From an uncultured Veillonellaceae bacterium (GTDB taxonomy: Bacteria; Bacillota; Negativicutes; Veillonellales; Megasphaeraceae): DNA of 64,000 nt. Both the position numbers and the translations under genes were made by a program. Where the stretch lies: the NCBI GenBank assembly GCA_900546795.1, contig UREG01000001.1, forward strand, positions 29,845 through 93,844, written 5' to 3'. How positions within the stretch are numbered: the stretch's first letter is position 1; each line of letters opens with the position of its first letter. A model generated the notes under the pieces. It ran no database searches. It saw only the letters and a list, made by a program, of their open reading frames with translations, and was not told the origin of the DNA. Positions 1-64,000 of the stretch are shown here, piece after piece.

Positions 1-297
1 GTATACTTCAAAGCCCTGTTTCTCAAAATATTTCGCCATCAGTTTTGCTTCCTGATTGATGCCGATGCAAAACGCCATGCCGATTTTTTTATAACCCATC
101 TGTTTTGCAAATTCCGCCGTTTCTTCCAGCCGAGTCAGCTCATTGTAATATGTCGCTTCTACATATGCGGCGGCTTTCATCATTTTGATTTCGTCTTCCG
201 TATACTGTGCCTGCACAAGGTCATGAGCCACGCCGGTACAGTTTACGCCTTTTGTATAACATGCTTTTGTTTTGCAGTTTACGCAATCACATCTCAT
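1..297 (-). CDS. Partial, N-terminal part. Cys-rich protein (MRCDCVNCKTKACY...), possibly DUF1847-like. The gene continues past the left window edge.
   Basis: Reverse-strand ORF with an ATG at 295-297 preceded by an AAAGAGGTG RBS. No stop codon before the window edge. N-terminal CxCxxC motif. Family assignment is tentative. Confidence 0.45.
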   Translation of the reverse strand, partial: MRCDCVNCKTKACYTKGVNCTGVAHDLVQAQYTEDEIKMMKAAAYVEATYYNELTRLEETAEFAKQMGYKKIGMAFCIGINQEAKLMAKYFEKQGFEVY

Positions 298-398
298 TGG
301 GTACACCTCTTTTATGAATATAGAGAAACAGGGCCGACGATAGTATACCGCCGGCGTCTATTTCTATGGACCTACGTATAGAATAATTTATTTTCCGC

Positions 399-779
399 TT
401 ATTTGCAAGCGGCGATCACTTCGATCTCTACCAGCGCGCCTTTCGGCAGTTTTGCGATTTCTACGCAGGACCGAGCCGGGAAATCTGCCGTGAAATACTG
501 GCTGTATACGCCGTTTACAGCTGCAAAGTCATCCATATGCTGAATGAATACGGTCGTTTTCACCACGTCGGACAGTTCCAATCCTTCTGTCGCTAAAATC
601 GCCTGTACATTTTTCAAAGACTGATGCGCCTGTGCTTCCACGCCGCCGGGAGCAAATTCTCCCGTTGCCGGATCTACCGGAAGCTGACCGGATACGAACA
701 CGAATCCATTGGCTTTGATCGCCTGGGAATACGGCCCGATAGCAGCCGGCGCTTTATCTGTAAACACTACTGTTTTCAT
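399..779 (-). CDS. ridA: RidA/YjgF/TdcF-family reactive intermediate (enamine/imine) deaminase.
   Basis: 126 aa. N-terminal KAPAAIGPYSQA and C-terminal PARSCVEV...EIEVIA motifs are typical of RidA. Confidence 0.9.
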   Translation of the reverse strand: MKTVVFTDKAPAAIGPYSQAIKANGFVFVSGQLPVDPATGEFAPGGVEAQAHQSLKNVQAILATEGLELSDVVKTTVFIQHMDDFAAVNGVYSQYFTADFPARSCVEIAKLPKGALVEIEVIAACK

Positions 780-797
780 TTCATTACCTCTTCTTTT

Positions 798-1973
798 TTA
801 TTTGCGCAGCGTTTTTACTGCTTTTTCGATTCTTTCCAATGCTTCTACGAGCTGTACTCTCGGGCAGGCGATGTTAAGACGCATGAAGCCGTCGCCGCCA
901 GGTCCGAACGTATAGCCGTCGTTCATAGCTACTTTTGCTTCTTTAAGGAAGAAGTCCATCATCGTTTTGTGATCCATGCCCAATGCGCGGCAGTCTACCC
1001 AGATCAGATACGTTGCCTGGATTTCGCCGACTTTCATTTCCGGTACTCTTTCTTTTAAGAATGCCTGCATGTATTCCAAGTTGCCCTGGAGATATTCCAT
1101 CAGCTGATCTGCATAGTAGTCGCATTGGCTGTATGCCGTTTCTACTGCCAGCGTACCGAAGATATTCCGGCCGAACGCTTTCAGGTTTTCCAGTTCTGCA
1201 TAGAACAGGTCATGGTTGTTGCGGTTCGGAATAATCGCTGCGCCCGTACGGAAGCCGGCGATGTTAAACGTTTTGCTCGGGTTTACGCAAACTACGCAGT
1301 TGTTGGCTGCATCGTCGTTTACGCTGCCGAACGGAATATGAGTATAGCCTTTATATACGATATCAGAATGAATTTCATCGGATACAACGAATACATTGTA
1401 TTTTTTGCACAAAGCTGCCATGCGTTCCAATTCTTCCCGAGTAAATACGCGGCCCGTCGGGTTGTGCGGATTGCACAAGAGGAACATGGTCGTCCGCGGC
1501 TCAGCCAGCAGGGATTCAAAGTTTTCCCAATCGATGTTCCACGTACCTTTTTCTTCGTCGTGGATCAGCGGATTCGGAGCGATGAAGCGGCCGCTGTGCG
1601 GGATAACGGAATGGAACGGATGGTATGCCGGCATCATGACGACAACGCTGTCCCCCGGATTCGTAAACGCGCGCATTGCATATACGATTGCCGGGATAAC
1701 TGCCGGAGTATATTCTACCCATTCCGGATCAATGTCCCAGCCGAAACGGCGGTGCTGCCAGCCAGCGATCGCTTTTTCATAAGAACGGTTGATGCACGGA
1801 TATCCATAGATATCATGTTCCGCACGTTTTCTGATAGCGTCCAATACCGGCTGCGGGCATTTGAAGTCCGTATCCGCAATCCACATTGGTATTACGTCTT
1901 CGCCATAGGTATCCCATTTTTTGCAGTTCGTTCCCATTCGGTTTGTTGTTGCATCAAAATCATGTTTTAACAT
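798..1973 (-). CDS. patB: PLP-dependent C-S lyase, class I/II aminotransferase fold (cystathionine beta-lyase PatB/MalY family).
   Basis: 391 aa with MalY/PatB-like sequence throughout. AAGGAG RBS. Lies immediately upstream of ridA in an operon-like arrangement. Confidence 0.85.
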   Translation of the reverse strand: MLKHDFDATTNRMGTNCKKWDTYGEDVIPMWIADTDFKCPQPVLDAIRKRAEHDIYGYPCINRSYEKAIAGWQHRRFGWDIDPEWVEYTPAVIPAIVYAMRAFTNPGDSVVVMMPAYHPFHSVIPHSGRFIAPNPLIHDEEKGTWNIDWENFESLLAEPRTTMFLLCNPHNPTGRVFTREELERMAALCKKYNVFVVSDEIHSDIVYKGYTHIPFGSVNDDAANNCVVCVNPSKTFNIAGFRTGAAIIPNRNNHDLFYAELENLKAFGRNIFGTLAVETAYSQCDYYADQLMEYLQGNLEYMQAFLKERVPEMKVGEIQATYLIWVDCRALGMDHKTMMDFFLKEAKVAMNDGYTFGPGGDGFMRLNIACPRVQLVEALERIEKAVKTLRK

Positions 1974-2056
1974 GTTCGTACACTCCTTTTTTGTCGTCGT
2001 ATAATAAAATTCTGATATGCTTCGCCCGGTTTATAAGCCGGGCGTACTTGCTGTTT

Positions 2057-3415
2057 TTAGAAGTTGATGAAGATAAAGACGATATTGATGATTGCGGCTA
2101 CGGCCATCGGAATTGCCGTCCGTTTTACAATATCCACCGTGCTTACTTCTGCGATGCCGGCGATTGCTACGATCGCGCCTGCAATCGGAGATACAACACG
2201 GCCAAAGCTCGTCATGATCTGCATCGGAAGAAGCAGCGCCAGCGCCGGAATCTTCATGGAAGCTGCAATGCTCGGCACCATAGCGGCAAAGGAGAAGAAT
2301 GCAGCGTTGCCGGAGCCCATGAGGAAGGCGCAGCCAGCGATAACGAAGCAGAAGATAATGATGAGCGCATATTCGCCAAGACCCATGTTCTGCGCGCTGG
2401 TCGTCAGTGCGTCTACCGCGCCGATTTTTACAAGACCTGCGGCGAATACTTCACCGGAAACGATCAGGGAAATAACCGTTGCAAAGCTGGTTCCCATGCC
2501 GTTGAACATATTTTTCAAGCTTTCAATCGTTTCACCGAATTTTTTGATCCGGAAGAACTGGAATACCATCGCAATAAAGGTGCTGAGAAACATAGCCGTA
2601 ACTACGTTGATTTTAATCGGGCTGTTGAACAGCGGGCTGAAGCCAAGGATGAAGATCATCGGAATGATCGGCAGAATCGCGAAAATTTTCGGCGGCTCTT
2701 CGCTTTCATCTTCATCGATATGGACATTGGCCATACCGGCTACAAAACCATCCCGTTTGTCCCACCATTTCTGTACGAAGTAGTGTACCACGCCAAGGAC
2801 AACCGTCGTCGTTGCGAAAATCGGCAGCTGATACTGTACGAAATATACCGCCGGATCCAAACCTGCCACGTTGGCTGCCAGGATACAGTTGCCGGAACCG
2901 GGTCCCACGTCCATATACTGTGCGCAGCCGATAACGCCGAGAGCGGAAAGTTTGCTTACGCCGGCGCGGATCAAGATCGGATACATCGTTACCATCAGCA
3001 GCATTGCCAAGCCTGCATGGCTCGGAATAAAGAGAACCAGGAACTGGCTCATGTAAAACGTCAGCGCCAGCAGTACATACGGCGAGTTTACTTTTTTAAT
3101 CGGCGTTGCAACTACCGAAAACAGCGCCTTGCTCGCTCCTAAATATTCCATGTACTTAGCAAACCCGGCGATAGACATGATCGTAAGACCAAGACCGGCG
3201 GCCCGAGAGCTCATGATCGACTGAATCGTCTGGAAGATATCCATAAACGGTGAATGCGTCGTTGCCTTCGCGCCTAAAATACCGCTGCCGTTTATTAAAA
3301 CGGCCCATGTAAGAAGTGCCATACCGGCAATGAGGAGTACAGCCTGAGGATAATGTCTTTTCACGATCATGTACACAACCCAGGCAATTACAATAAGTGT
3401 AAAAATGATTCCCAT
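2057..3415 (-). CDS. dcuC: C4-dicarboxylate anaerobic carrier, DcuC family (IT superfamily).
   Basis: 452 aa polytopic membrane protein. Alignment with E. coli DcuC is recalled from memory (regions AILPIIP..., SGNAAFFSFAAMVP...). AGGAGG RBS. Confidence 0.75.
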   Translation of the reverse strand: MGIIFTLIVIAWVVYMIVKRHYPQAVLLIAGMALLTWAVLINGSGILGAKATTHSPFMDIFQTIQSIMSSRAAGLGLTIMSIAGFAKYMEYLGASKALFSVVATPIKKVNSPYVLLALTFYMSQFLVLFIPSHAGLAMLLMVTMYPILIRAGVSKLSALGVIGCAQYMDVGPGSGNCILAANVAGLDPAVYFVQYQLPIFATTTVVLGVVHYFVQKWWDKRDGFVAGMANVHIDEDESEEPPKIFAILPIIPMIFILGFSPLFNSPIKINVVTAMFLSTFIAMVFQFFRIKKFGETIESLKNMFNGMGTSFATVISLIVSGEVFAAGLVKIGAVDALTTSAQNMGLGEYALIIIFCFVIAGCAFLMGSGNAAFFSFAAMVPSIAASMKIPALALLLPMQIMTSFGRVVSPIAGAIVAIAGIAEVSTVDIVKRTAIPMAVAAIINIVFIFINF

Positions 3416-3640
3416 ACTAGCCTCCTGTTTTGTTTGATAGGCTTTTTATCTCAGCGATACGCCTTTATCAGTAAAATGACATTTTTTTATTATTTTGTCA
3501 ATATTTTTATCATATTTTTCTTAGTACAAAATATCATAGCCTTCTCACAGAAGACACGTCTTCTCTTTTTCCCTTTACCAAAAAATATATTTACAATTAG
3601 CCATTTTATAGTGTTTATGCGCAGTTCCGCTTATTTTTAG

Positions 3641-3696
3641 CCATAAATAACAGTCCGCAGAAGAATCCGTATCCCCTACGTTTCTTTTGCGGACTA
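3641..3696 (-). terminator. Rho-independent terminator downstream of glnK.
   Basis: Inverted repeat AGTCCGCAGAAG / CTTTTGCGGACT, followed on the minus strand by a T-rich run. Confidence 0.5.
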
Positions 3697-3736
3697 TTTT
3701 TATCTATTATTTCCATTCATTGATAATAAATTATTA

Positions 3737-4105
3737 TCATATTTCTTCGTTGTCTGTGATCGCCCGGCTTCCCTGCGTGCCCGTTCGGATGCGCATCGCG
3801 TTGTCCAGCGTATATACAAAGATCTTTCCGTCTCCGACTTTTCCCGTACAAAGAACCGCCCTCGCCGTTTCCAGGAGCTGTTCCACCGGCACGTCGCAGA
3901 TCACTGTTTCCAATTTGATATTTGGCACTAAATGGATTTCGTATTCTCTCCCCCGATAGATTTCCTTGTGCCCTTTTTGCAGGCCGCAGCCATATACCTG
4001 GCTGACCGTCATTCCTTCTACGCCGATTTGGTTCAGCGCTTCTTTGAGCGGTTCAAATTTATCCGCCCTGGTGATAATTTCCACTTTCGTTATTTTTTTA
4101 TCCAT
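3737..4105 (-). CDS. glnK: P-II nitrogen regulatory protein (GlnK type, linked to amtB).
   Basis: 122 aa with a PII-family fold signature. Immediately downstream of the ammonium transporter gene. Confidence 0.9.
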   Translation of the reverse strand: MDKKITKVEIITRADKFEPLKEALNQIGVEGMTVSQVYGCGLQKGHKEIYRGREYEIHLVPNIKLETVICDVPVEQLLETARAVLCTGKVGDGKIFVYTLDNAMRIRTGTQGSRAITDNEEI

Positions 4106-4123
4106 TCGTCTTCCCCCTTGCTA

Positions 4124-5464
4124 TCATTCAAGCCGCATGCGTTCACCGCTGATAATACTCTGCGTATAGCCCCGCTCGCCGTGTTCCTGCAAATCAAGGC
4201 CAATAATCTCTTCTTCATCGCTTACCCGAAACGGCAGGAACAGAGTAACCACTTTATACAATATATAGGTGCCCCCAACACCTAATATGATTGCGGCAAT
4301 ACTGGAAATTACCTGTGCCGTCAACAAATCGGTACTGCCGTAAAAGACGCCGTCTGCGCCGGCAGGATTGACCGAAGTCGTTGCCCACAGTCCCGTAGCG
4401 ATCGATCCCCATAGACCGCCGATGCCATGTATGCCAAACGCGTCCAGCGAATCATCATAGCCCAGCTTTTCTTTCCATACCGCAACGGATACGTAGCAAA
4501 TCACGCCGCCTACGGCGCCGATCACAACGGCGGATAAAGGAGTAACAAATCCAGCTGCCGGCGTAACGGCTACCAGACCGGCAATGCAGCCCGACACCGC
4601 CCCCAACAGCGTCGGTTTGCCGTTTCTCGTCCATTCACACAGCACCCAGCAGATCGCCGCCGCTGCCGCCGCACCCTGGGTCGATGCAAAGGCAGAAGCC
4701 GCCAATTCGTTTGCCCCCAGCGCGCTGCCTGCATTGAAGCCGAACCAACCAAACCACAGCAGCGAAGCGCCCAGCATAGTCATCGGGATATGATGAGGCA
4801 GCATAGTTTCTCTGCCGTAGCCTTTTCGTTTTCCCAGCAGCAGGCATAAGGTCAAGCCCGAAACGCCCGATAAAATATGAATGACCAGCCCGCCGGCAAA
4901 ATCAAGCGCCCCCAAAGCAAAGAGCCAGCCGCCGCCCCAAACCATATGCGCCATCGGATTATAGATAAATATCGACCACAGCAGGATAAACAGCGCAAAC
5001 GCATTGAACCGCACCCGTTCTGCAAACGCCCCCGTAATCAGCGCCGGCGTAATGACGGCAAACATACACTGGAACATTACAAAAATGAGTTCCGGTATGC
5101 GCGTCCCCGGCCAGATCTGATTCGCTGTCCCTGCCAGCCCCAGTTTGTCCAGGGATCCGACCAGGCCCGGAATCAGCCCCGATGCATCATCGCCAAACGC
5201 CATGGTGTATCCGAGCAAAATCCATTCTACCGATATCATAGCAATAATAAAGAAGCTCTGCATGATCGTCGTCAGCACATTTTTGCTCCGCACCATGCCC
5301 CCATAAAATAAAGCCAGTCCCGGCGTCATCAAAAATACCAGCGCCGCGCTGATGCACACCCAGGCAATATCGCCGCTGTCAGCGGCAGGCTCCGCAGCAA
5401 ATACCGGCATCGCCGTCCCCAAGACAGCCAGCCCTGCGGCCATGATTCGTTCTTTCCTAGTCAT
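4124..5464 (-). CDS. amtB: Ammonium transporter Amt family. The start is probably at MTRKER, 7 codons inside the ORF-track start.
   Basis: Amt/MEP/Rh signature with a signal-like N-terminus. RBS AGAGGGGGA lies upstream of the internal ATG at 5464. amtB-glnK operon. Confidence 0.9.
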   Translation of the reverse strand: MTRKERIMAAGLAVLGTAMPVFAAEPAADSGDIAWVCISAALVFLMTPGLALFYGGMVRSKNVLTTIMQSFFIIAMISVEWILLGYTMAFGDDASGLIPGLVGSLDKLGLAGTANQIWPGTRIPELIFVMFQCMFAVITPALITGAFAERVRFNAFALFILLWSIFIYNPMAHMVWGGGWLFALGALDFAGGLVIHILSGVSGLTLCLLLGKRKGYGRETMLPHHIPMTMLGASLLWFGWFGFNAGSALGANELAASAFASTQGAAAAAAICWVLCEWTRNGKPTLLGAVSGCIAGLVAVTPAAGFVTPLSAVVIGAVGGVICYVSVAVWKEKLGYDDSLDAFGIHGIGGLWGSIATGLWATTSVNPAGADGVFYGSTDLLTAQVISSIAAIILGVGGTYILYKVVTLFLPFRVSDEEEIIGLDLQEHGERGYTQSIISGERMRLE

Positions 5465-5650
5465 ACCCATTCCCCCTCTTTTCATCTCATAAAGCAGAAA
5501 CGCCCATACAGCGGATATACCGCGGTATGGGCGTCGTTGCCTGTCTTTATGTTGGTTATAGTATGCTCTTTTTGTATCCAGCCGTCAAGAAATTGAAATG
5601 CTTTCTCATTGCACTTTATTCATCGGCAATATGTATAAAACGACATGCAA

Positions 5651-5680
5651 ATAGAAAAAGGACGGATCGCGTCCGTCCTC
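5651..5680 (-). terminator. Rho-independent terminator downstream of the YheO-like regulator gene.
   Basis: GGACGGATCGCGTCCGTCC hairpin with a T-run on the minus strand. Confidence 0.6.
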
Positions 5681-5688
5681 TATGGATT

Positions 5689-6351
5689 CTATTTTTTTAC
5701 TTTACTCAAATACCGGTACATCGTAGGTTCCGAGACGCCGAGCCGTTCAGCCAGCGCCGTCACGCCGCCTTTTAAAAGGAACAGGCCGTTCTCATTCAGA
5801 TTTTCTACAATGCTCATCCGTTCCTCTAACGACAGCCGATCCGCGGGAATCGCAAAGCGGCCCAATTCTTTTTCGATCAGATTATCGATAACAGAATCGA
5901 TCGTGCCGTTAAAGTTTTCCAGCACGCTCCCATTTTGTTCGCCGTCAATATCGACAGGATTATCGCCCAGTATATCATGCTCGAGCATTTTTTTCATGCG
6001 GATATACGGACTCACGTCCATATTGATGCACAAGATACCGATGATCTGCTCTCCTTCATGAATGAAGTAGCTGGAAGAGCGGCAAATCGCATTGTCCATT
6101 CGTTTGCCATGGTAATTGGCAATAAAATCCTTACCTTCTACTTTGCCCTGCTTTAATACTTTCAAAGCAAAATCCGTGATCGGCCCGCCGACTTCCCGGC
6201 CGCTCATTTCTCCATTGGCAATGGCAATGATAGAATTTTCTGGTGTTGTCACATCATGAAGCACTACTTCGCAATGCTTTCCCAGGGCAGCGCCCAAAAA
6301 TTCCACGAGTGGAATATATCTATCCAATTTACTACTCACTACGCCACACAT
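5689..6351 (-). CDS. YheO-like transcriptional regulator (YheO-type PAS-like sensor domain plus C-terminal HTH).
   Basis: 220 aa. The C-terminal RLGVSEPTMYRYLSKVKK is a helix-turn-helix. The N-terminal region resembles the YheO/DauR family. A terminator follows at 5651-5680. Confidence 0.65.
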   Translation of the reverse strand: MCGVVSSKLDRYIPLVEFLGAALGKHCEVVLHDVTTPENSIIAIANGEMSGREVGGPITDFALKVLKQGKVEGKDFIANYHGKRMDNAICRSSSYFIHEGEQIIGILCINMDVSPYIRMKKMLEHDILGDNPVDIDGEQNGSVLENFNGTIDSVIDNLIEKELGRFAIPADRLSLEERMSIVENLNENGLFLLKGGVTALAERLGVSEPTMYRYLSKVKK

Positions 6352-6598
6352 CCTTCATGTCATTAAGTTGATAACTTTTTATCAAATCATTTAAATAGTA
6401 CCAAAATCCCTATTCTTTGGCAATAGTATTTACTAAAGTTTCAATTATCGCAATAATGGCTCATAAATTTCTTATATAGCATACATCATTTCACCATATT
6501 CCCCATTTCCCCAGCACCGGCGCCTGTTTTCACGAATGATAACGGCAAAAACAGCCGGCAAAATAATAAAGTTTAATCGGGGCGGCATTTCTTTGGCA

Positions 6599-6629
6599 AA
6601 AGAAAAATGCCTGCGTCAAGCAGGCATTT
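6599..6629 (-). terminator. Rho-independent terminator downstream of purA.
   Basis: AATGCCTGC-GTCA-AGCAGGCATT hairpin plus a T-run on the minus strand. Confidence 0.65.
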
Positions 6630-6640
6630 CCTACAGCGTA

Positions 6641-7927
<1,287 letters not shown>

Positions 7928-8065
7928 TCAACCTTCCCTTCCTATTCGTTTCTGCTGTAACTTCATTTACACATACATAACATATTATACACGAAAAACC
8001 GAACAATGCATACTGATATTTTTCAAAAAATAAGGACTAGAATGAACAAAAACCCGGCTTTCCTT

Positions 8066-9055
8066 TTATATATCGCCCCTGTCGCCATCGGCAAATATGC
8101 GCCATTTGACAGAATCGAGCCGGCAGGAAACGCCGGCTTTTATCCCGCAGCTCTCCGGCAGCTCCGCCGTCAAACAGCTGCCGTCCGCCGTGCGGAACTG
8201 GGCCCGTATATATCCGCCTTCATACGCAGCCTGCACGGTTTCGGCCTCAATCCTTCCGTCAGGCAGAACTGCCAGCTCTTCCGGCCGGCACCCGCAGATA
8301 CAGCCGGCTTTGCCAAGCTCTTCTCCCCGCACCCAGTTGGATATCCCCAAAAACCTTGCGGCTTCTATCGACGCCGGAGCGTCAAAAATGCGCTGCGGCC
8401 GGTCATGCTGGAGTATGCGGCCGCCTTGAAGCAGAGCGATTGTGTCCGATAACCGGTACGCTTCTCGTTGGTCATGGGTGATATACAGGGTGGTTACGCC
8501 TGTCCGGTCATGAAGGGTACGCAGCAATTCTCCCATTTCCCGTCGCAGGTTTTCGTCCAGCGCAGAAAGCGGCTCATCGCAAAGCAAGACGTCCGGTTCC
8601 ACGATGAGCGCCCGCCCCAGCGCAACGCGCTGCTGCTGCCCGCCGGACAAGGTAGCAGGCATGCGGTCTTCAAATCCATCCAGCTGAAGCGCGGCCAGCA
8701 TCGCCTGCACCCGTTCCCGCTGCACTTCCCGGCTTTTTTTCTGCATCTGAAGCCCAAACGCCAGATTTTCGCCTACCGTCATATGCGGAAAAAGAGCGTT
8801 ATGCTGAAACACCATCGCCATCTTCCTTCTGGCCGGCGGCAGGCCGGATATCTCCTGTCCTTTCCAAAAAATCTTCCCCTGATCTGCCGGCAGCAAACCC
8901 GCTAAAATCCGAAGGATCGTCGTCTTTCCTTCCCCGGACGGCGCCAGCAGCGTACAGAACTCGCCCGCTTCTACTTGCAGGCAGCAGTCTTTCAATACGG
9001 ATTTCCCTTGAAATGTTTTATATAAATGTTCGATAGACAACCCCTTTTTGTCCAT
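8066..9055 (-). CDS. ABC transporter ATP-binding protein with a C-terminal TOBE-like domain (PotA/ModC/CysA-like). No cognate permease is nearby. The start is probably at MDKKGL.
   Basis: Walker A variant APSGEGKTT, Q-loop, LSGGQQQRV signature, Walker B LLCDEPLSALD. RBS AAGGAAGG before the ATG at 9055. Confidence 0.85.
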   Translation of the reverse strand: MDKKGLSIEHLYKTFQGKSVLKDCCLQVEAGEFCTLLAPSGEGKTTILRILAGLLPADQGKIFWKGQEISGLPPARRKMAMVFQHNALFPHMTVGENLAFGLQMQKKSREVQRERVQAMLAALQLDGFEDRMPATLSGGQQQRVALGRALIVEPDVLLCDEPLSALDENLRREMGELLRTLHDRTGVTTLYITHDQREAYRLSDTIALLQGGRILQHDRPQRIFDAPASIEAARFLGISNWVRGEELGKAGCICGCRPEELAVLPDGRIEAETVQAAYEGGYIRAQFRTADGSCLTAELPESCGIKAGVSCRLDSVKWRIFADGDRGDI

Positions 9056-9482
9056 AGGACCACTCGCCTTCCTTTTATGACACATATTCTCACTTGTTTT
9101 TATTATAGCAGAGCGCCTTCCTTTTTTCTAATGCACCCGCTCCCGGACACTGCCACGCGATCACCCGCCAGGCTGCTCTTTCTCCTTAGCAGCAAGCAAA
9201 CCGACTCCTCCAAATGCAGGCCGGCACCGGCTTTTCCGGCAGCGCAGCTGCCGAGACGGCGCCTGCTGTGAGCGCTCTTTTTATCTGAACTCGCTGTAAT
9301 ATATCGAAATAAGATATTTTATAGAATTTACGCCAAAAATTAGTATATATGCCCAGGTTAAAATTCATTTAATTTACTATCATTTCTTCTTCATTGGTGT
9401 TAGAATAAGCTGACCTTTGAAAAAGGAAAGAAAACAATACGGGTACAAGGTTTAGGTACCTAATTAGAAGGGGGATTGATCC

Positions 9483-10814
9483 ATGAAAAAAACAGGTCGT
9501 AAAATGTCCGTTTGGCAGCTTACTGTCATCACTGCGGCCAACATGATGGGCTCCGGCATCATCATGCTTCCCACCAAACTTGCTCAAGTCGGTGCGATTT
9601 CTTTATTATCCTGGTTTATCACTGCGCTTGGGTCCATGGCTTTGGCTATGGCGTTCGTTCGCTGCGGCATGTATTCCAATACATCCGGCGGCATGGGGGG
9701 ATATGCTGAATACCGCTTCGGCAAAAGAGGACACTTTATGACTAGCTACGCATACGCCGTATCTATTGTCATTGCAAATGTAGCCATCGCTATCGCAGCT
9801 GTCGGCTATGGTTCCCAACTTTTAGAAGCTTCGCTGTCTCCAGTACAGATTTGTATGTTCACCACATTATTACTGTGGCTCGGCGTCATCTTGAATTTCC
9901 GCGGCGCAAAATATACGGGGCGTCTCAGTACGTTCACGATATTCGGCGCTATTATCCCGATCCTCGGCTTAGGAACGATCGGCTGGTTCTTCTTTGATCC
10001 GCAGATGTTCTCCCTGTCTTGGAATCCCCGGGATTACGGCTTGTTTGACGCAGTCAGCAATTCTATCGCCCTTACGCTGTGGGCGTTCCTCGGATTGGAA
10101 TCTGCGGCAGTCAATATGAACTCCGTGGAAAATCCGCAGAAAAATGTTCCTCTTGCTACGTTTTGGGGAACGCTGTTGGTAGCGGTTATATATATACTTT
10201 CTACAAATGTCATTGCCGGTATCGTACCGAATGCCGATCTGCTCCAGTCGAGCGCACCGTTCGGCCTGGCTTACGCCACGATGTTCAACGATACGATCGG
10301 CAAAATCATGATGGGCATGATGGTCGTATCCTGCTGCGGGTCGCTGTTTACCTGGCAGTTCACGCTTGCCCAGATTTTCAAAACAACGGCAGACAAAGGA
10401 TTTTTCCCGAAAATTTTCTCTCAGGTATCGAAAAGCGACACTCCGGTCAAAGGCATGCTCATCATCGTTATCATGCAGTCTTTCCTGGCGCTGATGACTA
10501 TCAGCCCGACGCTTTCGGCACAGTTTGAAATTCTTGCCAATCTGGCAGTCGTCACCAATATCATACCGTATATCCTGTGCAGCATCGCGTCTATGACGAT
10601 CATGAAACAGGCAGCGGTAACAGGCGGCACCTACCGCCGGGGCGTTTTCTTCGCTGCTGTGGCGCTGGCTTACTGCGTATATGCACTGTATACGATCGAT
10701 CCCGTTACGCTGACCGCCGGCGGCATTGCCCTCCTGGCAGGCATGATTGCGTACCAGATCGTATTCGATTATCTGCCTTCCCGCCAAGGAGCCAGAGAGC
10801 TGCCCCGCGCATAA
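9483..10814 (+). CDS. potE: APC-family basic amino acid / polyamine antiporter, closest to PotE (putrescine:ornithine) or CadB.
   Basis: 443 aa. Collinear with E. coli PotE as recalled (MMGSGIIMLPTKLA..., SGGMGGYAEY, LWAFLGLESA, MMVVSCCGSLFTWQFTLAQ). GAAGGGGGA RBS. Confidence 0.8.
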   Translation: MKKTGRKMSVWQLTVITAANMMGSGIIMLPTKLAQVGAISLLSWFITALGSMALAMAFVRCGMYSNTSGGMGGYAEYRFGKRGHFMTSYAYAVSIVIANVAIAIAAVGYGSQLLEASLSPVQICMFTTLLLWLGVILNFRGAKYTGRLSTFTIFGAIIPILGLGTIGWFFFDPQMFSLSWNPRDYGLFDAVSNSIALTLWAFLGLESAAVNMNSVENPQKNVPLATFWGTLLVAVIYILSTNVIAGIVPNADLLQSSAPFGLAYATMFNDTIGKIMMGMMVVSCCGSLFTWQFTLAQIFKTTADKGFFPKIFSQVSKSDTPVKGMLIIVIMQSFLALMTISPTLSAQFEILANLAVVTNIIPYILCSIASMTIMKQAAVTGGTYRRGVFFAAVALAYCVYALYTIDPVTLTAGGIALLAGMIAYQIVFDYLPSRQGARELPRA

Positions 10815-10935
10815 TATAGGATATCTTAAACGCTGACTTCGGTCGGCGTTTCTTTTTTCTGCCCTTTACTTGACAGCTTTTATGGGTGTCCAGTAAGATG
10901 AAAACAGCGGATATTTTAAGGAGGTATTCTTCCTC

Positions 10936-11889
10936 ATGATCAAAGTATATAAACACAGCCACAACTTTCTCGAAGAAGACTTGAACCTCGCAACCGCCGA
11001 GAAAGGTTCGTGGATCAATATCGTAAATCCAGATTCAGAGGATCTACAGCTCGTTTCCATGATAACGGAAATACCGACCGACGTCTTAAAGACCTCCCTC
11101 GATACGGAAGAACGTTCTCACGTGGAAATTGAAGATACCTATCTGTTTGTGGTCATCAATATCCCGATTTTACGGGAAACGGACAGTTATGACACGCTGC
11201 CGCTGGGTATTTTTCTGACGCCGGACTTTTTTATCACCGTCTGCCTGGAAGACAATGAAGTGGTGCGCACCTTTTCCACCAATCAATATCCCCAGTTCCA
11301 GACCTTCAAAAAGACGCGCTTCCTATTCCAGATGCTCTATCGGACAGCGACGCTCTTTCTGCGCAACCTGCAGCAAATCAACCATCGGACAGACGACATC
11401 GAACGGCAGATACGCCATTCCATGCAGAACCGGGATTTCTTCCAGCTGCTGGAACTGCAAAAATCACTGACGTATTTTACCTCAGCGCTCCGCAGCAACG
11501 GCATTGTAATGGAAAAGCTCCTGCGCCTGCGCCGAAACGAAGCGCTCCGTCATATCCTCAAAGTCTATGAAGAAGATGAAGACCTGCTCGAAGATGTCAT
11601 CATTGAAAATAAGCAGGCTATTGAAATGGTAGAAATGTATTCTAATATTCTGATCAATATGATGGATACCTTTGCTTCCATCATTTCCAACAACCTGAAC
11701 CTGGTCATGCGGCTATTGGCTTCGGTTACGATCATTCTCGCCGTCCCGACGATCATATTCAGTCTGTGGGGGGTCAACGTACCGGTGCCGTTTGAAGGCA
11801 GTGAAGTCGGCTTCTGGGTCGTTACCGGCCTGGCTTTTATTACGTCATTCATTGCCGCCGTCCTATTGTGGAAAAAAGATCTGCTCTGA
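10936..11889 (+). CDS. corA: CorA-family divalent cation (Mg2+/Co2+) transporter.
   Basis: 317 aa with two C-terminal TM helices and a GVN variant of the GMN motif (LWGVNVP). GGAGG RBS. Confidence 0.85.
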   Translation: MIKVYKHSHNFLEEDLNLATAEKGSWINIVNPDSEDLQLVSMITEIPTDVLKTSLDTEERSHVEIEDTYLFVVINIPILRETDSYDTLPLGIFLTPDFFITVCLEDNEVVRTFSTNQYPQFQTFKKTRFLFQMLYRTATLFLRNLQQINHRTDDIERQIRHSMQNRDFFQLLELQKSLTYFTSALRSNGIVMEKLLRLRRNEALRHILKVYEEDEDLLEDVIIENKQAIEMVEMYSNILINMMDTFASIISNNLNLVMRLLASVTIILAVPTIIFSLWGVNVPVPFEGSEVGFWVVTGLAFITSFIAAVLLWKKDLL

Positions 11890-11911
11890 TTTTTTACTCT
11901 AAAAAACAAAA

Positions 11912-11950
11912 AAGAGTTTCTTCTATAAAAAGAAGAAACTCTTTTTCTTT
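11912..11950. terminator. Bidirectional terminator between convergent corA (+) and flavodoxin (-).
   Basis: AAGAGTTTCTTCT-ATAAAA-AGAAGAAACTCTT perfect 13-bp stem, flanked by A-runs and T-runs on both sides. Confidence 0.75.
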
Positions 11951-12416
11951 ACGGTGTTCCGGCCAGCCAGCGGCTAATCGCCTCCGGCCGCAACTCATTG
12001 GCATCCAAACACTCCCGCACCGCAGCTTCCGGGCAGTACCGTTTGATATCCCGCACGGCATGTTTCGGTCCTCTTCCGCCGTGCGTGCAAAACGGATAGA
12101 TCGTCTTTCCCTTCCACTCCCCTTTTTGCAGCAGACTGGCTATCACCGGCGGGCACGTAAACCACCATATGGGAAATCCGAGCAGCACCGTATCGTATCC
12201 TTCCCAGCCGTCAGCTGCTTCCTCTAATTCCGGCAGCGTTCCTTTCCACAATTCCCATTTCACCGCCAGCACATGTTTGATATACGACGACGGATATGGT
12301 TTCTTCGGACGCAATTCGCATAGAGGCGCTCCCGTTTCCTCCGCTATTTTTCTGGCTGCCTTTCTGGTTCTTCCCGTATGAGAAAAATATAGAATCACCG
12401 TTTTGCCCTGTTCCAT
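11949..12416 (-). CDS. Flavodoxin-like protein. The start is probably at MEQGKTVILYF.
   Basis: ILYFSHTGRTRK flavodoxin FMN-binding motif. GGGGGAGG RBS before the ATG at 12416. Confidence 0.75.
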   Translation of the reverse strand: MEQGKTVILYFSHTGRTRKAARKIAEETGAPLCELRPKKPYPSSYIKHVLAVKWELWKGTLPELEEAADGWEGYDTVLLGFPIWWFTCPPVIASLLQKGEWKGKTIYPFCTHGGRGPKHAVRDIKRYCPEAAVRECLDANELRPEAISRWLAGTP

Positions 12417-12498
12417 GGTATCCTCCCCCACCTGTTTGCCTTTCTTTCCTTTTTATTGTAATATTCTGCGCCCTTTATTTCTACCCTTATAGAAGAAA

Positions 12499-12531
12499 CA
12501 AAAAAAGCTTCCCGAAGGAAGCTTTTTTATT
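12499..12531. terminator. Hairpin terminator immediately after the yjiG stop, before the flavodoxin gene.
   Basis: AAGCTTCC-CGAA-GGAAGCTT flanked by an A-run and a T-run. Confidence 0.65.
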
Positions 12532-13009
12532 ATGCAAAAATATTCATAATCCACATAGCCAGGCAAGCATTTAAAATGCTGGCAGCCATGAGAAGCGGCC
12601 AATACCGTTTCGGTACGTCCGCCACGCCGAGGAGACGGCCCATATACTGGAGCTGTGCGCCCATCAGGAAGAAAGCCGGCATCAGGATCGTAACATGCGT
12701 TTCGTTTAAAATGCCGTCTGTAAAAAGACCTGCCGCAATGCCCACACCGGCAGAAGAGGACAGCCACGTCGTCAGCAATACGGTGATCGCTTCGCCGGGA
12801 AGACCAAAAATGCCCATGATCGGCCCGCAGATATCGCCGATAAATTTGAGCACGCCCAAGATCCGCAGGATTTCCTGGATCGTATACGCCATCAAAATAT
12901 TCGGCACCAGATTATTGATAGCAACATTGAAGCCTTTTCTTGCGCCAATAATGAAAATATCAAAAGGATTGCTCGTCTGAGAAGTGGTATTGTTCTGCTG
13001 ATTACTCAT
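12530..13009 (-). CDS. yjiG: YjiG-family inner membrane protein (nucleoside-recognition / Gate domain).
   Basis: 159 aa. Collinear with E. coli YjiG as recalled (GARRGF..., LPGEAATVLL...). Its start overlaps the stop of yjiH by 8 nt. Confidence 0.8.
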   Translation of the reverse strand: MSNQQNNTTSQTSNPFDIFIIGARKGFNVAINNLVPNILMAYTIQEILRILGVLKFIGDICGPIMGIFGLPGEAITVLLTTWLSSSAGVGIAAGLFTDGILNETHVTILMPAFFLMGAQLQYMGRLLGVADVPKRYWPLLMAASILNACLAMWIMNIFA

Positions 13010-13685
13010 CTTTGAAATCCTCCTTATATACGGTATTCAATACGACGCGGACAAAAATAGCGCCGACAAATTTCAATACAAACATAACGACCAGCGGCAT
13101 AATTACCGGTACGGTCAAAGCGAACATCAGCGCAGAACCGATAACGAAATAGTTATTGATCATACCTGCGCCGGAATACTGCCATGCCGCCATGATCGTC
13201 AAATCTTTTTTATTAATCAGGCCGCGGTCATACAAGTCTTTCGTCAGCGCCGCGCCTGCATCTGTACTCTGCAAGTCCGTAATCATTGCCAAACCCGTAA
13301 GGCCAGGAATACCCAACAGCGGTTTGAGCATCGGCGTAAGCAGCTTCTGCGCCGCCCGGATCGCACCGTAATGCGACAATACTTCAATACATCCGACAGC
13401 CAGCATAACGCTTGGAATCAGGGACAGAGCAAATAAGAACCCGCCGCGGGCAGATGCGCCGCCAACGCCGACAAACGTCGCTTTTTCCGGGGTCTTCATC
13501 GTACCGAATTTACCAATCAAACTGCTGAAGTCAAACGCGCTCAGCCATGCCATGCCGTCGACCTTCATAAATACGCCAGAGAAAAATAAAATTGCCACTA
13601 TCAGCGCAATGTACGCCTTAGGGCCTACTTTGAAAGAGGAGCTGTCAAATTCATTCATTGGATTTGCCTTTTTTTCTTCACTCAT
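13002..13685 (-). CDS. yjiH: YjiH-family inner membrane protein (nucleoside-recognition / Gate domain).
   Basis: 227 aa polytopic protein. Translationally coupled to yjiG. A divergent promoter region lies at 13686-13980. Confidence 0.78.
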   Translation of the reverse strand: MSEEKKANPMNEFDSSSFKVGPKAYIALIVAILFFSGVFMKVDGMAWLSAFDFSSLIGKFGTMKTPEKATFVGVGGASARGGFLFALSLIPSVMLAVGCIEVLSHYGAIRAAQKLLTPMLKPLLGIPGLTGLAMITDLQSTDAGAALTKDLYDRGLINKKDLTIMAAWQYSGAGMINNYFVIGSALMFALTVPVIMPLVVMFVLKFVGAIFVRVVLNTVYKEDFKDE

Positions 13686-13980
13686 TTCATTACCCTCCTA
13701 TACCAGATTATAGTACTACCCACGTACAGCTTTGTATGTTGTCTACTATAAATAAACATAATTGCATTACACCTGTACGCATGCTTTGTATTATATAGTT
13801 AGTATAAGCTTATGTCAATATTTTTTACTGCTCCGATAAAATAAATACTGTATACATAGAATGATTTAATCTCAATTTTTATTTTTTAGACAATATATTT
13901 AATTCTTCATTGAAATCTAGTCGCAATTCAGCTACAATACAGGTAATCGATTATGGACATTTTTATTCGAGGGGGGAATT

Positions 13981-15087
13981 ATGATGTCACGAGTATTAGA
14001 CGTATATCACGCGCTCCATGAAATGCCGGAGCTTGGCATGGAAGAAGTACGCACTGCCGCCTATCTGGCACAGGCGCTGCAAAAAGCCGGCTATCAGACA
14101 CAGGAGCAAATCGCAGGCAAAACCGGTGTTGCCGGAATATATGAGTCCGGAAATCCGGGCCCTGCCGTTGCCATTCGCGCCGATATGGACGCTCTCGGCA
14201 TTATCATCGACGGGAAAAAGACTGCCCGCCATCTCTGCGGCCATGACGGCCACTGCGCCATGGTTCTTGCCGCAGCAGAAGAAGCTTTAGAAAAAGGATT
14301 GATTCAAAAGGGATCGCTAAAAATATTATTTCAGCCGGCAGAAGAGCTCGGCACCGGAGCCCTGTCTCTGATCGAAGGCCATGCCCTTGACGGAATCGAT
14401 TATGTTTTCGGCGCTCATGTACAGCCGTCAGCCAACGTTCCGCTGGGCATGATCACACCGGCTATGTATCATGCCGCGTCCTGCCATTTGGAAGTACAGT
14501 TCCGCGGCGTGCCGGCACATGGGTCACGACCGCATTTAGGCGTAAATGCCATTCATGCCGCTTCCGCCGCCATTCAGGCGGTCAATGCGATCCGCATGGA
14601 TCCCAACGAATCCTACAGCATCAAAGCCACCCGGTTCCTTTCTGATTCCGGCGTTACCAACGCGATTCCCGGCGACGCACTGGTCGTCTGGGATATCCGG
14701 GCAGAACACAATCCTACCATGGATCAGCTGAAAGAAACGGCGGAAAAAACCATCCGCCTCGCCGCGGAATCGGCCGGCGCGGCGGTTACGATGCGCTATC
14801 TTGATCTGGTTCCGGCAGCAGAATATACGGATACGGCGATTGCAATTGCAGCCGAAGCCATCAAAGCGGCTGTCGGCGAAGAGCATCTGTATGCCCCCAT
14901 CCGGCTCACGGGCGGCGAAGATTTCCATCAGTTTATCCGCCATTACCCGAACCTTCAGGCAGCGTATTTCGGTATCGGCTGCGGCGTAACTCCCGGACTG
15001 CATCATCCGGACATGACGTTTGATACCTCGTACCTCGAACAGGGGAAACAGGTATATATAGAAATCATCAAAAAATTATTAGGATAG
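13981..15087 (+). CDS. M20D-family amidohydrolase (hippurate hydrolase / N-acyl-L-amino-acid amidohydrolase / AbgB-like), copy 1.
   Basis: 368 aa. HxMPELG..., ADMDAL, CGHDGH and QPAEE motifs of M20D amidohydrolases. Confidence 0.88.
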   Translation: MMSRVLDVYHALHEMPELGMEEVRTAAYLAQALQKAGYQTQEQIAGKTGVAGIYESGNPGPAVAIRADMDALGIIIDGKKTARHLCGHDGHCAMVLAAAEEALEKGLIQKGSLKILFQPAEELGTGALSLIEGHALDGIDYVFGAHVQPSANVPLGMITPAMYHAASCHLEVQFRGVPAHGSRPHLGVNAIHAASAAIQAVNAIRMDPNESYSIKATRFLSDSGVTNAIPGDALVVWDIRAEHNPTMDQLKETAEKTIRLAAESAGAAVTMRYLDLVPAAEYTDTAIAIAAEAIKAAVGEEHLYAPIRLTGGEDFHQFIRHYPNLQAAYFGIGCGVTPGLHHPDMTFDTSYLEQGKQVYIEIIKKLLG

Positions 15088-15100
15088 GAAGTGTCGTTCA

Positions 15101-16204
15101 ATGTCTCATGTATTAGATCATTACAACTACCTGCATACGATCCCGGAGCTGGGCATGCAGGAATTCAAAACCTCCGCATACCTGGCAGACAAGCTCGAAG
15201 CTGCCGGATATGAAGTAACCCGCAATGTAGGCGGCGCTACCGGCATCGTCGGCGTGCTCGACAGCGGCAAACCGGGACCGGTACTGGCTGTACGCGCGGA
15301 TATGGACGCGCTCGGCACCATGATTGAAGGCAAACTCTGCGCCCTTCACACCTGCGGCCATGACGGCCATTCGTCCATGCTCCTTACGGCAGCAGAAGAA
15401 ATCGCCAAAGAAGGCGGAATCAAACAAGGCAAACTGAAAATCTTGTTCCAGCCGGCAGAAGAAATCGGCACCGGCGCATATTCCATGATCGAAGGCGGCG
15501 CGATTGATGATGTAGAATACATTATCGGCATGCACCTGCGCCCCATCCAGGAATGCCGGAAAGGCCAGGCTGCACCGGCAATGTACTACTCTGCCTCTAC
15601 CCGGGTAGAAGTAAATATCCACGGCGTACCGGCACACGGCGCACGTCCGCATTTGGGCGTAAACGTCCTGGAAGCAGCAGCGGCTATCATTCAGGCCGTC
15701 GGCCTTATCCATCTCAATCCGGTGGAAAACTACAGCGCCAAACCGACCCGTCTCCTCTGCGATTCCGGTGTGACCAATGCCATTCCGGCAGAAGCGCACC
15801 TCGTCTTTGACGTACGGGCAGCAAAAAACGACATCATGAAACAGCTTCATGAAAAATTGAATCAGGCCATTACCGCCGGCGCCGCTACAGTAGGCGCGAC
15901 CGTCGATATCGCCATGCCGATGAATATGCCGGCAGCAGAAATCGATCCGGAAGTAACCAAACTGTTGGCAGAAGTCATTACGGAAGAATTGGGCGCAGAC
16001 GCGCTGGTTGATCCGATCCAGACTCCGGGCAGCGAAGACTTCTTCTGCTACACCCAGGCAAAACCGTCCTTGAAAGCCGGATTCATCGGCTTAGGCGTCG
16101 ATCTGGAACCGGGTCTGCACCATCCGAAAATGCACTTTGATACGACTGCGCTGGAAAACGGCGTACGGCTCCATAAAGCGGCCATCCGCAAATTGTTGGG
16201 CTGA
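15101..16204 (+). CDS. M20D-family amidohydrolase, copy 2. Tandem paralogue of the gene at 13981-15087.
   Basis: 367 aa with the same motif set as the upstream paralogue. 13-nt intergenic gap. Terminator hairpin at 16224-16251. Confidence 0.88.
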   Translation: MSHVLDHYNYLHTIPELGMQEFKTSAYLADKLEAAGYEVTRNVGGATGIVGVLDSGKPGPVLAVRADMDALGTMIEGKLCALHTCGHDGHSSMLLTAAEEIAKEGGIKQGKLKILFQPAEEIGTGAYSMIEGGAIDDVEYIIGMHLRPIQECRKGQAAPAMYYSASTRVEVNIHGVPAHGARPHLGVNVLEAAAAIIQAVGLIHLNPVENYSAKPTRLLCDSGVTNAIPAEAHLVFDVRAAKNDIMKQLHEKLNQAITAGAATVGATVDIAMPMNMPAAEIDPEVTKLLAEVITEELGADALVDPIQTPGSEDFFCYTQAKPSLKAGFIGLGVDLEPGLHHPKMHFDTTALENGVRLHKAAIRKLLG

Positions 16205-16223
16205 TTGCATCTTACCGACTCGA

Positions 16224-16251
16224 AAGAGGCTCCAAGGAGCCTCTTTTTTAT
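16224..16251 (+). terminator. Rho-independent terminator after the second M20D amidohydrolase.
   Basis: AGAGGCTCC-AA-GGAGCCTCT followed by TTTTTTATTT. Confidence 0.8.
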
Positions 16252-16762
16252 TTGAAAAATTTATCAGATTGCATTTTTCTGTAATAATCCTTCTAATTTT
16301 TATACTTTTATATCCGCAAAAATCTCATAATTCCTGTACATTCTCCTCTTATGTCCCTTATATAAAAACATTCTACCCATGGATATGAAGTTTGCCGCTT
16401 ATCCGTTTGGAGTATCGGGGTATTTCTTGCTCTATTTTCTATTTCAATATTCTTTATCATTATTATAGCCAGATTAAAGAGTTCTCCCTCCTGTTCCCGT
16501 TTTCAACCGTATCTCCTCTGTATACCGGCTCAAGCTGCCGATTTTTATTTTACCGCATTATGATTTATATTTTCTTATTGTAAAATTTGTTTTTTTCTTT
16601 TTATTTATTCTGCCCGCGCGATGATTTATAAGTATACCTTTTATGCTTTTTTGTATTGATTTTACATATGCAAGATTTTATAATCAAAGTGTATCTAACA
16701 GAAGGATTTTTAATTCTTTTGTCTTTTGTACGAAAACTTTTATTTTCAGGAGGTCGATTACT

Positions 16763-17989
16763 ATGTCATCGTCTGCACCAGCCGTCAACTTATCCATGAT
16801 AAAGGAAGCGCAGGAACGGCTGAAGAATGTTGCGCTTCACACGGGGCTGTCCTATACCTCGTCTTTATCGGATATCTGCGGCGGCGAAGTATTTTTGAAA
16901 ATGGAAAACTTACAGCGGACCGGTTCCTTCAAACTGCGGGGCGCTTATAACAAGATCGCGTCGCTGACCGATGAAGAGCGGGCCAAAGGGATCATCGCTT
17001 CTTCCGCCGGCAACCATGCGCAGGGCGTGGCGCTGGCCGCCAAAACATACGGCTGCCGCGCGACGATCTGCATGCCCAAACATGCTCCCATCTCCAAAGT
17101 AACCGCTACCCGCGGCTATGGAGCGGACACGGTACTGTACGGCGAGTTTTACGATGAAACTTACGCCAAAGCCGTGGAGCTGCAAAAAGAACACGGATAT
17201 ACGTTCTGCCATCCGTTCAACGATCCGTTCGTCATGGCCGGCCAGGGAACAATCGGGCTGGAGATCCTCGAGGATATGCCGGATACCGAAATGGTTTTGG
17301 TTCCGATCGGCGGCGGCGGCCTGATTTCCGGCATTGCTGCGGCAGTCAAGTCCATCAATCCGAAAATCCAGGTCATCGGCGTACAGACACAACAGGTACC
17401 GTCGATGAAAGTATCCCGCCAGATCGGCTGCGTTACTACCGTAGCCGGCGGAGCCAGCTTGGCCGACGGCATCATGGTCAAGACGCCGGGCGACCTCACG
17501 TTTGATACGGTACAGCGGTATGTAGACGATATCATCACCGTCGACGAAAGCGAAATTGCCTATGCGATCCTCTTCCTTCTCGAGAGGGTAAAAACAGTGG
17601 CGGAAGGTGCGGGAGCCGTACCGGTAGCCGCTCTGCTGCACGATAAAGTGCCGCATTGCAAAGGCAAAAAAATCGCCGCCATGATCAGCGGCGGCAATAT
17701 CGACGTAAATATGATGACCCGTATCATTAATAACGGCCTGATCAAAACCGGCCGCAAGGTATATTTCGATACGATCATTCCCGATACGCCAGGTTCGCTG
17801 TGCAGCGTACTGCAGCTCATTTCCCAGTCCGGGGCAAATGTCCTGTCCGTCACGCACGATCGGGCGCAGAAAGATATTGAAGTCGGCTATTCACACGTTG
17901 CTTTTGAATTAGAAACGTATAACGAAGATCATATCAAAGAGCTTATCACGGCATTAGAGTCTCACCATTATTCTGTACAAGTGCGCTGA
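16763..17989 (+). CDS. ilvA: Threonine ammonia-lyase (threonine/serine dehydratase) with a C-terminal ACT-like regulatory domain. The start is at MSSSAPAV, inside the longer ORF-track frame.
   Basis: PLP-binding motif SFKLRGA and a glycine-rich loop. AGGAGG RBS 6 nt before the ATG at 16763. The ORF-track start upstream has no RBS. Confidence 0.88.
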
Positions 17990-18005
17990 TTACCAGGAGG
18001 TTATT

Positions 18006-19454
18006 ATGGGTGAAGAGAAAAAGTTGGAACGAGGATTAAAACCGCGTCATGTCGAAATGATCGCTCTCGGGGGAACGATCGGCGTAGGGCTGTTTATGGG
18101 ATCTGCCAGCACAATTCAAATGGCGGGGCCATCTGTGCTTATCTGTTATGCGATCGCCGGATTAGTTATGTTTCTAATCATGCGTATCATGGGGGAAATG
18201 TTGTATCTGGAACCCGTTACCGGTTCCTTCGCTTCTTATGGTCATCGGTATATCAGTCCCTACGCCGGCTATCTCACGGCATGGTGCTACTGGTTTCTCT
18301 GGGTTGCCGTCGGTCTTTCGGAAATTACCGCCGTCGGCATCTATGTAAAATATTGGTTTCCGGCAATTCCGCAATGGATATCGGCGTTAGGCGGCATGCT
18401 CATCGTTACGCTGGCCAATGTAACCGCCGTAAAATATTACGGTGAGTTTGAATTTTGGTTTGCGCTGATCAAAGTTACCACCATCGTCGCCATGCTTCTC
18501 GTCGGCGCTGCCATAATCCTCTTTGGGTTCGGCAACAACGGAGATCCGCTGGGCTTCTCCAATCTCTGGGCAAACGGCGGATTTTTCCCGCATGGCATCG
18601 AAGGCATGCTCGGCGCGCTCTGCGTCGTTGCGGCCGCCTTCCAAGGCGTAGAACTCGTCGGCATCACTGCCGGGGAAGCGCAGAATCCCAAAGAAACGCT
18701 GCGCAAAGCCACGCAAAGCATTGTTTGGCGTATCCTCATTTTCTATATCGGCGCAGTATTTGTCGTCATCACCATTTATCCTTGGAACCAGCTCGGCATG
18801 GTAGGAAGTCCATTCGTAACCACCTTTTCCAAAGTCGGCATTACCGCCGCTGCGGGAATTATCAACTTCGTTGTGCTCACCGCCGCGCTTTCCGGCTGCA
18901 ACAGCGGTATCTACAGCTCCGGCCGTATGCTCTACACGCTGGCGCAAAACGGGCAGGCGCCTAAGTTCTTCGGTAAAATATCCGCTTCCGGCGTACCGAA
19001 AAACGGCGTTATGATCACGATTGCCTGCCTGGCAGTCGGCGTAGTGCTGAATTATCTGATCCCTGATTCCAAACTTTTCCTGTATATCTACAGCGCCAGT
19101 GTCTTCCCGGGAATGGTTGCCTGGTTCGTCCTTGCCATTGCGCAGAAAAAATTCCGGGAAAAATGGGGCAAAGAAGTTATTGCCAACCACCCGTTTAAAT
19201 CGGTACTGTATCCATACAGCAACTATTTCTGCGTCATCTTTCTCCTTCTCGTCATTGTCGGCATGTGGTTCAATCCTGACACGCGCATGTCGCTCATCGT
19301 GGGCTGGATCTACTGCGCCATCTTAACGGCCGGCTATTTCCTCTTTGGCCTTCACAAAAAAGAATACGGCAAACACCCGGACGAAGCCCATGTGGAAGAA
19401 ATTCATTTCTCCAAAACGGCTGCGCCGACCACGGTCAACGCCCGCAATCTCTAA
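18006..19454 (+). CDS. Amino acid permease, APC/AAT family (threonine/serine-type, by operon context).
   Basis: 482 aa with 12 TM helices. N-terminal [19 protein letters not shown] consensus. AGGAGG RBS. Lies between the dehydratase and ridA, like tdcC in the tdc operon. Confidence 0.88.
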
Positions 19455-19479
19455 TTTTTAGTCACCAGGAGGTCTATTC

Positions 19480-19860
19480 ATGAAAAAAGTAATTACTACC
19501 GCAAAGGCACCGGCCGCTGTCGGACCCTATTCCCAGGCGATCCTTGCCGGCGATTATCTCTTCGCTTCCGGCCAGATTCCCCTTATCCCTGAAACAGGCG
19601 AACTGGCGCAGGGTGGCATAGAAGCCCAGGCCAAGCAGGCTTTGGAAAATGTCTGCGCTGTGCTGAAAGAAGCCGGCCTGACTACGGAGCATGTCGTCAA
19701 AACAACGGTATATATCACCGACATGCAGAATTTTGCTAAAGTAAACGAACTCTACGGCGCCTATTTCCACACCACCCTTCCGGCCCGCTCCTGCGTAGCG
19801 GTAAAAGAACTGCCAAAAGGCGCGCTGGTGGAAGTAGAAATTCTCGCTTACGCGAAATAA
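19480..19860 (+). CDS. ridA: RidA-family enamine/imine deaminase, second copy (TdcF-like position).
   Basis: 126 aa. Clearly homologous to the RidA at 399-779 with the same motif set. AGGAGG RBS. Confidence 0.9.
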   Translation: MKKVITTAKAPAAVGPYSQAILAGDYLFASGQIPLIPETGELAQGGIEAQAKQALENVCAVLKEAGLTTEHVVKTTVYITDMQNFAKVNELYGAYFHTTLPARSCVAVKELPKGALVEVEILAYAK

Positions 19861-20085
19861 GCGCCTCTCTTTCTCTAAAAAACGGTTTGCTTCCTCTGGG
19901 GCAGGCCGTTTTTTTATTCCTATCAGCCCGCTGAAAATTTTTTTCTTTTCCCATTGACCGGTTCCAACTACCGACTTCTATACTAAAGATACCAACCGGC
20001 GTCTTTTCTGCCGGTTCATACTGCCGTACTAGGCTGCGGCAATCCATAAATCGAACCACGACGCCTTATAAAGGAGGAATTCATT

Positions 20086-20925
20086 ATGACTACTTTGCAG
20101 AAAACCGTATGGCTGGTTACCGGATGTTCGTCCGGACTTGGAAAAAGCTTTGCCAAAGTCCTTGCCCAGGCGGGCTGCCTTGTCTTTGCCACCGCGCGGA
20201 ACATCGACTCTCTGACAGCGCTGAAAGAAGCGTTTCCCACGCAAATTTACCCGCTGAAACTCGACGTCACCCATAAAGAGGATATCCAGCAAGCCGTCCA
20301 AACGGTCATCAGCCGCGCCGGCCGGATCGACGGGCTGATCAATAACGCCGGCTATTGTTACCGCGCCGCCATTGAAGAAGGCGAAGAAGCCGGGATTCAG
20401 GAACTGTTTCAAACGCATGTATTCGGCCCTGCCGCGCTCATGCAGGAAGTCCTGCCGTATATGCGCCGAAATAGAAGCGGCAAGATCGTCAATATTTCTT
20501 CTGTCGCCGCCATCACTACGCTGGAAGGCTCCGGCTATTACGGCGCGGCAAAACGCGCCTTGGAAGGAATTACCAGCGCACTGCAAAAAGAAGTATCACC
20601 CCTTGGCATTACTGCAATGGCGGTAGAACCGGGCGCCTTCCGCACCGACTTCAGCGGCCGCTCGTTAAAAGAATCGGCAGTCCGTATTCCCGACTATGAA
20701 GCCACAGCCGGTCTGCGCCGGATCGAAAACGACCACACCCACGGCACGCAGTGCGGCGATCCCAATAAAAGCGCCCGCCTGATCATTCAGGCCGTTGTTT
20801 CCCCTAACCCGCCGTCAGTATTCATCTTAGGCGGCGACGCCTGGGATATTTATGAACAAATCGACGCCCAACGGCGCAGCGAGATGGCTCCCTGGCTAGA
20901 AGAAAGCAAACAAACCTGTTTTTAA
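20086..20925 (+). CDS. Short-chain dehydrogenase/reductase (SDR) family oxidoreductase.
   Basis: TGCSSGLG nucleotide-binding motif. NNAG and Y-x3-K catalytic motifs. Confidence 0.85.
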   Translation: MTTLQKTVWLVTGCSSGLGKSFAKVLAQAGCLVFATARNIDSLTALKEAFPTQIYPLKLDVTHKEDIQQAVQTVISRAGRIDGLINNAGYCYRAAIEEGEEAGIQELFQTHVFGPAALMQEVLPYMRRNRSGKIVNISSVAAITTLEGSGYYGAAKRALEGITSALQKEVSPLGITAMAVEPGAFRTDFSGRSLKESAVRIPDYEATAGLRRIENDHTHGTQCGDPNKSARLIIQAVVSPNPPSVFILGGDAWDIYEQIDAQRRSEMAPWLEESKQTCF

Positions 20926-20974
20926 CTGCCGTTTTTTCGGCAATACTCTTTGACTGTAATCGAAAGGAACTCTG

Positions 20975-21700
20975 ATGAAACGCCCATATATCATTTGCCA
21001 TATGCTCACCGCATTGGACGGAAAAATTGCCGGCGCCTCCCTGCAGCTTGCGCAGGTACAGCCTTTGACCGCTGCGTATGCTAAAATCCGGGAAGACTAC
21101 CGAGCAGACGCCTGGGCATATGGAACTACGACTACGAAAGAATTCACTCAAAACCGCCGTCCGGTTATAATTCCGTCCGATACTACTGTACCGGACGGCG
21201 ACTACATCGCCCGCAGGGATATTCCGTTTTACTACATATCGATCGATACCTTAGGCGAAATTGGCTGGGAGTCGGGAATCTTTCAAAAAGAAGGCCGCCC
21301 GGATGCCCATGTTGTCGAAGTGCTGACCGAGTCCACACCGCTTTCTTACCGCGTCTACTTACGCCGCCAAGGCGTCTCTTATATCCTGGCCGGCAAACAC
21401 ACGTTAGACTGCCGGATCGCCGCGCAAAAGCTGGCTTCCCTATTTGGCATCGCCACGCTGCTCCTTTGCGGCGGCGGGGTCGTCAACTATTCGTTTCTAT
21501 GTCAGGACAGCATTGATGAACTCAGCCTGGTCCTTGCTCCCACAGCCGACGGCAATTGTCAGACGCCAGCGCTCTTTTCCTCGTCTTCCTTTATTCAAAC
21601 GCCGGCTGCCGCCGCTTTCTCTTTAGAGGACGTGCGCCGGATCGAGCCAGACGGCGTATATCTCCGGTATCGCCGCACCTATTCCACCGAATGTCAATGA
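20975..21700 (+). CDS. RibD C-terminal domain / DHFR-like reductase family protein.
   Basis: 241 aa. The N-terminus MKRPYIICHMLTALDGKIAG is typical of bacterial deaminase-reductase C-terminal domain proteins. Confidence 0.65.
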   Translation: MKRPYIICHMLTALDGKIAGASLQLAQVQPLTAAYAKIREDYRADAWAYGTTTTKEFTQNRRPVIIPSDTTVPDGDYIARRDIPFYYISIDTLGEIGWESGIFQKEGRPDAHVVEVLTESTPLSYRVYLRRQGVSYILAGKHTLDCRIAAQKLASLFGIATLLLCGGGVVNYSFLCQDSIDELSLVLAPTADGNCQTPALFSSSSFIQTPAAAAFSLEDVRRIEPDGVYLRYRRTYSTECQ

Positions 21701-21712
21701 AAGGACTTTGCC

Positions 21713-22249
21713 ATGAAAAAACAAATTCTGCTTCTTGCCGGCAGCCCGCGCAAAAACGGCAACTCCGACACTCTCTGCAATTCTTTTAAAAAAGGCTGTG
21801 AAGAACAAGGCCATCAGGTACAAAAAATCTATCTGCAGGATCAGCATATCCAAGGCTGCACCGCCTGCTATGCCTGTAAAAAACTGGGACACTGCATTCT
21901 GAAAGACGACGCTGCCGAGGTCCAGCGCGCGATGATTCAGGCAGACGTCATCGTTTTGGCTTCCCCGGTATACTTTTACAGTATTTCCGGCCAGTTAAAA
22001 ACATTGATCGACCGCTGTCTGTCCTGCGCCGCGAAATTATCGGGGAAAGACTTCTATTTCCTGCTTACCGCGGCGGACAGCAAAGAAGAAATGAAACGGG
22101 CCGCCGATGCGCTCACCGGTTTTACAGACTGCATCTCCGGCTCCCGGGTAAAAGGCATCGTCTATGGGGACGGCGCATGGCAGCTGGGCGATATCCAGGG
22201 CCATCCGGCTTTAGAGGAAGCCTATCAGCTGGGAAAACAAATCCAATAA
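21713..22249 (+). CDS. NADPH-dependent FMN reductase / iron-sulfur flavoprotein-like (flavodoxin fold).
   Basis: LLAGSPRKNGNS motif and CTACYAC cysteines. 12 nt downstream of the RibD_C gene. Confidence 0.75.
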   Translation: MKKQILLLAGSPRKNGNSDTLCNSFKKGCEEQGHQVQKIYLQDQHIQGCTACYACKKLGHCILKDDAAEVQRAMIQADVIVLASPVYFYSISGQLKTLIDRCLSCAAKLSGKDFYFLLTAADSKEEMKRAADALTGFTDCISGSRVKGIVYGDGAWQLGDIQGHPALEEAYQLGKQIQ

Positions 22250-22382
22250 CAGTACAGTCAGACAGTTTCTTTCTAAGATCTACCGATATGCTGTATCTGC
22301 CTTCCTTCTCTTTCAAAAGAATCTTTGCATTGTTATTAAAAAAATCCAGCAACTCCCGATGCTTCATATATCTATCCACTCA

Positions 22383-22428
22383 AAAAAACAAGGAAGCCGT
22401 TTTATATAAAACGGCTTCCTTATTTTTC
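22383..22428. terminator. Bidirectional terminator between the FMN reductase gene (+) and the TonB receptor (-).
   Basis: AAGGAAGCCGTTTTA-TAT-AAAACGGCTTCCTT perfect palindrome flanked by A-runs and T-runs. Confidence 0.8.
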
Positions 22429-22465
22429 TGTATTCTATTTTTCTATTTTCTATCGAGTGTCCCGC

Positions 22466-24388
22466 TTAGATCTTCCATTCTGCGCCGACACGCCAGAGAC
22501 GGCCTTCGACGTTGAGATCGTAGATCTCTTTTCCAAGGATATTATCGACAGCAGCAAAAACTCGCCGCCCTTCACCCAGCCGTTTGTTTACCGCCAGATT
22601 CAGCGTATTATAGGAATAATCCTGACCGGAAGAAGACGTTCCGTGCGTACCGCCGCTTCTCATATCCGTTACAAATTCGTCCCACAGCGTAACGCTTACG
22701 CCATGGCTGGAACCGCTGTCGTAGTTTAACTCCAGACGGCTGATATTTTTAGCCCGGCTTTCCAGACGATTGCCATCGCCGTCTTCTGCCGTCAGCCAGT
22801 TGCTCGTTGCCCGAACCTGCCAGTTGTCGCTGATCTTTTGTTTTACTTCCAGCTCCACGCCTTTGAGTACCGCTTCCGATACGTTTACATACCCATACCG
22901 CCGGTTCCCTAAGTTCGTCCAGTTGATCAGATTGTCTACCTTATTATGGAAGTAGGTTACTTTTGCAGCCGTCTTGCCAAACTCTGCTTCGTACCCAATA
23001 TCCCAGTTATTCGATTCTTCCGCTTCCAAATCCGGGTTCCCTACGATATCAAACATGCCGAAATGGCTGATCGAACCGTACAATTCCGTCAATGTCGGCG
23101 CTTTAAACCCTTTGCCCCAGTTTGCTTTTATCCGACGCGTGTCATTGATAAAATACGTGGCTCCGATTTTCGGCGTCGTCTTGCTGCCAAAATCGTCATA
23201 ATGGTCGTACCGCACCGATGGAATGACCAGGAGAGAATCCGACACGAGCCATTCGTCCTGAATATACCCGGCATACATATTCAGATCCCGGCTGTCTGCA
23301 TTCGAGCCCAAATTGTCCCCTTCCACCGTATTGCTGCGATACTCTGCGCCAACCGTAAGCAAATGACGGTCATTAAGCTGGATCGAATCCTTGCCTTCCA
23401 CGCCCCAAAGCGTAAAATCATTCTGCGCTTCTCTGGCTTTAAACGTAAAGTCGGCCCAGTTCATGGCAATATCAAATTTTTTCTTTTCCAGCTTGCTGTA
23501 ATACGTCCGGAACATATAATCGCTGCGGTCCGTTTTTCCGCTGTAACCCAAGCTGTAATCAAACCGTCTTGCTTTCACATAGCCGTTTTCCAGGCCTTCG
23601 CCAAACGCCGTATAATCCGATCCCAGATTAATATCGGAGTTTTCATTGTAATAACCGATTCGGAAATCAAACGCCCGGTTGGCATCCAGCGTATACTTGC
23701 CGGAAAATCCAAAGGTCTGCCGCGGCCCATGATAATACGTCCCCGGCCCTTCTCCGACCAGGCGCCACCGCTGCTGTTCAAACCGCGCGTCGATGGTGCC
23801 GCTGAACTTGCCGTATCTGCCCAGATCCCAGCGGTAATAATTACTCATCGCTTCCGTTCCGGCAGACGCGCCTACAGTAAACGACGGTTTGCCGTCTGAT
23901 TCTTTTGTAATAATATTGATTACCCCTCCGATAGCGTCCGAACCATACTGAGCGGAAGCCGCCCCCCGCACGATTTCGATCCGTTCAATGTTCGATAAAT
24001 TGATGCGATCCAGCGCATATACATTGGCAGTTTCGTTCGTATCTTCATCTGCCATGCGCAGTCCGTTGATCAGAATCAAATTGTCGTTTGAATTTGTCCC
24101 GCGGATCTGTACATTATGACCGGCAGCCTGCGGCCGAACGTCCACATTCGAAGCCAATTTCAGTGCCTGATAAACATCAGCAGCCCCTAACCGCTCTATA
24201 TCTTCTGCCGTGATCACCTCTACTGTACTGGGAACTGCCTTCAATTCCGCTTCCGTTCTCGTAGCGGTTACCACTACGGCGTCCGTATCAAATACAGAGT
24301 CTGCCGCCCAAGCCGGCGCTGCCATCCATAAGACGACGGCGCAGGAAATCATGCCGTACCGTACCATTCGTGCTTTGCGTACTTCCAT
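22466..24388 (-). CDS. TonB-dependent outer-membrane receptor (BtuB/siderophore-type).
   Basis: 640 aa. Signal peptide, TonB-box-like DAVVVTATR, plug and beta-barrel repeats. The C-terminus ends in I rather than F/W. Confidence 0.88.
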   Translation of the reverse strand: MEVRKARMVRYGMISCAVVLWMAAPAWAADSVFDTDAVVVTATRTEAELKAVPSTVEVITAEDIERLGAADVYQALKLASNVDVRPQAAGHNVQIRGTNSNDNLILINGLRMADEDTNETANVYALDRINLSNIERIEIVRGAASAQYGSDAIGGVINIITKESDGKPSFTVGASAGTEAMSNYYRWDLGRYGKFSGTIDARFEQQRWRLVGEGPGTYYHGPRQTFGFSGKYTLDANRAFDFRIGYYNENSDINLGSDYTAFGEGLENGYVKARRFDYSLGYSGKTDRSDYMFRTYYSKLEKKKFDIAMNWADFTFKAREAQNDFTLWGVEGKDSIQLNDRHLLTVGAEYRSNTVEGDNLGSNADSRDLNMYAGYIQDEWLVSDSLLVIPSVRYDHYDDFGSKTTPKIGATYFINDTRRIKANWGKGFKAPTLTELYGSISHFGMFDIVGNPDLEAEESNNWDIGYEAEFGKTAAKVTYFHNKVDNLINWTNLGNRRYGYVNVSEAVLKGVELEVKQKISDNWQVRATSNWLTAEDGDGNRLESRAKNISRLELNYDSGSSHGVSVTLWDEFVTDMRSGGTHGTSSSGQDYSYNTLNLAVNKRLGEGRRVFAAVDNILGKEIYDLNVEGRLWRVGAEWKI

Positions 24389-24733
24389 TCTTCCATCTCC
24401 TCATACATTGGATTCTGCTATTGATTCTTAACTAAATCAATAATTCTTGTCAATTTTATCACAAGATTTTATAAAATCCTAGGGAAATATCAGAGAATTT
24501 TCTCATCTTTTTATATGTTATTCACATATTTTATATCATTTTTGAATATATGTCCTTCTTATTCAGTGTTTTAGATTATGATTGATGCTGCCTTATTTTT
24601 GAGCTGCTGTCCCTGCCGTTCCTTTCTGATAAAGAACAGCAGCGCCCGCTCCTCGCCCATTATTATTTGAAAATATCCTCATTTTATTTTATGCGCAGCT
24701 ATCATTTATCAACCGCATCTTATTTTCAATATT

Positions 24734-25000
24734 TTGGGTCATCCCCTTCCTGCTCCCCACCTTACGCCGAGAGATGCAGCCTTTATCGCGGCACCGTGCT
24801 GTGCCCGGGAAGGCAATATCAACGGCATAGATGGAGCGACGGTTTGCGGAGCGTTGGGATATGCCATGGCGGACGCAGCGTATGCAAAACAGGTTGTACT
24901 GCCTAAGCGGCACGAAGCTGGAATATATCAGCATTCCGGGGAATCAGGCAGATTATTCGGAGCGTCTCCTGCTCAGAAATATTCTTTCACCTTCAACTAA
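24734..25000 (+). pseudogene. Decayed fragment of a citrate lyase alpha-subunit (citF) paralogue, frameshifted, about 190 bp of recognisable homology.
   Basis: Peptides AAFIAAPCCAREGNINGIDGATVCGALGYAMADAAYAKQVV and SGTKLEYISIPGNQADY lie in two frames. They match CitF (34739-36244) residues IAAPCCDREGNINGVDGTTACGSLGYAMVDAAYAKQVV...TKLEYISILGNQVDY. Nucleotides 24778-24965 are about 85% identical to the reverse complement of 35596-35793. Confidence 0.6.
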
Positions 25001-25069
25001 AAAAGAGGCACATAAAAGTGCCTCTTTGCGGCTTCCGCCGCTTTATATTTTCTTTTGTCCGGTTACTTT

Positions 25070-26032
25070 TCAAAAATACTCTGGATATACCAACTTTGCC
25101 ATATATTCTGCTGCTTCTGCAATATGGTGAGAGGTGCAATACCGATACTTTTCAGGAAATTTATACACTTCCTTTTGCTGTATACATTTCAAATGTACAT
25201 AGGCCGGATCTGATTTTACTTGCTCAAAATACTCGTCAGGATCTTTTTCTCCCTTAGCATTCCAGGCCGGCAATAACAATACATCAGGATTTAATTGAAG
25301 AATCCGCTCCTTGCTTACCACCACGCTGCTTTTGGTTGGAATAATTTCCATTCCGTTTCTTACATGACTTGCCTGACAAAGTATAGCAAATACATGCTGC
25401 ATGATGCCAAACGTTCCATTATAGGTAAGCTCTATTACTGTTTTTCGCTTATCTTTCTCTATCCTTTGCAAACGCTGATCTAATGCCTGCAGCCTCTGAT
25501 CCATATTCTGTATCAGTTGCTGACCTTTTTCCTCTTTGCGTACGACAGCAGATATTTTTCGTATCATATGCCGTATCCCTTCGATAGACTCCGGAGATTT
25601 TATTTCAAAAACGGGTATCTTCATATCCACCAGTGTCTGATACAATTCCGGCTTTACTCCATCGGATACAAAAACGATATCCGGCTGCAAGGATAATATT
25701 TTCTCCGCCGAAATAGGATTCGTATACCGCTGCGCTGCGAAAGCTGCCTTTTTGCTTGTCATGGAATACGCTGGATCCAAAGATAAATTAGACACTGCTG
25801 CAATCTGTTCCACTGCCACCAAATCAAAAACTACATCTTGAATAGCATTGTTCAAACACAAAATGCGGTGGGGCGGAGCTGGAAAAAATATCTCTTTTCC
25901 TCTATCATCCACCACTGTATACGACACATCTGCCTGTGTATCAGATTTGCTGCTGCCATTAGATTCCAGCAAGCAGCCGGCAGCCAATATACTGCATATC
26001 AATAAAATTATAAACCAAATCCATTTCATCAC
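25070..26032 (-). CDS. ABC-type periplasmic substrate-binding lipoprotein, iron-siderophore / cobalamin class (FecB/BtuF-like).
   Basis: 320 aa with a lipoprotein signal (LAAGC). Its position between two TonB-dependent receptors fits an Fe-siderophore / cobalamin binding protein. Confidence 0.82.
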   Translation of the reverse strand: MMKWIWFIILLICSILAAGCLLESNGSSKSDTQADVSYTVVDDRGKEIFFPAPPHRILCLNNAIQDVVFDLVAVEQIAAVSNLSLDPAYSMTSKKAAFAAQRYTNPISAEKILSLQPDIVFVSDGVKPELYQTLVDMKIPVFEIKSPESIEGIRHMIRKISAVVRKEEKGQQLIQNMDQRLQALDQRLQRIEKDKRKTVIELTYNGTFGIMQHVFAILCQASHVRNGMEIIPTKSSVVVSKERILQLNPDVLLLPAWNAKGEKDPDEYFEQVKSDPAYVHLKCIQQKEVYKFPEKYRYCTSHHIAEAAEYMAKLVYPEYF

Positions 26033-26065
26033 AGCCTGCTTTTAGATTCACTCTCCATCATCCGA

Positions 26066-28051
26066 TTAAAACGAGTATTCATATCCAATACTGAAATTTC
26101 GGCCTAATGTATAGTAGGTAGAAGACGACGAGGTAGTAATGTCACGGCGGTCCAAGATATTATCCATATTAAAATAAATTCGGCTGCTTTCCGTAGGACG
26201 GTAGGAAAGATTGATGTCTGTAAACAGCTGCGGCCGCATCGATTCCTGGCTTGCCAAATCTCTCGTACGTTTTCCAAGATAATTCATGTTAAGCGCTCCG
26301 GAAAATTTATCTTTCGTATACGTCACACCTGCATTTAATTGAAGTTTACCATAGTAATTCCGCCATTCACTGAATTCAAAACTATTCCCCAACGCATCTT
26401 TTGCCGTTCTCTTTTTCGGTTCGCTATAAGAAATTCCATAATTGAACGTGAATCCATTCCCCGCATCAACATCGCACGTCAATTCAATCCCTGTATTTTT
26501 GATATCTTCGTTACTGTATTTTACAGTCCCCATCTCGACATTATCCCAACTCGATTCGATAAAGTCGTTGATTTTATAATTATATACAGCTAACCGCCAA
26601 GCTTGATTGCCGATATTTCTCTTGAGTCCAACTTCATAGTGTTCACCATGCTGGGGTTTCAAGTCCGCGTTTGCGATGATATTGCCGGAACCATATATCT
26701 GACTAAAAGTCGGCAGCATGAAAGACCGGCCGGCTTTTGCATACAAGGTACTGTTATCGCTAAGCTCATACAAATATTCTACCTCTGGCAAAAACTTACT
26801 GAACTCCTGCCCTTCCGTAGAGCTGCCTGTCCAAGTTTCACGCATATTAATATTCAAGGTAGACCGATTATTTATATTCCATCCATATTGTCCATATACG
26901 GAATATACATTTCTCTGATAATCATTGCCTGAATGGTCTGTCTCTGTATCTTTCCCTGTATCCAACATATCTTTTTGTATATTCAGCCCTAACAGAGCTG
27001 TTCCCATTTTCCAGTCCCACCGTTTTGATGTGTCGATGCCAAAAGAACGGTCATCATTTACCGAATGATCCCGTTTCGTATTTGCAGGATCAAACTTGCT
27101 GGAGGATGCGCTGTTTCTGGCAGTAACGTTATCCGTTTCCTGTTTACGATTGTTATAATACAAAACCCCTTTTACACCATCTTTATCATAATGAAGCCCC
27201 ATCATATTTTCCCGAGTTTTATGAATGGCATTCTTATAGTCAGCTCCTGCAGCCGCTGGATTGTTTCGTCCGTCATATCGATATACATAATGCGCATTAT
27301 TTTTACCATACGTATGCGTAAAGTATATATTGTCATTAAAATTATACCGCCAGTTGAAGTTGTTTCGTTCTACATCTTTGATATTATAATACATGCCTGC
27401 TGGACGTCCCGTTGCAGGATCAGAGATATTATCTATATCCCCCAATTTATCATAACTATAGGTCAATCCCAATTTTCCCATCTGAGCACTGACAGAATGG
27501 TTTTGCATGCCATAATTGCCAAAAGAAGTACGGACTGCATTTTTTCTCGTACCTTTTGTAATAATATTAATAACACCGCCAGTTGCTTCACTGCCAAACA
27601 GCACGGCTCCGCCGCCGCGGATCACTTCCACTCGTTCTATAGAATCCAGCGGAATATCATCTAAATTATATCTTCCACTCTGATTCAGCGAAACTCCGTC
27701 TACTAATACCAAGGTCCCTTTTTCTACTCCACGAATAATAATTTTGCTAGTCATCGTTCCCTGGGATACACCTTTTGGCCCTTGCGCCTGATATGTTATT
27801 CCAATACCATATTTCAGTGCATCTTGCAAATTGGACGCTCCGGTTTGCTGCAGCTCTTCCTGCGTAAATACATCTACTGCCGCTGGAGTTTTCAAATCTG
27901 ACGTTTCTCGCCGCTGCGCTGTAACCACTAAAGGATCCAGCTGAAAAGACTGTAATTCATCTTCCGCAAATGCAGTCAGCATTCCACCCATCAATACGCT
28001 GCATGTTACCGCCCCTATTAATACGCCACTCTTTCTCTCCCATTTCTTCAT
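26066..28051 (-). CDS. TonB-dependent outer-membrane receptor, second copy.
   Basis: 661 aa. Signal peptide, TonB box DPLVVTAQR, plug, barrel, and a canonical C-terminal aromatic (…YEYSF). Confidence 0.9.
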   Translation of the reverse strand: MKKWERKSGVLIGAVTCSVLMGGMLTAFAEDELQSFQLDPLVVTAQRRETSDLKTPAAVDVFTQEELQQTGASNLQDALKYGIGITYQAQGPKGVSQGTMTSKIIIRGVEKGTLVLVDGVSLNQSGRYNLDDIPLDSIERVEVIRGGGAVLFGSEATGGVINIITKGTRKNAVRTSFGNYGMQNHSVSAQMGKLGLTYSYDKLGDIDNISDPATGRPAGMYYNIKDVERNNFNWRYNFNDNIYFTHTYGKNNAHYVYRYDGRNNPAAAGADYKNAIHKTRENMMGLHYDKDGVKGVLYYNNRKQETDNVTARNSASSSKFDPANTKRDHSVNDDRSFGIDTSKRWDWKMGTALLGLNIQKDMLDTGKDTETDHSGNDYQRNVYSVYGQYGWNINNRSTLNINMRETWTGSSTEGQEFSKFLPEVEYLYELSDNSTLYAKAGRSFMLPTFSQIYGSGNIIANADLKPQHGEHYEVGLKRNIGNQAWRLAVYNYKINDFIESSWDNVEMGTVKYSNEDIKNTGIELTCDVDAGNGFTFNYGISYSEPKKRTAKDALGNSFEFSEWRNYYGKLQLNAGVTYTKDKFSGALNMNYLGKRTRDLASQESMRPQLFTDINLSYRPTESSRIYFNMDNILDRRDITTSSSSTYYTLGRNFSIGYEYSF

Positions 28052-28227
28052 CTCTGCACCTCATATGCTCTATTCTTTTTATAAAACGGCAAGCTTCCGT
28101 TTTACCTATCACCATTACAGATAAAATTTTTATTTTATCTGTAATGATATTTTTTATGAGGCATATTATAAACTATATACTTAGCATATATTCAAGCAAT
28201 AATTTTATATTTTTATTATTTTTCGGC

Positions 28228-28260
28228 AAAAAAGCACTCGAGGGAGAGTGCTTTTTTTAT
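28228..28260. terminator. Terminator downstream of the HMGL-like gene (end of the minus-strand catabolic operon).
   Basis: AGCACTC-GAGGGAG-GAGTGCT hairpin with A-run and T-run flanks. Confidence 0.75.
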
Positions 28261-28264
28261 CGTT

Positions 28265-29203
28265 CTACATTTTCTTTTGTCCGGTTACTTTTTCTTTTAT
28301 CAAATCCGAGCATTTTCCGGCTTTCAGCATATAGCTTTCCGTGTCATGACCGACATATTCCCGTACTTTTTTCGATAACGCGATCAGCTTATCCAGATCG
28401 ATGCCCGTTTCAATCCCCATTTCATGCAGCATATGAACGATATCTTCCGTGCAAGCATTGCCGGACGCTCCCGGTGCGTAGGGGCAGCCGCCCAGGCCGG
28501 AAAACGATCCGTCAAAGTTGACGATCCCCGCCTGCATGGCGGTAATAATGCAAGCCATCGCCATGTCCCGGGTGTTGTGCAGATGCAGGTTCCACTGTAC
28601 ATCGGGATATTTCTGCGTAAAATAGCTGCATTTTTCATATACTTCTTTCGGGTTTGCCATGCCGGTCGTATCGGACAGCGACAGTTCGGTGATTCCCAGT
28701 GCCGTCAGCTCTTTGACGATCGATTCAATTTTTGGTATCTCGATTTTTCCTTCAAAGGGGCAGCCGAACGCCGTCGACATTGCGCCGGAAACTTCCATCC
28801 CCTGACTGCGCGCCACGGCTACGCATTCGCGAAAACTGCGGACCGTTTCTTCCGGCGTGCGGTTGAAATTGCTCAGATTGTGAGAGGTGCTGACGGATAC
28901 GGTAAGTTTTACTTTTTTGACGCCTGCGGCCGCCGCCCGTTCCACGCCTTTCAAGTTGGTGATCAGCGCCCGATATTCCACATCATCCCGTTTATGAAGG
29001 CGCGCATACATTTCATCGGTATCCGCCAAAGCGGGAATGGCTTTAGGATGGACAAACGAACCGATTTCAATTTGCTTCAATCCGGCTTCCGCCGCCAGTT
29101 CGATCAATTCCGCTTTCTGTTCTATGGTCAATCGCTGCTTCTCGTTTTGCAGGCCGTCTCGGGGCCCTACTTCACATATATATACCCGTTTTGGAAATTT
29201 CAT
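28265..29203 (-). CDS. HMG-CoA lyase family (DRE-TIM metallolyase) acyl-CoA lyase. Candidate hydroxymethylglutaryl-CoA or (R)-citramalyl-CoA lyase.
   Basis: 312 aa. EVGPRDGLQNE N-terminal motif and HxH metal ligands (NLHLHNTRDMA) typical of HMGL-like enzymes. Confidence 0.85.
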   Translation of the reverse strand: MKFPKRVYICEVGPRDGLQNEKQRLTIEQKAELIELAAEAGLKQIEIGSFVHPKAIPALADTDEMYARLHKRDDVEYRALITNLKGVERAAAAGVKKVKLTVSVSTSHNLSNFNRTPEETVRSFRECVAVARSQGMEVSGAMSTAFGCPFEGKIEIPKIESIVKELTALGITELSLSDTTGMANPKEVYEKCSYFTQKYPDVQWNLHLHNTRDMAMACIITAMQAGIVNFDGSFSGLGGCPYAPGASGNACTEDIVHMLHEMGIETGIDLDKLIALSKKVREYVGHDTESYMLKAGKCSDLIKEKVTGQKKM

Positions 29204-29214
29204 ATTCTCATCTC

Positions 29215-30351
29215 CTATATGGCTTCAATCGATTTATACACTACGCTGCCCCTGCATACCGTCATCTGCGGCACGATGGCCTGAGAGCCGGTCCGTTTCC
29301 GTTTTTGCGTATCTCCAAATACAATTGTTTTTTCTTTTACTTTAAAAACGGTGATATCCCCTTCATATCCCGGCTCCAGCCGCCCCAGCATATCGGCGAG
29401 ACCCAGCGCCTTTGCCGGCGTATAGGTGCAGGCAGCCAAGATATCTTCCAGCTTCATGCCCAGCAGAAGATATTTGGACAACACGTAAGGGAGAGAAAAT
29501 ACCGGATCTTTATACAATGTTTTTACGGTAATATCCGTCGATATGATATCCGGCAAAAATCCCTGTTCTATCCCGGCCTGCGCCACTTCAAACGACCAGT
29601 GGTTGCTGCCGTTGGCCGCATCTATGATAACGCCTCGTTTCTGCGCGTCCCTTACTTCAGGATATACTTCCCCTTTTTCGTTCAAGATCGTATTTCCCGT
29701 TCCATGATAACAGTGGGCCAGCGTATCTCCCGGCCGCAGCGCAGACGCAGCTTCATCAAGTGTAATAGGCGAATCGGTGGTGTGTACGGTAACCGGCACC
29801 CCCAGCCGTTCTGCCAGTTTCAGCATGGCGTAAAACGGCCGGCTGCCCAATTCTTTTGCAATACCTTTGCTGCTGCGCATTTTCAAGCCTTTCCAGATCG
29901 CAGGATACGAGGTCAGCATCGCCTGAATCCCTTCTTCGTCCCAATATTTCGGATCCAGATCTTCATGAAATTTCATCGTCCCCATACCTGTCGGGCACAC
30001 GTTCAACAGCCCGTATATCCGCATTTCACTTCGATATACAATATTTTCTATAAAGCTTCTGGCGGTTGCCACTCCCGAGCTTCCTGCATCTACGGCTGTG
30101 CAGACGCCCTGCGGGAAAAAGTTGCTGTCCGTATCAATCCCTATTTCTGTCGTGTGGGGAAATACATGGGCGTGATAGTCGATCCAGCCTGCGGAAACAT
30201 AATACCCGTCGGCATCAAATTCTATCACCGGAGCTTGTATCTCTTCTTCCCTGCATATTTTTCCGGCATGTACATATACGTCCCGTTTAGTAAACGTCCG
30301 CTCGATCGGATCAAAGACGCTGCCGTTTCGAATAATCAAATCCTGCCTCAT
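29215..30351 (-). CDS. Amidohydrolase-superfamily metal-dependent hydrolase (deacetylase / cyclic amidase-like).
   Basis: 378 aa. HxH motif (IDYHAHV) near the N-terminus and a TIM-barrel amidohydrolase pattern. Substrate unknown. Confidence 0.72.
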   Translation of the reverse strand: MRQDLIIRNGSVFDPIERTFTKRDVYVHAGKICREEEIQAPVIEFDADGYYVSAGWIDYHAHVFPHTTEIGIDTDSNFFPQGVCTAVDAGSSGVATARSFIENIVYRSEMRIYGLLNVCPTGMGTMKFHEDLDPKYWDEEGIQAMLTSYPAIWKGLKMRSSKGIAKELGSRPFYAMLKLAERLGVPVTVHTTDSPITLDEAASALRPGDTLAHCYHGTGNTILNEKGEVYPEVRDAQKRGVIIDAANGSNHWSFEVAQAGIEQGFLPDIISTDITVKTLYKDPVFSLPYVLSKYLLLGMKLEDILAACTYTPAKALGLADMLGRLEPGYEGDITVFKVKEKTIVFGDTQKRKRTGSQAIVPQMTVCRGSVVYKSIEAI

Positions 30352-30371
30352 CGTTTACCTCCCGTCTATTT

Positions 30372-31562
30372 TTAAATAACGCCTTTTTCTTCCAAGGCTT
30401 TCAATTCTTCTTCCTCCAATCCCAGCCACTGCCGATATACTTCCGCATTGTGTTCGCCCAGTTTCGGACCAGCCCACTTGATTTCTCCCGGCGTTTCGCT
30501 GAATACCGGCGTGATCCCCGGCATTTTAATGGTTCCCAGCGGTTCATACGGCACTTCTACGATATCGTTTCGATACTGGTACTGCGGGTCGTTAAAGATA
30601 TCTTCGATATCGTATACCAGATTGACCGGCACGCCTTCTTTATCCGCAATAGATTTAATTTCCTGATACGTATGGCTGTGAATCCATTCTCTTACAATCG
30701 CGTCGATTTCCGGATCGTGTTCCACCCGCGCCTTCATCGTGCAGAAATGCGGATGTTCCCTGAGTTCTTCTTTTCCCATAGCCGTCGTCAGATATTCCCA
30801 GGTACGATCTGTACTGCATACCAAAACCACCCATTTTCCGTCTGCGGTTTCATACGTCCCTCCCGGGCTGGAAGTGCCGGACAATTTTGGTTTTCTTGTG
30901 CGGATAATTCCGTTTTTATCGTACTCTGCCACAAGAATTTCCATCATACGGAAAATTCCTTCGTACAGACTAACGTCAATTTCCTGCCCTTTTCCTTTTA
31001 ATACATCTCGATGATACAAAGCCATCATCGTAGCAAAGGTTGCATACAATCCGGCAATATAGTCCGTCAGAGAAAACGACGGGCTGACCGGCGGCCGGTC
31101 CGGATAGCCGGTGATAAAGGTCATGCCGGAAAATGCCGTAGCCGGCGTACCAAATCCGGCGACTTTTTTATACGGTCCTGTCTGGCCGTAGCCGGTTACA
31201 TGGGTCAGGATAATATCCGGATTGGCTTCTTTCATCTTGCTGTAACCGATTCCCCATTTATCCAGCGTTCCCGTTTTAAAATTTTCAATAACCACATCCG
31301 CCTGTTTGACCATATCCAGCAGCATGCGTTTCCCTTCGTCCGTATGAAGATCGAGGGTAACGGATTTTTTATTCCGCCCCATAGCAGCCCAGCGCATGGC
31401 TTTCCCATCGTGATACGGCCCGAGCCGGCGGAATGGATCGCCGGTTTTCGGCATTTCTATCTTAATCACTTCCGCGCCAAAATCCGCCATCAATCCAGCC
31501 GCAAACGGAGCGGCAATAACCGTAGATAAATCCAATACTTTTACACCTTCCAACAGTTTCAT
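30372..31562 (-). CDS. Family III CoA-transferase (CaiB/BaiF family).
   Basis: 396 aa. GVKVLDLS...APFAAGLMADFGAEVIKIE N-terminal motif of family III CoA-transferases. Confidence 0.88.
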   Translation of the reverse strand: MKLLEGVKVLDLSTVIAAPFAAGLMADFGAEVIKIEMPKTGDPFRRLGPYHDGKAMRWAAMGRNKKSVTLDLHTDEGKRMLLDMVKQADVVIENFKTGTLDKWGIGYSKMKEANPDIILTHVTGYGQTGPYKKVAGFGTPATAFSGMTFITGYPDRPPVSPSFSLTDYIAGLYATFATMMALYHRDVLKGKGQEIDVSLYEGIFRMMEILVAEYDKNGIIRTRKPKLSGTSSPGGTYETADGKWVVLVCSTDRTWEYLTTAMGKEELREHPHFCTMKARVEHDPEIDAIVREWIHSHTYQEIKSIADKEGVPVNLVYDIEDIFNDPQYQYRNDIVEVPYEPLGTIKMPGITPVFSETPGEIKWAGPKLGEHNAEVYRQWLGLEEEELKALEEKGVI

Positions 31563-31597
31563 ACGTATCTCTCCTTTTTCATTTTAGTATCGTTTTC

Positions 31598-33045
31598 TTT
31601 ATCGTTATGCTGCTTTTACCAAAGTCCCAATACTTTCCAGAATCCTAATCCTACCGTGAAGTACACGACTACGTTCCACAGCGCATAGATTCCTCCCAGT
31701 TTCCACCATTCCTGCTGCGTTACATATCCGGTCCCATACAGCACCGGCCCCAGCGCTCCGCCGTAATGCGTCAGGCCGCATCCGTATGCCGTGCACGCCG
31801 CTACCATATACGTCAGCACTTCCGCCGGAATATTTGCTACCATTCCCAGCGTAAACGCTACCGGCACAAACGCCGTTACAAACGCTCCCATCGACGCAAA
31901 CAGGTATCGGGTGACGATGCATACTCCGATGATAATTCCCAGCACCGTCAGCATTCCCATCGATTCCAATGCCAGATAGCTCTGCACCCATTTTGCCAGC
32001 CATACGAAGAAGTTTGCTTTGGCCAGCGACGCCGACAAGCCTACGATAAACCCGAACCAGATCAGCGTATTCCACGCGCTCTTATTTTCCAGCACGTCCT
32101 GTATCGTAAACAAATCCAGCAGCAGCGCCAAAGCCAGGAACGCCAGCGCTACGCACGTTGCGTTCAGTTTCAGGATATCTCCCATTGCCCAGCCGGCAAT
32201 TGCCAGAACAAACAAGACGACCAGGATTTTTTCCGTCCGTTTCATCGGCCCTAATTCTGCCAGCCCTTTTTCCGAGATTTCTCTTGCGTTCGGAATTTTC
32301 TTCAATTCCGGCGGATACAGTTTGTACAGCATGATCGGTATCGTAAACAGTACCAAAAGTCCCGGCACGCTCATTGCCAGCGCCCAGCTTGCCCAGGTCA
32401 CGTCCGCTCCCAATATCTTTCTGGCAAAGTCCACCGTTACCAGATTCGGCGAGCAGGCCGTAATAAATATCCCGGCGGTCGTAAAGCTTACCAGCGCCTG
32501 CAGGATCGTAAACAGCGACCCGATTTTTCTTCTCGTTTCTCCCGGTTCGCTTCCCAGCGTCGTGGCGATGCTTCGAAATACCGGCCATACGATCCCGCCG
32601 GACCGCGCCGTATTCGACGGCGTTGCCGGGCTGATGATCAAGTCTACAATGGCCATTACATAACTAAGTCCCAGTGTCGTTCCCCCGAATTTTCCGATCA
32701 GCCAATAGGATATTCTCGTTCCTATCCCTGTTTTTACAAATGCCATGCTGATCAAAAAGGCGATAAATACCAGCCACACCGTGGTGGTGGCAAACCCGTT
32801 GAGCACGTTTGCCGGTTTCGTCATCAAACTTCCCAGACCGGCTACTACAATGAGCACGCTCGATTCCCCTGCCGGCCGAATGATCAGCCCTACGATCGAT
32901 GCGATATAAATCCCCAGCAATACCATCGCATCTGCTGTCAATCCTTCCGGCGGCGTCATGTGTCCGATTCCCACCATCAGGATACCCAAGATCAGCCATT
33001 TGATCCCCGTCATTTTTGCTTTTCCTTCCATGTCCCTTCTCCCCT
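31598..33045. repeat. Copy 1 of an exact direct repeat of about 1.45 kb (RBS, citT-like CDS and about 20 bp of 3' flank).
   Basis: Nucleotide-for-nucleotide identical to 37413-38860 (offset 5815 bp). Flanking sequences diverge immediately outside these boundaries. Confidence 0.9.
31616..33031 (-). CDS. citT: DASS-family di/tricarboxylate transporter (CitT / SodiT1-like anion permease), copy 1.
   Basis: 471 aa polytopic protein with a characteristic duplicated SNT/SGG hairpin motif (PSNTARSGG...). Protein sequence identical to the copy at 37431-38846. Confidence 0.85.
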   Translation of the reverse strand: MEGKAKMTGIKWLILGILMVGIGHMTPPEGLTADAMVLLGIYIASIVGLIIRPAGESSVLIVVAGLGSLMTKPANVLNGFATTTVWLVFIAFLISMAFVKTGIGTRISYWLIGKFGGTTLGLSYVMAIVDLIISPATPSNTARSGGIVWPVFRSIATTLGSEPGETRRKIGSLFTILQALVSFTTAGIFITACSPNLVTVDFARKILGADVTWASWALAMSVPGLLVLFTIPIMLYKLYPPELKKIPNAREISEKGLAELGPMKRTEKILVVLFVLAIAGWAMGDILKLNATCVALAFLALALLLDLFTIQDVLENKSAWNTLIWFGFIVGLSASLAKANFFVWLAKWVQSYLALESMGMLTVLGIIIGVCIVTRYLFASMGAFVTAFVPVAFTLGMVANIPAEVLTYMVAACTAYGCGLTHYGGALGPVLYGTGYVTQQEWWKLGGIYALWNVVVYFTVGLGFWKVLGLW

Positions 33046-33286
33046 TCTCAATTTCCGTTTTACGAAAACTGATTTTTATTTATCTTCATCATATCATTCT
33101 GCATTTTCATCAGCAATAAAGGGATTTCTCCCCCTATTTTCAGCTATGCATGCGGTGAAATACGCAAAAAGCCAGAACACATCGGACTGAAAGATGGTTC
33201 TGGCTTTTCCTGTTATATTTACTTTTTATTTTATATGACAAAATGTCATTTTCGTGTAACAAAAATGATTTTTTCCGTATGCTATT

Positions 33287-34036
33287 TTATCCCGGCTGGT
33301 TCCCCTTGTATCCCATTTCCTGCGATATTTTCAGCGCATATCCTTTTACAGCCTCTACTTTATCATACAAATCTTCGCTGATAATACGGGCGGAAGGGCC
33401 GGACAAACTAAAGGCACCCATGATTTTTCCCTGTCCGTTGAAAATAGGCGCCGCAATAGCAGCCACTCCGCTGCTTCGCTCCCCATTCGTAACCGAATAG
33501 CCTTTAGCCCGCACCCGCTCCATGCGATTCTGCAGGGCTTCATCGCTGCCGATCAGCTCTTCCTGAATCCGTTCCGGCGCATAGGCCAAGAGCACCCGCC
33601 CGGACGCTCCCAGTTTTACAGAATACAATTCGCCTATCGTAATAACCTGCCGGAGACTTTGCGTGCTTTCCAGCCGCTCAATGCAGACTTTCTTATCCCC
33701 TTGCCGGATATACAGGCTGATGGTTTCATTAAATTCTTTCCTCAGTTCCGTCATATAGGGCTTGATAACGGCCTTCAGCATTTCCAGCGACGCGCCTTTT
33801 CCCACCGAACCCAGATAGGTAATCTTCGGCCCGAGAGAGTATTTTTTCGATTCTTCATTCCGAAATAAATAGTTTTTATTTTCCATCGTTTTCATGATAC
33901 GGAATGCCGTACTCGGAGATAAATCGGTCAGCTCCGCAATTTCCATCATGGACAATTCCTGCCGGCTCTCCGAAAAACATTCCAGAATAGAAAACGCCCG
34001 ATCCAACACTTTTATATTTTCATCGGCCTTATTCAT
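33287..34036 (-). CDS. IclR-family transcriptional regulator.
   Basis: 249 aa with an N-terminal wHTH (VLDRAFSILECF...MEIAELTDLSPSTAFRIMKTM) and a C-terminal effector domain. Confidence 0.88.
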   Translation of the reverse strand: MNKADENIKVLDRAFSILECFSESRQELSMMEIAELTDLSPSTAFRIMKTMENKNYLFRNEESKKYSLGPKITYLGSVGKGASLEMLKAVIKPYMTELRKEFNETISLYIRQGDKKVCIERLESTQSLRQVITIGELYSVKLGASGRVLLAYAPERIQEELIGSDEALQNRMERVRAKGYSVTNGERSSGVAAIAAPIFNGQGKIMGAFSLSGPSARIISEDLYDKVEAVKGYALKISQEMGYKGNQPG

Positions 34037-34173
34037 CCTACCACCTTCTCTGTTCCCCTAGATATCACTGCTTTCTGAAATATACATAGTATAGCATGAA
34101 TGCGTACAATGCGAAAGGCAAACAAAAAAGGCCGCTGTATAACAGCAGCCTTTTTCTTTCTATGCAGCAAGGA

Positions 34174-34725
34174 TCAGATCATGCCTACGAACGATTTTAG
34201 CATTTCAAAGTTCAGCATATCCGCATGGTAAATGACAACGCCTTCCGGGCTTCTCAGCGTTCCATTGCCTTCATGGGCATGGTTGGCAATGATATGCGCC
34301 ACCTCGCAGGGCAAATCAAATTTCATTGCCAGGCCCGCGCCGGAAAATGGATGGCGGAGATTTTTCCCTATATAGGATTTTACAAATTTCCCATCTTCAT
34401 TTTTGGTATATTCAATGATTTTACCTACGTCGTGAAGAAGTGCGCCGGCAATCAGATAGTCAAAGTTCAGGGCATATTTTTCTTCATATAACCCTTTGGC
34501 TTCCTGATACGCCTGATAGGACATGCGGGTAACGGCCCGTACATGCGTGCGGTAGCTGATAATGGTATCCGGAATGACCAGCGTAAAAGGAAGTACGTCT
34601 ACGTCTTCTAATTCCCAGTTTCCCATTTTCAGCGCTTCCCGATATACCATTTCCACTTGGCTGCGCAGCATTTCATCCTGAATCCATTCTACTTCCGGAA
34701 ATGCTTCTTTAAACGATTGATACAT
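34174..34725 (-). CDS. HD-domain metal-dependent phosphohydrolase, function unknown. Embedded in the cit-like operon.
   Basis: 183 aa with H...HD motif (ALLHDVGK) and downstream His/Asp ligands. Confidence 0.7.
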   Translation of the reverse strand: MYQSFKEAFPEVEWIQDEMLRSQVEMVYREALKMGNWELEDVDVLPFTLVIPDTIISYRTHVRAVTRMSYQAYQEAKGLYEEKYALNFDYLIAGALLHDVGKIIEYTKNEDGKFVKSYIGKNLRHPFSGAGLAMKFDLPCEVAHIIANHAHEGNGTLRSPEGVVIYHADMLNFEMLKSFVGMI

Positions 34726-34738
34726 AGTGCGTCTCCTC

Positions 34739-36244
34739 CTATTTTACATTGCGAATGACATCGATGATCCGTCCGTCCCGATATTCTACGATACCGCCCA
34801 GAACGTCTCCAAATTCCGTGTCTTTCGGCCGGCCTGCCAATTTATAGGCTTTGGCCTGCAATTCTTCTATCGTAAACTGCGGTACATTAAGCGTCTGGAA
34901 CCGCTCTTTCAAATCTTCCCGCAGCGGATTGACTGCAATGCCGTATTCCGTAACGAGCACGTCAATCGTGCTGCCCGGCGTTACAATCGTATTGACCCGA
35001 TCCAAGATCATAGGCAGGCGTCCCCGCAGAAGAGGCATGGTAACCATGCTCATTTTCGCCCCTGCCGCCGCGTCCGGATGTCCGCCGGGAGCGCCGATCA
35101 GTTTGCCGTACGAGTTTGTCAGCACATTTACATTAAAATCCAAGTCCATTTCCGTCGCGCTCAGCACCGCTACGTCCAGCAGATTAACATTCGGGTTTTC
35201 TTCAAACGGATTGGCATACGTCGATGCCGATACTTCATGGTGGCCCGCATTCTGTTTAATGGAATAGATAATGCTCGTATCAAAGGTTTGCGGATCGTAT
35301 ACATCCTGAATCCAGCCGTCTTCGAGCATGCTGACCAGCGCGCCGGTCATGCCGCCTACAGCAGACGAAGCATGGATGTTTTGTTTTTCCATTTCTTTGC
35401 GGATCGCCGCCGCCGTACTGATAGCTATGCCGCCGCTTCCAAACTGGAACGACATGCCTTCTTTAAAATACTCGGAAGCCTGAATCACCTGCGCTGCGTA
35501 AGAAGCTATGAGCCGTTCTACCGGGCTTTTTGCCGGCCGGATGGAGCCGGTTGCGATTCCTGCCGGATCACCTACCGAGTCAACTTCTACAATATAATCT
35601 ACCTGATTTCCCAGAATGCTGATATATTCCAGCTTCGTATCGCTCAGGCAGTCCGTAACGGCCACTACCTGTTTTGCATACGCCGCGTCCACCATGGCAT
35701 ATCCCAGCGAGCCGCAGGCCGTCGTTCCATCTACGCCGTTGATATTTCCTTCCCGATCACAGCACGGCGCCGCGATAAAGGCTACATCGATCGGCAGTTC
35801 CCCTGTGGAAATGGCTCTGGCCCGTCCTCCGTGCGTACGGAACATAGCCGGTTTTGCCAATTTTCCCGCCTGTATCCACGAGCCGAGTTTCCCCCTGGCT
35901 CCGCTCGTATCGATCGCCGTAATCGTGCCGTCTTCCAAATACGGCAGCAGCGCGTCCTGCACCAGGCTAAGCGAACTGGCAGACAGCGTAAGTCCTTTGA
36001 TTCCTTTTTCATGGATCGCCGCAAATACGAGCTGCATGAGAATATCGCCGTTTCTAAAGTGGTGATGGAAAGAAACCGTCATGCCGTCCGTTAATCCCAC
36101 CGCATCAATTGCCTGCCGCAGATCTTTGAGCAGCTGCGCCGGAGCCGCCGCTTTGCGTACCGGCAGCAAAGGGCGTTTCGGTACGGTTACCGCCGGATCA
36201 TACCATTCTTTTTTCAAATCCCCCGTCAGTTCCTGCACGTCCAT
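34739..36244 (-). CDS. citF: Citrate lyase alpha subunit homologue (citrate CoA-transferase / citrate:acetyl-ACP transferase family).
   Basis: 501 aa, full-length CitF-family protein. Immediately downstream of citE with stop and start adjacent. Confidence 0.9.
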   Translation of the reverse strand: MDVQELTGDLKKEWYDPAVTVPKRPLLPVRKAAAPAQLLKDLRQAIDAVGLTDGMTVSFHHHFRNGDILMQLVFAAIHEKGIKGLTLSASSLSLVQDALLPYLEDGTITAIDTSGARGKLGSWIQAGKLAKPAMFRTHGGRARAISTGELPIDVAFIAAPCCDREGNINGVDGTTACGSLGYAMVDAAYAKQVVAVTDCLSDTKLEYISILGNQVDYIVEVDSVGDPAGIATGSIRPAKSPVERLIASYAAQVIQASEYFKEGMSFQFGSGGIAISTAAAIRKEMEKQNIHASSAVGGMTGALVSMLEDGWIQDVYDPQTFDTSIIYSIKQNAGHHEVSASTYANPFEENPNVNLLDVAVLSATEMDLDFNVNVLTNSYGKLIGAPGGHPDAAAGAKMSMVTMPLLRGRLPMILDRVNTIVTPGSTIDVLVTEYGIAVNPLREDLKERFQTLNVPQFTIEELQAKAYKLAGRPKDTEFGDVLGGIVEYRDGRIIDVIRNVK

Positions 36245-37117
36245 TTACAGCACCCCCGATTCTTTGGCGTATTCCAGTATCTCTTTCGCCCGCGTTACCA
36301 TCGGCATATCGATCATTTTTCCGTTCAGGGAAATTACGCCGGAGCCGGCAGCCACCGCTTCGTCATAAGCCGCTAAAACCGCCTGCGAATGGGTGATCTG
36401 TTTTTCCGACGGCGTGTAAATTTCGTGTACGATCGGAATCTGATCCGGATGAACTACTGATTTGCCCGTATAGCCGAGCAGTTTGCCCTGAGCCGCGTTT
36501 TCGCGGAATCCTTCCGTATTTTTTACATCGCTGTACACAAAATCCAACACCAATACTTTTGCCGCATGGCCTTCCAAGACAAATTTTGCCCGGGCATATT
36601 CCATTTCTTTGCCTTCTGCGGTACGCGTCGTTTTCATATCCGTTACGAAATCTTCCGCTCCCAGTCCGATTGCCAGCACGCGGGGCGAAGCGGACGCAAT
36701 GCGGTAGGCGTTGTATACTCCCAGCGCCGTTTCGATCGTGCAGACTATCTTGATGGTCCCTTCTTCCATACCATGTTTCCGTTCTTCTATCCCGATCATT
36801 TTATCTAAGGTCAGCACATCTTCCGGCGTTTCCGTTTTAGAAAGGCGAAGGAAATCCGGGCGAAGCGGCACCATAGCCCGCACGTCATCGGCTGCAAACG
36901 GCGTATCCAGCGCATTAATGCGCACGCCGATCCGAATATCCGGCCGTATTTCTTTCATCGCATACGATACGAGAATGCGGGCGCTTTCTTTTTCGCCTAC
37001 CGATACGGAGTCTTCCAAATCATAGATAATGCAGTCCGGCCGGTATACTTCTGCTTTGGCAATTTTTTTCGGGTCGTTGCCCGGTACGAAAAATAAGGTA
37101 CGGTATAAGGAATTCAT
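36245..37117 (-). CDS. citE: Citrate lyase beta subunit homologue (citryl-CoA / citramalyl-CoA lyase, HpcH/CitE family).
   Basis: 290 aa with CitE-family motifs (LRRTLFFVPGN..., DLEDSV). Overlaps citD by 4 nt. Confidence 0.88.
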   Translation of the reverse strand: MNSLYRTLFFVPGNDPKKIAKAEVYRPDCIIYDLEDSVSVGEKESARILVSYAMKEIRPDIRIGVRINALDTPFAADDVRAMVPLRPDFLRLSKTETPEDVLTLDKMIGIEERKHGMEEGTIKIVCTIETALGVYNAYRIASASPRVLAIGLGAEDFVTDMKTTRTAEGKEMEYARAKFVLEGHAAKVLVLDFVYSDVKNTEGFRENAAQGKLLGYTGKSVVHPDQIPIVHEIYTPSEKQITHSQAVLAAYDEAVAAGSGVISLNGKMIDMPMVTRAKEILEYAKESGVL

Positions 37118-37401
37118 ATGCGTCCCTCCTGTTTCTGCCAGCGTAAAATGGCGGTTTCAATCCGCGCTTTCCAAGCAAAATCCAATGCGCCTAAATCCGA
37201 AGCGGCCAGCCGAACGCCGGTCAGCCCGTGTTTGTTCAGCATGTCTTCCACCAAAGCCTGAATATGATCGCCATATTTTGCGGCTACTTTGCTTTCAATC
37301 TGGATTTCATTTTCCGTTTGTTCCGGCACGATCTCAAAGCGGATGAACACATCTTCTTTTTTATCCGTTCCGGCCGTTACACATTTATCTGTAAAGTCCA
37401 T
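37114..37401 (-). CDS. citD: Citrate lyase gamma-subunit (acyl carrier protein) homologue that lacks the conserved prosthetic-group serine.
   Basis: 95 aa, collinear with enterobacterial CitD (AGT...DV.IR, GALD..L.AR). The Ser14 position (LESGD, as recalled from enterobacterial CitD) is DKKED here. No Ser is present in residues 1-36. Confidence 0.78.
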   Translation of the reverse strand: MDFTDKCVTAGTDKKEDVFIRFEIVPEQTENEIQIESKVAAKYGDHIQALVEDMLNKHGLTGVRLAASDLGALDFAWKARIETAILRWQKQEGRI

Positions 37402-37412
37402 GATATCTCTCC

Positions 37413-38860
37413 TTTATCGTTATGCTGCTTTTACCAAAGTCCCAATACTTTCCAGAATCCTAATCCTACCGTGAAGTACACGACTACGTTCCACAGCGCA
37501 TAGATTCCTCCCAGTTTCCACCATTCCTGCTGCGTTACATATCCGGTCCCATACAGCACCGGCCCCAGCGCTCCGCCGTAATGCGTCAGGCCGCATCCGT
37601 ATGCCGTGCACGCCGCTACCATATACGTCAGCACTTCCGCCGGAATATTTGCTACCATTCCCAGCGTAAACGCTACCGGCACAAACGCCGTTACAAACGC
37701 TCCCATCGACGCAAACAGGTATCGGGTGACGATGCATACTCCGATGATAATTCCCAGCACCGTCAGCATTCCCATCGATTCCAATGCCAGATAGCTCTGC
37801 ACCCATTTTGCCAGCCATACGAAGAAGTTTGCTTTGGCCAGCGACGCCGACAAGCCTACGATAAACCCGAACCAGATCAGCGTATTCCACGCGCTCTTAT
37901 TTTCCAGCACGTCCTGTATCGTAAACAAATCCAGCAGCAGCGCCAAAGCCAGGAACGCCAGCGCTACGCACGTTGCGTTCAGTTTCAGGATATCTCCCAT
38001 TGCCCAGCCGGCAATTGCCAGAACAAACAAGACGACCAGGATTTTTTCCGTCCGTTTCATCGGCCCTAATTCTGCCAGCCCTTTTTCCGAGATTTCTCTT
38101 GCGTTCGGAATTTTCTTCAATTCCGGCGGATACAGTTTGTACAGCATGATCGGTATCGTAAACAGTACCAAAAGTCCCGGCACGCTCATTGCCAGCGCCC
38201 AGCTTGCCCAGGTCACGTCCGCTCCCAATATCTTTCTGGCAAAGTCCACCGTTACCAGATTCGGCGAGCAGGCCGTAATAAATATCCCGGCGGTCGTAAA
38301 GCTTACCAGCGCCTGCAGGATCGTAAACAGCGACCCGATTTTTCTTCTCGTTTCTCCCGGTTCGCTTCCCAGCGTCGTGGCGATGCTTCGAAATACCGGC
38401 CATACGATCCCGCCGGACCGCGCCGTATTCGACGGCGTTGCCGGGCTGATGATCAAGTCTACAATGGCCATTACATAACTAAGTCCCAGTGTCGTTCCCC
38501 CGAATTTTCCGATCAGCCAATAGGATATTCTCGTTCCTATCCCTGTTTTTACAAATGCCATGCTGATCAAAAAGGCGATAAATACCAGCCACACCGTGGT
38601 GGTGGCAAACCCGTTGAGCACGTTTGCCGGTTTCGTCATCAAACTTCCCAGACCGGCTACTACAATGAGCACGCTCGATTCCCCTGCCGGCCGAATGATC
38701 AGCCCTACGATCGATGCGATATAAATCCCCAGCAATACCATCGCATCTGCTGTCAATCCTTCCGGCGGCGTCATGTGTCCGATTCCCACCATCAGGATAC
38801 CCAAGATCAGCCATTTGATCCCCGTCATTTTTGCTTTTCCTTCCATGTCCCTTCTCCCCT
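37413..38860. repeat. Copy 2 of the exact direct repeat of about 1.45 kb.
   Basis: Identical to 31598-33045. Together the two copies bracket citD-citE-citF-HD-iclR (about 4.4 kb). Confidence 0.9.
37431..38846 (-). CDS. citT: DASS-family di/tricarboxylate transporter (CitT-like), copy 2, identical to copy 1.
   Basis: 471 aa with 100% amino-acid identity to the ORF at 31616-33031. Heads the citDEF gene block. Confidence 0.85.
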   Translation of the reverse strand: MEGKAKMTGIKWLILGILMVGIGHMTPPEGLTADAMVLLGIYIASIVGLIIRPAGESSVLIVVAGLGSLMTKPANVLNGFATTTVWLVFIAFLISMAFVKTGIGTRISYWLIGKFGGTTLGLSYVMAIVDLIISPATPSNTARSGGIVWPVFRSIATTLGSEPGETRRKIGSLFTILQALVSFTTAGIFITACSPNLVTVDFARKILGADVTWASWALAMSVPGLLVLFTIPIMLYKLYPPELKKIPNAREISEKGLAELGPMKRTEKILVVLFVLAIAGWAMGDILKLNATCVALAFLALALLLDLFTIQDVLENKSAWNTLIWFGFIVGLSASLAKANFFVWLAKWVQSYLALESMGMLTVLGIIIGVCIVTRYLFASMGAFVTAFVPVAFTLGMVANIPAEVLTYMVAACTAYGCGLTHYGGALGPVLYGTGYVTQQEWWKLGGIYALWNVVVYFTVGLGFWKVLGLW

Positions 38861-38872
38861 TAATTCATTTAC

Positions 38873-39097
38873 TCAATCATCACTCTTCCAACCATGGATA
38901 TAAAAGCCGGCAAACGCCAGTACACCGCTGATCGCCGCTGCGGCATACGTCGGCTTGCTCAGATAATTTTTCGCAGCCAATGCCAGCGATCCGTCCAGCA
39001 TCACAACCCCGATCGCCTGCATCAGCACGATCCCCGTGCCCATCAGCATGAATAAGAACACGCCGATTGCAAATATATTATCTAACATCCGTTTCAT
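38873..39097 (-). CDS. Small two-TM membrane protein (about 74 aa from MKRMLDNIF). Start overlaps the DctM-like stop by 20 nt and is probably translationally coupled to it. Possible accessory subunit.
   Basis: Two hydrophobic helices. Overlaps the upstream DctM-like gene. No recognisable DctQ homology. Confidence 0.4.
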   Translation of the reverse strand: MKRMLDNIFAIGVFLFMLMGTGIVLMQAIGVVMLDGSLALAAKNYLSKPTYAAAAISGVLAFAGFYIHGWKSDD

Positions 39098-39110
39098 ATG
39101 ATCCCTCCTG

Positions 39111-40454
39111 TCAAATCGGCAGCACGCCAATGCCGATCAGCAGACCGATAAACACGGTCGGAATAACATAATGGAAAATCAGCGGCCGGAACGTAACAGC
39201 CGGATTTACCTGAGCCAAGCCGGAAGCAATGAAGATCGGCGCCGAACTTGGCGGAGACGCTCCTTCTGTAGAGCAGAATACGCAAATCAATACTACGGCG
39301 GTCACCGGATCCACACCGGCCATCGTCAGTGCCGAATACGCTACCGCACCGATCGCTACCGTCGTTGCCGTAGAACTGAGCGGGCCGGCAATCAGCGTAA
39401 CGATGATGCCGACTAAAAGAATCATCAGCCAAGAAGGCACGTCCAAGCTTGCCAATACGTCGGTCATTTCTTTGCCAAGCCCCAATTTCGTCATTACCCG
39501 TCCCGCAGCAAAGGCAAAGAACAGTACTGCGCCGGTAAGAGCAAAGGATTTCATCGTCCCCCGATTAAAATCCATCCATTCAGAAACGGATTTCGGCAGG
39601 CTTTTCCAGCCTTCAAAAATAGAAATCCAAGTGATCAGGATAGGAATCCACACGATCAGCGAAATGCTTTTCAGCGCTTTAGAGCCAAAAGCAGACGCTT
39701 TCAAAAACTCGGATACCGGCCCCATCGTCAGTACCAGCGGAATAATAATTCCCAAAAACATCAGCAGGGACGTCCAGCCGGCTGCCAGCGTTTGGCTCAG
39801 CGGCTTTCTCATCTCTTCCGGAATCGGCGCCACACCGTCTCGCTTTACATAGTACCGTACCAGGATCATGCGATACAGCAGATTCCATATCCCTGCTGCG
39901 AACAACGCCAAATAAAAATCTCCCGGATTGACTTGTTCGCTGACAATCGGTATTGCCAGCAGCAAAAACATGGTAGAGCACGGCGGAAACGCAATGCCCA
40001 AGCCAGCATTTCCCGCAACGATCGTCGCGGCCATCCGGTCTTTCCAGCCGGAGTTGATCATCCAGGGAATCGTTATCGTCCCTACCGATGCAGCATTCCC
40101 GGAGCCCGATCCGGAAATCATACCGAACAAGGCGCTGGCAATCGTGGCGATATAGGCCGCTCCGCCGGCAATTTTACCAAAAATAGAGTTCAAAATGTCT
40201 ACGAGCCGGTACACAAGGCCTGTCTTTTTCATGATCGCCGCCATGTATGCAAACGCCATTGCCGCAAACAGTGTTTCCTGGGTTGCCGCAAACAGCAGGC
40301 TGTCTGTAAACAAGGACACCATCTTGCCGCCGCCCAGCGCCACTACGATAAGCCATGATACAACCATTGCTTCGCCGATGTTTCGCTTCATAAACACATT
40401 CCAGATAATGATAGCGGCAATATACACGATCAGCGATAAAATACCTACACCCAT
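39111..40454 (-). CDS. TRAP-transporter large-permease (DctM)-like IT-superfamily permease. No DctP or DctQ partners are nearby.
   Basis: 447 aa. Internal region FGMISGSGSGNAASVGTITIPWMINSGW...AGNAGLGIAFPPC aligns with the DctM consensus as recalled (FAAISGSSPATVVAIGSVILPAM...). Confidence 0.72.
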   Translation of the reverse strand: MGVGILSLIVYIAAIIIWNVFMKRNIGEAMVVSWLIVVALGGGKMVSLFTDSLLFAATQETLFAAMAFAYMAAIMKKTGLVYRLVDILNSIFGKIAGGAAYIATIASALFGMISGSGSGNAASVGTITIPWMINSGWKDRMAATIVAGNAGLGIAFPPCSTMFLLLAIPIVSEQVNPGDFYLALFAAGIWNLLYRMILVRYYVKRDGVAPIPEEMRKPLSQTLAAGWTSLLMFLGIIIPLVLTMGPVSEFLKASAFGSKALKSISLIVWIPILITWISIFEGWKSLPKSVSEWMDFNRGTMKSFALTGAVLFFAFAAGRVMTKLGLGKEMTDVLASLDVPSWLMILLVGIIVTLIAGPLSSTATTVAIGAVAYSALTMAGVDPVTAVVLICVFCSTEGASPPSSAPIFIASGLAQVNPAVTFRPLIFHYVIPTVFIGLLIGIGVLPI

Positions 40455-40570
40455 ACGTTCACCCCTTTTCTAAACTCACTTTCTTACACGTCCCTATCCT
40501 CCTTTCGGTATAGTGAATCTGTTTTCAGAATTTAAAACTTTACGTTTTTATTATAAAAGCTATTTTTTCA

Positions 40571-40613
40571 ATAAAAAAATAGAGAATACAAATTTTCACC
40601 ATTTGCATTCTCT
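40571..40613 (-). terminator. Terminator downstream of the LysR regulator gene.
   Basis: AGAGAAT...ATTCTCT stem with a T-run on the minus strand. Confidence 0.5.
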
Positions 40614-40631
40614 ATTGTGTGCATCTTTATG

Positions 40632-41504
40632 CTATTTTACTAAACTCCGCTCTTTTATGAAGTTAAAAAACGCCTCGGCCAGCCGGTTTTGCAGGATCTC
40701 TTTCTTATAGATGAGGTAGGTATGGCGGTACAGGATCTTGCCCTGCTTGTCTTTTAAAATCATCGTATGCATATTTTCTCCGCCCCGCCCCATAACCATG
40801 GACGGCAGTACGCCGTATCCTACGCCTCGGTATATCATTTCCCGGCAGGTTTCCAAATTGCTTGTCTGCACATCGATGGTCGGCGGCTTTTTGAAATGCT
40901 CCGCCCACCAGGAATCGAGCACCTGCCGATAATAACTGTCGGTCAGATAATCTACCCGCGGCAGAAGCGGCAGTTCTTCCATCGTAAACGGTTTTGCCGA
41001 TACGAGCACCATATGGTCCTCGGTAATCATAAGCTGTTCAGACGGATCCCATTCCCCTTCGCTGCGGATAAAACCAAAATGCACTTTTCCGCTCCGCACG
41101 CTGCTTGCCGTTTCACTGCTGGAATGGGTCATCAGAAAAATCCGAACTTCCGGATATTCTTCCGTAAACGCTTTTACTATCGGCGGGAGATAATATTTGA
41201 TCACCGTGTGGGGCGCCGCAATGCGCAGTACGCCTTTGACGGTCTGGCTCATTTCCGCCAGCTGCTCCCGGAACAGTTTAAACCGCTGGATCACATCCTT
41301 TGCAAATCGAACGGTAAATTCCCCTTCTTCAGTAAACACGATCCCCTTATTGCTTCGCAAAAATAAAGAAACGCCCAGCGTGGATTCAATGTACTTAATG
41401 CGGGCTGTCAGAGCCGGCTGGGAAATATACAGCTCCTTTGCCGCGCGGGTAATGTTCTTGCATTCATATAGTTTCTGCAGTATATGCCAGTCCCGTTCTT
41501 CCAT
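40632..41504 (-). CDS. LysR-family transcriptional regulator.
   Basis: 290 aa with N-terminal HTH (ITRAAKELYISQPALTARIKYIESTLGVSLF) and a C-terminal substrate-binding domain. Terminator hairpin at 40571-40613. Confidence 0.9.
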   Translation of the reverse strand: MEERDWHILQKLYECKNITRAAKELYISQPALTARIKYIESTLGVSLFLRSNKGIVFTEEGEFTVRFAKDVIQRFKLFREQLAEMSQTVKGVLRIAAPHTVIKYYLPPIVKAFTEEYPEVRIFLMTHSSSETASSVRSGKVHFGFIRSEGEWDPSEQLMITEDHMVLVSAKPFTMEELPLLPRVDYLTDSYYRQVLDSWWAEHFKKPPTIDVQTSNLETCREMIYRGVGYGVLPSMVMGRGGENMHTMILKDKQGKILYRHTYLIYKKEILQNRLAEAFFNFIKERSLVK

Positions 41505-41789
41505 CGTCAGCCTCCTTTGCGATCCTTATCTCTTATTTGATTCTAAGTATACACGAATTTTTCCAAAATAAAAATGAGATTTTTTTATCACGCAAAGGAT
41601 TTCTACCTATCTACAACCATCGATTCTGCGGCTTGCTGTCCGAATACACCAAAAGGCATGGACTTCCTGCCCACGTTTTCTGTACATCCTTACCGCACTT
41701 CCGGCAGCAGGAAAAAAGGTTCTTCATTTTTCCCTATACCAGCCGCGATATCGTTCGCCTCCCGGATTTTTCCTAATCATTTGTCCAAT

Positions 41790-41822
41790 AAAAAAAGACC
41801 TGCCGAAGCAAGTCTTTTGGGT
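41790..41822 (-). terminator. Terminator downstream of the skp-like gene.
   Basis: AAAGACCTGC-CGAA-GCAAGTCTTT hairpin with a 7-T run on the minus strand. Confidence 0.6.
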
Positions 41823-41824
41823 AA

Positions 41825-42250
41825 TTACGAAATCTTTTTGCCTACGTCCTGAGTAATATCCACTGCATTTTCAGCGCCGGCTACAATGCCGCTCTGTTCT
41901 ACTACAACGTCCAGGCCTTTTTCTTTCCGTACTTCATCGATTTTTTTCCGGATATCTTCCCGAATCGGAGTGAAGAGATCCGCTTCTTTTTGCTGCAGTC
42001 TCTGATCCATTTCCTGGGCCAGTTTCTGTTTGTCCGCATCGCTCAAGTTTGCGGATTTATCCTGGAATTCTTTCTGTGCTTTTTCAATTTCTGCACGCAT
42101 GGAAGCTACGGCTTTCGGCGTATTCTTATGCGCAGACACCAGAGTTTCTGCATTGACGAAGCCTACGCCTGCAGCCAATGCGCTGCCCACTGCCATACAA
42201 GACATAACACCTGCTACCGCAAGAGCGGCAAATTTCTTTTTGAAGTTCAT
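41825..42250 (-). CDS. OmpH/Skp-family periplasmic chaperone.
   Basis: 141 aa with a signal peptide (ALAVAGVMSCMAVGSALA). Coiled-coil K/E/Q-rich body typical of Skp/OmpH. Confidence 0.72.
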   Translation of the reverse strand: MNFKKKFAALAVAGVMSCMAVGSALAAGVGFVNAETLVSAHKNTPKAVASMRAEIEKAQKEFQDKSANLSDADKQKLAQEMDQRLQQKEADLFTPIREDIRKKIDEVRKEKGLDVVVEQSGIVAGAENAVDITQDVGKKIS

Positions 42251-42359
42251 ATTGCTTACCTCCTGATTCTATATTTCTATCCAATTGCGAAATTTCATAC
42301 TAATACAATAAGATATTGTGCACCTAGTATATCTTACCAAGGGATTTTTTTCAAGAAAA

Positions 42360-42767
42360 TTATTTTTCTGACGCTTCGCTGCTTTCCTCTTCATCGTTTA
42401 TATAGATATACTTGTCCTTTTTCATCTTATCGATGATTTCCGGCGCCATATTCAGCAGTTTTTCAAAAGCCGAGCTCTGGCTGCCGCCTTTTTTGATAGA
42501 AAACATTTCTACCCGATCGCCTTTTATTACCAGAATCGCCGTCGGTTCCAGCTTAGCGCCGCCGCCGCCGCCGATGCTGGTCTGCGGCGCGTCCGTCTGC
42601 TTGCCGTCAAAGCCGCCGGTCCCAAATCCAAAGGTTACGTCTACAAACGGCACCAGCGTCGCATCGCCGATCTGTACAGCCTGGCCGACAACCGTTTCTA
42701 CAGCGATCATGTTTTTAAAGTTTTCAAAAATCACGTCCAGGTTCTCTTTGATATAATTCGTATCCAT
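42360..42767 (-). CDS. ytfJ: YtfJ/GerW-family sporulation-associated protein.
   Basis: 135 aa. Conserved GxGxGGG glycine-rich core (GFGTGGFDG...GGGGGAKLEP) typical of YtfJ. Confidence 0.72.
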   Translation of the reverse strand: MDTNYIKENLDVIFENFKNMIAVETVVGQAVQIGDATLVPFVDVTFGFGTGGFDGKQTDAPQTSIGGGGGAKLEPTAILVIKGDRVEMFSIKKGGSQSSAFEKLLNMAPEIIDKMKKDKYIYINDEEESSEASEK

Positions 42768-43516
42768 TAGAATCCTCCTTTTCTTTTCCTAATCAGCCAC
42801 AGCAGCGCAGCCCGCACGGACCGGCATGCCAGCAGCCGCAGCGTATAGCCTGCCAATACGAGAGGAATGATCCGTCCCTTGGCTCTGCCGTCTATATCGC
42901 ATACCGCTTCTGTAAAGGAAAATCGAATGCGCCCCATGTATTCCGGGAAACAAGCGTATCCCACAGCAGCGGCCATGCCCGTATAATAGGGCTGGGAAAA
43001 TCCCAGTACTCCCTGAAGCGAAAACTCCCGTATCCAGCTATGGCGAAATACCGCGCGTATCCAGGAAACAACCGCTTTTGCCGCTTCCATTTTTTCAAAG
43101 GAAATCTTTTTTTCCTCTTCTTCCACCAGCGGCAGATCGTTGGCAATCACATCGGTTTCCGCCGGAATCTGCGGCTGCTCGTTCCATTCTTTTTCCAGTT
43201 CTTCATAGGTAACGCCGCCGTCCGGCACGTCGCTGGGAAGTTCCCGGCTGTCCGTTTCCCGACTCACTTCCTGCGCCAGCCACCGTTCATAATTTCGCAG
43301 CTGCGTTTGGTTTTTCCATAGATAATACACCGTGCGCCGCACCGGTTCGCCCGCTTTCCATCGGATATCCGCATACAGCCCTTTTCCCCACCAGGAAAAG
43401 AGGAAATATCCTGTCTTTTCCCGTATAGAAAAAGACAGGCGATACGACGCGGGAACTGACAGCACCATGATCAGCGCCATGCACAGCACGGTAAATAAAA
43501 TCGTCAGTCCAGCCAT
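42767..43516 (-). CDS. ytfI: DUF2953-family (YtfI-like) membrane-anchored protein.
   Basis: 249 aa with an N-terminal TM helix. Stop overlaps the start of ytfJ, as in the Bacillus ytfI-ytfJ pair. Confidence 0.55.
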   Translation of the reverse strand: MAGLTILFTVLCMALIMVLSVPASYRLSFSIREKTGYFLFSWWGKGLYADIRWKAGEPVRRTVYYLWKNQTQLRNYERWLAQEVSRETDSRELPSDVPDGGVTYEELEKEWNEQPQIPAETDVIANDLPLVEEEEKKISFEKMEAAKAVVSWIRAVFRHSWIREFSLQGVLGFSQPYYTGMAAAVGYACFPEYMGRIRFSFTEAVCDIDGRAKGRIIPLVLAGYTLRLLACRSVRAALLWLIRKRKGGF

Positions 43517-43612
43517 AGCATCCCCTGCCTTCCGATGATAGTCTATCTTAATGTAATTCTGCCTATCTCCTGAAAAATCCTTCTTTTTCTGTAAAACCGC
43601 CGCCAGGCTTCG

Positions 43613-44191
43613 TCAGCATTCTATCCCTTTGCGGGCTTCCACGCCTTTATGATAGTAATGCCGCACCTCTTTCATTTCCGTGATCAGATCCGCCGCGTCC
43701 AGTATTTCCTGCGGCGCGTTCCGTCCCGTAAATACCAGCTCCGCCTGCCCCGTATATTCGGCCAGCAGACTCTTCGTATCTTCTTTAGAAATCAGCCCAA
43801 AAAAGGCGGCTACATTATATTCGTCCAATACGATCAGGTCATACGCGTGGGAGCGAAGCGCTTCCCTGGCTTCTTCCACACCGGCTTTCATCATCGCTGC
43901 ATAATCCTGCGGCGGATTGCCTTCTTCAAAAACCTCTATTTCATCGCCCCATGCGGCGATTTCCTCATCGGACAGCATGCCTTTTTTCACGATGAAGCAA
44001 GGTTTTCCCAGCGTTTTCAGCGTCACGCCCGGCATTTTTTCCAGCACGTCCTGTTCGCTGTAATATTTCGATTTCATAAATTGCAGGAACAGTACGTTCA
44101 TGCCGGCGCCGACAGCCCGCACAGCCAGTCCTATGGCTGCCGTCGTCTTGCCTTTTCCATCTCCCGTATATACCTGAATGCAGTGGTTCAT
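43613..44191 (-). CDS. cobO: ATP:cob(I)alamin adenosyltransferase (CobO/CobA/BtuR family).
   Basis: 192 aa with P-loop YTGDGKGKTTAA and family-wide conservation. Confidence 0.88.
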   Translation of the reverse strand: MNHCIQVYTGDGKGKTTAAIGLAVRAVGAGMNVLFLQFMKSKYYSEQDVLEKMPGVTLKTLGKPCFIVKKGMLSDEEIAAWGDEIEVFEEGNPPQDYAAMMKAGVEEAREALRSHAYDLIVLDEYNVAAFFGLISKEDTKSLLAEYTGQAELVFTGRNAPQEILDAADLITEMKEVRHYYHKGVEARKGIEC

Positions 44192-44195
44192 CGTA

Positions 44196-45317
44196 TCAGT
44201 CCTTTTTCTTGTTCAGCACACAGAAAATACCTTCCGGATTGAAGCAGCGGCTGCAGGAAATACAGGTGGCGTCGCTTCGGTCGCCCTCTTTCCAGCGGCG
44301 GATCAGATCCGGTTCTTTAATCAGCGGCCGGCTCAGCGATACGAAAGCGATTTTCGTTCCCGCCACGGATTCTTCCAACGTGTCGATACTGCGGCAGCCG
44401 CCGACAACGCCGACCGGAATGGACAGCTCTTCGGCGATTTCTTTTGCGTACGCAAAGAAATACTGCGGCTCTTTCGTCCGGCGGATCGGGCGGATAACTC
44501 CCTGCCGCGGAATAGAAGAAATATTGCCGCCGCTCATTTCAATGACGTCAACGCCCGCTTCTTCCAGCCATTTAGCAACGATCTTGCATTCTTCAAACGT
44601 AAAACATTCTTCTTCCATAAAATCAGCGCTGTTGAGCTTGACCCATACCGGGTAGTCCGGCCCTACGGCTTCGCGGATCGCCCGCATGGATTCCAAAAGG
44701 AACCGCGCGCGGTTTTCCAAAGAACCGCCGTATTCGTCCGTCCGTCTGTTATAGTACGGCGTCAGGAATTTGCTCGCTAAATAGCCGTGCGCGCCGTGAA
44801 CCTGAACGCCGTCGAATCCGGCTTCTTTTACGCGCCGCGCCGCGTCGGCATAGTCCTGCACCGACTGTTTGATTTCTTCTATTGTCATAGCGGCGGAAAC
44901 TTCTTTGGTTTTCAGCTCCTCAATCCCGCTGGGGCTGATGATCTTTCTGCGTTCCGACACGCCTTCCGGTTTGCTCACCTGCGAGCCCATGATAACGAGC
45001 TGCCCAATGATGCAGCCGTTTTTCTTATGTACATATTCAGCAATTCGGGTAAGGGACGGTATGAAACGGTCGCGGTCTGCCCGTATCTGTTTATGCTGAT
45101 ACGGTTCTATCGTACTGGCAGACATCATGCCGGTAATGATAACGCCAACGCCGCCGTCCGCCAAATCTCCCAAGCAGTCTAAAAACTGCTGCGTAGGCTG
45201 CCCCTGGTCATCGGCCATACCTTCAAAGGTAGCAGACCGAACGAATTTATTCGCCACTTCCAATCTGCCTATATATCCTTTATCCAATAACATGCAATCT
45301 ACTCCTTCTCTGCCCAT
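44196..45317 (-). CDS. Old Yellow Enzyme-family NADH:flavin oxidoreductase (2,4-dienoyl-CoA reductase / NADH oxidase-like) with a C-terminal Cys cluster.
   Basis: 373 aa. OYE TIM-barrel motifs (VQVHGAHGYL...). C-terminal CISCSRCF...C suggests an Fe-S site. Confidence 0.8.
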   Translation of the reverse strand: MGREGVDCMLLDKGYIGRLEVANKFVRSATFEGMADDQGQPTQQFLDCLGDLADGGVGVIITGMMSASTIEPYQHKQIRADRDRFIPSLTRIAEYVHKKNGCIIGQLVIMGSQVSKPEGVSERRKIISPSGIEELKTKEVSAAMTIEEIKQSVQDYADAARRVKEAGFDGVQVHGAHGYLASKFLTPYYNRRTDEYGGSLENRARFLLESMRAIREAVGPDYPVWVKLNSADFMEEECFTFEECKIVAKWLEEAGVDVIEMSGGNISSIPRQGVIRPIRRTKEPQYFFAYAKEIAEELSIPVGVVGGCRSIDTLEESVAGTKIAFVSLSRPLIKEPDLIRRWKEGDRSDATCISCSRCFNPEGIFCVLNKKKD

Positions 45318-45689
45318 ATGGCCTTTCTGCCATAATCTGTATTATTTCATCTAAACATTATAACGCAAATTATCCATTTATAACAGACAAATCCTCATAT
45401 CGTTTTTTTGATGCAGCCCATAGTTTATATGAGATCCTAAAATTTAATCCTTTCTTAATTTATAAATCTCCATTTTTTCGCCGTATCGTTCTTCTTTCGC
45501 CCGTTGGAAAATAAAGAAGCATTATAATTTCTTAGAAAATTTTTATCTTATGAATAATTTATAGACTACTTTCATTGTATACAGTATTTTTTTGAAATCT
45601 GCTTGCAGTAGATAAAATCTTTTTCTATAATTGCACTAACTATTATCATATTTTTTATAATATGAATCAAGATAGGGGGAGGGGTTTGT

Positions 45690-48600
45690 ATGAAACAGTA
45701 TCGGGATCTGCCTGCCCGTCAGGGGCTGTATGACCCGTCGTATGAAAAAGATGCCTGCGGCATGGGGTTTGTTGTCAATTATAAAGGGGTAAAATCTCAT
45801 GATATTATCGACCAGGCGCTGACGATATTGGAAAAGCTGAAACATAGAGGAGCCGAGGGAGCCGACGCTAAAACCGGCGACGGCGCCGGCATTTTGGTGC
45901 AGCTGCCGCATGAATTTTTTTGCCGCGAATGTAGCGTGCTTGGCTTTTCGCTTCCGGAACCGGGAGAATATGGCGTCGGCATGATTTTTGCCCATCGGTA
46001 CGACCATTTCCGACAGAGGCAAATGGCGGAATTTGAAAAAGTCGTCCGCATGGAAGGACAAACCGTATTGGGCTGGCGGGAAGTGCCGATTGATGAAAGC
46101 CAGATCGGGGAAGCAGCCAAATCGATCCGTCCGCGGTTTTTACAGGTCTTTATCCAGAAAAGTCCGGATATTCTGACTCAAATGGATTTTGAGCGCAAGC
46201 TCTACGTCATTCGGAAACAGGCGGAAAAAATCATTACGCCCATGAGCCAGGAAATGGGTTCTGATTTTTATGTCGCCAGCCTGTCGTCCCGTACTATTGT
46301 ATATAAGGGGATGCTGACCGCCGAACAGCTCCGCGATTTTTATCTGGATCTGTCGGATCTGGATTTCGTTTCCGCCCTGGCCATGCTCCATTCCCGGTTC
46401 AGTACGAATACGTTTCCCAGCTGGGCCCGCGCCCATCCGAACCGATATATCGTACACAATGGGGAAATCAATACGATCAACGGCAATATCAACTGGATCA
46501 ATGCCCGGGAAGGCAAAGCGGATTCGCCGTATTTTCCGGATATGACCAAAGTCTTTCCCGTCGTGGACAGCACGGGCAGCGATTCGGCCATGTTTGACAA
46601 CAGCCTTGAATTTCTCTACATGACCGGCCGTTCCCTGCCCCATGCCATGATGATGATGATTCCGGAACCGTGGGAACACAACCCGCAGATGAGCCAGGAA
46701 AAACGGGATTTTTATAAATACCACAGCTTCATCACCGAACCTTGGGACGGCCCGGCGGCCATGGCGTTTACAGACGGCACGGTCATCGGCGGCATGCTGG
46801 ACCGCAACGGTCTGCGTCCGTCCCGTTACTATGTCACCAAAGACGACAAAGTCATCATGGCGTCGGAAGTAGGCGTTGTAGATGAAGCGCCGGAAAATAT
46901 TGTATATAAGGGCCGGCTGGAACCGGGAAAAATGCTGCTGATTGACACCGCCCAGCAGCGCATCATTTCCGATGATGAGATCAAACATACCATCGCGTCC
47001 GAACATCCCTATTCCCAATGGATTAAAAAGCATATCCTCCATCTGGAAGATTTGCCGAAACCGCTGCTTGATACGAAGCATATCATGAGCGATCTGATCC
47101 AGCAGCAAAAAGCATTTGGCTACACGAAAGAAGATATTCAGCAGATGATCGTTCCCATGGTCAAAACCGGCAAAGAACCGGTCGGCGCCATGGGAGCCGA
47201 TGTGCCGCTGGCTGTCCTTTCCGATAAACCGCAGCTGCTGTACACCTATTTTAAAGAAACGTTTGCGCAGGTAACCAATCCGGCTATCGATGGAATCCGC
47301 GAAGAAATCGTCACGTCCGCCAGCGTCATGGTCGGCAACGCCGGCAACATGATGGACCCGGACGAACCGGACACGGCAGCGTTATTCATGCCGTACCCGA
47401 TTCTTACGAATGAAGAGCTGGACGTGATCAAAACCCTGAAAACGCCGCAGCTCAAAACGGCGACGCTCTCCATGCTCTATCCGGTCAACAGCGGCACCGA
47501 AGGACTTGAATCTGCGATCGAATCCATGTGCATCGAAGCAGAAAAAGCCATTGCGTCCGGCGCCAATATCCTTCTGCTTTCCGACCGGGGCGTAAATGCG
47601 AAAATGTGCGCCATCCCGGCGCTTTTGGCCACCGCCGCCCTGCACAGCCATCTGATCCGCAAAAATGTCCGTCCGGACGTCGGCCTGATTCTCGAATCGG
47701 CAGAGCCTCGGGAAGTGCATCATTTCTGCACCCTCATCGGCTACGGCATTACTGCGGTCAATCCGTATCTGGCGCTGGAAACGATCAAAGACCTGCATGC
47801 AAAAAAACTATTTGGCGCAATGACGTGCGAAGATGCACAGAAAAACTATATCCTCGCTTCCGTAAAAGGAATCTTGAAAGTCATGTCCAAAATGGGTATT
47901 TCCACGATCCGCAGTTACCACGGCGCGCAGATTTTTGAAGCCCTCGGCATTAAGCAGGATCTGATCAACCAGTATTTCCCCAATACGCCGAGCCGCATCG
48001 AAGGCATCGGCATACCGGAAATCGCCAAAGAAACGGCGCTGCGCCACGTATTTGCCTTTGACACGGATTCGGATCTGGAAGCGGGAGATTTCTACCGGTA
48101 CAGCAAGACCGGAGAGCCGCACCTGTTTACGCCGGAAACGATCGATCTTCTCCAGCGGGCCTGCCGGGAAGGGAATTATTCCATCTATAAAGAATACGCC
48201 AGAAAAATGAACAACGCCGGCCTGATCCGGCTCCGCGACCTGCTCACCTTTGTGTATCCGGCCGGCGGCAGCATTCCTATTGAAGAAGTAGAATCCGTCG
48301 ACGATATCGTAAAACGGTTCCGCACCGGCGCAATGAGCTACGGCGCGCTCAGCAAAGAAGCCCATGAATGTATTGCCATTGCCATGAACCGCATCGGCGG
48401 CAAAAGCAACTGCGGCGAAGGCGGGGAAAGCGCAGAACGGTTTGCTCTTTTGCCCAACGGCGACGATCCCAACGACCGGATCAAACAGGTATCGACCGCC
48501 CGTTTCGGCGTAACCAGCGAATATCTGCTCCACGCAGACGAATTGCAGATCAAATGCGCCCAAGGCGCAAAACCTGGCGAAGGCGGCCAGCTGCCGGGTA

Positions 48601-50243
48601 AAAAAGTCTATCCGGAAATCGCCCGCGTCCGCCATTCCACGCCGGGGGTAGAACTCATCTCTCCGCCGCCGCATCACGATATTTACTCTATCGAAGATCT
48701 GGCAGAGCTCATTTTTGATCTGAAAAACGTCAACCGCACCGCTGCAATCAGCGTCAAACTGGCAGCCGGAGCCGGCGTCGGCACCATTGCCGCCGGCGTA
48801 GCCAAAGCCAAAGCGGACAAAATTCTCATCAGCGGTTACGACGGCGGTACCGGCGCCGCGCCGCGAACCAGCATCAAAAACGCCGGCCTTCCCTGGGAAC
48901 TGGGGATCGCCGAAACGCAGCAAACGCTGCTGCTCAATAAATTAAGAGACCGAGTATCCCTGGAAGCGGACGGCAAACTGCTGACCGGCCGGGACGTAGC
49001 CGTCGCCGCGCTGCTCGGCGCAGAAGAATTCGGGTTCGGCACCGGTCCTTTGATCGCGCTGGGCTGTAAAATGCTCCGCGTCTGCAATCTCAATACCTGC
49101 CCGTTCGGCGTCTGCACCCAGGATAAAAAACTGCGGGAAAAATTCCCCGGCAAGCCGGAACACCTCATGCATTTCATGAAGTTTATCGCCCAAGATCTGC
49201 GGGAAATCATGGCTCGTCTCGGCTTCCGCACCCTGAACGAAATGATCGGCCGCACCGATCGGCTCCGGCAGAAACAGGATATCCACAACTGGAAAGCGGA
49301 GACCGTCAGTCTCGATTCGCTTCTGTTCCGGCCGTATACCGATCCGGACGTAGGCTGCTTCCATCAAAAACAGCAGCGCCACGGCATTGAAAAAACGCTG
49401 GATGCAGGCAAACTCGTCCGCATGTGCGTTCCAGCCATTGAATGCCAAAAACCGGTCCGCGCCCGCCTGAAAATCACCAATACCCATCGGGTAACCGGCG
49501 CTCTTTTAGGCAGTGAAATCACAAAAAAATACGGCGCTCAGGGACTGCCGGAAGATACGATCCGCCTCTCCTTTGTCGGTTCTGCCGGCCAAAGCTTCGG
49601 CGCGTTCATCCCCAAAGGATTGACCCTTTGCCTGGAAGGCGATTCCAACGACTATGTGGGAAAAGGCCTATCCGGCGGAAAAATCATCGTCTATCCGCCT
49701 AAGAACGCGTCCTTTGCCGCCGATGAAAATATCATTATCGGCAACGTGGCATTCTTCGGCGCCACCAGCGGCGAAGCCTATATCAGCGGGGTCGCCGGGG
49801 AACGGTTTGCCGTCCGCAACAGCGGCATTACCGCGGTTACCGAAGGCGTAGGCGACCACGGCTGCGAATACATGACCGGCGGTACCGTCGTCATCCTCGG
49901 CAAAACCGGGCGCAACTTTGCAGCCGGCATGTCCGGCGGCGTCGCCTATGTCCTCGACCTGCGGCCGGAATTGTGCAATACCGCCCTCGTCGATCTGGAA
50001 CCGGTTGCCGATTCGCAGGAACAAAAACAGCTTAAACAGCTGATCACCCGCCACGAACACTATACGGGCAGTAAAAAAGCCGCCTCTTTGCTGGCAGAAT
50101 GGAAGAAAAACAGCAAGCGCTTTACCAAAGTCATTCCAAAAGATTACCGGAAAATGACGGCGCTCATTGCTGAAACCAAAGCCAATGGCGCCAGCCAGGA
50201 AGAAGCGGAAATGGCCGCCTTTGCCGCCACGCATCAAAACTGA
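45690..50243 (+). CDS. gltB: Glutamate synthase large subunit.
   Basis: 1517 aa. N-terminal amidotransferase Cys (DACGMGF) plus central FMN/3Fe-4S and C-terminal GXGXG domains. Terminator at 50262-50290. Confidence 0.95.
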   Translation: MKQYRDLPARQGLYDPSYEKDACGMGFVVNYKGVKSHDIIDQALTILEKLKHRGAEGADAKTGDGAGILVQLPHEFFCRECSVLGFSLPEPGEYGVGMIFAHRYDHFRQRQMAEFEKVVRMEGQTVLGWREVPIDESQIGEAAKSIRPRFLQVFIQKSPDILTQMDFERKLYVIRKQAEKIITPMSQEMGSDFYVASLSSRTIVYKGMLTAEQLRDFYLDLSDLDFVSALAMLHSRFSTNTFPSWARAHPNRYIVHNGEINTINGNINWINAREGKADSPYFPDMTKVFPVVDSTGSDSAMFDNSLEFLYMTGRSLPHAMMMMIPEPWEHNPQMSQEKRDFYKYHSFITEPWDGPAAMAFTDGTVIGGMLDRNGLRPSRYYVTKDDKVIMASEVGVVDEAPENIVYKGRLEPGKMLLIDTAQQRIISDDEIKHTIASEHPYSQWIKKHILHLEDLPKPLLDTKHIMSDLIQQQKAFGYTKEDIQQMIVPMVKTGKEPVGAMGADVPLAVLSDKPQLLYTYFKETFAQVTNPAIDGIREEIVTSASVMVGNAGNMMDPDEPDTAALFMPYPILTNEELDVIKTLKTPQLKTATLSMLYPVNSGTEGLESAIESMCIEAEKAIASGANILLLSDRGVNAKMCAIPALLATAALHSHLIRKNVRPDVGLILESAEPREVHHFCTLIGYGITAVNPYLALETIKDLHAKKLFGAMTCEDAQKNYILASVKGILKVMSKMGISTIRSYHGAQIFEALGIKQDLINQYFPNTPSRIEGIGIPEIAKETALRHVFAFDTDSDLEAGDFYRYSKTGEPHLFTPETIDLLQRACREGNYSIYKEYARKMNNAGLIRLRDLLTFVYPAGGSIPIEEVESVDDIVKRFRTGAMSYGALSKEAHECIAIAMNRIGGKSNCGEGGESAERFALLPNGDDPNDRIKQVSTARFGVTSEYLLHADELQIKCAQGAKPGEGGQLPGKKVYPEIARVRHSTPGVELISPPPHHDIYSIEDLAELIFDLKNVNRTAAISVKLAAGAGVGTIAAGVAKAKADKILISGYDGGTGAAPRTSIKNAGLPWELGIAETQQTLLLNKLRDRVSLEADGKLLTGRDVAVAALLGAEEFGFGTGPLIALGCKMLRVCNLNTCPFGVCTQDKKLREKFPGKPEHLMHFMKFIAQDLREIMARLGFRTLNEMIGRTDRLRQKQDIHNWKAETVSLDSLLFRPYTDPDVGCFHQKQQRHGIEKTLDAGKLVRMCVPAIECQKPVRARLKITNTHRVTGALLGSEITKKYGAQGLPEDTIRLSFVGSAGQSFGAFIPKGLTLCLEGDSNDYVGKGLSGGKIIVYPPKNASFAADENIIIGNVAFFGATSGEAYISGVAGERFAVRNSGITAVTEGVGDHGCEYMTGGTVVILGKTGRNFAAGMSGGVAYVLDLRPELCNTALVDLEPVADSQEQKQLKQLITRHEHYTGSKKAASLLAEWKKNSKRFTKVIPKDYRKMTALIAETKANGASQEEAEMAAFAATHQN

Positions 50244-50261
50244 CAGCATAGCGGTTAATTA

Positions 50262-50290
50262 AGGGAGCCTATACCAGGGCTCCCTTTTCT
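50262..50290 (+). terminator. Terminator after gltB.
   Basis: GGGAGCC-TATACCA-GGGCTCCC followed by TTTTCT. Confidence 0.7.
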
Positions 50291-50555
50291 GCATGCGCTT
50301 TTCTAGTCCGGTATCACTGCCTTGAATCTGTCCCTGCCGCTGGTTCGATCCGAGTCATAATGCACGATACCGCCGGGATTCGTCTCATAATAACTAGATA
50401 AAAGAAGGCAGAATCCTCCTGCGCCGTCTCGTTATCGCAGCCAAAACACTGTGATAAATTCTCACTATTTATATTGTATCTTCTCACCAGCCATAGTATA
50501 ATAAATATATAGCAGTGATTTAGACATACCTATATAAAATAAGGAGTGGTCAGAC

Positions 50556-51047
50556 ATGAAATTAAATGAAAAAGTATTGGCTGCATTAAACGAACAGGTA
50601 AAATTGGAACTCAATTCCGCATATGTATACTTGGGCATGAGCCTCGATATGGCAGACGCTCATTTCAACGGCTACAGCACGTGGCTGCGCAAACAATATC
50701 AGGAAGAAATGGAACATGCGTACAAACTGATTTCCTATATCCAGGGACGTCAGGGCAAAGTAGAACTGGGCGCAATCGCCGCCTATAAAGGCGCATATAC
50801 CTGCCCGCTGGAAACAGCCAAAGCCGTATTGGCTCATGAAGAAGCCGTAACCAGAAGCATTCATGCCCTCTATGAACTGGCAGATGATGAAGACGATTTG
50901 GCTACGCAGAACCTGATCCAGTGGTACATCACGGAACAGATCGAAGAAGAAAGCACGGCACAGGACGTAATCGACCGCTTTGCTATGACAAACGGCAATA
51001 TCGGCGGTATGATGATCATAGACAGCCAGCTTGGCGCTCGTCAGTAA
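50556..51047 (+). CDS. ftnA: Bacterial non-haem ferritin.
   Basis: 163 aa with ferroxidase-centre residues (E...EEMEHA...). Strong terminator at 51068-51125. Confidence 0.88.
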   Translation: MKLNEKVLAALNEQVKLELNSAYVYLGMSLDMADAHFNGYSTWLRKQYQEEMEHAYKLISYIQGRQGKVELGAIAAYKGAYTCPLETAKAVLAHEEAVTRSIHALYELADDEDDLATQNLIQWYITEQIEEESTAQDVIDRFAMTNGNIGGMMIIDSQLGARQ

Positions 51048-51067
51048 TTTTTCCATACGCAATATGA

Positions 51068-51125
51068 AACCGTCCCCGCAAAGGCCAGCCGGAATCCGGC
51101 AGCCTTGCGGGGGCGGTTTTTCTCT
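51068..51125 (+). terminator. Compound hairpin terminator after the ferritin gene.
   Basis: CCGTCCCCGCAAAGGC...GCCTTGCGGGGGCGG long stem with an inner CCGGAATCCGG hairpin, followed by TTTTTCTCT. Confidence 0.8.
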
Positions 51126-51288
51126 GTCCAAAAGCGGTCACATCTCCTCTCTATGAAATCGCTGCCACCGCAGGCGGCGTCCACTCTTCCTAAAAAGACG
51201 CTGCATCTTCTCTATCTAAATATTTTCCATTCAAAAAACAACGCAGCAAGTCCTGCCTGCCGCGCTGCTCCTTTCTATCTCAAACGAT

Positions 51289-51915
51289 TTATTTTCTCTG
51301 CCGCTTCTCCCAGTAATGAACGGCCATACCGGACACGATTGCCAGTACAAACAGCCCCGCCGTCCACCCTGCCGGCAAGGACTGCGACACCACCGCTTCC
51401 CCGCCTGCTGCGCACAAAACTACATACGGCAGTTTTCCCGCCGCATTTGCCAATACATACTCCCTGGTATGCATGCGGCTCACCGCTGCCCACAGCGTAA
51501 CGGCCAGTTTCGGCGAAAACGGAAGCATCCGCGCCGTAAGAACCGCTGCTGCCGTGCCGCAGGCATCTACCTTCGTATCCCACCCTTTCTGACACAACAG
51601 CCGCCGCGCCCGTTCTTGAAATAAAAAACGAAAGCAGAAAAATCCTGCCGTACACCCCGCCGTTTCCGCACTCCACATCCACAGCACCGCTTCCGGCAAA
51701 GGAAGCACCATACCGCTTACCGCCAGCGGCACTAACGAAGGCAGACTGGCCGCGTTCAGACAAAAGACCAGCAAAAATAAGGCAAGTCCCGTATAAGGAA
51801 ACGATCGGGCATATGCCAGCAGCTCTGCAGCGCTTCCCACGCCGCCATACCCATATCCGTAAACGGCTGCTCCCACGCCTGCCGCCAGGGCCGCCGCCAT
51901 TCCAATCCGCTTCAT
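51289..51915 (-). CDS. DedA/VTT-domain-like (TVP38/TMEM64 family) membrane protein.
   Basis: 208 aa, hydrophobic and high-GC. Chosen over the overlapping alternative-frame ORF at 51275-52009 because of membrane-protein character. Weak call. Confidence 0.5.
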   Translation of the reverse strand: MKRIGMAAALAAGVGAAVYGYGYGGVGSAAELLAYARSFPYTGLALFLLVFCLNAASLPSLVPLAVSGMVLPLPEAVLWMWSAETAGCTAGFFCFRFLFQERARRLLCQKGWDTKVDACGTAAAVLTARMLPFSPKLAVTLWAAVSRMHTREYVLANAAGKLPYVVLCAAGGEAVVSQSLPAGWTAGLFVLAIVSGMAVHYWEKRQRK

Positions 51916-52025
51916 CTTCGCTTCCCTCCTGCGCTTTTTTCCTCATTGTACCATAGCCTGCGCCGCGCGGCACAGCGCGCCCCATTTCTCTTGCTCCCTC
52001 TTCCCTCATCTACCGCTGATTTTAC

Positions 52026-52110
52026 GAAAAGTCAAACCTTTTACACAAAAGTCAAATTTCTCTTTTCGTTGTATTGACTTTTTGACTTTTATGGTTATAA
52101 TGATACTAGA
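52026..52110 (+). promoter_or_regulatory. clpB promoter region with four copies of an AAAGTCAA(A) motif (CtsR-operator-like heptads). TTGACT-N15-TATAAT promoter-like elements.
   Basis: Direct repeats AAAAGTCAAA at 52027-52036 and 52047-52056. Inverted tandem TTGACTTTTTGACTTTT at 52075-52091. TATAAT at 52096-52101. Confidence 0.5.
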
Positions 52111-52151
52111 AGATCATTTTACCCGCTATGGATACCAAAGGAGGTCACACT

Positions 52152-54728
52152 ATGGACACTGAAAAATATACAGAAAAAGCGCTGGAAGCCCTGCAATTTG
52201 CACAGCAGACCGCCGCGCTTCGCTATCATCAGGAAATTACGTCGTTTCATCTTTTGGCGGCGCTGACAAAAGAACCGGAAGGTATTCTTGCCGCCATATT
52301 TGAAGCCTGCCATACGGATCTGCCCATGCTCAAAGCACGGACGGAACAGGAATTAAACAAAATCCCCGCGGTCAAAGGCGGCAGCGACCGGCTCGGCATG
52401 AGTACGGAATTGATCCGCGTCATGGGACGGGCGCAGCAGTTGGCCGAAAGCATGAATGACGACTATATCAGCACGGAACACCTGCTTCTGGCTCTTGTCC
52501 AGGACGGCAGCAACGCGGTGCAAGCCTTGTGCCGCCAGTTTGGATTGGACGCTAATTCGGTAAAAACCGCGCTCCAGGCCAACCGCACGCAAAACGTCAA
52601 TTCCAGCAATCCGGAAAGCAATTTTAAAGCCTTGGAAAAATACGGCCGTGACTTAACCGCCGCCGCCAAAAAAGGGAAACTCGATCCTGTAATCGGCCGC
52701 GACGAAGAAATCCGCCGCACCATTGAAATCCTTTCCCGCCGGACCAAAAACAATCCGGTCCTCATCGGGGAGCCGGGTGTCGGCAAAACGGCTATCGTAG
52801 AAGGGCTGGCCCGCCGCATCATTGCCGGCGATGTTCCGGAATCTCTGAAAAATAAAACCCTCTATTCCCTCGACATGGGAGCGCTCATCGCCGGCGCTAA
52901 ATTCCGCGGCGAATTTGAAGAACGGCTCAAAGCCGTATTAAACGAAATCGTAAAATCCGACGGCCAAGTCCTTCTCTTTATCGATGAAATCCATACCGTC
53001 GTCGGCGCCGGCGCTTCCGAAGGCTCCATGGATGCCGGCAACCTGCTCAAACCGATGCTGGCCCGCGGGGAACTGCGCTGCATCGGTGCAACAACGCTCA
53101 ATGAATACCAGAAATACATTGAAAAAGACGCTGCTCTGGAACGGCGGTTCCAGCCGGTCATGGTCGGCGAACCAAGCGTTGAAGATACCATTTCCATTCT
53201 CCGCGGCTTAAAAGAACGGTATGAAGTCCATCACGGCGTACGAATCCGCGACAACGCCCTGGTAGCTGCCGCCGTCCTTTCCGATCGGTATATTTCCGAC
53301 CGCTTCCTGCCGGACAAAGCCATCGACTTAGTCGATGAAGCGGCCGCCAAACTGCGGACCGAAATCGAATCCATGCCGGCTCCGCTCGATGAAGTCAAGC
53401 GGCGGATCATGCAGCTGCAGATTGAAGAACAGGCGATCAGCAAAGAAACAGATGCCGCATCGCAGGAAAAACTGAAAAAAATCCAAGCCGATCAGGCAGA
53501 ACTCAAGGAAAAAGAAGCGGAACTTCTGGCAAAATGGGAATCGGAAAAACAAGCCATTCTCCGTACCCGCTCCATCAAGCAAGAAATGGACGCTCTTAAA
53601 GTAGAAATGGAAAAAGCGGAACGCTCCTATGATTTGAACCGCTTATCCGAATTGAAATACGGCCGCCTGCCGGCTCTGCAAAAAGAACTGGCCGATCAGG
53701 AACAGGCGCTGTCCGCCAACCAGGACAACCAGCTTTTAAAAGAAGAAGTCGGCGAAGAAGATATCGCGTCTGTCGTCAGCCGCTGGACCGGTATCCCCGT
53801 TACCAAAATGATGACCGGCGAACGGGAAAAGCTGCTTCATCTGGAAGACGAACTCCATAAACGCGTCGTTGGCCAGGACAAAGCCGTTCAGGTCGTCAGC
53901 GACGCCATTATCCGGGCCCGCGCCGGCATCAAAGATCCTAACCGGCCGATCGGTTCCTTCATCTTCCTTGGCCCTACGGGCGTAGGGAAAACGGAATTGG
54001 CAAAAGCGCTGGCAGACGCGCTCTTTGACGACGAACGCAATATCGTCCGCATCGACATGAGCGAATACATGGAAAAACATACCGTATCCCGCCTGATCGG
54101 AGCGCCTCCGGGCTATGTGGGCTACGATGAAGGCGGCCAGCTGACCGAAGCGATCCGCCGCCGTCCGTACAGCGTAGTGCTGCTCGATGAAATCGAAAAA
54201 GCGCACCCGGACATCTTCAATATTCTTCTGCAAATCCTCGACGATGGCCGTCTGACCGACGGCAAAGGCCGGGTGGTAAACTTCAAAAATACCATCATCA
54301 TCATGACTTCCAACCTGGGTTCTCATGATATCCTGGAAGAATCGGACTTCTCCAAAGCAGAAGAAAAAGTACACACTCTCTTAAAATCCTACTTCCGTCC
54401 GGAATTCCTCAACCGGATCGACGATATCGTCGTATTCAAAGCCTTGGAAAAAGAACAGGTCCAGAACATTGCCCGAATTCTCCTCACCTCTCTTGGCAAA
54501 CGTCTGGAAAAACAAATCAATATCTCTCTCCAATTTGATCCAGCCGTCCTCACCGCTTTGGCAGATCAGGGCTATGAACCGCAGTTCGGCGCTCGTCCTC
54601 TCCGCCGCCTGATCACCCATACGATTGAAACGGAACTTTCCAAAGAAATCATCAAAGGAAGCGCAGCCGAAGGCGATACACTCCTTCTCGGCTGGGACGG
54701 CGCCCACTTTACCTTTACAAAAAAATAA
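52152..54728 (+). CDS. clpB: ATP-dependent chaperone ClpB. The start is at the second ATG ([11 protein letters not shown]).
   Basis: Two AAA+ modules with a coiled-coil middle domain. AAGGAGG RBS directly before the ATG at 52152. Terminator at 54763-54795. Confidence 0.95.
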
Positions 54729-54762
54729 CCTCTTCCTCTTTCCCCCTTTTGAGGAACTGCGA

Positions 54763-54795
54763 AACAGGGCGCTGTATCAGCGCCCTGTTTTCTAT
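54763..54795 (+). terminator. Terminator after clpB.
   Basis: ACAGGGCGCTG-TAT-CAGCGCCCTGT followed by TTTCT. Confidence 0.8.
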
Positions 54796-55091
54796 GCCCG
54801 AATATCGCTTCACACCGTTACGCTGCATAGCACGGCACACTCGTACTATTTAATTTTCCAAACCTATTGCAAAGCAGTCTATCGAATCTCTGCGCCGCCA
54901 GCGCCTGCCGTATCCTTTTCTCTGCGCCCGATTTCCTCATGTCCAGCCGGAAAACCGCACGCACGCCGCCAAAGCGGTACATCGTTTGCTCCCATTCTTC
55001 CTCTATACGAAAACGAGCCATGACCAACCGGTCATGGCTCATTCTATGTTGAGAGTTTTATAAGAGATGAGAGTTTTTTGAGATGAGAGTT

Positions 55092-56747
55092 TTACTTTGC
55101 TAATTCGTCTTTGAGGAGAGATAACAAACCAGCAATATTTTTCTTGCCAAAGTGAAGCTTGCCGCCATTAATCTGCATGCACGGCACGCTCATAATATTT
55201 AGTTTTTCTTTTATTTCCGGATAGTACGAGATATCATACACATCGGTTTCTATCCAGGAGCTGGCAGACGCTAACCGCTGTGCTGCCATTACCAGATCCG
55301 GACACATTGTGCAGGACAAGGAGATGTAGATCTGTATCCGCACCGGCTGATGCACCGCTTCAATAGCGGCCGCCGCATCTTCGTCCAGCGCCTGTCCCGG
55401 CCCGGCTGCATTATATAAAGCGATAGCAAAGGAGTTAAATTCATGCCCGCCCGGCACGCCGTGGAACCGCAGTCCCAAATCCCGTCCGCCTTGATCGCAG
55501 ATAGCCAGAACATTTCGTTCTTCGTCCCGCACTGCCGCTACGGCTTCTACGGTAATTTTTTCCGACATTGCCGCCAGTTCCTCCGCCATTCGGCGGTTTT
55601 CCCGGCCGGCTTTGCCGCCGTCTTCATATACCCGCAGCACCAAGGGCCGCTCCATACGCTGAAATACAGGAGCCAGCGCCTGCCGAACCGACGCGTCTAA
55701 AAACGCCCCGCCGGCCGCTTCTGCCGCGGTATCCATTTCGGAAGAAACGGCTTCCGGTTCCGCGGTCCGCGTTTCCGGTACGGCTAATTTTTCCCGTTTC
55801 AGCCCCAGTGTCCGGTACTGCCCGGCCAGATATTTTTCCATATCCGTCGCCGCCACCGCACCGTCCGCTACGGCTGTTACTACCTGCCGCAATTCTTTTA
55901 CACAAATATCTCCGGCTGCGTATATTCCCGGCACATTCGTGCGCTGCTGCCGATCCGTCACGATATATCCCGCTTCGCTGAGCGTGACTTTGCCTTTGGC
56001 CAGACGGTTTTCCGGCTCGTATCCAGCGAATACAAAGAGACCAAAAAACTCGCCGTCGGCTGCCGTCACGGTTCGCTCTTCGCCGGTCAGTGTATCGCGC
56101 ATGCGAATCGACTGCACCGCGCCGCTGCCGCTGACTTCCAGCACTTCCGTATGGAACGATACGGTAATATCCGGGTGTTCCAATACTTCATCTACGACAG
56201 GTCCCGTACAGCGGAATTCACCTGACCGAACGAGCATGTGCACCTTCCGTCCATACCGCGTCAGGAACAAGCTTTCTTCCACTGCGGCAAACCCGCCGCC
56301 GATAACATAAATATCCTTGCCGGTAAAAAATTCGCCGTCGCAGGTCGCACAATACGCCACGCCTTGTCCGCGAAACTCTTCTTCCCCGGCAAACCCGGCT
56401 TTTCGGGGATTTGCGCCCGTCGCCAATATTACGCCCAGCGCTTCGATATCCCCTTTGTTCGTATGGACGACTTTAATATCCCCGTCCATATCGACGGATT
56501 CGACCTGACACATCTGAAATACCGCGCCAAACCGTTCCGCCTGACGCCGCATCGTCTGGGTCAGCGCGCTGCCGCTCGACTGGTATACGCCCGGATAATT
56601 GACTACCTCTGCTGTGATCGTAATCTGACCGCCGAGATCCGCCTTCTCCAATACCAATACAGAAAACCGCGCCCTCGCCAGATACAGCGCGGCAGAAAGC
56701 CCAGCGGGCCCTCCGCCGACGATGACAGCGTCATATCGCTGTTTCAT
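55092..56747 (-). CDS. ahpF: AhpF-like NADH-dependent peroxiredoxin reductase with reversed domain order: N-terminal thioredoxin-reductase-like flavoprotein, C-terminal thioredoxin-like CxxC domain.
   Basis: N-terminus VIVGGGPAGLSAALY and redox CATCDG match TrxR/AhpF-C. The C-terminal about 200 aa carry CTMCPD, like the AhpF N-terminal domain CHNCPD. Lies downstream of ahpC. Confidence 0.82.
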   Translation of the reverse strand: MKQRYDAVIVGGGPAGLSAALYLARARFSVLVLEKADLGGQITITAEVVNYPGVYQSSGSALTQTMRRQAERFGAVFQMCQVESVDMDGDIKVVHTNKGDIEALGVILATGANPRKAGFAGEEEFRGQGVAYCATCDGEFFTGKDIYVIGGGFAAVEESLFLTRYGRKVHMLVRSGEFRCTGPVVDEVLEHPDITVSFHTEVLEVSGSGAVQSIRMRDTLTGEERTVTAADGEFFGLFVFAGYEPENRLAKGKVTLSEAGYIVTDRQQRTNVPGIYAAGDICVKELRQVVTAVADGAVAATDMEKYLAGQYRTLGLKREKLAVPETRTAEPEAVSSEMDTAAEAAGGAFLDASVRQALAPVFQRMERPLVLRVYEDGGKAGRENRRMAEELAAMSEKITVEAVAAVRDEERNVLAICDQGGRDLGLRFHGVPGGHEFNSFAIALYNAAGPGQALDEDAAAAIEAVHQPVRIQIYISLSCTMCPDLVMAAQRLASASSWIETDVYDISYYPEIKEKLNIMSVPCMQINGGKLHFGKKNIAGLLSLLKDELAK

Positions 56748-56761
56748 ATCCGAGTCCTTTC

Positions 56762-57325
56762 TTATAACAGGCCTACCAGATCAATGCTCGGTTTGAGCGT
56801 TTCGCTGCCTGGTTTCCATTTTGCCGGGCAAACCTGATCGCCATGTTCTGCAACGAACTGCGCTGCCTGTACTTTCCGCAGCAATTCGTCGGCGTCACGG
56901 CCCACATTGTCGGCAATGACTTCATAAGAAACAATTTTGCCTTCCGGATTGATGACAAACGTACCGCGTTCTGCCATACCTTCTTCTTCGATCATGACGT
57001 CAAACGCTCTTGCCAAAGCGCCTGTCGGATCTGCCAGCATCGGATATTCCAGCGCTTTGATCCGTTCAGAGTGATCATGCCATGCTTTGTGCACGAAATG
57101 GCTGTCGCAGGAAACGGAATAGATTTCACAGCCGATCTTTTTGAACTCTTCATATTTGTTCTGCAGATCTTCCAATTCCGTCGGGCAAACAAACGTAAAG
57201 TCTGCCGGATAGAAGAAAAATACATTCCATTTTCCAGCCAGGTCCGCCTGGGTTACTTCCTTAAATTCCCCGCCGGCGTACGCCATTACTTTAAAATCTT
57301 CAACTTTTTTGCCAATTAAAGACAT
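56762..57325 (-). CDS. ahpC: Peroxiredoxin AhpC (typical 2-Cys).
   Basis: 187 aa. Peroxidatic Cys in FTFVCPTE and resolving Cys in VCPAKW. Confidence 0.92.
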   Translation of the reverse strand: MSLIGKKVEDFKVMAYAGGEFKEVTQADLAGKWNVFFFYPADFTFVCPTELEDLQNKYEEFKKIGCEIYSVSCDSHFVHKAWHDHSERIKALEYPMLADPTGALARAFDVMIEEEGMAERGTFVINPEGKIVSYEVIADNVGRDADELLRKVQAAQFVAEHGDQVCPAKWKPGSETLKPSIDLVGLL

Positions 57326-57850
57326 GTATATCGTCTCCTTTCAAATGTAACTGTTAATTAATAGTTGTTTTCATTTCAAATCTGTGATTACATTATACTC
57401 ATTCTTAATAAGAGCTGTCAATATTCTATTTCCTACTCAAACGATATATTTTTATTTTGCCAGCCGCTTCCTTTTTCTTATATCGTTTATATCCCTGTTT
57501 TTTCCTGGCATTTCACGCCTTGCTTCTTCGCTGCTGCCGTCCTTATTTTTCATTTTTACGCCCCTTCCGCTGTATCTTCCCCTAATCTAATGCGCTAAAC
57601 TTATCTGCTTTTTATAGGGAAGTACTCTCAATTTTATCCCCCGCCAGTGATTTCTCTCCGTTAGTTAGTCTGCCGCTATGGCTCCCCCTGACGTCCGCAC
57701 CTTCTCTATTCCCTTCCAGCGGAATCAAGCATCGTGTCTGTTCCTTTGGAGCAAATTTCACCGCTTCTTCTGTCCGCTGTTTGCCCGCCTTACTCTTGTT
57801 TATAAGAAGTCCGCCGCCTCTGCCGCCATGCATGCCTTCCAAAAGAAGGC

Positions 57851-57883
57851 AAAAAAATAACGCAGCAGAACGAGCCTGCTGCG
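57851..57883 (-). terminator. Terminator downstream of ybaK.
   Basis: CGCAGCAG-AACGAGC-CTGCTGCG stem followed on the minus strand by TTATTTTTTT. Confidence 0.7.
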
Positions 57884-57915
57884 CCAGCCAGCGCCGAGAT
57901 ACGGCGCAGATTTTT

Positions 57916-58416
57916 CTATTTATTTCCCGATTCATCCGGTTCCTGCCATCCTTTTGATACGTCTACCCATTCTTTGGCATTCGCATAGCGGTAAAGTTCT
58001 TCACAGGTAAGCTCGATCATACTATTGGACGAACCGCAGGCGGGAAAAACGGTAGTAAATCGCTGCAAAGAAATATCCAGATAGACTGCCACGTCCTCAC
58101 GGGTAATAGCAAATGGACATACGCCGCCGATGGCATGGCCGGTAAACGCCTCTACTTCTTCCGGCGTAAGCATGGACGATTTGCAGCCGAAACGGCGTTT
58201 GAACTGGCCGCTGTGTATTTTAGCGTCTCCCGCAGTGACGATAAGAATACAGCCGCCGTCTTTGTCCCGAAAGGTGAGGGATTTAGCGATCCGCGCCGGT
58301 TCCACCCCCAGTGCCTGCGCCGCCAGTTCTACGGTCGCGCTGGAAGTTTCAGTTTCCATGACGTCTTGTTCTTTTCCCAACGTTTTAAAATATTCTTTTA
58401 CGGCTTCTAGCGACAT
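57916..58416 (-). CDS. ybaK: YbaK/ProX-family aminoacyl-tRNA deacylase.
   Basis: 166 aa with YbaK/EbsC-fold conservation (…GGVCPF…). Stop overlaps the start of the beta-carbonic anhydrase gene. Confidence 0.75.
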   Translation of the reverse strand: MSLEAVKEYFKTLGKEQDVMETETSSATVELAAQALGVEPARIAKSLTFRDKDGGCILIVTAGDAKIHSGQFKRRFGCKSSMLTPEEVEAFTGHAIGGVCPFAITREDVAVYLDISLQRFTTVFPACGSSNSMIELTCEELYRYANAKEWVDVSKGWQEPDESGNK

Positions 58417-58997
58417 AGGGTTTCCCCGCTTTCATACCCATTTACCAATACCCGCAGTTTTCCGGTATGCGGATCGATGATCAGCCCGTGTACCGGCAAA
58501 TCTTTGGGCAGGTAGGGATTGGTTTTCAGGAGTGTTACGGTATGGCGTACGTTTTCTTCCGGGTGATGGAAGTAGTCCGCCCATTCCGTCAATGCCGGGC
58601 GGATGGCTTCGATCGCTTCGTCGGTCACGCCCCGGGCTTTCATATGGATGATCAGGCTGTCTGCCGTCGTATGCACCATGCCGCAGTCATCGTGGCCTAC
58701 AACTAGAAGTTCTTCTACGCCCAGTTCATAGACGGCAACCATAAAGCTGCGGATAATGCCGTCAAACGGATGCGTAACCGTATTGCCTGCGTTTTTGATA
58801 ATCTTGGCTTCGCCCCGCCGGATTCCCAGCGCCGGCTCCAAAAAGTCTACGAGCCGCGTATCCATACAGGTGAGGACGCCCAGTTTTCGTTCCGGATATT
58901 TGCTGACCGCTTCGGTCTGCACCGGCCGGAGACGGCCCGCTTCTTTATCCGCTACAAACTGGCGGTTCAGTTCCAGTATTTGTTCCAGTACATGCAT
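58407..58997 (-). CDS. Beta-class carbonic anhydrase.
   Basis: 196 aa. Zn ligands in CMDTR and HDDCG motifs. Confidence 0.85.
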   Translation of the reverse strand: MHVLEQILELNRQFVADKEAGRLRPVQTEAVSKYPERKLGVLTCMDTRLVDFLEPALGIRRGEAKIIKNAGNTVTHPFDGIIRSFMVAVYELGVEELLVVGHDDCGMVHTTADSLIIHMKARGVTDEAIEAIRPALTEWADYFHHPEENVRHTVTLLKTNPYLPKDLPVHGLIIDPHTGKLRVLVNGYESGETLCR

Positions 58998-59013
58998 TGC
59001 CCTGCCTCTTTTC

Positions 59014-60372
59014 TTACGCGTTTGCCGCGTCCATCAGCCGTTTGGCTTTGATATATTCGTCGATGCCGGCAGCGGCTTTTTTGGCTTCTTTCATCGCCAG
59101 CACGACAGTCGCCGGTTCGTGCACCAGGTCGCCGGCGGCAAATACGCCCGGCACGCTGGTCATGCCGTACGGCAGCTCTTTGGTTTCCAGGTAATTCCAT
59201 GTATTGCGGGAAAGGCCGGGAACGGTATCGAGCACCGCCGCTTCCGGCACGTTGCCGACAGCCGGCACAATCACATCGGCCGGTATCGTTTCCATTTTGC
59301 CGGTAGGCACCATGGTCGCGTCTTCCAGAACTTCCTGGATTTCACAGACAAGGCCTTCTATTTTTTCCGTTCCGGTCACGCCTTTAGGAGCATGGTAGAA
59401 TAAAAATTCGATGCCTTCTTCTTTGGCTTCTTCATATTCAGAGCGCAGGCATTTCATATTCGCTTCTCCCCGGCGGTATACGACGGTCACTTTGCAGCCC
59501 AGCCGTTTGCAGGTACGCGCCGCGTCGATCGCCACATTGCCGGCCCCAATAATCAGGACCGTCTGTCCCGGCTGCACCGGAATCTCCTCTGCGCTCCATT
59601 CGCCGTTCTGCACGCCCTGCACCGTCCAAAGCAGCGCCGAAGCATCTACTATGCCCGGCAGGCCGTCATTTTCCAGGCGAAGGGTCTGGGATACATTCGT
59701 TCCCATGCCGAGGAAGCAAGCGTCATAGCCTTGTTCCCACACCTGTTCCAACGTAAGGTCGGTGCCGAATTTTGTCTGACAGACAAACTGCACGCCCATC
59801 GCTTCCAGATCTGCGATATGACGATGGACAACGGATTTTTTCAAGCGGAAGGAAGGAATACCGTATAGCAGTACGCCGCCAGGCTCGCCTTTTTCTTCAT
59901 AAACCGTCACGTCGTAATCGAGCCCCGCCAAATCATGAGCAACGGTCAGGCCTGCCGGCCCGGAACCGATAACCGCAACGCGGCCTGCTTTTTTAGTGCT
60001 TTTTTTGACCGGCCGAATATGGTTTTCCTTGTCCAAGTCCGCAATGAATCGTTCGATTTTGCCGATTTGAATGGGATTGCCTTTTTTCCCCAGTATGCAG
60101 GCGCCTTCGCATTGGTTTTCCCGCGGACAGATGCGGCCGCAGATCTCCGGCATGTTGGTATGGCGCGCCAGTATGTCCGCCGCTTCGCCAAAATTGCCTT
60201 CTGCAACAGCTTTGGTAAACTGCGGTATTTCATTGGCAATCGGACAGCCCCGGCGGCACAGCGGATTGGCGCAGTGCAGGCAGCGCCGGGCTTCTTGTAT
60301 TGCTTCTTCCATCGTATAGTCCCGATCGTGAAGTTCCTCTTCTTCAAATCGGATGCATGTGGTTTCTTCCAT
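59014..60372 (-). CDS. gltD: Glutamate synthase small-subunit-like NAD(P)H oxidoreductase (GltD family). The start is probably at MEETTCIRFEE. The ORF-track start is 28 codons upstream.
   Basis: Fe-S Cys cluster (CLHCANPLC...CPxxxxC) followed by an FAD/NAD Rossmann motif (VAVIGSGPAGL). AAGGAG RBS before the ATG at 60372. Not adjacent to gltB. Confidence 0.82.
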   Translation of the reverse strand: MEETTCIRFEEEELHDRDYTMEEAIQEARRCLHCANPLCRRGCPIANEIPQFTKAVAEGNFGEAADILARHTNMPEICGRICPRENQCEGACILGKKGNPIQIGKIERFIADLDKENHIRPVKKSTKKAGRVAVIGSGPAGLTVAHDLAGLDYDVTVYEEKGEPGGVLLYGIPSFRLKKSVVHRHIADLEAMGVQFVCQTKFGTDLTLEQVWEQGYDACFLGMGTNVSQTLRLENDGLPGIVDASALLWTVQGVQNGEWSAEEIPVQPGQTVLIIGAGNVAIDAARTCKRLGCKVTVVYRRGEANMKCLRSEYEEAKEEGIEFLFYHAPKGVTGTEKIEGLVCEIQEVLEDATMVPTGKMETIPADVIVPAVGNVPEAAVLDTVPGLSRNTWNYLETKELPYGMTSVPGVFAAGDLVHEPATVVLAMKEAKKAAAGIDEYIKAKRLMDAANA

Positions 60373-60422
60373 ACCTATCCCACTCCTTTTGTATGTATCG
60401 TTTTTTATATTCGGATATAAAA

Positions 60423-60500
60423 ATGGTGCGCCCAAGATGACTCGAACATCCGACACGCAGTTTAGGAAACTGCTGCTCTATCCACCTGAGCTATGGGCGC
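60423..60500 (-). tRNA. tRNA-Arg (anticodon CCT), CCA encoded.
   Basis: The reverse complement reads GCGCCCATAGCTCAGGTGGATAGAGCAGCAGTTTCCTAAACTGCGTGTCGGATGTTCGAGTCATCTTGGGCGCACCA. 7-bp acceptor stem, D-loop AGCTCAGGTGGATAGAGC, anticodon loop TTCCTAA, T-loop GGTTCGAGTCC-like. Confidence 0.85.
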
Positions 60501-60593
60501 ACGTGGTACAAATAGTACAAATATATTTATATCATATTCACCGTAATTTTACAAATTAGATAAGAAAATTTTTGAACAGATACTACATATTTT

Positions 60594-60835
60594 TTATCCA
60601 CAAAACCTGTATAACTTGTGGATAACTGTCATATATCCACAAGTCCAGTGTGTATGCGGTGTGAATTCCCCTCGAAATCTGTTTATCCACAGATTTCCAC
60701 AGAGTTCTCCACAGAGCTGTCCACATACGGGCAGTAGTTATCCACGGCAGAATAAAACCGATTTTCCGCTGATTTCCGCGTGATTTTGTCATTATGGTAA
60801 AAAAATATACACATAGTTGTCCACAATGTGGATAA
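60594..60835. promoter_or_regulatory. Cluster of at least nine DnaA boxes (TTATCCACA and one- or two-mismatch variants) in about 240 bp. Candidate DnaA-titration locus or oriC-type element.
   Basis: Perfect boxes at 60594-60602, 60618-60626 (reverse), 60684-60692 and 60827-60835 (reverse). One-mismatch boxes at 60633-60641, 60705-60713, 60738-60746 and 60817-60825. Two-mismatch boxes at 60693-60701 and 60717-60725. AT-rich flank at 60541-60593. Confidence 0.6.
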
Positions 60836-60856
60836 CTATGTGTATAACTTAACGGA

Positions 60857-61156
60857 TTACTCTGTATATAATTCTGCCGGACGGCTCCAGTCTACGTGCA
60901 CGCCGGTTTCTTTCCACATATATCCCAGCGCCAGCTTCAGCGTTTTTAAGCTGTCTGCCGGCACGGCCTGGATTTCTTCATACGTCTGAAGGCCCGTATA
61001 GTGGTGGAGTTTCTTTTCCGTCGTCAGGTATTCATGGGCAAGTTTTGCCAGTTCCTGATTGGGAATGCGTACTTCTACTTCTTTGGTTTCTTCGTTATAG
61101 AGGATCACGCCGTTGTCGTTATCGCCGGTATGTACGGCTACTTTCCATAAGTTCAT
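60857..61156 (-). CDS. Hypothetical 99-aa protein.
   Basis: Intact ORF in an operon-like arrangement with the downstream M20 peptidase (4-nt overlap). No family recognised. Confidence 0.5.
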   Translation of the reverse strand: MNLWKVAVHTGDNDNGVILYNEETKEVEVRIPNQELAKLAHEYLTTEKKLHHYTGLQTYEEIQAVPADSLKTLKLALGYMWKETGVHVDWSRPAELYTE

Positions 61157-62304
61157 TTGCTGTTCTCCTTTTTATCGTATTCAAATGTATGCGCTTGCCG
61201 AAGGATTTCATAGACCCAGGCGCCGCTTTGGTACAGATGGATCTCCTGCAATTCTTCTTTAGTTGTATGAGGATGCGTCATGCCCACAGCCAGGATCGCC
61301 ATAGGAAGGCCGCGCCGGCAAAAAACGTTGGCATCGGAACCGCCGCCGGTCGATTCGATCCGGACCGGGAACCCCAGGGATTCCGCCGCGGCTTTGGCGC
61401 AGGTTACGGTCGGGCTGTTGGCCGCAAGTTCCATCGGCTCGTAACTCGATTCGACAAGAATATCCGCCGTTCCGCCCAGTTCGGCTGCCGCCGTTTCAAA
61501 TGCCGCTTTCATGTCCGCAGTATACCGGACGAGTTTTTCCGGATTCAGGCTCCGCACTTCCCCTTCGATCACCGCCGTGTCGGGAACGATATTAGTGGCG
61601 GTGCCGCCGCGGACGATCCCGATGTTGGCCGTCGTTTCTTCGTCGATACGGCCGCAGGGAGAGGCAGCAATGCCCCGCGCTGCCATGACGAGCGCGTTGA
61701 TCCCGGTTTCCGGCGCAAGGCCGGCATGAGCGGTTTTGCCGTGCAGGGTAATGTGCAGGCTGTTTTGTCCCGGTGCGCGCACGACGATGCCGCCGGGAGC
61801 GCCGCTGATATCGAGGGCATAGGCCATATCGATCGTTCCTACGTCATAGGTAAAGTGTTTTGCCCCCAAGAGGCCGATTTCTTCACAGATCGTAAAGACA
61901 GCCCATATCGCGCCGTGCTGCGGTTCCTGCGCTAAAAAGCAGCGTATCCCTTCGAGAATCGCCGTAATCCCCGCTTTATCGTCGCTGCCGAGGATCGTAT
62001 CGCCCTGCGAGCGGTACACGCCGTTTTCCAGCACCGGCCGGACACCGCGGCATGGGGACACGCAGTCCATATGCGCCGAAAAGAGCAGCGACGGCAGATG
62101 CGGCGCCGTTGCCTCCCATTTGGCAATCACGTTGCCGCTGTTGGCGCCGACCGCTTCTCCTGCTGCATCTTCTTCCACAATATCCGCGCCCATAAGAGCC
62201 AGCCGGGCTTTCAGCCAGTCCGCTGCGGCCCGCTCTTCTTTGGACGGGCTGTCGATCGCTGCTAAAGTACAGAAGGTTTCGTGCATGTTGTTCTTATGTA
62301 TCAT
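61153..62304 (-). CDS. M20-family metallopeptidase (peptidase T / tripeptidase-like). The start is at MIHKNNMHETF.
   Basis: M20 motifs (HMDCV..., GSDDKAG, E-E). GGGAGA RBS before the ATG at 62304. The ORF-track start lies further upstream without an RBS. Confidence 0.8.
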   Translation of the reverse strand: MIHKNNMHETFCTLAAIDSPSKEERAAADWLKARLALMGADIVEEDAAGEAVGANSGNVIAKWEATAPHLPSLLFSAHMDCVSPCRGVRPVLENGVYRSQGDTILGSDDKAGITAILEGIRCFLAQEPQHGAIWAVFTICEEIGLLGAKHFTYDVGTIDMAYALDISGAPGGIVVRAPGQNSLHITLHGKTAHAGLAPETGINALVMAARGIAASPCGRIDEETTANIGIVRGGTATNIVPDTAVIEGEVRSLNPEKLVRYTADMKAAFETAAAELGGTADILVESSYEPMELAANSPTVTCAKAAAESLGFPVRIESTGGGSDANVFCRRGLPMAILAVGMTHPHTTKEELQEIHLYQSGAWVYEILRQAHTFEYDKKENSK

Positions 62305-63475
62305 GATGGTTCTCCCTTTTTTCAAGTTCCCATACGATGCCCTGCATGACTTGTTTTTCTCCGAACCGGTGCTGGAGCGTATCGAGCAGGTCGGAGATCT
62401 TCTCTCTTTTTTCCCGAGTTTCATCAAAGAGATCCATCTGATGCCGGACGGTCTGTAAGGAGCCGGCAGTCAGCCCGATGAGCCGGACGGGACTGCCCGC
62501 TATACTATTATACAATCCCACAGCCACCTTATACAAATCTTCTTCCCGATCCGTTGCATCTTCCAGCGTAAGGCTCCGCGTCAGGGTACGGAAGGTATTG
62601 AACCGGACTTTTATCGATATGGTCCGCCCCATCTTTCGTTTCTGCCGGAGTCTTGCCGCTACAAGATGAGCAAACAGCCGCCATTTCCGGTCGATCTCTT
62701 CCGGGTCGGTCAAATCTTGAGGAAAGGTTTCCTCATTGCCAATGGACTGCACGTCTCGCTTCCACTCGATCGGTCTGTCGTCTTGTCCGACCGCCAGTTG
62801 TTTGAGCTGGATTGCCAGCTGCCGGCCGCAGAGCGGTTCGAGGACGCGCAGATCTGCCAGGGCAATATCTCCGATCGTACGAAATCCGGCAGCCAGCAGC
62901 CGTTCTTCCGTCACCCGTCCCACGCCCCAAAGACGGCGCAGTGGAAGGGGCGCCAGGATCTCCCGCTCTTTTCCGTAAGGGATATATACCAGGCCGTCCG
63001 GCTTTTTCAGATCCGAGGCCAGTTTTGCCAGGAATTTATTCGGCGCGATGCCTGCCGATGCCGTAAGACCGGTTTCCATTTTAATCTCTCGCTTGATCGC
63101 TCGTCCCAGTTCTTCAATATGGGTATAATGGCTTCCCATGCCGGATATATCCAGAAACGCTTCGTCCAGCGACAGCGGCTCGATATACGGAGAATAGCGT
63201 TCCATAATCGCCCGGATCGTCCGGGAAATCTCCCGGTAATGGGCGATCCTAGGCCGCAGGTATATGCCGTCCGGGCAAAGCCGCTTGGCCCGCTTCATCG
63301 GCATAGCCGAATGGACGCCATACCGCCGCGCTTCATAGGAAGCCGTCGCCACAACGCCCCGTTCGGACAGTCCGCCCACAATGACCGGTTTTCCCCGGTA
63401 TTCTTCCCGTTCCAACTGTTCTACAGACGCATAGAAGGCGTCCATATCTACATGCATCACCCAGCGCCGATCCAT
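62294..63475 (-). CDS. dinB: DNA polymerase IV (Y-family translesion polymerase).
   Basis: 393 aa. N-terminal HVDMDAFYASVE and SLDEAFLD catalytic motifs. Confidence 0.92.
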   Translation of the reverse strand: MDRRWVMHVDMDAFYASVEQLEREEYRGKPVIVGGLSERGVVATASYEARRYGVHSAMPMKRAKRLCPDGIYLRPRIAHYREISRTIRAIMERYSPYIEPLSLDEAFLDISGMGSHYTHIEELGRAIKREIKMETGLTASAGIAPNKFLAKLASDLKKPDGLVYIPYGKEREILAPLPLRRLWGVGRVTEERLLAAGFRTIGDIALADLRVLEPLCGRQLAIQLKQLAVGQDDRPIEWKRDVQSIGNEETFPQDLTDPEEIDRKWRLFAHLVAARLRQKRKMGRTISIKVRFNTFRTLTRSLTLEDATDREEDLYKVAVGLYNSIAGSPVRLIGLTAGSLQTVRHQMDLFDETREKREKISDLLDTLQHRFGEKQVMQGIVWELEKRENHHDT

Positions 63476-63498
63476 CGTTTCCTCCTAAAAAAATATTC

Positions 63499-63523
63499 TA
63501 AAAAAAGCGGCGTTTCCGCCGCT
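63499..63523 (-). terminator. Terminator downstream of arsR.
   Basis: GCGGCG-TTTC-CGCCGC followed by a 7-T run on the minus strand. Confidence 0.7.
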
Positions 63524-63536
63524 CTTTCGCTTTTTC

Positions 63537-63884
63537 TTATAATTCTTTGATATCGCAGGTGCCGTCTTTGCAGTATTTGATCTGGCGGCAAACGCAGCTA
63601 TCCTTTGTTTTATATAAATCAGGAATAAAAGTCATAATCTCTTCAAACGTTTCCGTATTGATCGAGTAGCGTGTCCAAAGCCCGTCTTTTCTTGCATTGA
63701 CGATGCCTGTTTCCACTAAGATGCGCATATGATAACTCAGCGTGGATTGAGACAATTCGAAACTTTGCAAGATATCGCAGGCACACATTTCACCGCAGGA
63801 GAGCATATCCACAATCCGAAGTCTCGTTTCATCACTGAGTGCCTTAAATTTCAAAGAAAACTTTCTGTAGCTGACCTTTTCCAT
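63537..63884 (-). CDS. ArsR/SmtB-family metalloregulatory transcriptional repressor.
   Basis: 115 aa. HTH region with the ELCVCD-like metal site (EMCACD) plus C-terminal Cys residues. Terminator at 63499-63523. Confidence 0.85.
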   Translation of the reverse strand: MEKVSYRKFSLKFKALSDETRLRIVDMLSCGEMCACDILQSFELSQSTLSYHMRILVETGIVNARKDGLWTRYSINTETFEEIMTFIPDLYKTKDSCVCRQIKYCKDGTCDIKEL

Positions 63885-63901
63885 GTAAACTCCCTTTCTT
63901 C

Positions 63902-64000
63902 ACACTAACATTCATTCTGCCGGCCTATCCTGACGCAGGATATTCTGCCAATGTTTCCACCCATTCATCACGGTCCCGATCCGCTCATAAAACGCCTTGT
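63902..64000 (-). CDS. C-terminal end of an unidentified gene that extends beyond the right window edge.
   Basis: Open reverse frame ending ...MNGWKHWQNILRQDRPAE with a stop at 63902-63904. Too short to classify. Confidence 0.3.

Follow-up and report, generated by a model that had tools for sequence, protein, structure and literature searches.

The tufA and tufB genes of Salmonella and E. coli reportedly evolve in concert by gene conversion, a process that is said to act on duplicated bacterial genes more generally and that also governs the concerted evolution of rRNA operons. For transporters of the DASS family, E. coli citT reportedly encodes a citrate:succinate antiporter and lies with the citrate lyase genes citCDEFXG. 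When such near-identical repeats are assembled, de Bruijn graph assemblers merge their paralogous variants by bubble popping.

Here we describe two copies of a DASS transporter gene (copy 1 and copy 2) in a 64,000-nucleotide stretch of DNA (hereafter the window). Like tufA and tufB, the copies are near-identical over the coding region, exchange variants patchwise and differ by almost exclusively synonymous substitutions; unlike them, they lie just 4.4 kb apart in direct orientation, serve two different catabolic operons, and are known to convert from metagenome contigs rather than from genetics. As for E. coli citT, a DASS exchanger gene directly adjoins citDEF, a linkage that holds for copy 2, and the likeness to CitT, which is one of linkage and family, extends to the nearest solved structures of both copies, which are exchanger-type (LaINDY, DiT1/DiT2). 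In contrast to the E. coli locus, however, the DASS gene sits upstream of citD and not at the operon end, and the genes annotated at 22-50 kb include a conserved HD-domain gene instead of citC, citX and citG. Finally, the locus resembles a collapsed repeat in its repeat-length lone contigs, its flank overlaps of k or k-1 and its polymorphism confined to the repeat, but differs from plain collapse in that the duplication is real and part of the variation consists of true copy-specific haplotypes that vary between strains. Broadly, this is a routine gene duplication with concerted evolution.

A Duplicated Transporter Gene and Its Surroundings

The features of the locus, as predicted from the sequence, are as follows:

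28265..29203, minus strand: HMG-CoA-lyase-like protein (NF004283, 336 bits, cutoff 246; 6nds, E = 2e-75)
29215..30351, minus strand: amidohydrolase-superfamily metallohydrolase (NF009060, 412 bits; 8je0 "amidase", E = 4e-76)
30372..31562, minus strand: family III CoA-transferase (PF02515, E = 1e-120), resembling succinate-hydroxymethylglutarate CoA-transferase (9br7, E = 2e-54)
31597..33046, minus strand: repeat copy 1, identical to copy 2 (DASS ORF 31616-33031)
33166..33209, minus strand: terminator-like hairpin 3' of the IclR gene (-24.2 kcal/mol, z = -5.9, then UUUUU)
33287..34036, minus strand: IclR-family regulator (PF09339 and PF01614)
34124..34156, minus strand: intrinsic terminator ending the cit operon (15-bp stem, then U run; -23.4 kcal/mol, z = -5.2)
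34174..34725, minus strand: HD-domain protein (PF01966, E = 3e-10), adjoining cit genes in relatives L036 and L038
34739..36244, minus strand: citF, citrate lyase alpha subunit / CoA-transferase (TIGR01584, 587.5 bits, cutoff 501.45)
36245..37117, minus strand: citE-like beta subunit (HpcH/HpaI lyase; PF03328, E = 6e-59)
37114..37401, minus strand: citD-like acyl carrier protein (PF06857, E = 1.4e-18; NF009726, 66.6 bits, cutoff 65)
37412..38861, minus strand: repeat copy 2, identical to copy 1 (DASS type B, ORF 37431-38846)
38873..39097, minus strand: orf74, small and hydrophobic, which other assemblies annotate as a gene; ends 11 nt before the repeat
39111..40454, minus strand: DctM-like permease (PF06808, E = 1.4e-59), heading the copy 2 operon
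40578..40616, minus strand: terminator hairpin 3' of a LysR gene at 40632-41504 (16-bp stem, U run; -18.4 kcal/mol, z = -4.8)

Direct comparison of 31598-33045 with 37413-38860 gave no mismatch in 1448 nt, as the first-pass annotation had claimed, and the identity extends by one further base on each side to an exact repeat of 1450 bp (31597-33046 and 37412-38861), a match that cannot be due to chance. The copies are in direct orientation on the minus strand, and their starts lie 5815 bp apart. Each comprises the 15 nt that precede the ATG (AAGGGGAGAAGGGAC in both copies, Shine-Dalgarno-like), the 471-codon DASS ORF and 19 nt past the stop codon, in agreement with the ribosome-binding site, ORF and ~20 bp of 3' flank first described. 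The sharp divergence reported outside the repeat was likewise recovered (300 nt on each side of the copies are no more similar than shuffled controls), and annotation confirmed citD, citE, citF, the HD-domain gene and the IclR gene as the enclosed genes. Self-BLAST and a repeat search found no other long repeat in the window.

Full-length profile matches and similarity to solved structures identify the predicted transporter as a member of the DASS family (divalent anion:Na+ symporter, TC 2.A.47): in both copies PF00939 matches residues 11-471 (E = 2.9e-124), TIGR00785 reaches 343.2 bits (cutoff 198.6), and the nearest solved structures are LaINDY (6wtw/6wu1, E = 4e-73) and the plant transporters DiT2.1 (2e-71) and DiT1 (9e-69).

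Duplication by a mobile element (composite transposon, IS or cassette) found no support: the repeat flanks share no similarity, no inverted repeats were found within 25-45 kb, and the repeat boundaries showed no mobile-element signature, be it a gene for a transposase or integrase, terminal inverted repeats or a duplicated target site. These boundaries are sharp and gene-sized, no significant microhomology was found at them, and the genes of the duplicated-repeat unit are all metabolic or regulatory by annotation.

Two-Copy Layout Across Metagenomes

The four junctions between the repeat and unique sequence (orf74/copy 2, copy 2/citD, IclR/copy 1 and copy 1/CoA-transferase) recur in ~15 independent metagenome datasets, whose assemblies represent at least three styles, and no third genomic context for the DASS gene was found across these datasets. 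In every assembly that spans the locus, the copies number exactly two and the cassette separates them. Elsewhere, contigs are cut off precisely where the repeat begins or ends, or a 1450-nt contig consists of nothing but the repeat (L005, L006, L015); contigs that start in a flank continue into the repeat for 30 nt (Logan), 55 nt or 119 nt, i.e., k or k-1. The two-copy layout is genuine, chromosomal and species-wide in this uncultured human-gut member of the Veillonellales.

Copy-Specific Variants and Gene Conversion

Variable sites are 70-fold denser in the repeat than in its unique flanks (32 in 1450 bp vs. 5 in 15,948 bp, Fisher p = 6e-30), and 28 of the 32 are synonymous. When firm assignment to a copy is restricted to variants that lie no more than k from an end of the repeat, or are chained to one, all five large-k assemblies (MEGAHIT, k = 119-141) place variants on one particular copy, and the copies differ in all 4 that are comparable, some of these metagenomes possibly holding more than one strain; the fifth (ERZ27240445) resolves copy 2 only and carries copy-2-type alleles. 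Flank-anchored contigs from these assemblies carry copy-specific alleles, for example at positions 84 (G in copy 1, A in copy 2) and 1362 (T in copy 1, C in copy 2) of the 1450-bp repeat, and end at a variant position plus or minus k, i.e., exactly k past the last variant, while variants in their interior may have been bubble-popped.

Individual assemblies illustrate this pattern. Two contigs of ERZ27259233 (k141) span repeat positions 1-336 and differ at 84/126/138/186/195, where the one anchored in the orf74 flank (L044, copy 2) reads A,A,T,G,C and the one anchored in the IclR flank (L030, copy 1) reads G,G,C,A,G; both end at 336 = 195 + 141. At the other end of the repeat, site 1362 is T in L020 (copy 1) and C in L029 (copy 2) of ERZ920125 (k127), both contigs begin at 1235 = 1362 - 127, and copy 1 of that assembly has the window allele A at 84. 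L052 of ERZ27294704 (k141) extends 225 nt into copy 1, which is 84 + 141. ERZ27260212 (k119) has unique sequence 100% identical to that of the window and, in copy 2 (L004), the complete window haplotype, while its copy 1 (L031) differs from the window at six sites, at 84-270; over at least their final 119 nt, site 1362 included, these two copies are truly identical.

The flank-linked haplotypes at the repeat edges also vary between strains, with copy 1 carrying GGCAG, GGCAG plus 270A, or A-G-C only at its 5' edge, and copy 2 carrying CC, TC or TT at positions 1311 and 1362. Since these copy-specific edge haplotypes are nested and patchy from strain to strain, they point to real gene conversion, which supports the ongoing conversion proposed in the first-pass annotation. 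Near-identity is confined to the shared segment and variants are exchanged patchwise between strains, as expected under concerted evolution. The very recent duplication suggested as another source of the identity found no support: the boundaries are the same in all sampled strains, the copies, where they can be told apart, differ, mostly synonymously, and the flanks are nearly invariant between strains. Between the two copies of most strains, a few to ~10 or more sites differ, mostly synonymously, and identity is at least 99%, a level that purifying selection and patchy gene conversion, putatively of RecA type, would maintain, with conversion limited to the 1450 bp of shared sequence. Conversion tracts that are patchy between hosts in a near-clonal gut species could serve to measure conversion rates once reads are phased.

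Taken together, we consider it likely that a genuine, species-wide duplication of the DASS gene, with copy 1 as the derived copy, is held near identity by conversion and selection, and that the identity seen in the window is partly an assembly effect.

Perfect Identity of the Copies in the Window

The ends of the repeat are separated from the outermost variants by 83 nt and 88 nt, so that at any k below these distances such variants form poppable bubbles and the copies look identical. Identical copies were indeed recovered only from assemblies at k = 31 or 55, or by scaffolded traversal. We therefore lean toward the view that the perfect identity in the window is a by-product of short-read assembly merging variants that lie more than k from the repeat ends; the identity first claimed is exact in the window itself, but assembly probably overstated it.

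The copies could instead be truly 100% identical in the window strain, through full homogenization or a very recent overwrite, with the variation elsewhere lying between strains, a reading that we find less convincing but worth serious consideration. The four assemblies traversing both copies (the window, L003, L001 and L013) all show identity, conversion is demonstrably active with edge haplotypes that vary by strain, and support also comes from ERZ27260212, with its shared 3' end and a copy 2 of the window haplotype, and ERZ920125, whose copy 1 already has A at 84. However, the assemblies with identical copies each combine the alleles of the same biallelic sites into a mosaic of their own, and being both mosaic and identical would take several independent conversions per strain when the flanks differ by only 0-3 SNPs per 8-19 kb. 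Identity is moreover seen only where k was at most 55 or the assembly was scaffolded, against differing copies in 4/4 comparable large-k assemblies, and it is ERZ27260212, with unique sequence indistinguishable from that of the window, whose copy 1 departs from it at six sites. Identical paralogues in short-read metagenome assemblies are thus a poor sign of recent duplication, and at this locus k decides their appearance.

Origin of the Two Copies

In relatives L036 and L038, a type B DASS gene precedes citD or the HD-cit genes, which is the position of copy 2, whereas the CoA-transferase operon of relatives L008, L009 and L038 is headed by a type A DASS gene (~25% identical to type B), of which none was found within the window. 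Because relatives carry this unrelated type at the position of copy 1, copy 1 is probably the derived copy, as judged by synteny with relatives that are only 66-79% identical.

It is unlikely, by comparison, that the copies are old paralogues that each arrived with its own module, as in L038, and were later homogenized with no duplication within the lineage. Both modules do carry a DASS gene in relatives, and type B is found with either one. Yet the identity covers 15 nt of 5' and 19 nt of 3' non-coding sequence without a break and vanishes right beyond, whereas conversion between old paralogues should leave divergent ends, and the type A gene heading the relatives' CoA-transferase operon, at ~25% identity, is too distant to recombine.

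Excision or Amplification of the Cassette

Direct repeats of 1450 bp that are at least 99% identical and 4.4 kb apart are an adequate substrate for recombination, and excision or amplification by a crossover between them is possible mechanistically. We nonetheless regard it as very unlikely that the repeats act as a recombination switch, in which RecA crossover would excise or amplify the 5.8-kb DASS-citDEF-HD-IclR unit and the lyase module would vary in presence or dosage. Apart from the size, identity and spacing of the repeats, this reading could draw on contig L029 of ERZ920125, which measures 5942 nt, or 5815 + 127, has identical first and last 127 nt and closes on itself as a cycle of the assembly graph, but a chromosome with two copies yields the same cycle and the contig is therefore uninformative. 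The constant two-copy layout of the spanning assemblies argues against a switch, as does the retention of the cassette in every sample covering that part of the locus, and no orf74-DASS-CoA-transferase deletion junction was seen among the assemblies examined. The cassette also holds the IclR gene, which adjoins the CoA-transferase operon in relatives and is thus associated with the operon downstream, and this disfavors a dispensable cassette. It is highly improbable, too, that the 5815-bp unit is an unstable amplicon, present as circles, arrays and deletions in gut populations, that tunes citrate-lyase-like dosage and left L029 as its trace.

Lastly, the window was probably assembled from short metagenomic reads, and such assemblies place exact repeats poorly when these exceed the read length. 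Even so, the possibility raised at first that the duplication is an assembly error hiding a single transporter gene has next to no chance of being correct and was refuted, since four different unique sequences border the repeat in ~15 datasets and at least three assembly styles, and since within a single sample large-k contigs tie the flanks to different alleles, which one copy could not produce.

Transcription Units and Catabolic Modules

The copy 2 operon runs DctM-like permease, orf74, DASS, citDEF and HD, with the copy 2 ORF ending 29 nt upstream of citD. Downstream of the IclR gene, copy 1 comes first in an operon that continues with the CoA-transferase, amidohydrolase and HMG-CoA-lyase-like genes, and the 119 nt of unique DNA between the hairpin at 33166..33209 and copy 1 leave room for a promoter. 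The three terminator hairpins (40578-40616, 34124-34156 and 33166-33209) indicate that the copies lie in separate transcription units, which makes distinct regulation of the two DASS copies structurally plausible; each catabolic module would then have its own importer under its own control. In this way, one importer gene can serve two separately regulated catabolic operons.

At the level of equivalog models, only CitF of the lyase passes: CitE scores 327 bits on TIGR01588 (cutoff 443), and CitD scores 49 bits on TIGR01608 (cutoff 63.5), with only the subfamily model NF009726 above its threshold. Since both CitE and CitD fall under their equivalog cutoffs, the substrate of the citDEF-like lyase may be other than citrate. 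No Pfam match was found for orf74, and no relative of the HD-domain protein among solved structures. Biochemically, the surrounding cluster of citDEF-like lyase, HD-domain, CoA-transferase, HMG-CoA-lyase-like and amidohydrolase genes may be of greater interest than the duplication.

Layout of the locus and extent of the repeat

A transporter gene in the window is truly duplicated; the duplication is fixed, and it supplies two operons. The direct repeat is exact over 1450 bp (31597-33046, copy 1, vs. 37412-38861, copy 2; 5815 bp from start to start), and the segments 31598-33045 and 37413-38860 that the first-pass annotation had reported as identical are so, with the match running one further base on each side. 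Each repeat consists of 15 nt 5' of the ATG (AAGGGGAGAAGGGAC), a 471-codon ORF and 19 nt 3' of the stop codon. The sharp divergence of the flanks noted at that stage was borne out, as similarity in the 300 nt beyond each repeat boundary does not rise above that of shuffled sequence, and nothing above shuffled controls was found in the way of flank homology or microhomology that would account for the boundaries. The motif AAAGGAGAGATA, common to both copies just downstream, probably just serves citD and the CoA-transferase gene as a ribosome-binding site. A repeat search and self-comparison detected no other long repeat within the window, the self-comparison no third transporter copy, and no mobile-element signature was found at the repeat boundaries or among the locus genes.

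Taken in 5' to 3' order along the minus strand, the locus comprises LysR, DctM-like, orf74, DASS copy 2, citD-like, citE-like, citF, HD and IclR genes, then DASS copy 1 followed by a family III CoA-transferase, an amidohydrolase-superfamily hydrolase, an HMG-CoA-lyase-like gene and TonB-dependent receptor genes. The window also includes purA, clpB, amtB and a threonine dehydratase gene, and is therefore chromosomal.

Features of the transporter locus
40632-41504, minus strand, LysR regulator
40578-40616, strong hairpin then U run, after LysR
39111-40454, minus strand, DctM-like permease
38873-39097, minus strand, orf74, hydrophobic, 74 codons
37431-38846, minus strand, DASS ORF copy 2, 471 codons
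34124-34156, strong hairpin then U run, after the HD gene
33166-33209, strong hairpin then U run, after IclR
31616-33031, minus strand, DASS ORF copy 1, 471 codons

These three terminator-like hairpins (fold z-scores -4.8 to -5.9) place the two copies in separate transcription units. As predicted from the sequence, copy 2 is an internal gene of a DctM - orf74 - DASS - citDEF - HD unit, and copy 1 is the leading gene of a DASS - CoA-transferase - amidohydrolase - lyase unit. The upstream contexts differ, as the first-pass annotation had pointed out, with orf74 lying 5' of copy 2 and IclR 5' of copy 1. A promoter scan returned 13 sites vs. 19 in shuffled sequence and no convincing promoter for copy 1; a weak TTGCTG-17-TATGAT spotted by eye at 33111-33083 is a candidate. 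A perfect palindrome, ATGACATTTTGTCAT (33235-33249, minus strand), follows the IclR stop codon ahead of the terminator hairpin of that gene, and may be a regulator binding site.

Recurrence of the duplication across strains

Exact-protein look-ups with the transporter, CoA-transferase, CitD, orf74 and IclR recovered contigs from about 15 datasets, the locus-bearing samples being human-gut metagenomes. Four assemblies traverse both copies: the window, GCA_902406125.1 (L003), ERZ28659298 (L001) and ERZ28535830 (L013). We also observed free-standing repeat contigs of exactly 1450 nt (L005, L006, L015), contigs that start or end exactly at the repeat boundary (L003, L004), and flank contigs that reach into the repeat by 30 nt (Logan), 55 nt (scaffold-type) or 119 nt (k119 MEGAHIT), which is the behavior expected of a real repeat in a de Bruijn graph. 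All four junctions were recovered repeatedly among the about 15 datasets, without any third genomic context of the transporter gene, which excludes a false duplication made by assembly as well as a duplication private to one strain. With the transporter as query, GTDB representative genomes and JGI metagenomes yielded no extra strains, only relatives at 67-71%. The organism belongs to the Veillonellales and is an uncultured inhabitant of the human gut; the closest PurA elsewhere in the database shares 95% identity, and the best PurA matches under a named genus (Megasphaera) are at 77% identity.

Copy-specific variation and gene conversion

All contigs were placed in repeat coordinates (position 1 = window 33046 or 38861; ATG at 16). 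The 1450-bp repeat holds 32 variable sites, 28 of them synonymous, whereas the 15,948 bp of unique sequence compared hold 5, so that the repeat is enriched 70-fold (Fisher p = 6e-30). With so few sites in ~16 kb of unique sequence when window 24000-44000 is set against contigs L001-L055, from about a dozen metagenomes of different projects, the species is near-clonal across hosts and studies.

Within each assembly that traverses both copies, these are mutually identical, as haplotypes 0, 3 or 14 differences from the window. Such identical copies are limited to small-k or scaffolded assemblies, while variants linked to one copy occur in all five large-k assemblies, and the copies differ in all four where both are comparable. 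In ERZ27259233 (k141), a 187-kb contig (L044) running from orf74 into copy 2 (1-336) reads A,A,T,G,C at 84/126/138/186/195, where the contig running from IclR into copy 1 (L030, 1-336) reads G,G,C,A,G; both end at 336 (195 + 141), and the copies are also unlike at their 3' end (1212, 1305, 1306, 1311, 1362). A mixture of strains each with identical copies is ruled out for this sample, since the paths merge k after the last difference with one flank each. Similarly, ERZ920125 (k127) has T at 1362 in copy 1 (L020) and C in copy 2 (L029), both contigs starting at 1235 (1362 - 127), and ERZ27294704 (k141) has the same T and C at this site, with a contig (L052) reaching 225 nt into copy 1 (84 + 141). 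ERZ27260212 (k119) matches the window at 100% in its unique sequence and has the window haplotype throughout copy 2 (L004); copy 1 (L031) differs from the window at 84, 126, 138, 186, 195 and 270.

Between the repeat ends and the outermost variants (84 and 1362) there are 83 and 88 nt. With k = 31 or 55, shared k-mers on either side turn such a variant into a bubble that the assembler merges, and with k ≥119 it is a branch that remains joined to one flank, in exact agreement with the data. We thus rejected the free-standing 1450-nt contigs as proof of identity, the bubbles being poppable at k = 31/55 with variants this far from the ends. On balance, the perfect identity in the window looks like a consensus made by the assembly, which has probably overstated how alike the copies are; a window strain that was truly homogenised, with genuinely identical copies, is a possible alternative. 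The assembly artefact raised by the first-pass annotation is therefore dismissed for the duplication itself, whose junctions recur, and retained as a probable part of the explanation for the perfect identity.

Two fixed paralogue sequences blurred only by assembler noise were likewise rejected, because the firmly linked edge haplotypes vary from sample to sample, which shows real variation among strains as well. For the 5' end of copy 1, the haplotypes are GGCAG (three samples), GGCAG with 270A and, in ERZ920125, A-G-C combined with the window alleles at 186 and 195. At (1311, 1362), copy 1 is T,T in every resolved sample and copy 2 is C,C (one sample), T,C (three samples) or T,T (ERZ27260212), and sites 1206 and 1212, 6 bp apart, form three haplotypes. 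This nested loss of copy-specific blocks within 1450 bp, next to near-invariant flanks (0-3 SNPs over 8-19 kb between the sampled strains), is as patchy intrachromosomal gene conversion predicts. Ongoing conversion, one of the origins first suggested for the repeat, is thereby supported by flank-linked haplotypes that differ patchwise between samples within the shared 1450 bp only. A very recent duplication, also suggested, is not supported: the copy-specific differences are much deeper than between-strain divergence, so that the duplication predates the radiation of the sampled strains. Selection together with gene conversion would hold the copies near-identical, and a duplication with gene conversion is a further example of a well-known kind, of modest interest.

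Origin of the two copies

The clusters of relatives include two unrelated DASS types. Type B, that of the window, has orthologues 61-89% identical, located directly before citD or HD-citDEF in L036 and L038 and after the amidohydrolase gene in L007, L008, L009, L011, L041 and L042. Type A is ~25% identical to type B and is the leading gene of the CoA-transferase operon in L008, L009 and L038; no type A gene is found in the window. Copy 2 thus sits in the conserved position and copy 1 in the slot held by type A in relatives, which suggests that copy 1 is probably the derived copy. Because the identity extends into non-coding sequence at either end before breaking off sharply, a duplication event with breakpoints at -15 and +19 is preferred to a pair of old paralogues later homogenised.

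Repeats this long in direct orientation are able to recombine, yet the proposed crossover that would excise or amplify the citDEF-HD-IclR cassette is given a low probability; the spanning assemblies always include exactly two copies with the cassette between, without a deletion junction among the assemblies examined or a deletion or amplification junction in the GTDB representative genome and JGI metagenome scans. One contig (L029, ERZ920125 k127_124747) measures 5942 nt (5815 for one repeat period, 127 for k) and begins and ends with the same 127 nt, hence a closed cycle in the assembly graph; this is uninformative about a circle or tandem array, as a two-copy chromosome yields the same cycle.

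Predicted function and neighboring features

Among solved structures, the exchangers LaINDY and plant DiT1/DiT2 are closest to the transporter, which is a DASS protein of full length. CitF scores above its equivalog cutoff, CitE and CitD below theirs, and no citC, citX or citG was found among the genes annotated nearby (22-50 kb). The conserved HD-domain gene next to citDEF has no solved structural relative. The cit cluster is non-canonical in these respects, and it is paired (28265-31562 and 34174-37401) with a CoA-transferase resembling succinate-hydroxymethylglutarate CoA-transferase (SUGCT), a protein resembling HMG-CoA lyase, and an amidohydrolase, and the two modules co-occur in relatives L036 and L038. 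We found no literature on this gene cluster. Citrate and 3-hydroxy-3-methylglutarate are both 3-hydroxy-3-substituted glutarates, and the substrate of the cit cluster may be a citrate analogue such as the latter. It is plausible that related acids imported by one shared exchanger would feed both operons, and that, with the gene duplicated, each operon would have an importer controlled by its own regulator.

A citF pseudogene fragment (24767-24956, plus strand; CitF residues 151-217, 82-84% amino-acid identity, with a frameshift) lies ~10 kb from the cit operon between two TonB-receptor/iron-uptake genes. It is 83.7% identical in nucleotides to 35594-35795, inverted, and is probably the remnant of a second citF or the trace of an earlier rearrangement. 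A 32-nt direct repeat (25039-25070 and 28261-28292, 91% identical) overlaps the 3' ends of a periplasmic-binding-protein gene (25070-26032) and of the HMG-CoA-lyase-like gene (28265-29203). In ERZ28535830/SRR14610645, a TonB-dependent receptor gene (window 22466-24388) is truncated at ~24000-24400 by an insertion missing from the window (L013 18644-21416, L017, L022), whose large serine recombinase, HicAB toxin-antitoxin pair and HTH gene point to an integrated mobile element. Finally, ERZ27259233 (L044 2723-2788) has a 33-bp tandem duplication relative to window ~42310-42342, between Spore_YtfJ-like and OmpH-like genes.

Follow-up and report, generated by a model that had tools for sequence, protein, structure and literature searches.

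Twelve DnaA boxes are packed within 254 bp at positions 60594 to 60847 of the 64-kb stretch of DNA analyzed here (the window). The canonical oriC of the same species lies ~9.8 kb from them, between dnaA and dnaN. We conclude that this cluster is, on balance, probably an origin-proximal DnaA-box cluster (DBC), that is, a non-origin, high-affinity landing pad for DnaA that would function as a datA-like sink. A sequence-only reading of the window had suggested a DnaA-titration or regulatory element of the B. subtilis DBC or datA type; this appears to be the best analogy, and it is strengthened by the origin-proximal position of the cluster. By the same analogy, we infer that DnaA occupies the cluster and thereby affects the timing of initiation. 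Extra-origin DnaA-box clusters are already known as a kind. New here are the deep conservation of such a cluster alongside tRNA-Arg and a small gene that lacks annotation, the conserved grammar of its boxes, and the apparent use of boxes as a transcription terminator.

Anatomy of the DnaA-box cluster

Mismatches were counted against the consensus TTATCCACA, and boxes with no more than two mismatches were assigned to the cluster. Four of the 12 boxes are perfect (60594+, 60617−, 60683+, and 60827−), five carry one mismatch (60633, 60705, 60738, 60817, and 60839), and three carry two (60693, 60717, and 60805). At least nine boxes between 60594 and 60835 had been noticed earlier; the four perfect ones are all where they had been placed, and the total proved to be an understatement. 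No other perfect sites are present in the 64 kb, where 0.46 are expected, and none of 100 dinucleotide shuffles gave four. When boxes with at most one mismatch were counted, nine fell within 261 bp and 14 in the 63.7 kb outside it (Poisson P ~2e-17), and no second comparable box cluster was detected elsewhere in the 64-kb window. Since the same consensus box populates the canonical oriC of this organism, TTATCCACA can be taken as its DnaA box.

We read the anatomy of the cluster on the minus strand, along which both transcription and the replication fork proceed. In this direction, the 99–amino acid (99-aa) open reading frame (ORF) is followed by a palindrome, degenerate repeats, a five-box array, a triad of boxes, and the tRNA promoter. 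The features are as follows:

60857..61156, minus strand: 99-aa ORF of an uncharacterized Negativicutes family; its 3′ end abuts the cluster
60594..60847, no strand assigned: whole DBC, 12 boxes with no more than two mismatches to TTATCCACA
60799..60847, minus strand: four-box palindromic module followed by T7; DnaA boxes plus a predicted intrinsic terminator hairpin
60754..60790, plus strand: degenerate repeats GATTTTCCGC / TGATTTCCGC / GTGATTTTGT, 75% identical to 60675-60698
60683..60746, plus strand: helically phased same-sense array of five boxes (60683, perfect; 60693; 60705; 60717; 60738)
60594..60641, no strand assigned: tRNA-proximal triad, TTATCCACA (60594+), TTATCCACA (60617−), and ATATCCACA (60633+)
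60526..60554, minus strand: putative tRNA-Arg promoter, −35 TTGTAA (60554..60549), 17-nt spacer, extended −10 TGaTATAAA (60534..60526)
60424-60500, minus strand: tRNA-Arg (anticodon CCT), found by ARAGORN and as Rfam tRNA (59.6 bits)

On the minus strand, the palindrome consists of TTATACACA-3 bp-TTATCCACA-1 bp-TGTGGACAA-3 bp-TGTGTATAT, with 20-nt arms that are 95% complementary (60846..60806). As RNA, it folds into a hairpin of −22.9 kcal/mol (z = −5.2) followed by U7. The 99-aa ORF is the last gene of a dinB–M20 peptidase–99-aa operon, and the box-built palindrome is predicted to double as the intrinsic terminator of this operon. A box-built terminator of the 99-aa gene is also found in the related locus L007 and in the Megasphaera-type loci L044, L055, and L058, and this helps to account for the joint retention of gene and cluster. 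The degenerate repeats at 60754..60790 resemble decayed box units. Start-to-start spacings in the five-box array are 10, 12, 12, and 21 bp, and the first two boxes of the triad form a convergent pair at a start-to-start distance of 23 bp, a spacing that is the same in L007.

In several same-species contigs, a 43-aa ORF has been called automatically inside the cluster, for example, at 13071-13202 (= window 60683-60814) of L001, a contig that is the reverse complement of the window. This ORF is made largely of DnaA boxes and has no call in L007; it is almost certainly spurious.

The tRNA-Arg(CCT) gene is transcribed away from the cluster. Its putative promoter precedes the 5′ end of the tRNA by ~25 nt, with 39 bp between the end of the cluster and the −35 element, and almost every base of it is the same in L007. 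In the window species, the core tRNA-Arg promoter is free of boxes, and the last box lies 24 to 39 bp upstream of the −35 element in the window species, L007, and L011. At the window distance of 39 bp, cluster-bound DnaA could be influenced by tRNA-Arg transcription. The promoter was read from sequence and conservation, and the box-built terminator from reading, folding, and conservation; a consensus promoter and terminator scan with fixed rules detected neither of them. The promoter was missed since the scan demands T at position 6 of the −10 element.

The stretch at 60541-60593 is 79% A+T and had been described in the sequence-only reading as an AT-rich boundary of the cluster. The composition is as described, but rather than a boundary element, the stretch represents the tRNA-Arg promoter and its upstream region. 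A role as an unwinding element was rejected, the stretch being this promoter and lying, relative to the nearest box, opposite to where basal unwinding would require it. An integration hotspot or a mobile-element origin at the tRNA gene was likewise considered and rejected, as no integrase or mobile genes flank the locus and the block is syntenic across orders. An Rfam scan of 60300-61000 with a permissive E-value returned the tRNA alone, plus meaningless microRNA-like matches on the palindrome. Between the −10 element of tRNA-Arg and the mature 5′ end, the window contains a perfect tandem GTACAAATA-GTACAAATA (60506-60523), of which L007 has one copy.

Position of the replication origin

Same-species contigs reaching beyond the window were found by exact-protein look-up of the ArsR gene at its right end. 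In L001, the order is yidC-yidD-rnpA-rpmH | dnaA-dnaN-S4-recF-DUF721-gyrB-...-ArsR-DinB-M20-99aa-[cluster]-tRNA-Arg-..., with dnaA starting ~7 kb past window position 64000 (the right edge) and a gene strand switch at rpmH|dnaA. One feature is added here:

L001 1130-1508 and 3054-3278 (approximately window-equivalent 70600-72750): bipartite oriC, with boxes, trios, and the skew minimum

The rpmH-dnaA spacer contains three perfect and three one-mismatch boxes. In the dnaA-dnaN spacer, a box is followed by a 12-bp spacer, CTACTACTACGACTACTAC (DnaA-trios, 3′-GAT-5′ on the other strand), and an AT-rich run. The basal unwinding system was recognized by a published rule, at least three DnaA-trios within 16 bp of a box and then an AT-rich DNA unwinding element (DUE) (PMC8287927). 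The dnaA-dnaN box, whose trios read (CTA)3-CGA-(CTA)2 (5/7 in-phase CTA), is the only box in the whole region that has a trio array; at the cluster, no more than one in-phase CTA was found beside any box within 16 bp.

The cumulative GC skew of L001 has its minimum at 3 kb, which corresponds to the dnaA-dnaN spacer; from there to where the locus ends, cluster included, it stays positive. Within the window, GC skew is negative to the left and to the right of the cluster. Neither the skew nor the gene strand was seen to switch at the cluster, either here or in any related lineage examined. The check proposed in the sequence-only reading, GC skew together with the position of dnaA, when run on L001 thus places the origin at dnaA-dnaN and not at the cluster. 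The conclusion of that reading that the cluster is not the main oriC is borne out, and so are the observations behind it: dnaA, dnaN, and gidA are absent from the window, and minus-strand genes flank the cluster left and right.

An unconventional origin had been left as a further option. We consider it extremely improbable that replication starts at the cluster as a second or unconventional origin, or that the cluster belongs to oriC as a third, distal part, even though its boxes are better and more numerous than those in either half of the canonical oriC and it borders on an AT-rich stretch. The canonical oriC, complete with DnaA-trios and the skew minimum, lies 9.8 kb away, no cluster box has trios within 16 bp, neither skew nor gene strand switches at the cluster in any lineage examined, and in some relatives the cluster persists between convergent genes. 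The AT-rich stretch itself is a conserved tRNA promoter located on the side of the nearest box that is wrong for basal unwinding.

dnaA and gyrB lie 4 to 10 kb upstream of the cluster in the window species (L001) and in L007. No dnaA was found within 10 kb of Megasphaera-type clusters (loci were examined over ±10 kb), a point against the sink reading. In the Megasphaera, Acidaminococcaceae, and Dendrosporobacter loci, the neighbors are rplKAJL-nusG, serS, holB-metG, and rpsF-ssb-rpsR. We take these genes to be typical of origin-proximal regions in Firmicutes, and they are suggestive as to the position of the cluster in these lineages.

A Colibacter massiliensis–type contig (L132, 1425-3987) carries the conserved holB-yaaT(PSP1)-yabB-rsmI-metG-tatD block with no gene at the yabA position; the PSP1 gene runs directly into the methyltransferase gene. 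In B. subtilis, this position of the block is occupied by yabA, and YabA is an initiation inhibitor that binds DnaA and DnaN. Judging from this block, these Negativicutes may have no YabA, and its absence, if true, would make cis-acting DnaA sinks matter more.

Conservation and layout of the block in Negativicutes

A profile search with the 99-aa protein gave 609 homologs. All named ones are from Negativicutes; their hosts are Megasphaera, Colibacter, Phascolarctobacterium, and Dendrosporobacter. The protein has no significant match in Pfam, NCBIfam, or the PDB sequence profile. Its AlphaFold2 model predicts a confident fold (pLDDT 95), and Foldseek against PDB gave no match with E below 0.5.

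A metagenome scan yielded 80 further loci. Lineages were defined by clustering the 99-aa proteins at 90% identity, and a box cluster was called if at least four boxes were present no more than 500 bp from the stop codon. Of 33 lineages, 20 have a cluster after the 99-aa gene and 13 do not (e.g., L057 and Phascolarctobacterium L130); two more lineages had too little sequence. As a background, 6 of 1982 500-bp windows contained at least four boxes, and all six corresponded to oriC or to the displaced cluster of L119 and L120. In the latter two loci, an amino-acid permease gene separates the 99-aa gene from the cluster, which lies 2.1 kb downstream. This cluster (L120 12448-12763; L119 8404-8720) is exceptionally dense, with 14 boxes (8 perfect) in ~310 bp and two “>> <<” units.

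The block [99-aa gene]-[box cluster]-[often tRNA-Arg] is found in three orders of Negativicutes. Every close relative of the window species has a box cluster directly after the 99-aa gene. L001 to L005 differ from the window by zero or one single-nucleotide polymorphism (SNP), none of them in the cluster. L007 (74% protein identity) has the same synteny as the window, with tRNA-Arg CCT after the cluster, while L008 to L011 (56% protein identity) have the order LysR-DinB-99aa-cluster-tRNA-Arg. Other Veillonellales carriers are Megasphaera hutchinsoni (44% protein identity) and Colibacter, where the cluster is weak. In Acidaminococcales, two Acidaminococcaceae genomes (MAGs; 28% protein identity) contain PPK-99aa-cluster-tRNA-Arg CCT. 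In the Selenomonadales carrier, Dendrosporobacter, a GGDEF gene is present between the 99-aa gene and the cluster, which is directly upstream of tRNA-Arg(ACG). Upstream neighbors vary among lineages (dinB, M20 peptidase, PPK, and LarA), as do downstream neighbors (tRNA-Arg CCT or ACG, nagA-like, convergent nagB, convergent P-type ATPase, and permeases). Since the block recurs in three orders while its outer neighbors change, it is ancestral to at least these three Negativicutes orders and has been retained since.

In L130 (10001-10443, Phascolarctobacterium) and L118 (4476-5700), tRNA-Arg genes are located 60 to 160 bp after the 99-aa gene, and there is no box cluster. Such loci are natural “deletion” variants. 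With 13 lineages lacking it, the cluster is dispensable in some relatives, which counts against the sink reading.

When the window species and L007 were compared, box positions were 86% identical and the rest of the spacer 56% (Fisher p = 9e-7), a pattern that indicates purifying selection on the boxes. All k-mers common to the 20 cluster lineages derive from AGTTATCCACA, and no second conserved motif was found among these lineages.

All same-species contigs are metagenome assemblies, at least one of them labeled human gut. The window species has a GC content of ~50%, and the closest DinB in a one-genome-per-species collection (59% identity) belongs to Veillonellaceae MAGs.

These loci also bear on whether DnaA could act here purely as a transcription factor, at the tRNA-Arg promoter, at a nagA-like gene, or in termination and read-through of the dinB operon, without a role in initiation. 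In L061, two boxes abut the −35 element of the downstream nagA-like gene, and the last boxes abut the nagA-like −35 in some Megasphaera-type loci. The short distance from the last box to the tRNA-Arg −35 in the window species, L007, and L011 and the upstream-operon terminator hairpin built from boxes point in the same direction, and some B. subtilis DBCs are known to regulate neighboring genes (PMC3245932). However, 9 to 14 boxes over 250 to 450 bp are far beyond the needs of a promoter, and no box touches the core tRNA promoter in the window species. Moreover, the cluster is kept while the downstream gene changes from tRNA-Arg CCT or ACG to a nagA-like or permease gene, and in L126 and L098 it is kept at sites that lack a promoter to regulate, the genes on its two sides being convergent. 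We therefore regard an exclusively transcriptional role as unlikely; as an additional function beside that of a sink, a transcription-factor role is plausible.

Box layout was analyzed over the 20 cluster lineages. The gene-proximal end typically has the order “>> <” or “>> <<.” A distance of 12 bp separates same-sense neighbors in 12 of 20 cases, and distances of 11 to 13 bp dominate. Convergent neighbors are most commonly 22 bp apart (11 cases) and otherwise 10 to 12 bp apart, while divergent pairs are rare. Opposed boxes are separated by a gap of 1 bp in the window species and 13 bp in most other lineages. The spacings correspond to one and two helical turns, which would fit cooperative DnaA oligomers growing from strong boxes.

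The gene-proximal end resembles a known DnaA-reactivating sequence. On the minus strand, TTATACACA-3 bp-TTATCCACA-1 bp-TGTGGACAA matches, in composition and orientation, the other strand of the E. coli DARS1 core, TAATACACA-3 bp-TTATCCACA-5 bp-AGTGGATAA, and the “>> <” order is conserved among lineages. In a DARS-like reading, this trio would assemble ADP-DnaA head-to-head, promote nucleotide exchange, and stimulate initiation. Yet the DARS head-to-head model is fitted to 5 bp between the opposed boxes (PMC6868365), compared to 1 bp in the window species and 13 bp in the majority of the other lineages. The module in fact comprises four boxes in a symmetric palindrome, which also appears to serve as a terminator, and a trio of this kind could arise by chance among a dozen boxes of mixed orientation. 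In addition, we know of no DARS outside Proteobacteria. We consider DARS-like reactivation at the cluster quite improbable.

The 99-aa gene and the cluster adjoin in 20 lineages while both outer neighbors change, and the protein is predicted to be a confidently folded member of an unannotated family confined to Negativicutes. One could imagine that the two form a single dedicated module in which the protein is a DnaA accessory factor, as IHF is at datA. We consider such a module improbable. The same low expectation applies to a fuller version, in which [99-aa gene]-[cluster]-[tRNA-Arg] would be a Negativicutes-specific initiation-control module, with the protein as a cofactor of DnaA inactivation or reactivation via DARS-like head-to-head boxes, coupled to tRNA transcription and filling the role of YabA, Hda, or IHF-datA.

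Proposed DnaA sink and its likeness to known systems

If the cluster is an origin-proximal sink, DnaA would bind its four perfect boxes first and would then spread cooperatively to the helically phased weaker boxes in the 10- to 12-bp and 21- to 23-bp registers. One cluster could take up about a dozen molecules of DnaA, which exceeds the capacity of either oriC half. Since it is 9.8 kb from the unwinding site, the cluster would be duplicated within seconds of initiation. The doubled local sink would pull DnaA from oriC and damp premature re-initiation, an effect demonstrated for the B. subtilis DBCs and proposed for E. coli datA. It is also plausible that DnaA bound to the palindrome reinforces termination of the dinB operon or acts as a roadblock, or that there is cross-talk with the strong tRNA-Arg promoter. 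Titration, datA-like ATP hydrolysis, and DARS-like nucleotide exchange are indistinguishable by sequence alone.

In B. subtilis, six extra-origin DBCs bind DnaA, their joint deletion leads to early initiation, and a single DBC restores initiation control best near oriC (PMC3245932); these DBCs are also treated by Smith and Grossman in 2015 (PMC4447404). Origin-proximal DBCs were predicted to be common in Firmicutes without SeqA and Hda (Okumura et al. 2012, PMC3245932). Our literature search found no paper linking DnaA boxes with these Negativicutes genera. This fits the earlier remark that elements of this kind are not characterized in Negativicutes; however, Okumura et al. (PMC3245932) had already called origin-proximal DBCs common among Firmicutes.

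To our knowledge, the control of replication initiation is poorly mapped outside E. coli and B. subtilis, and none has been described for Negativicutes, a class to which Megasphaera, Veillonella, and other genera abundant in the gut and mouth belong. The cluster offers a precisely delimited and conserved candidate control element that is easy to mutate and has natural presence/absence variants; its defined grammar combines a palindrome of four boxes with a phased array in the same sense and a convergent pair at 22 bp. If it acts like the B. subtilis DBCs, the mechanism would extend to a second class of Firmicutes, which would support origin-proximal DnaA sinks as a general substitute for SeqA/Hda-type control. 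The locus is also a caution for origin prediction tools, as oriC need not be the densest group of DnaA boxes near a skew minimum.

Similar to the canonical bipartite Firmicutes oriC (PMC8287927), the cluster has multiple DnaA boxes in both orientations. Unlike oriC, it lacks DnaA-trios, a correctly placed DUE, a skew switch, and adjacency to dnaA. With the core of E. coli DARS1 and DARS2 (PMC6868365), the cluster shares an arrangement of three boxes in which the middle one is perfect, a weaker one in the same sense is 3 bp off, and the third is opposed. The 5-bp opposed gap of DARS is replaced here by 1 bp, and the boxes belong to a four-box palindrome inside a much larger cluster.

E. coli datA (PMC10950094) is, like the cluster, a non-origin group of boxes beside a tRNA transcription unit and is thought to lower initiator activity after initiation, as we propose here. 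In both cases, a neighboring unit is transcribed toward the boxes and attenuated by a terminator, which is a predicted one in our case. The unit that reads into datA is the glyV-X-Y tRNA operon, whereas here the dinB operon reads toward the cluster and tRNA-Arg reads away. Read-through from an upstream tRNA operon, as at datA, was therefore not found: tRNA-Arg is downstream, with its promoter between it and the cluster. datA depends on an IHF site, stimulates hydrolysis of DnaA-bound ATP, and has 5 key boxes compared to 12 here. As far as we know, IHF is not expected in Firmicutes.

The B. subtilis DBCs, e.g., DBC[yydA-yycS] (PMC3245932, PMC4447404), differ from the cluster in host class (here Negativicutes) and in neighbors; part of the cluster appears to double as an intrinsic terminator. 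Both occur in Firmicutes and are intergenic, with about ten consensus or near-consensus TTATCCACA boxes. Both are located outside the unwinding module, near oriC and beside unrelated genes, with possible effects on local transcription.
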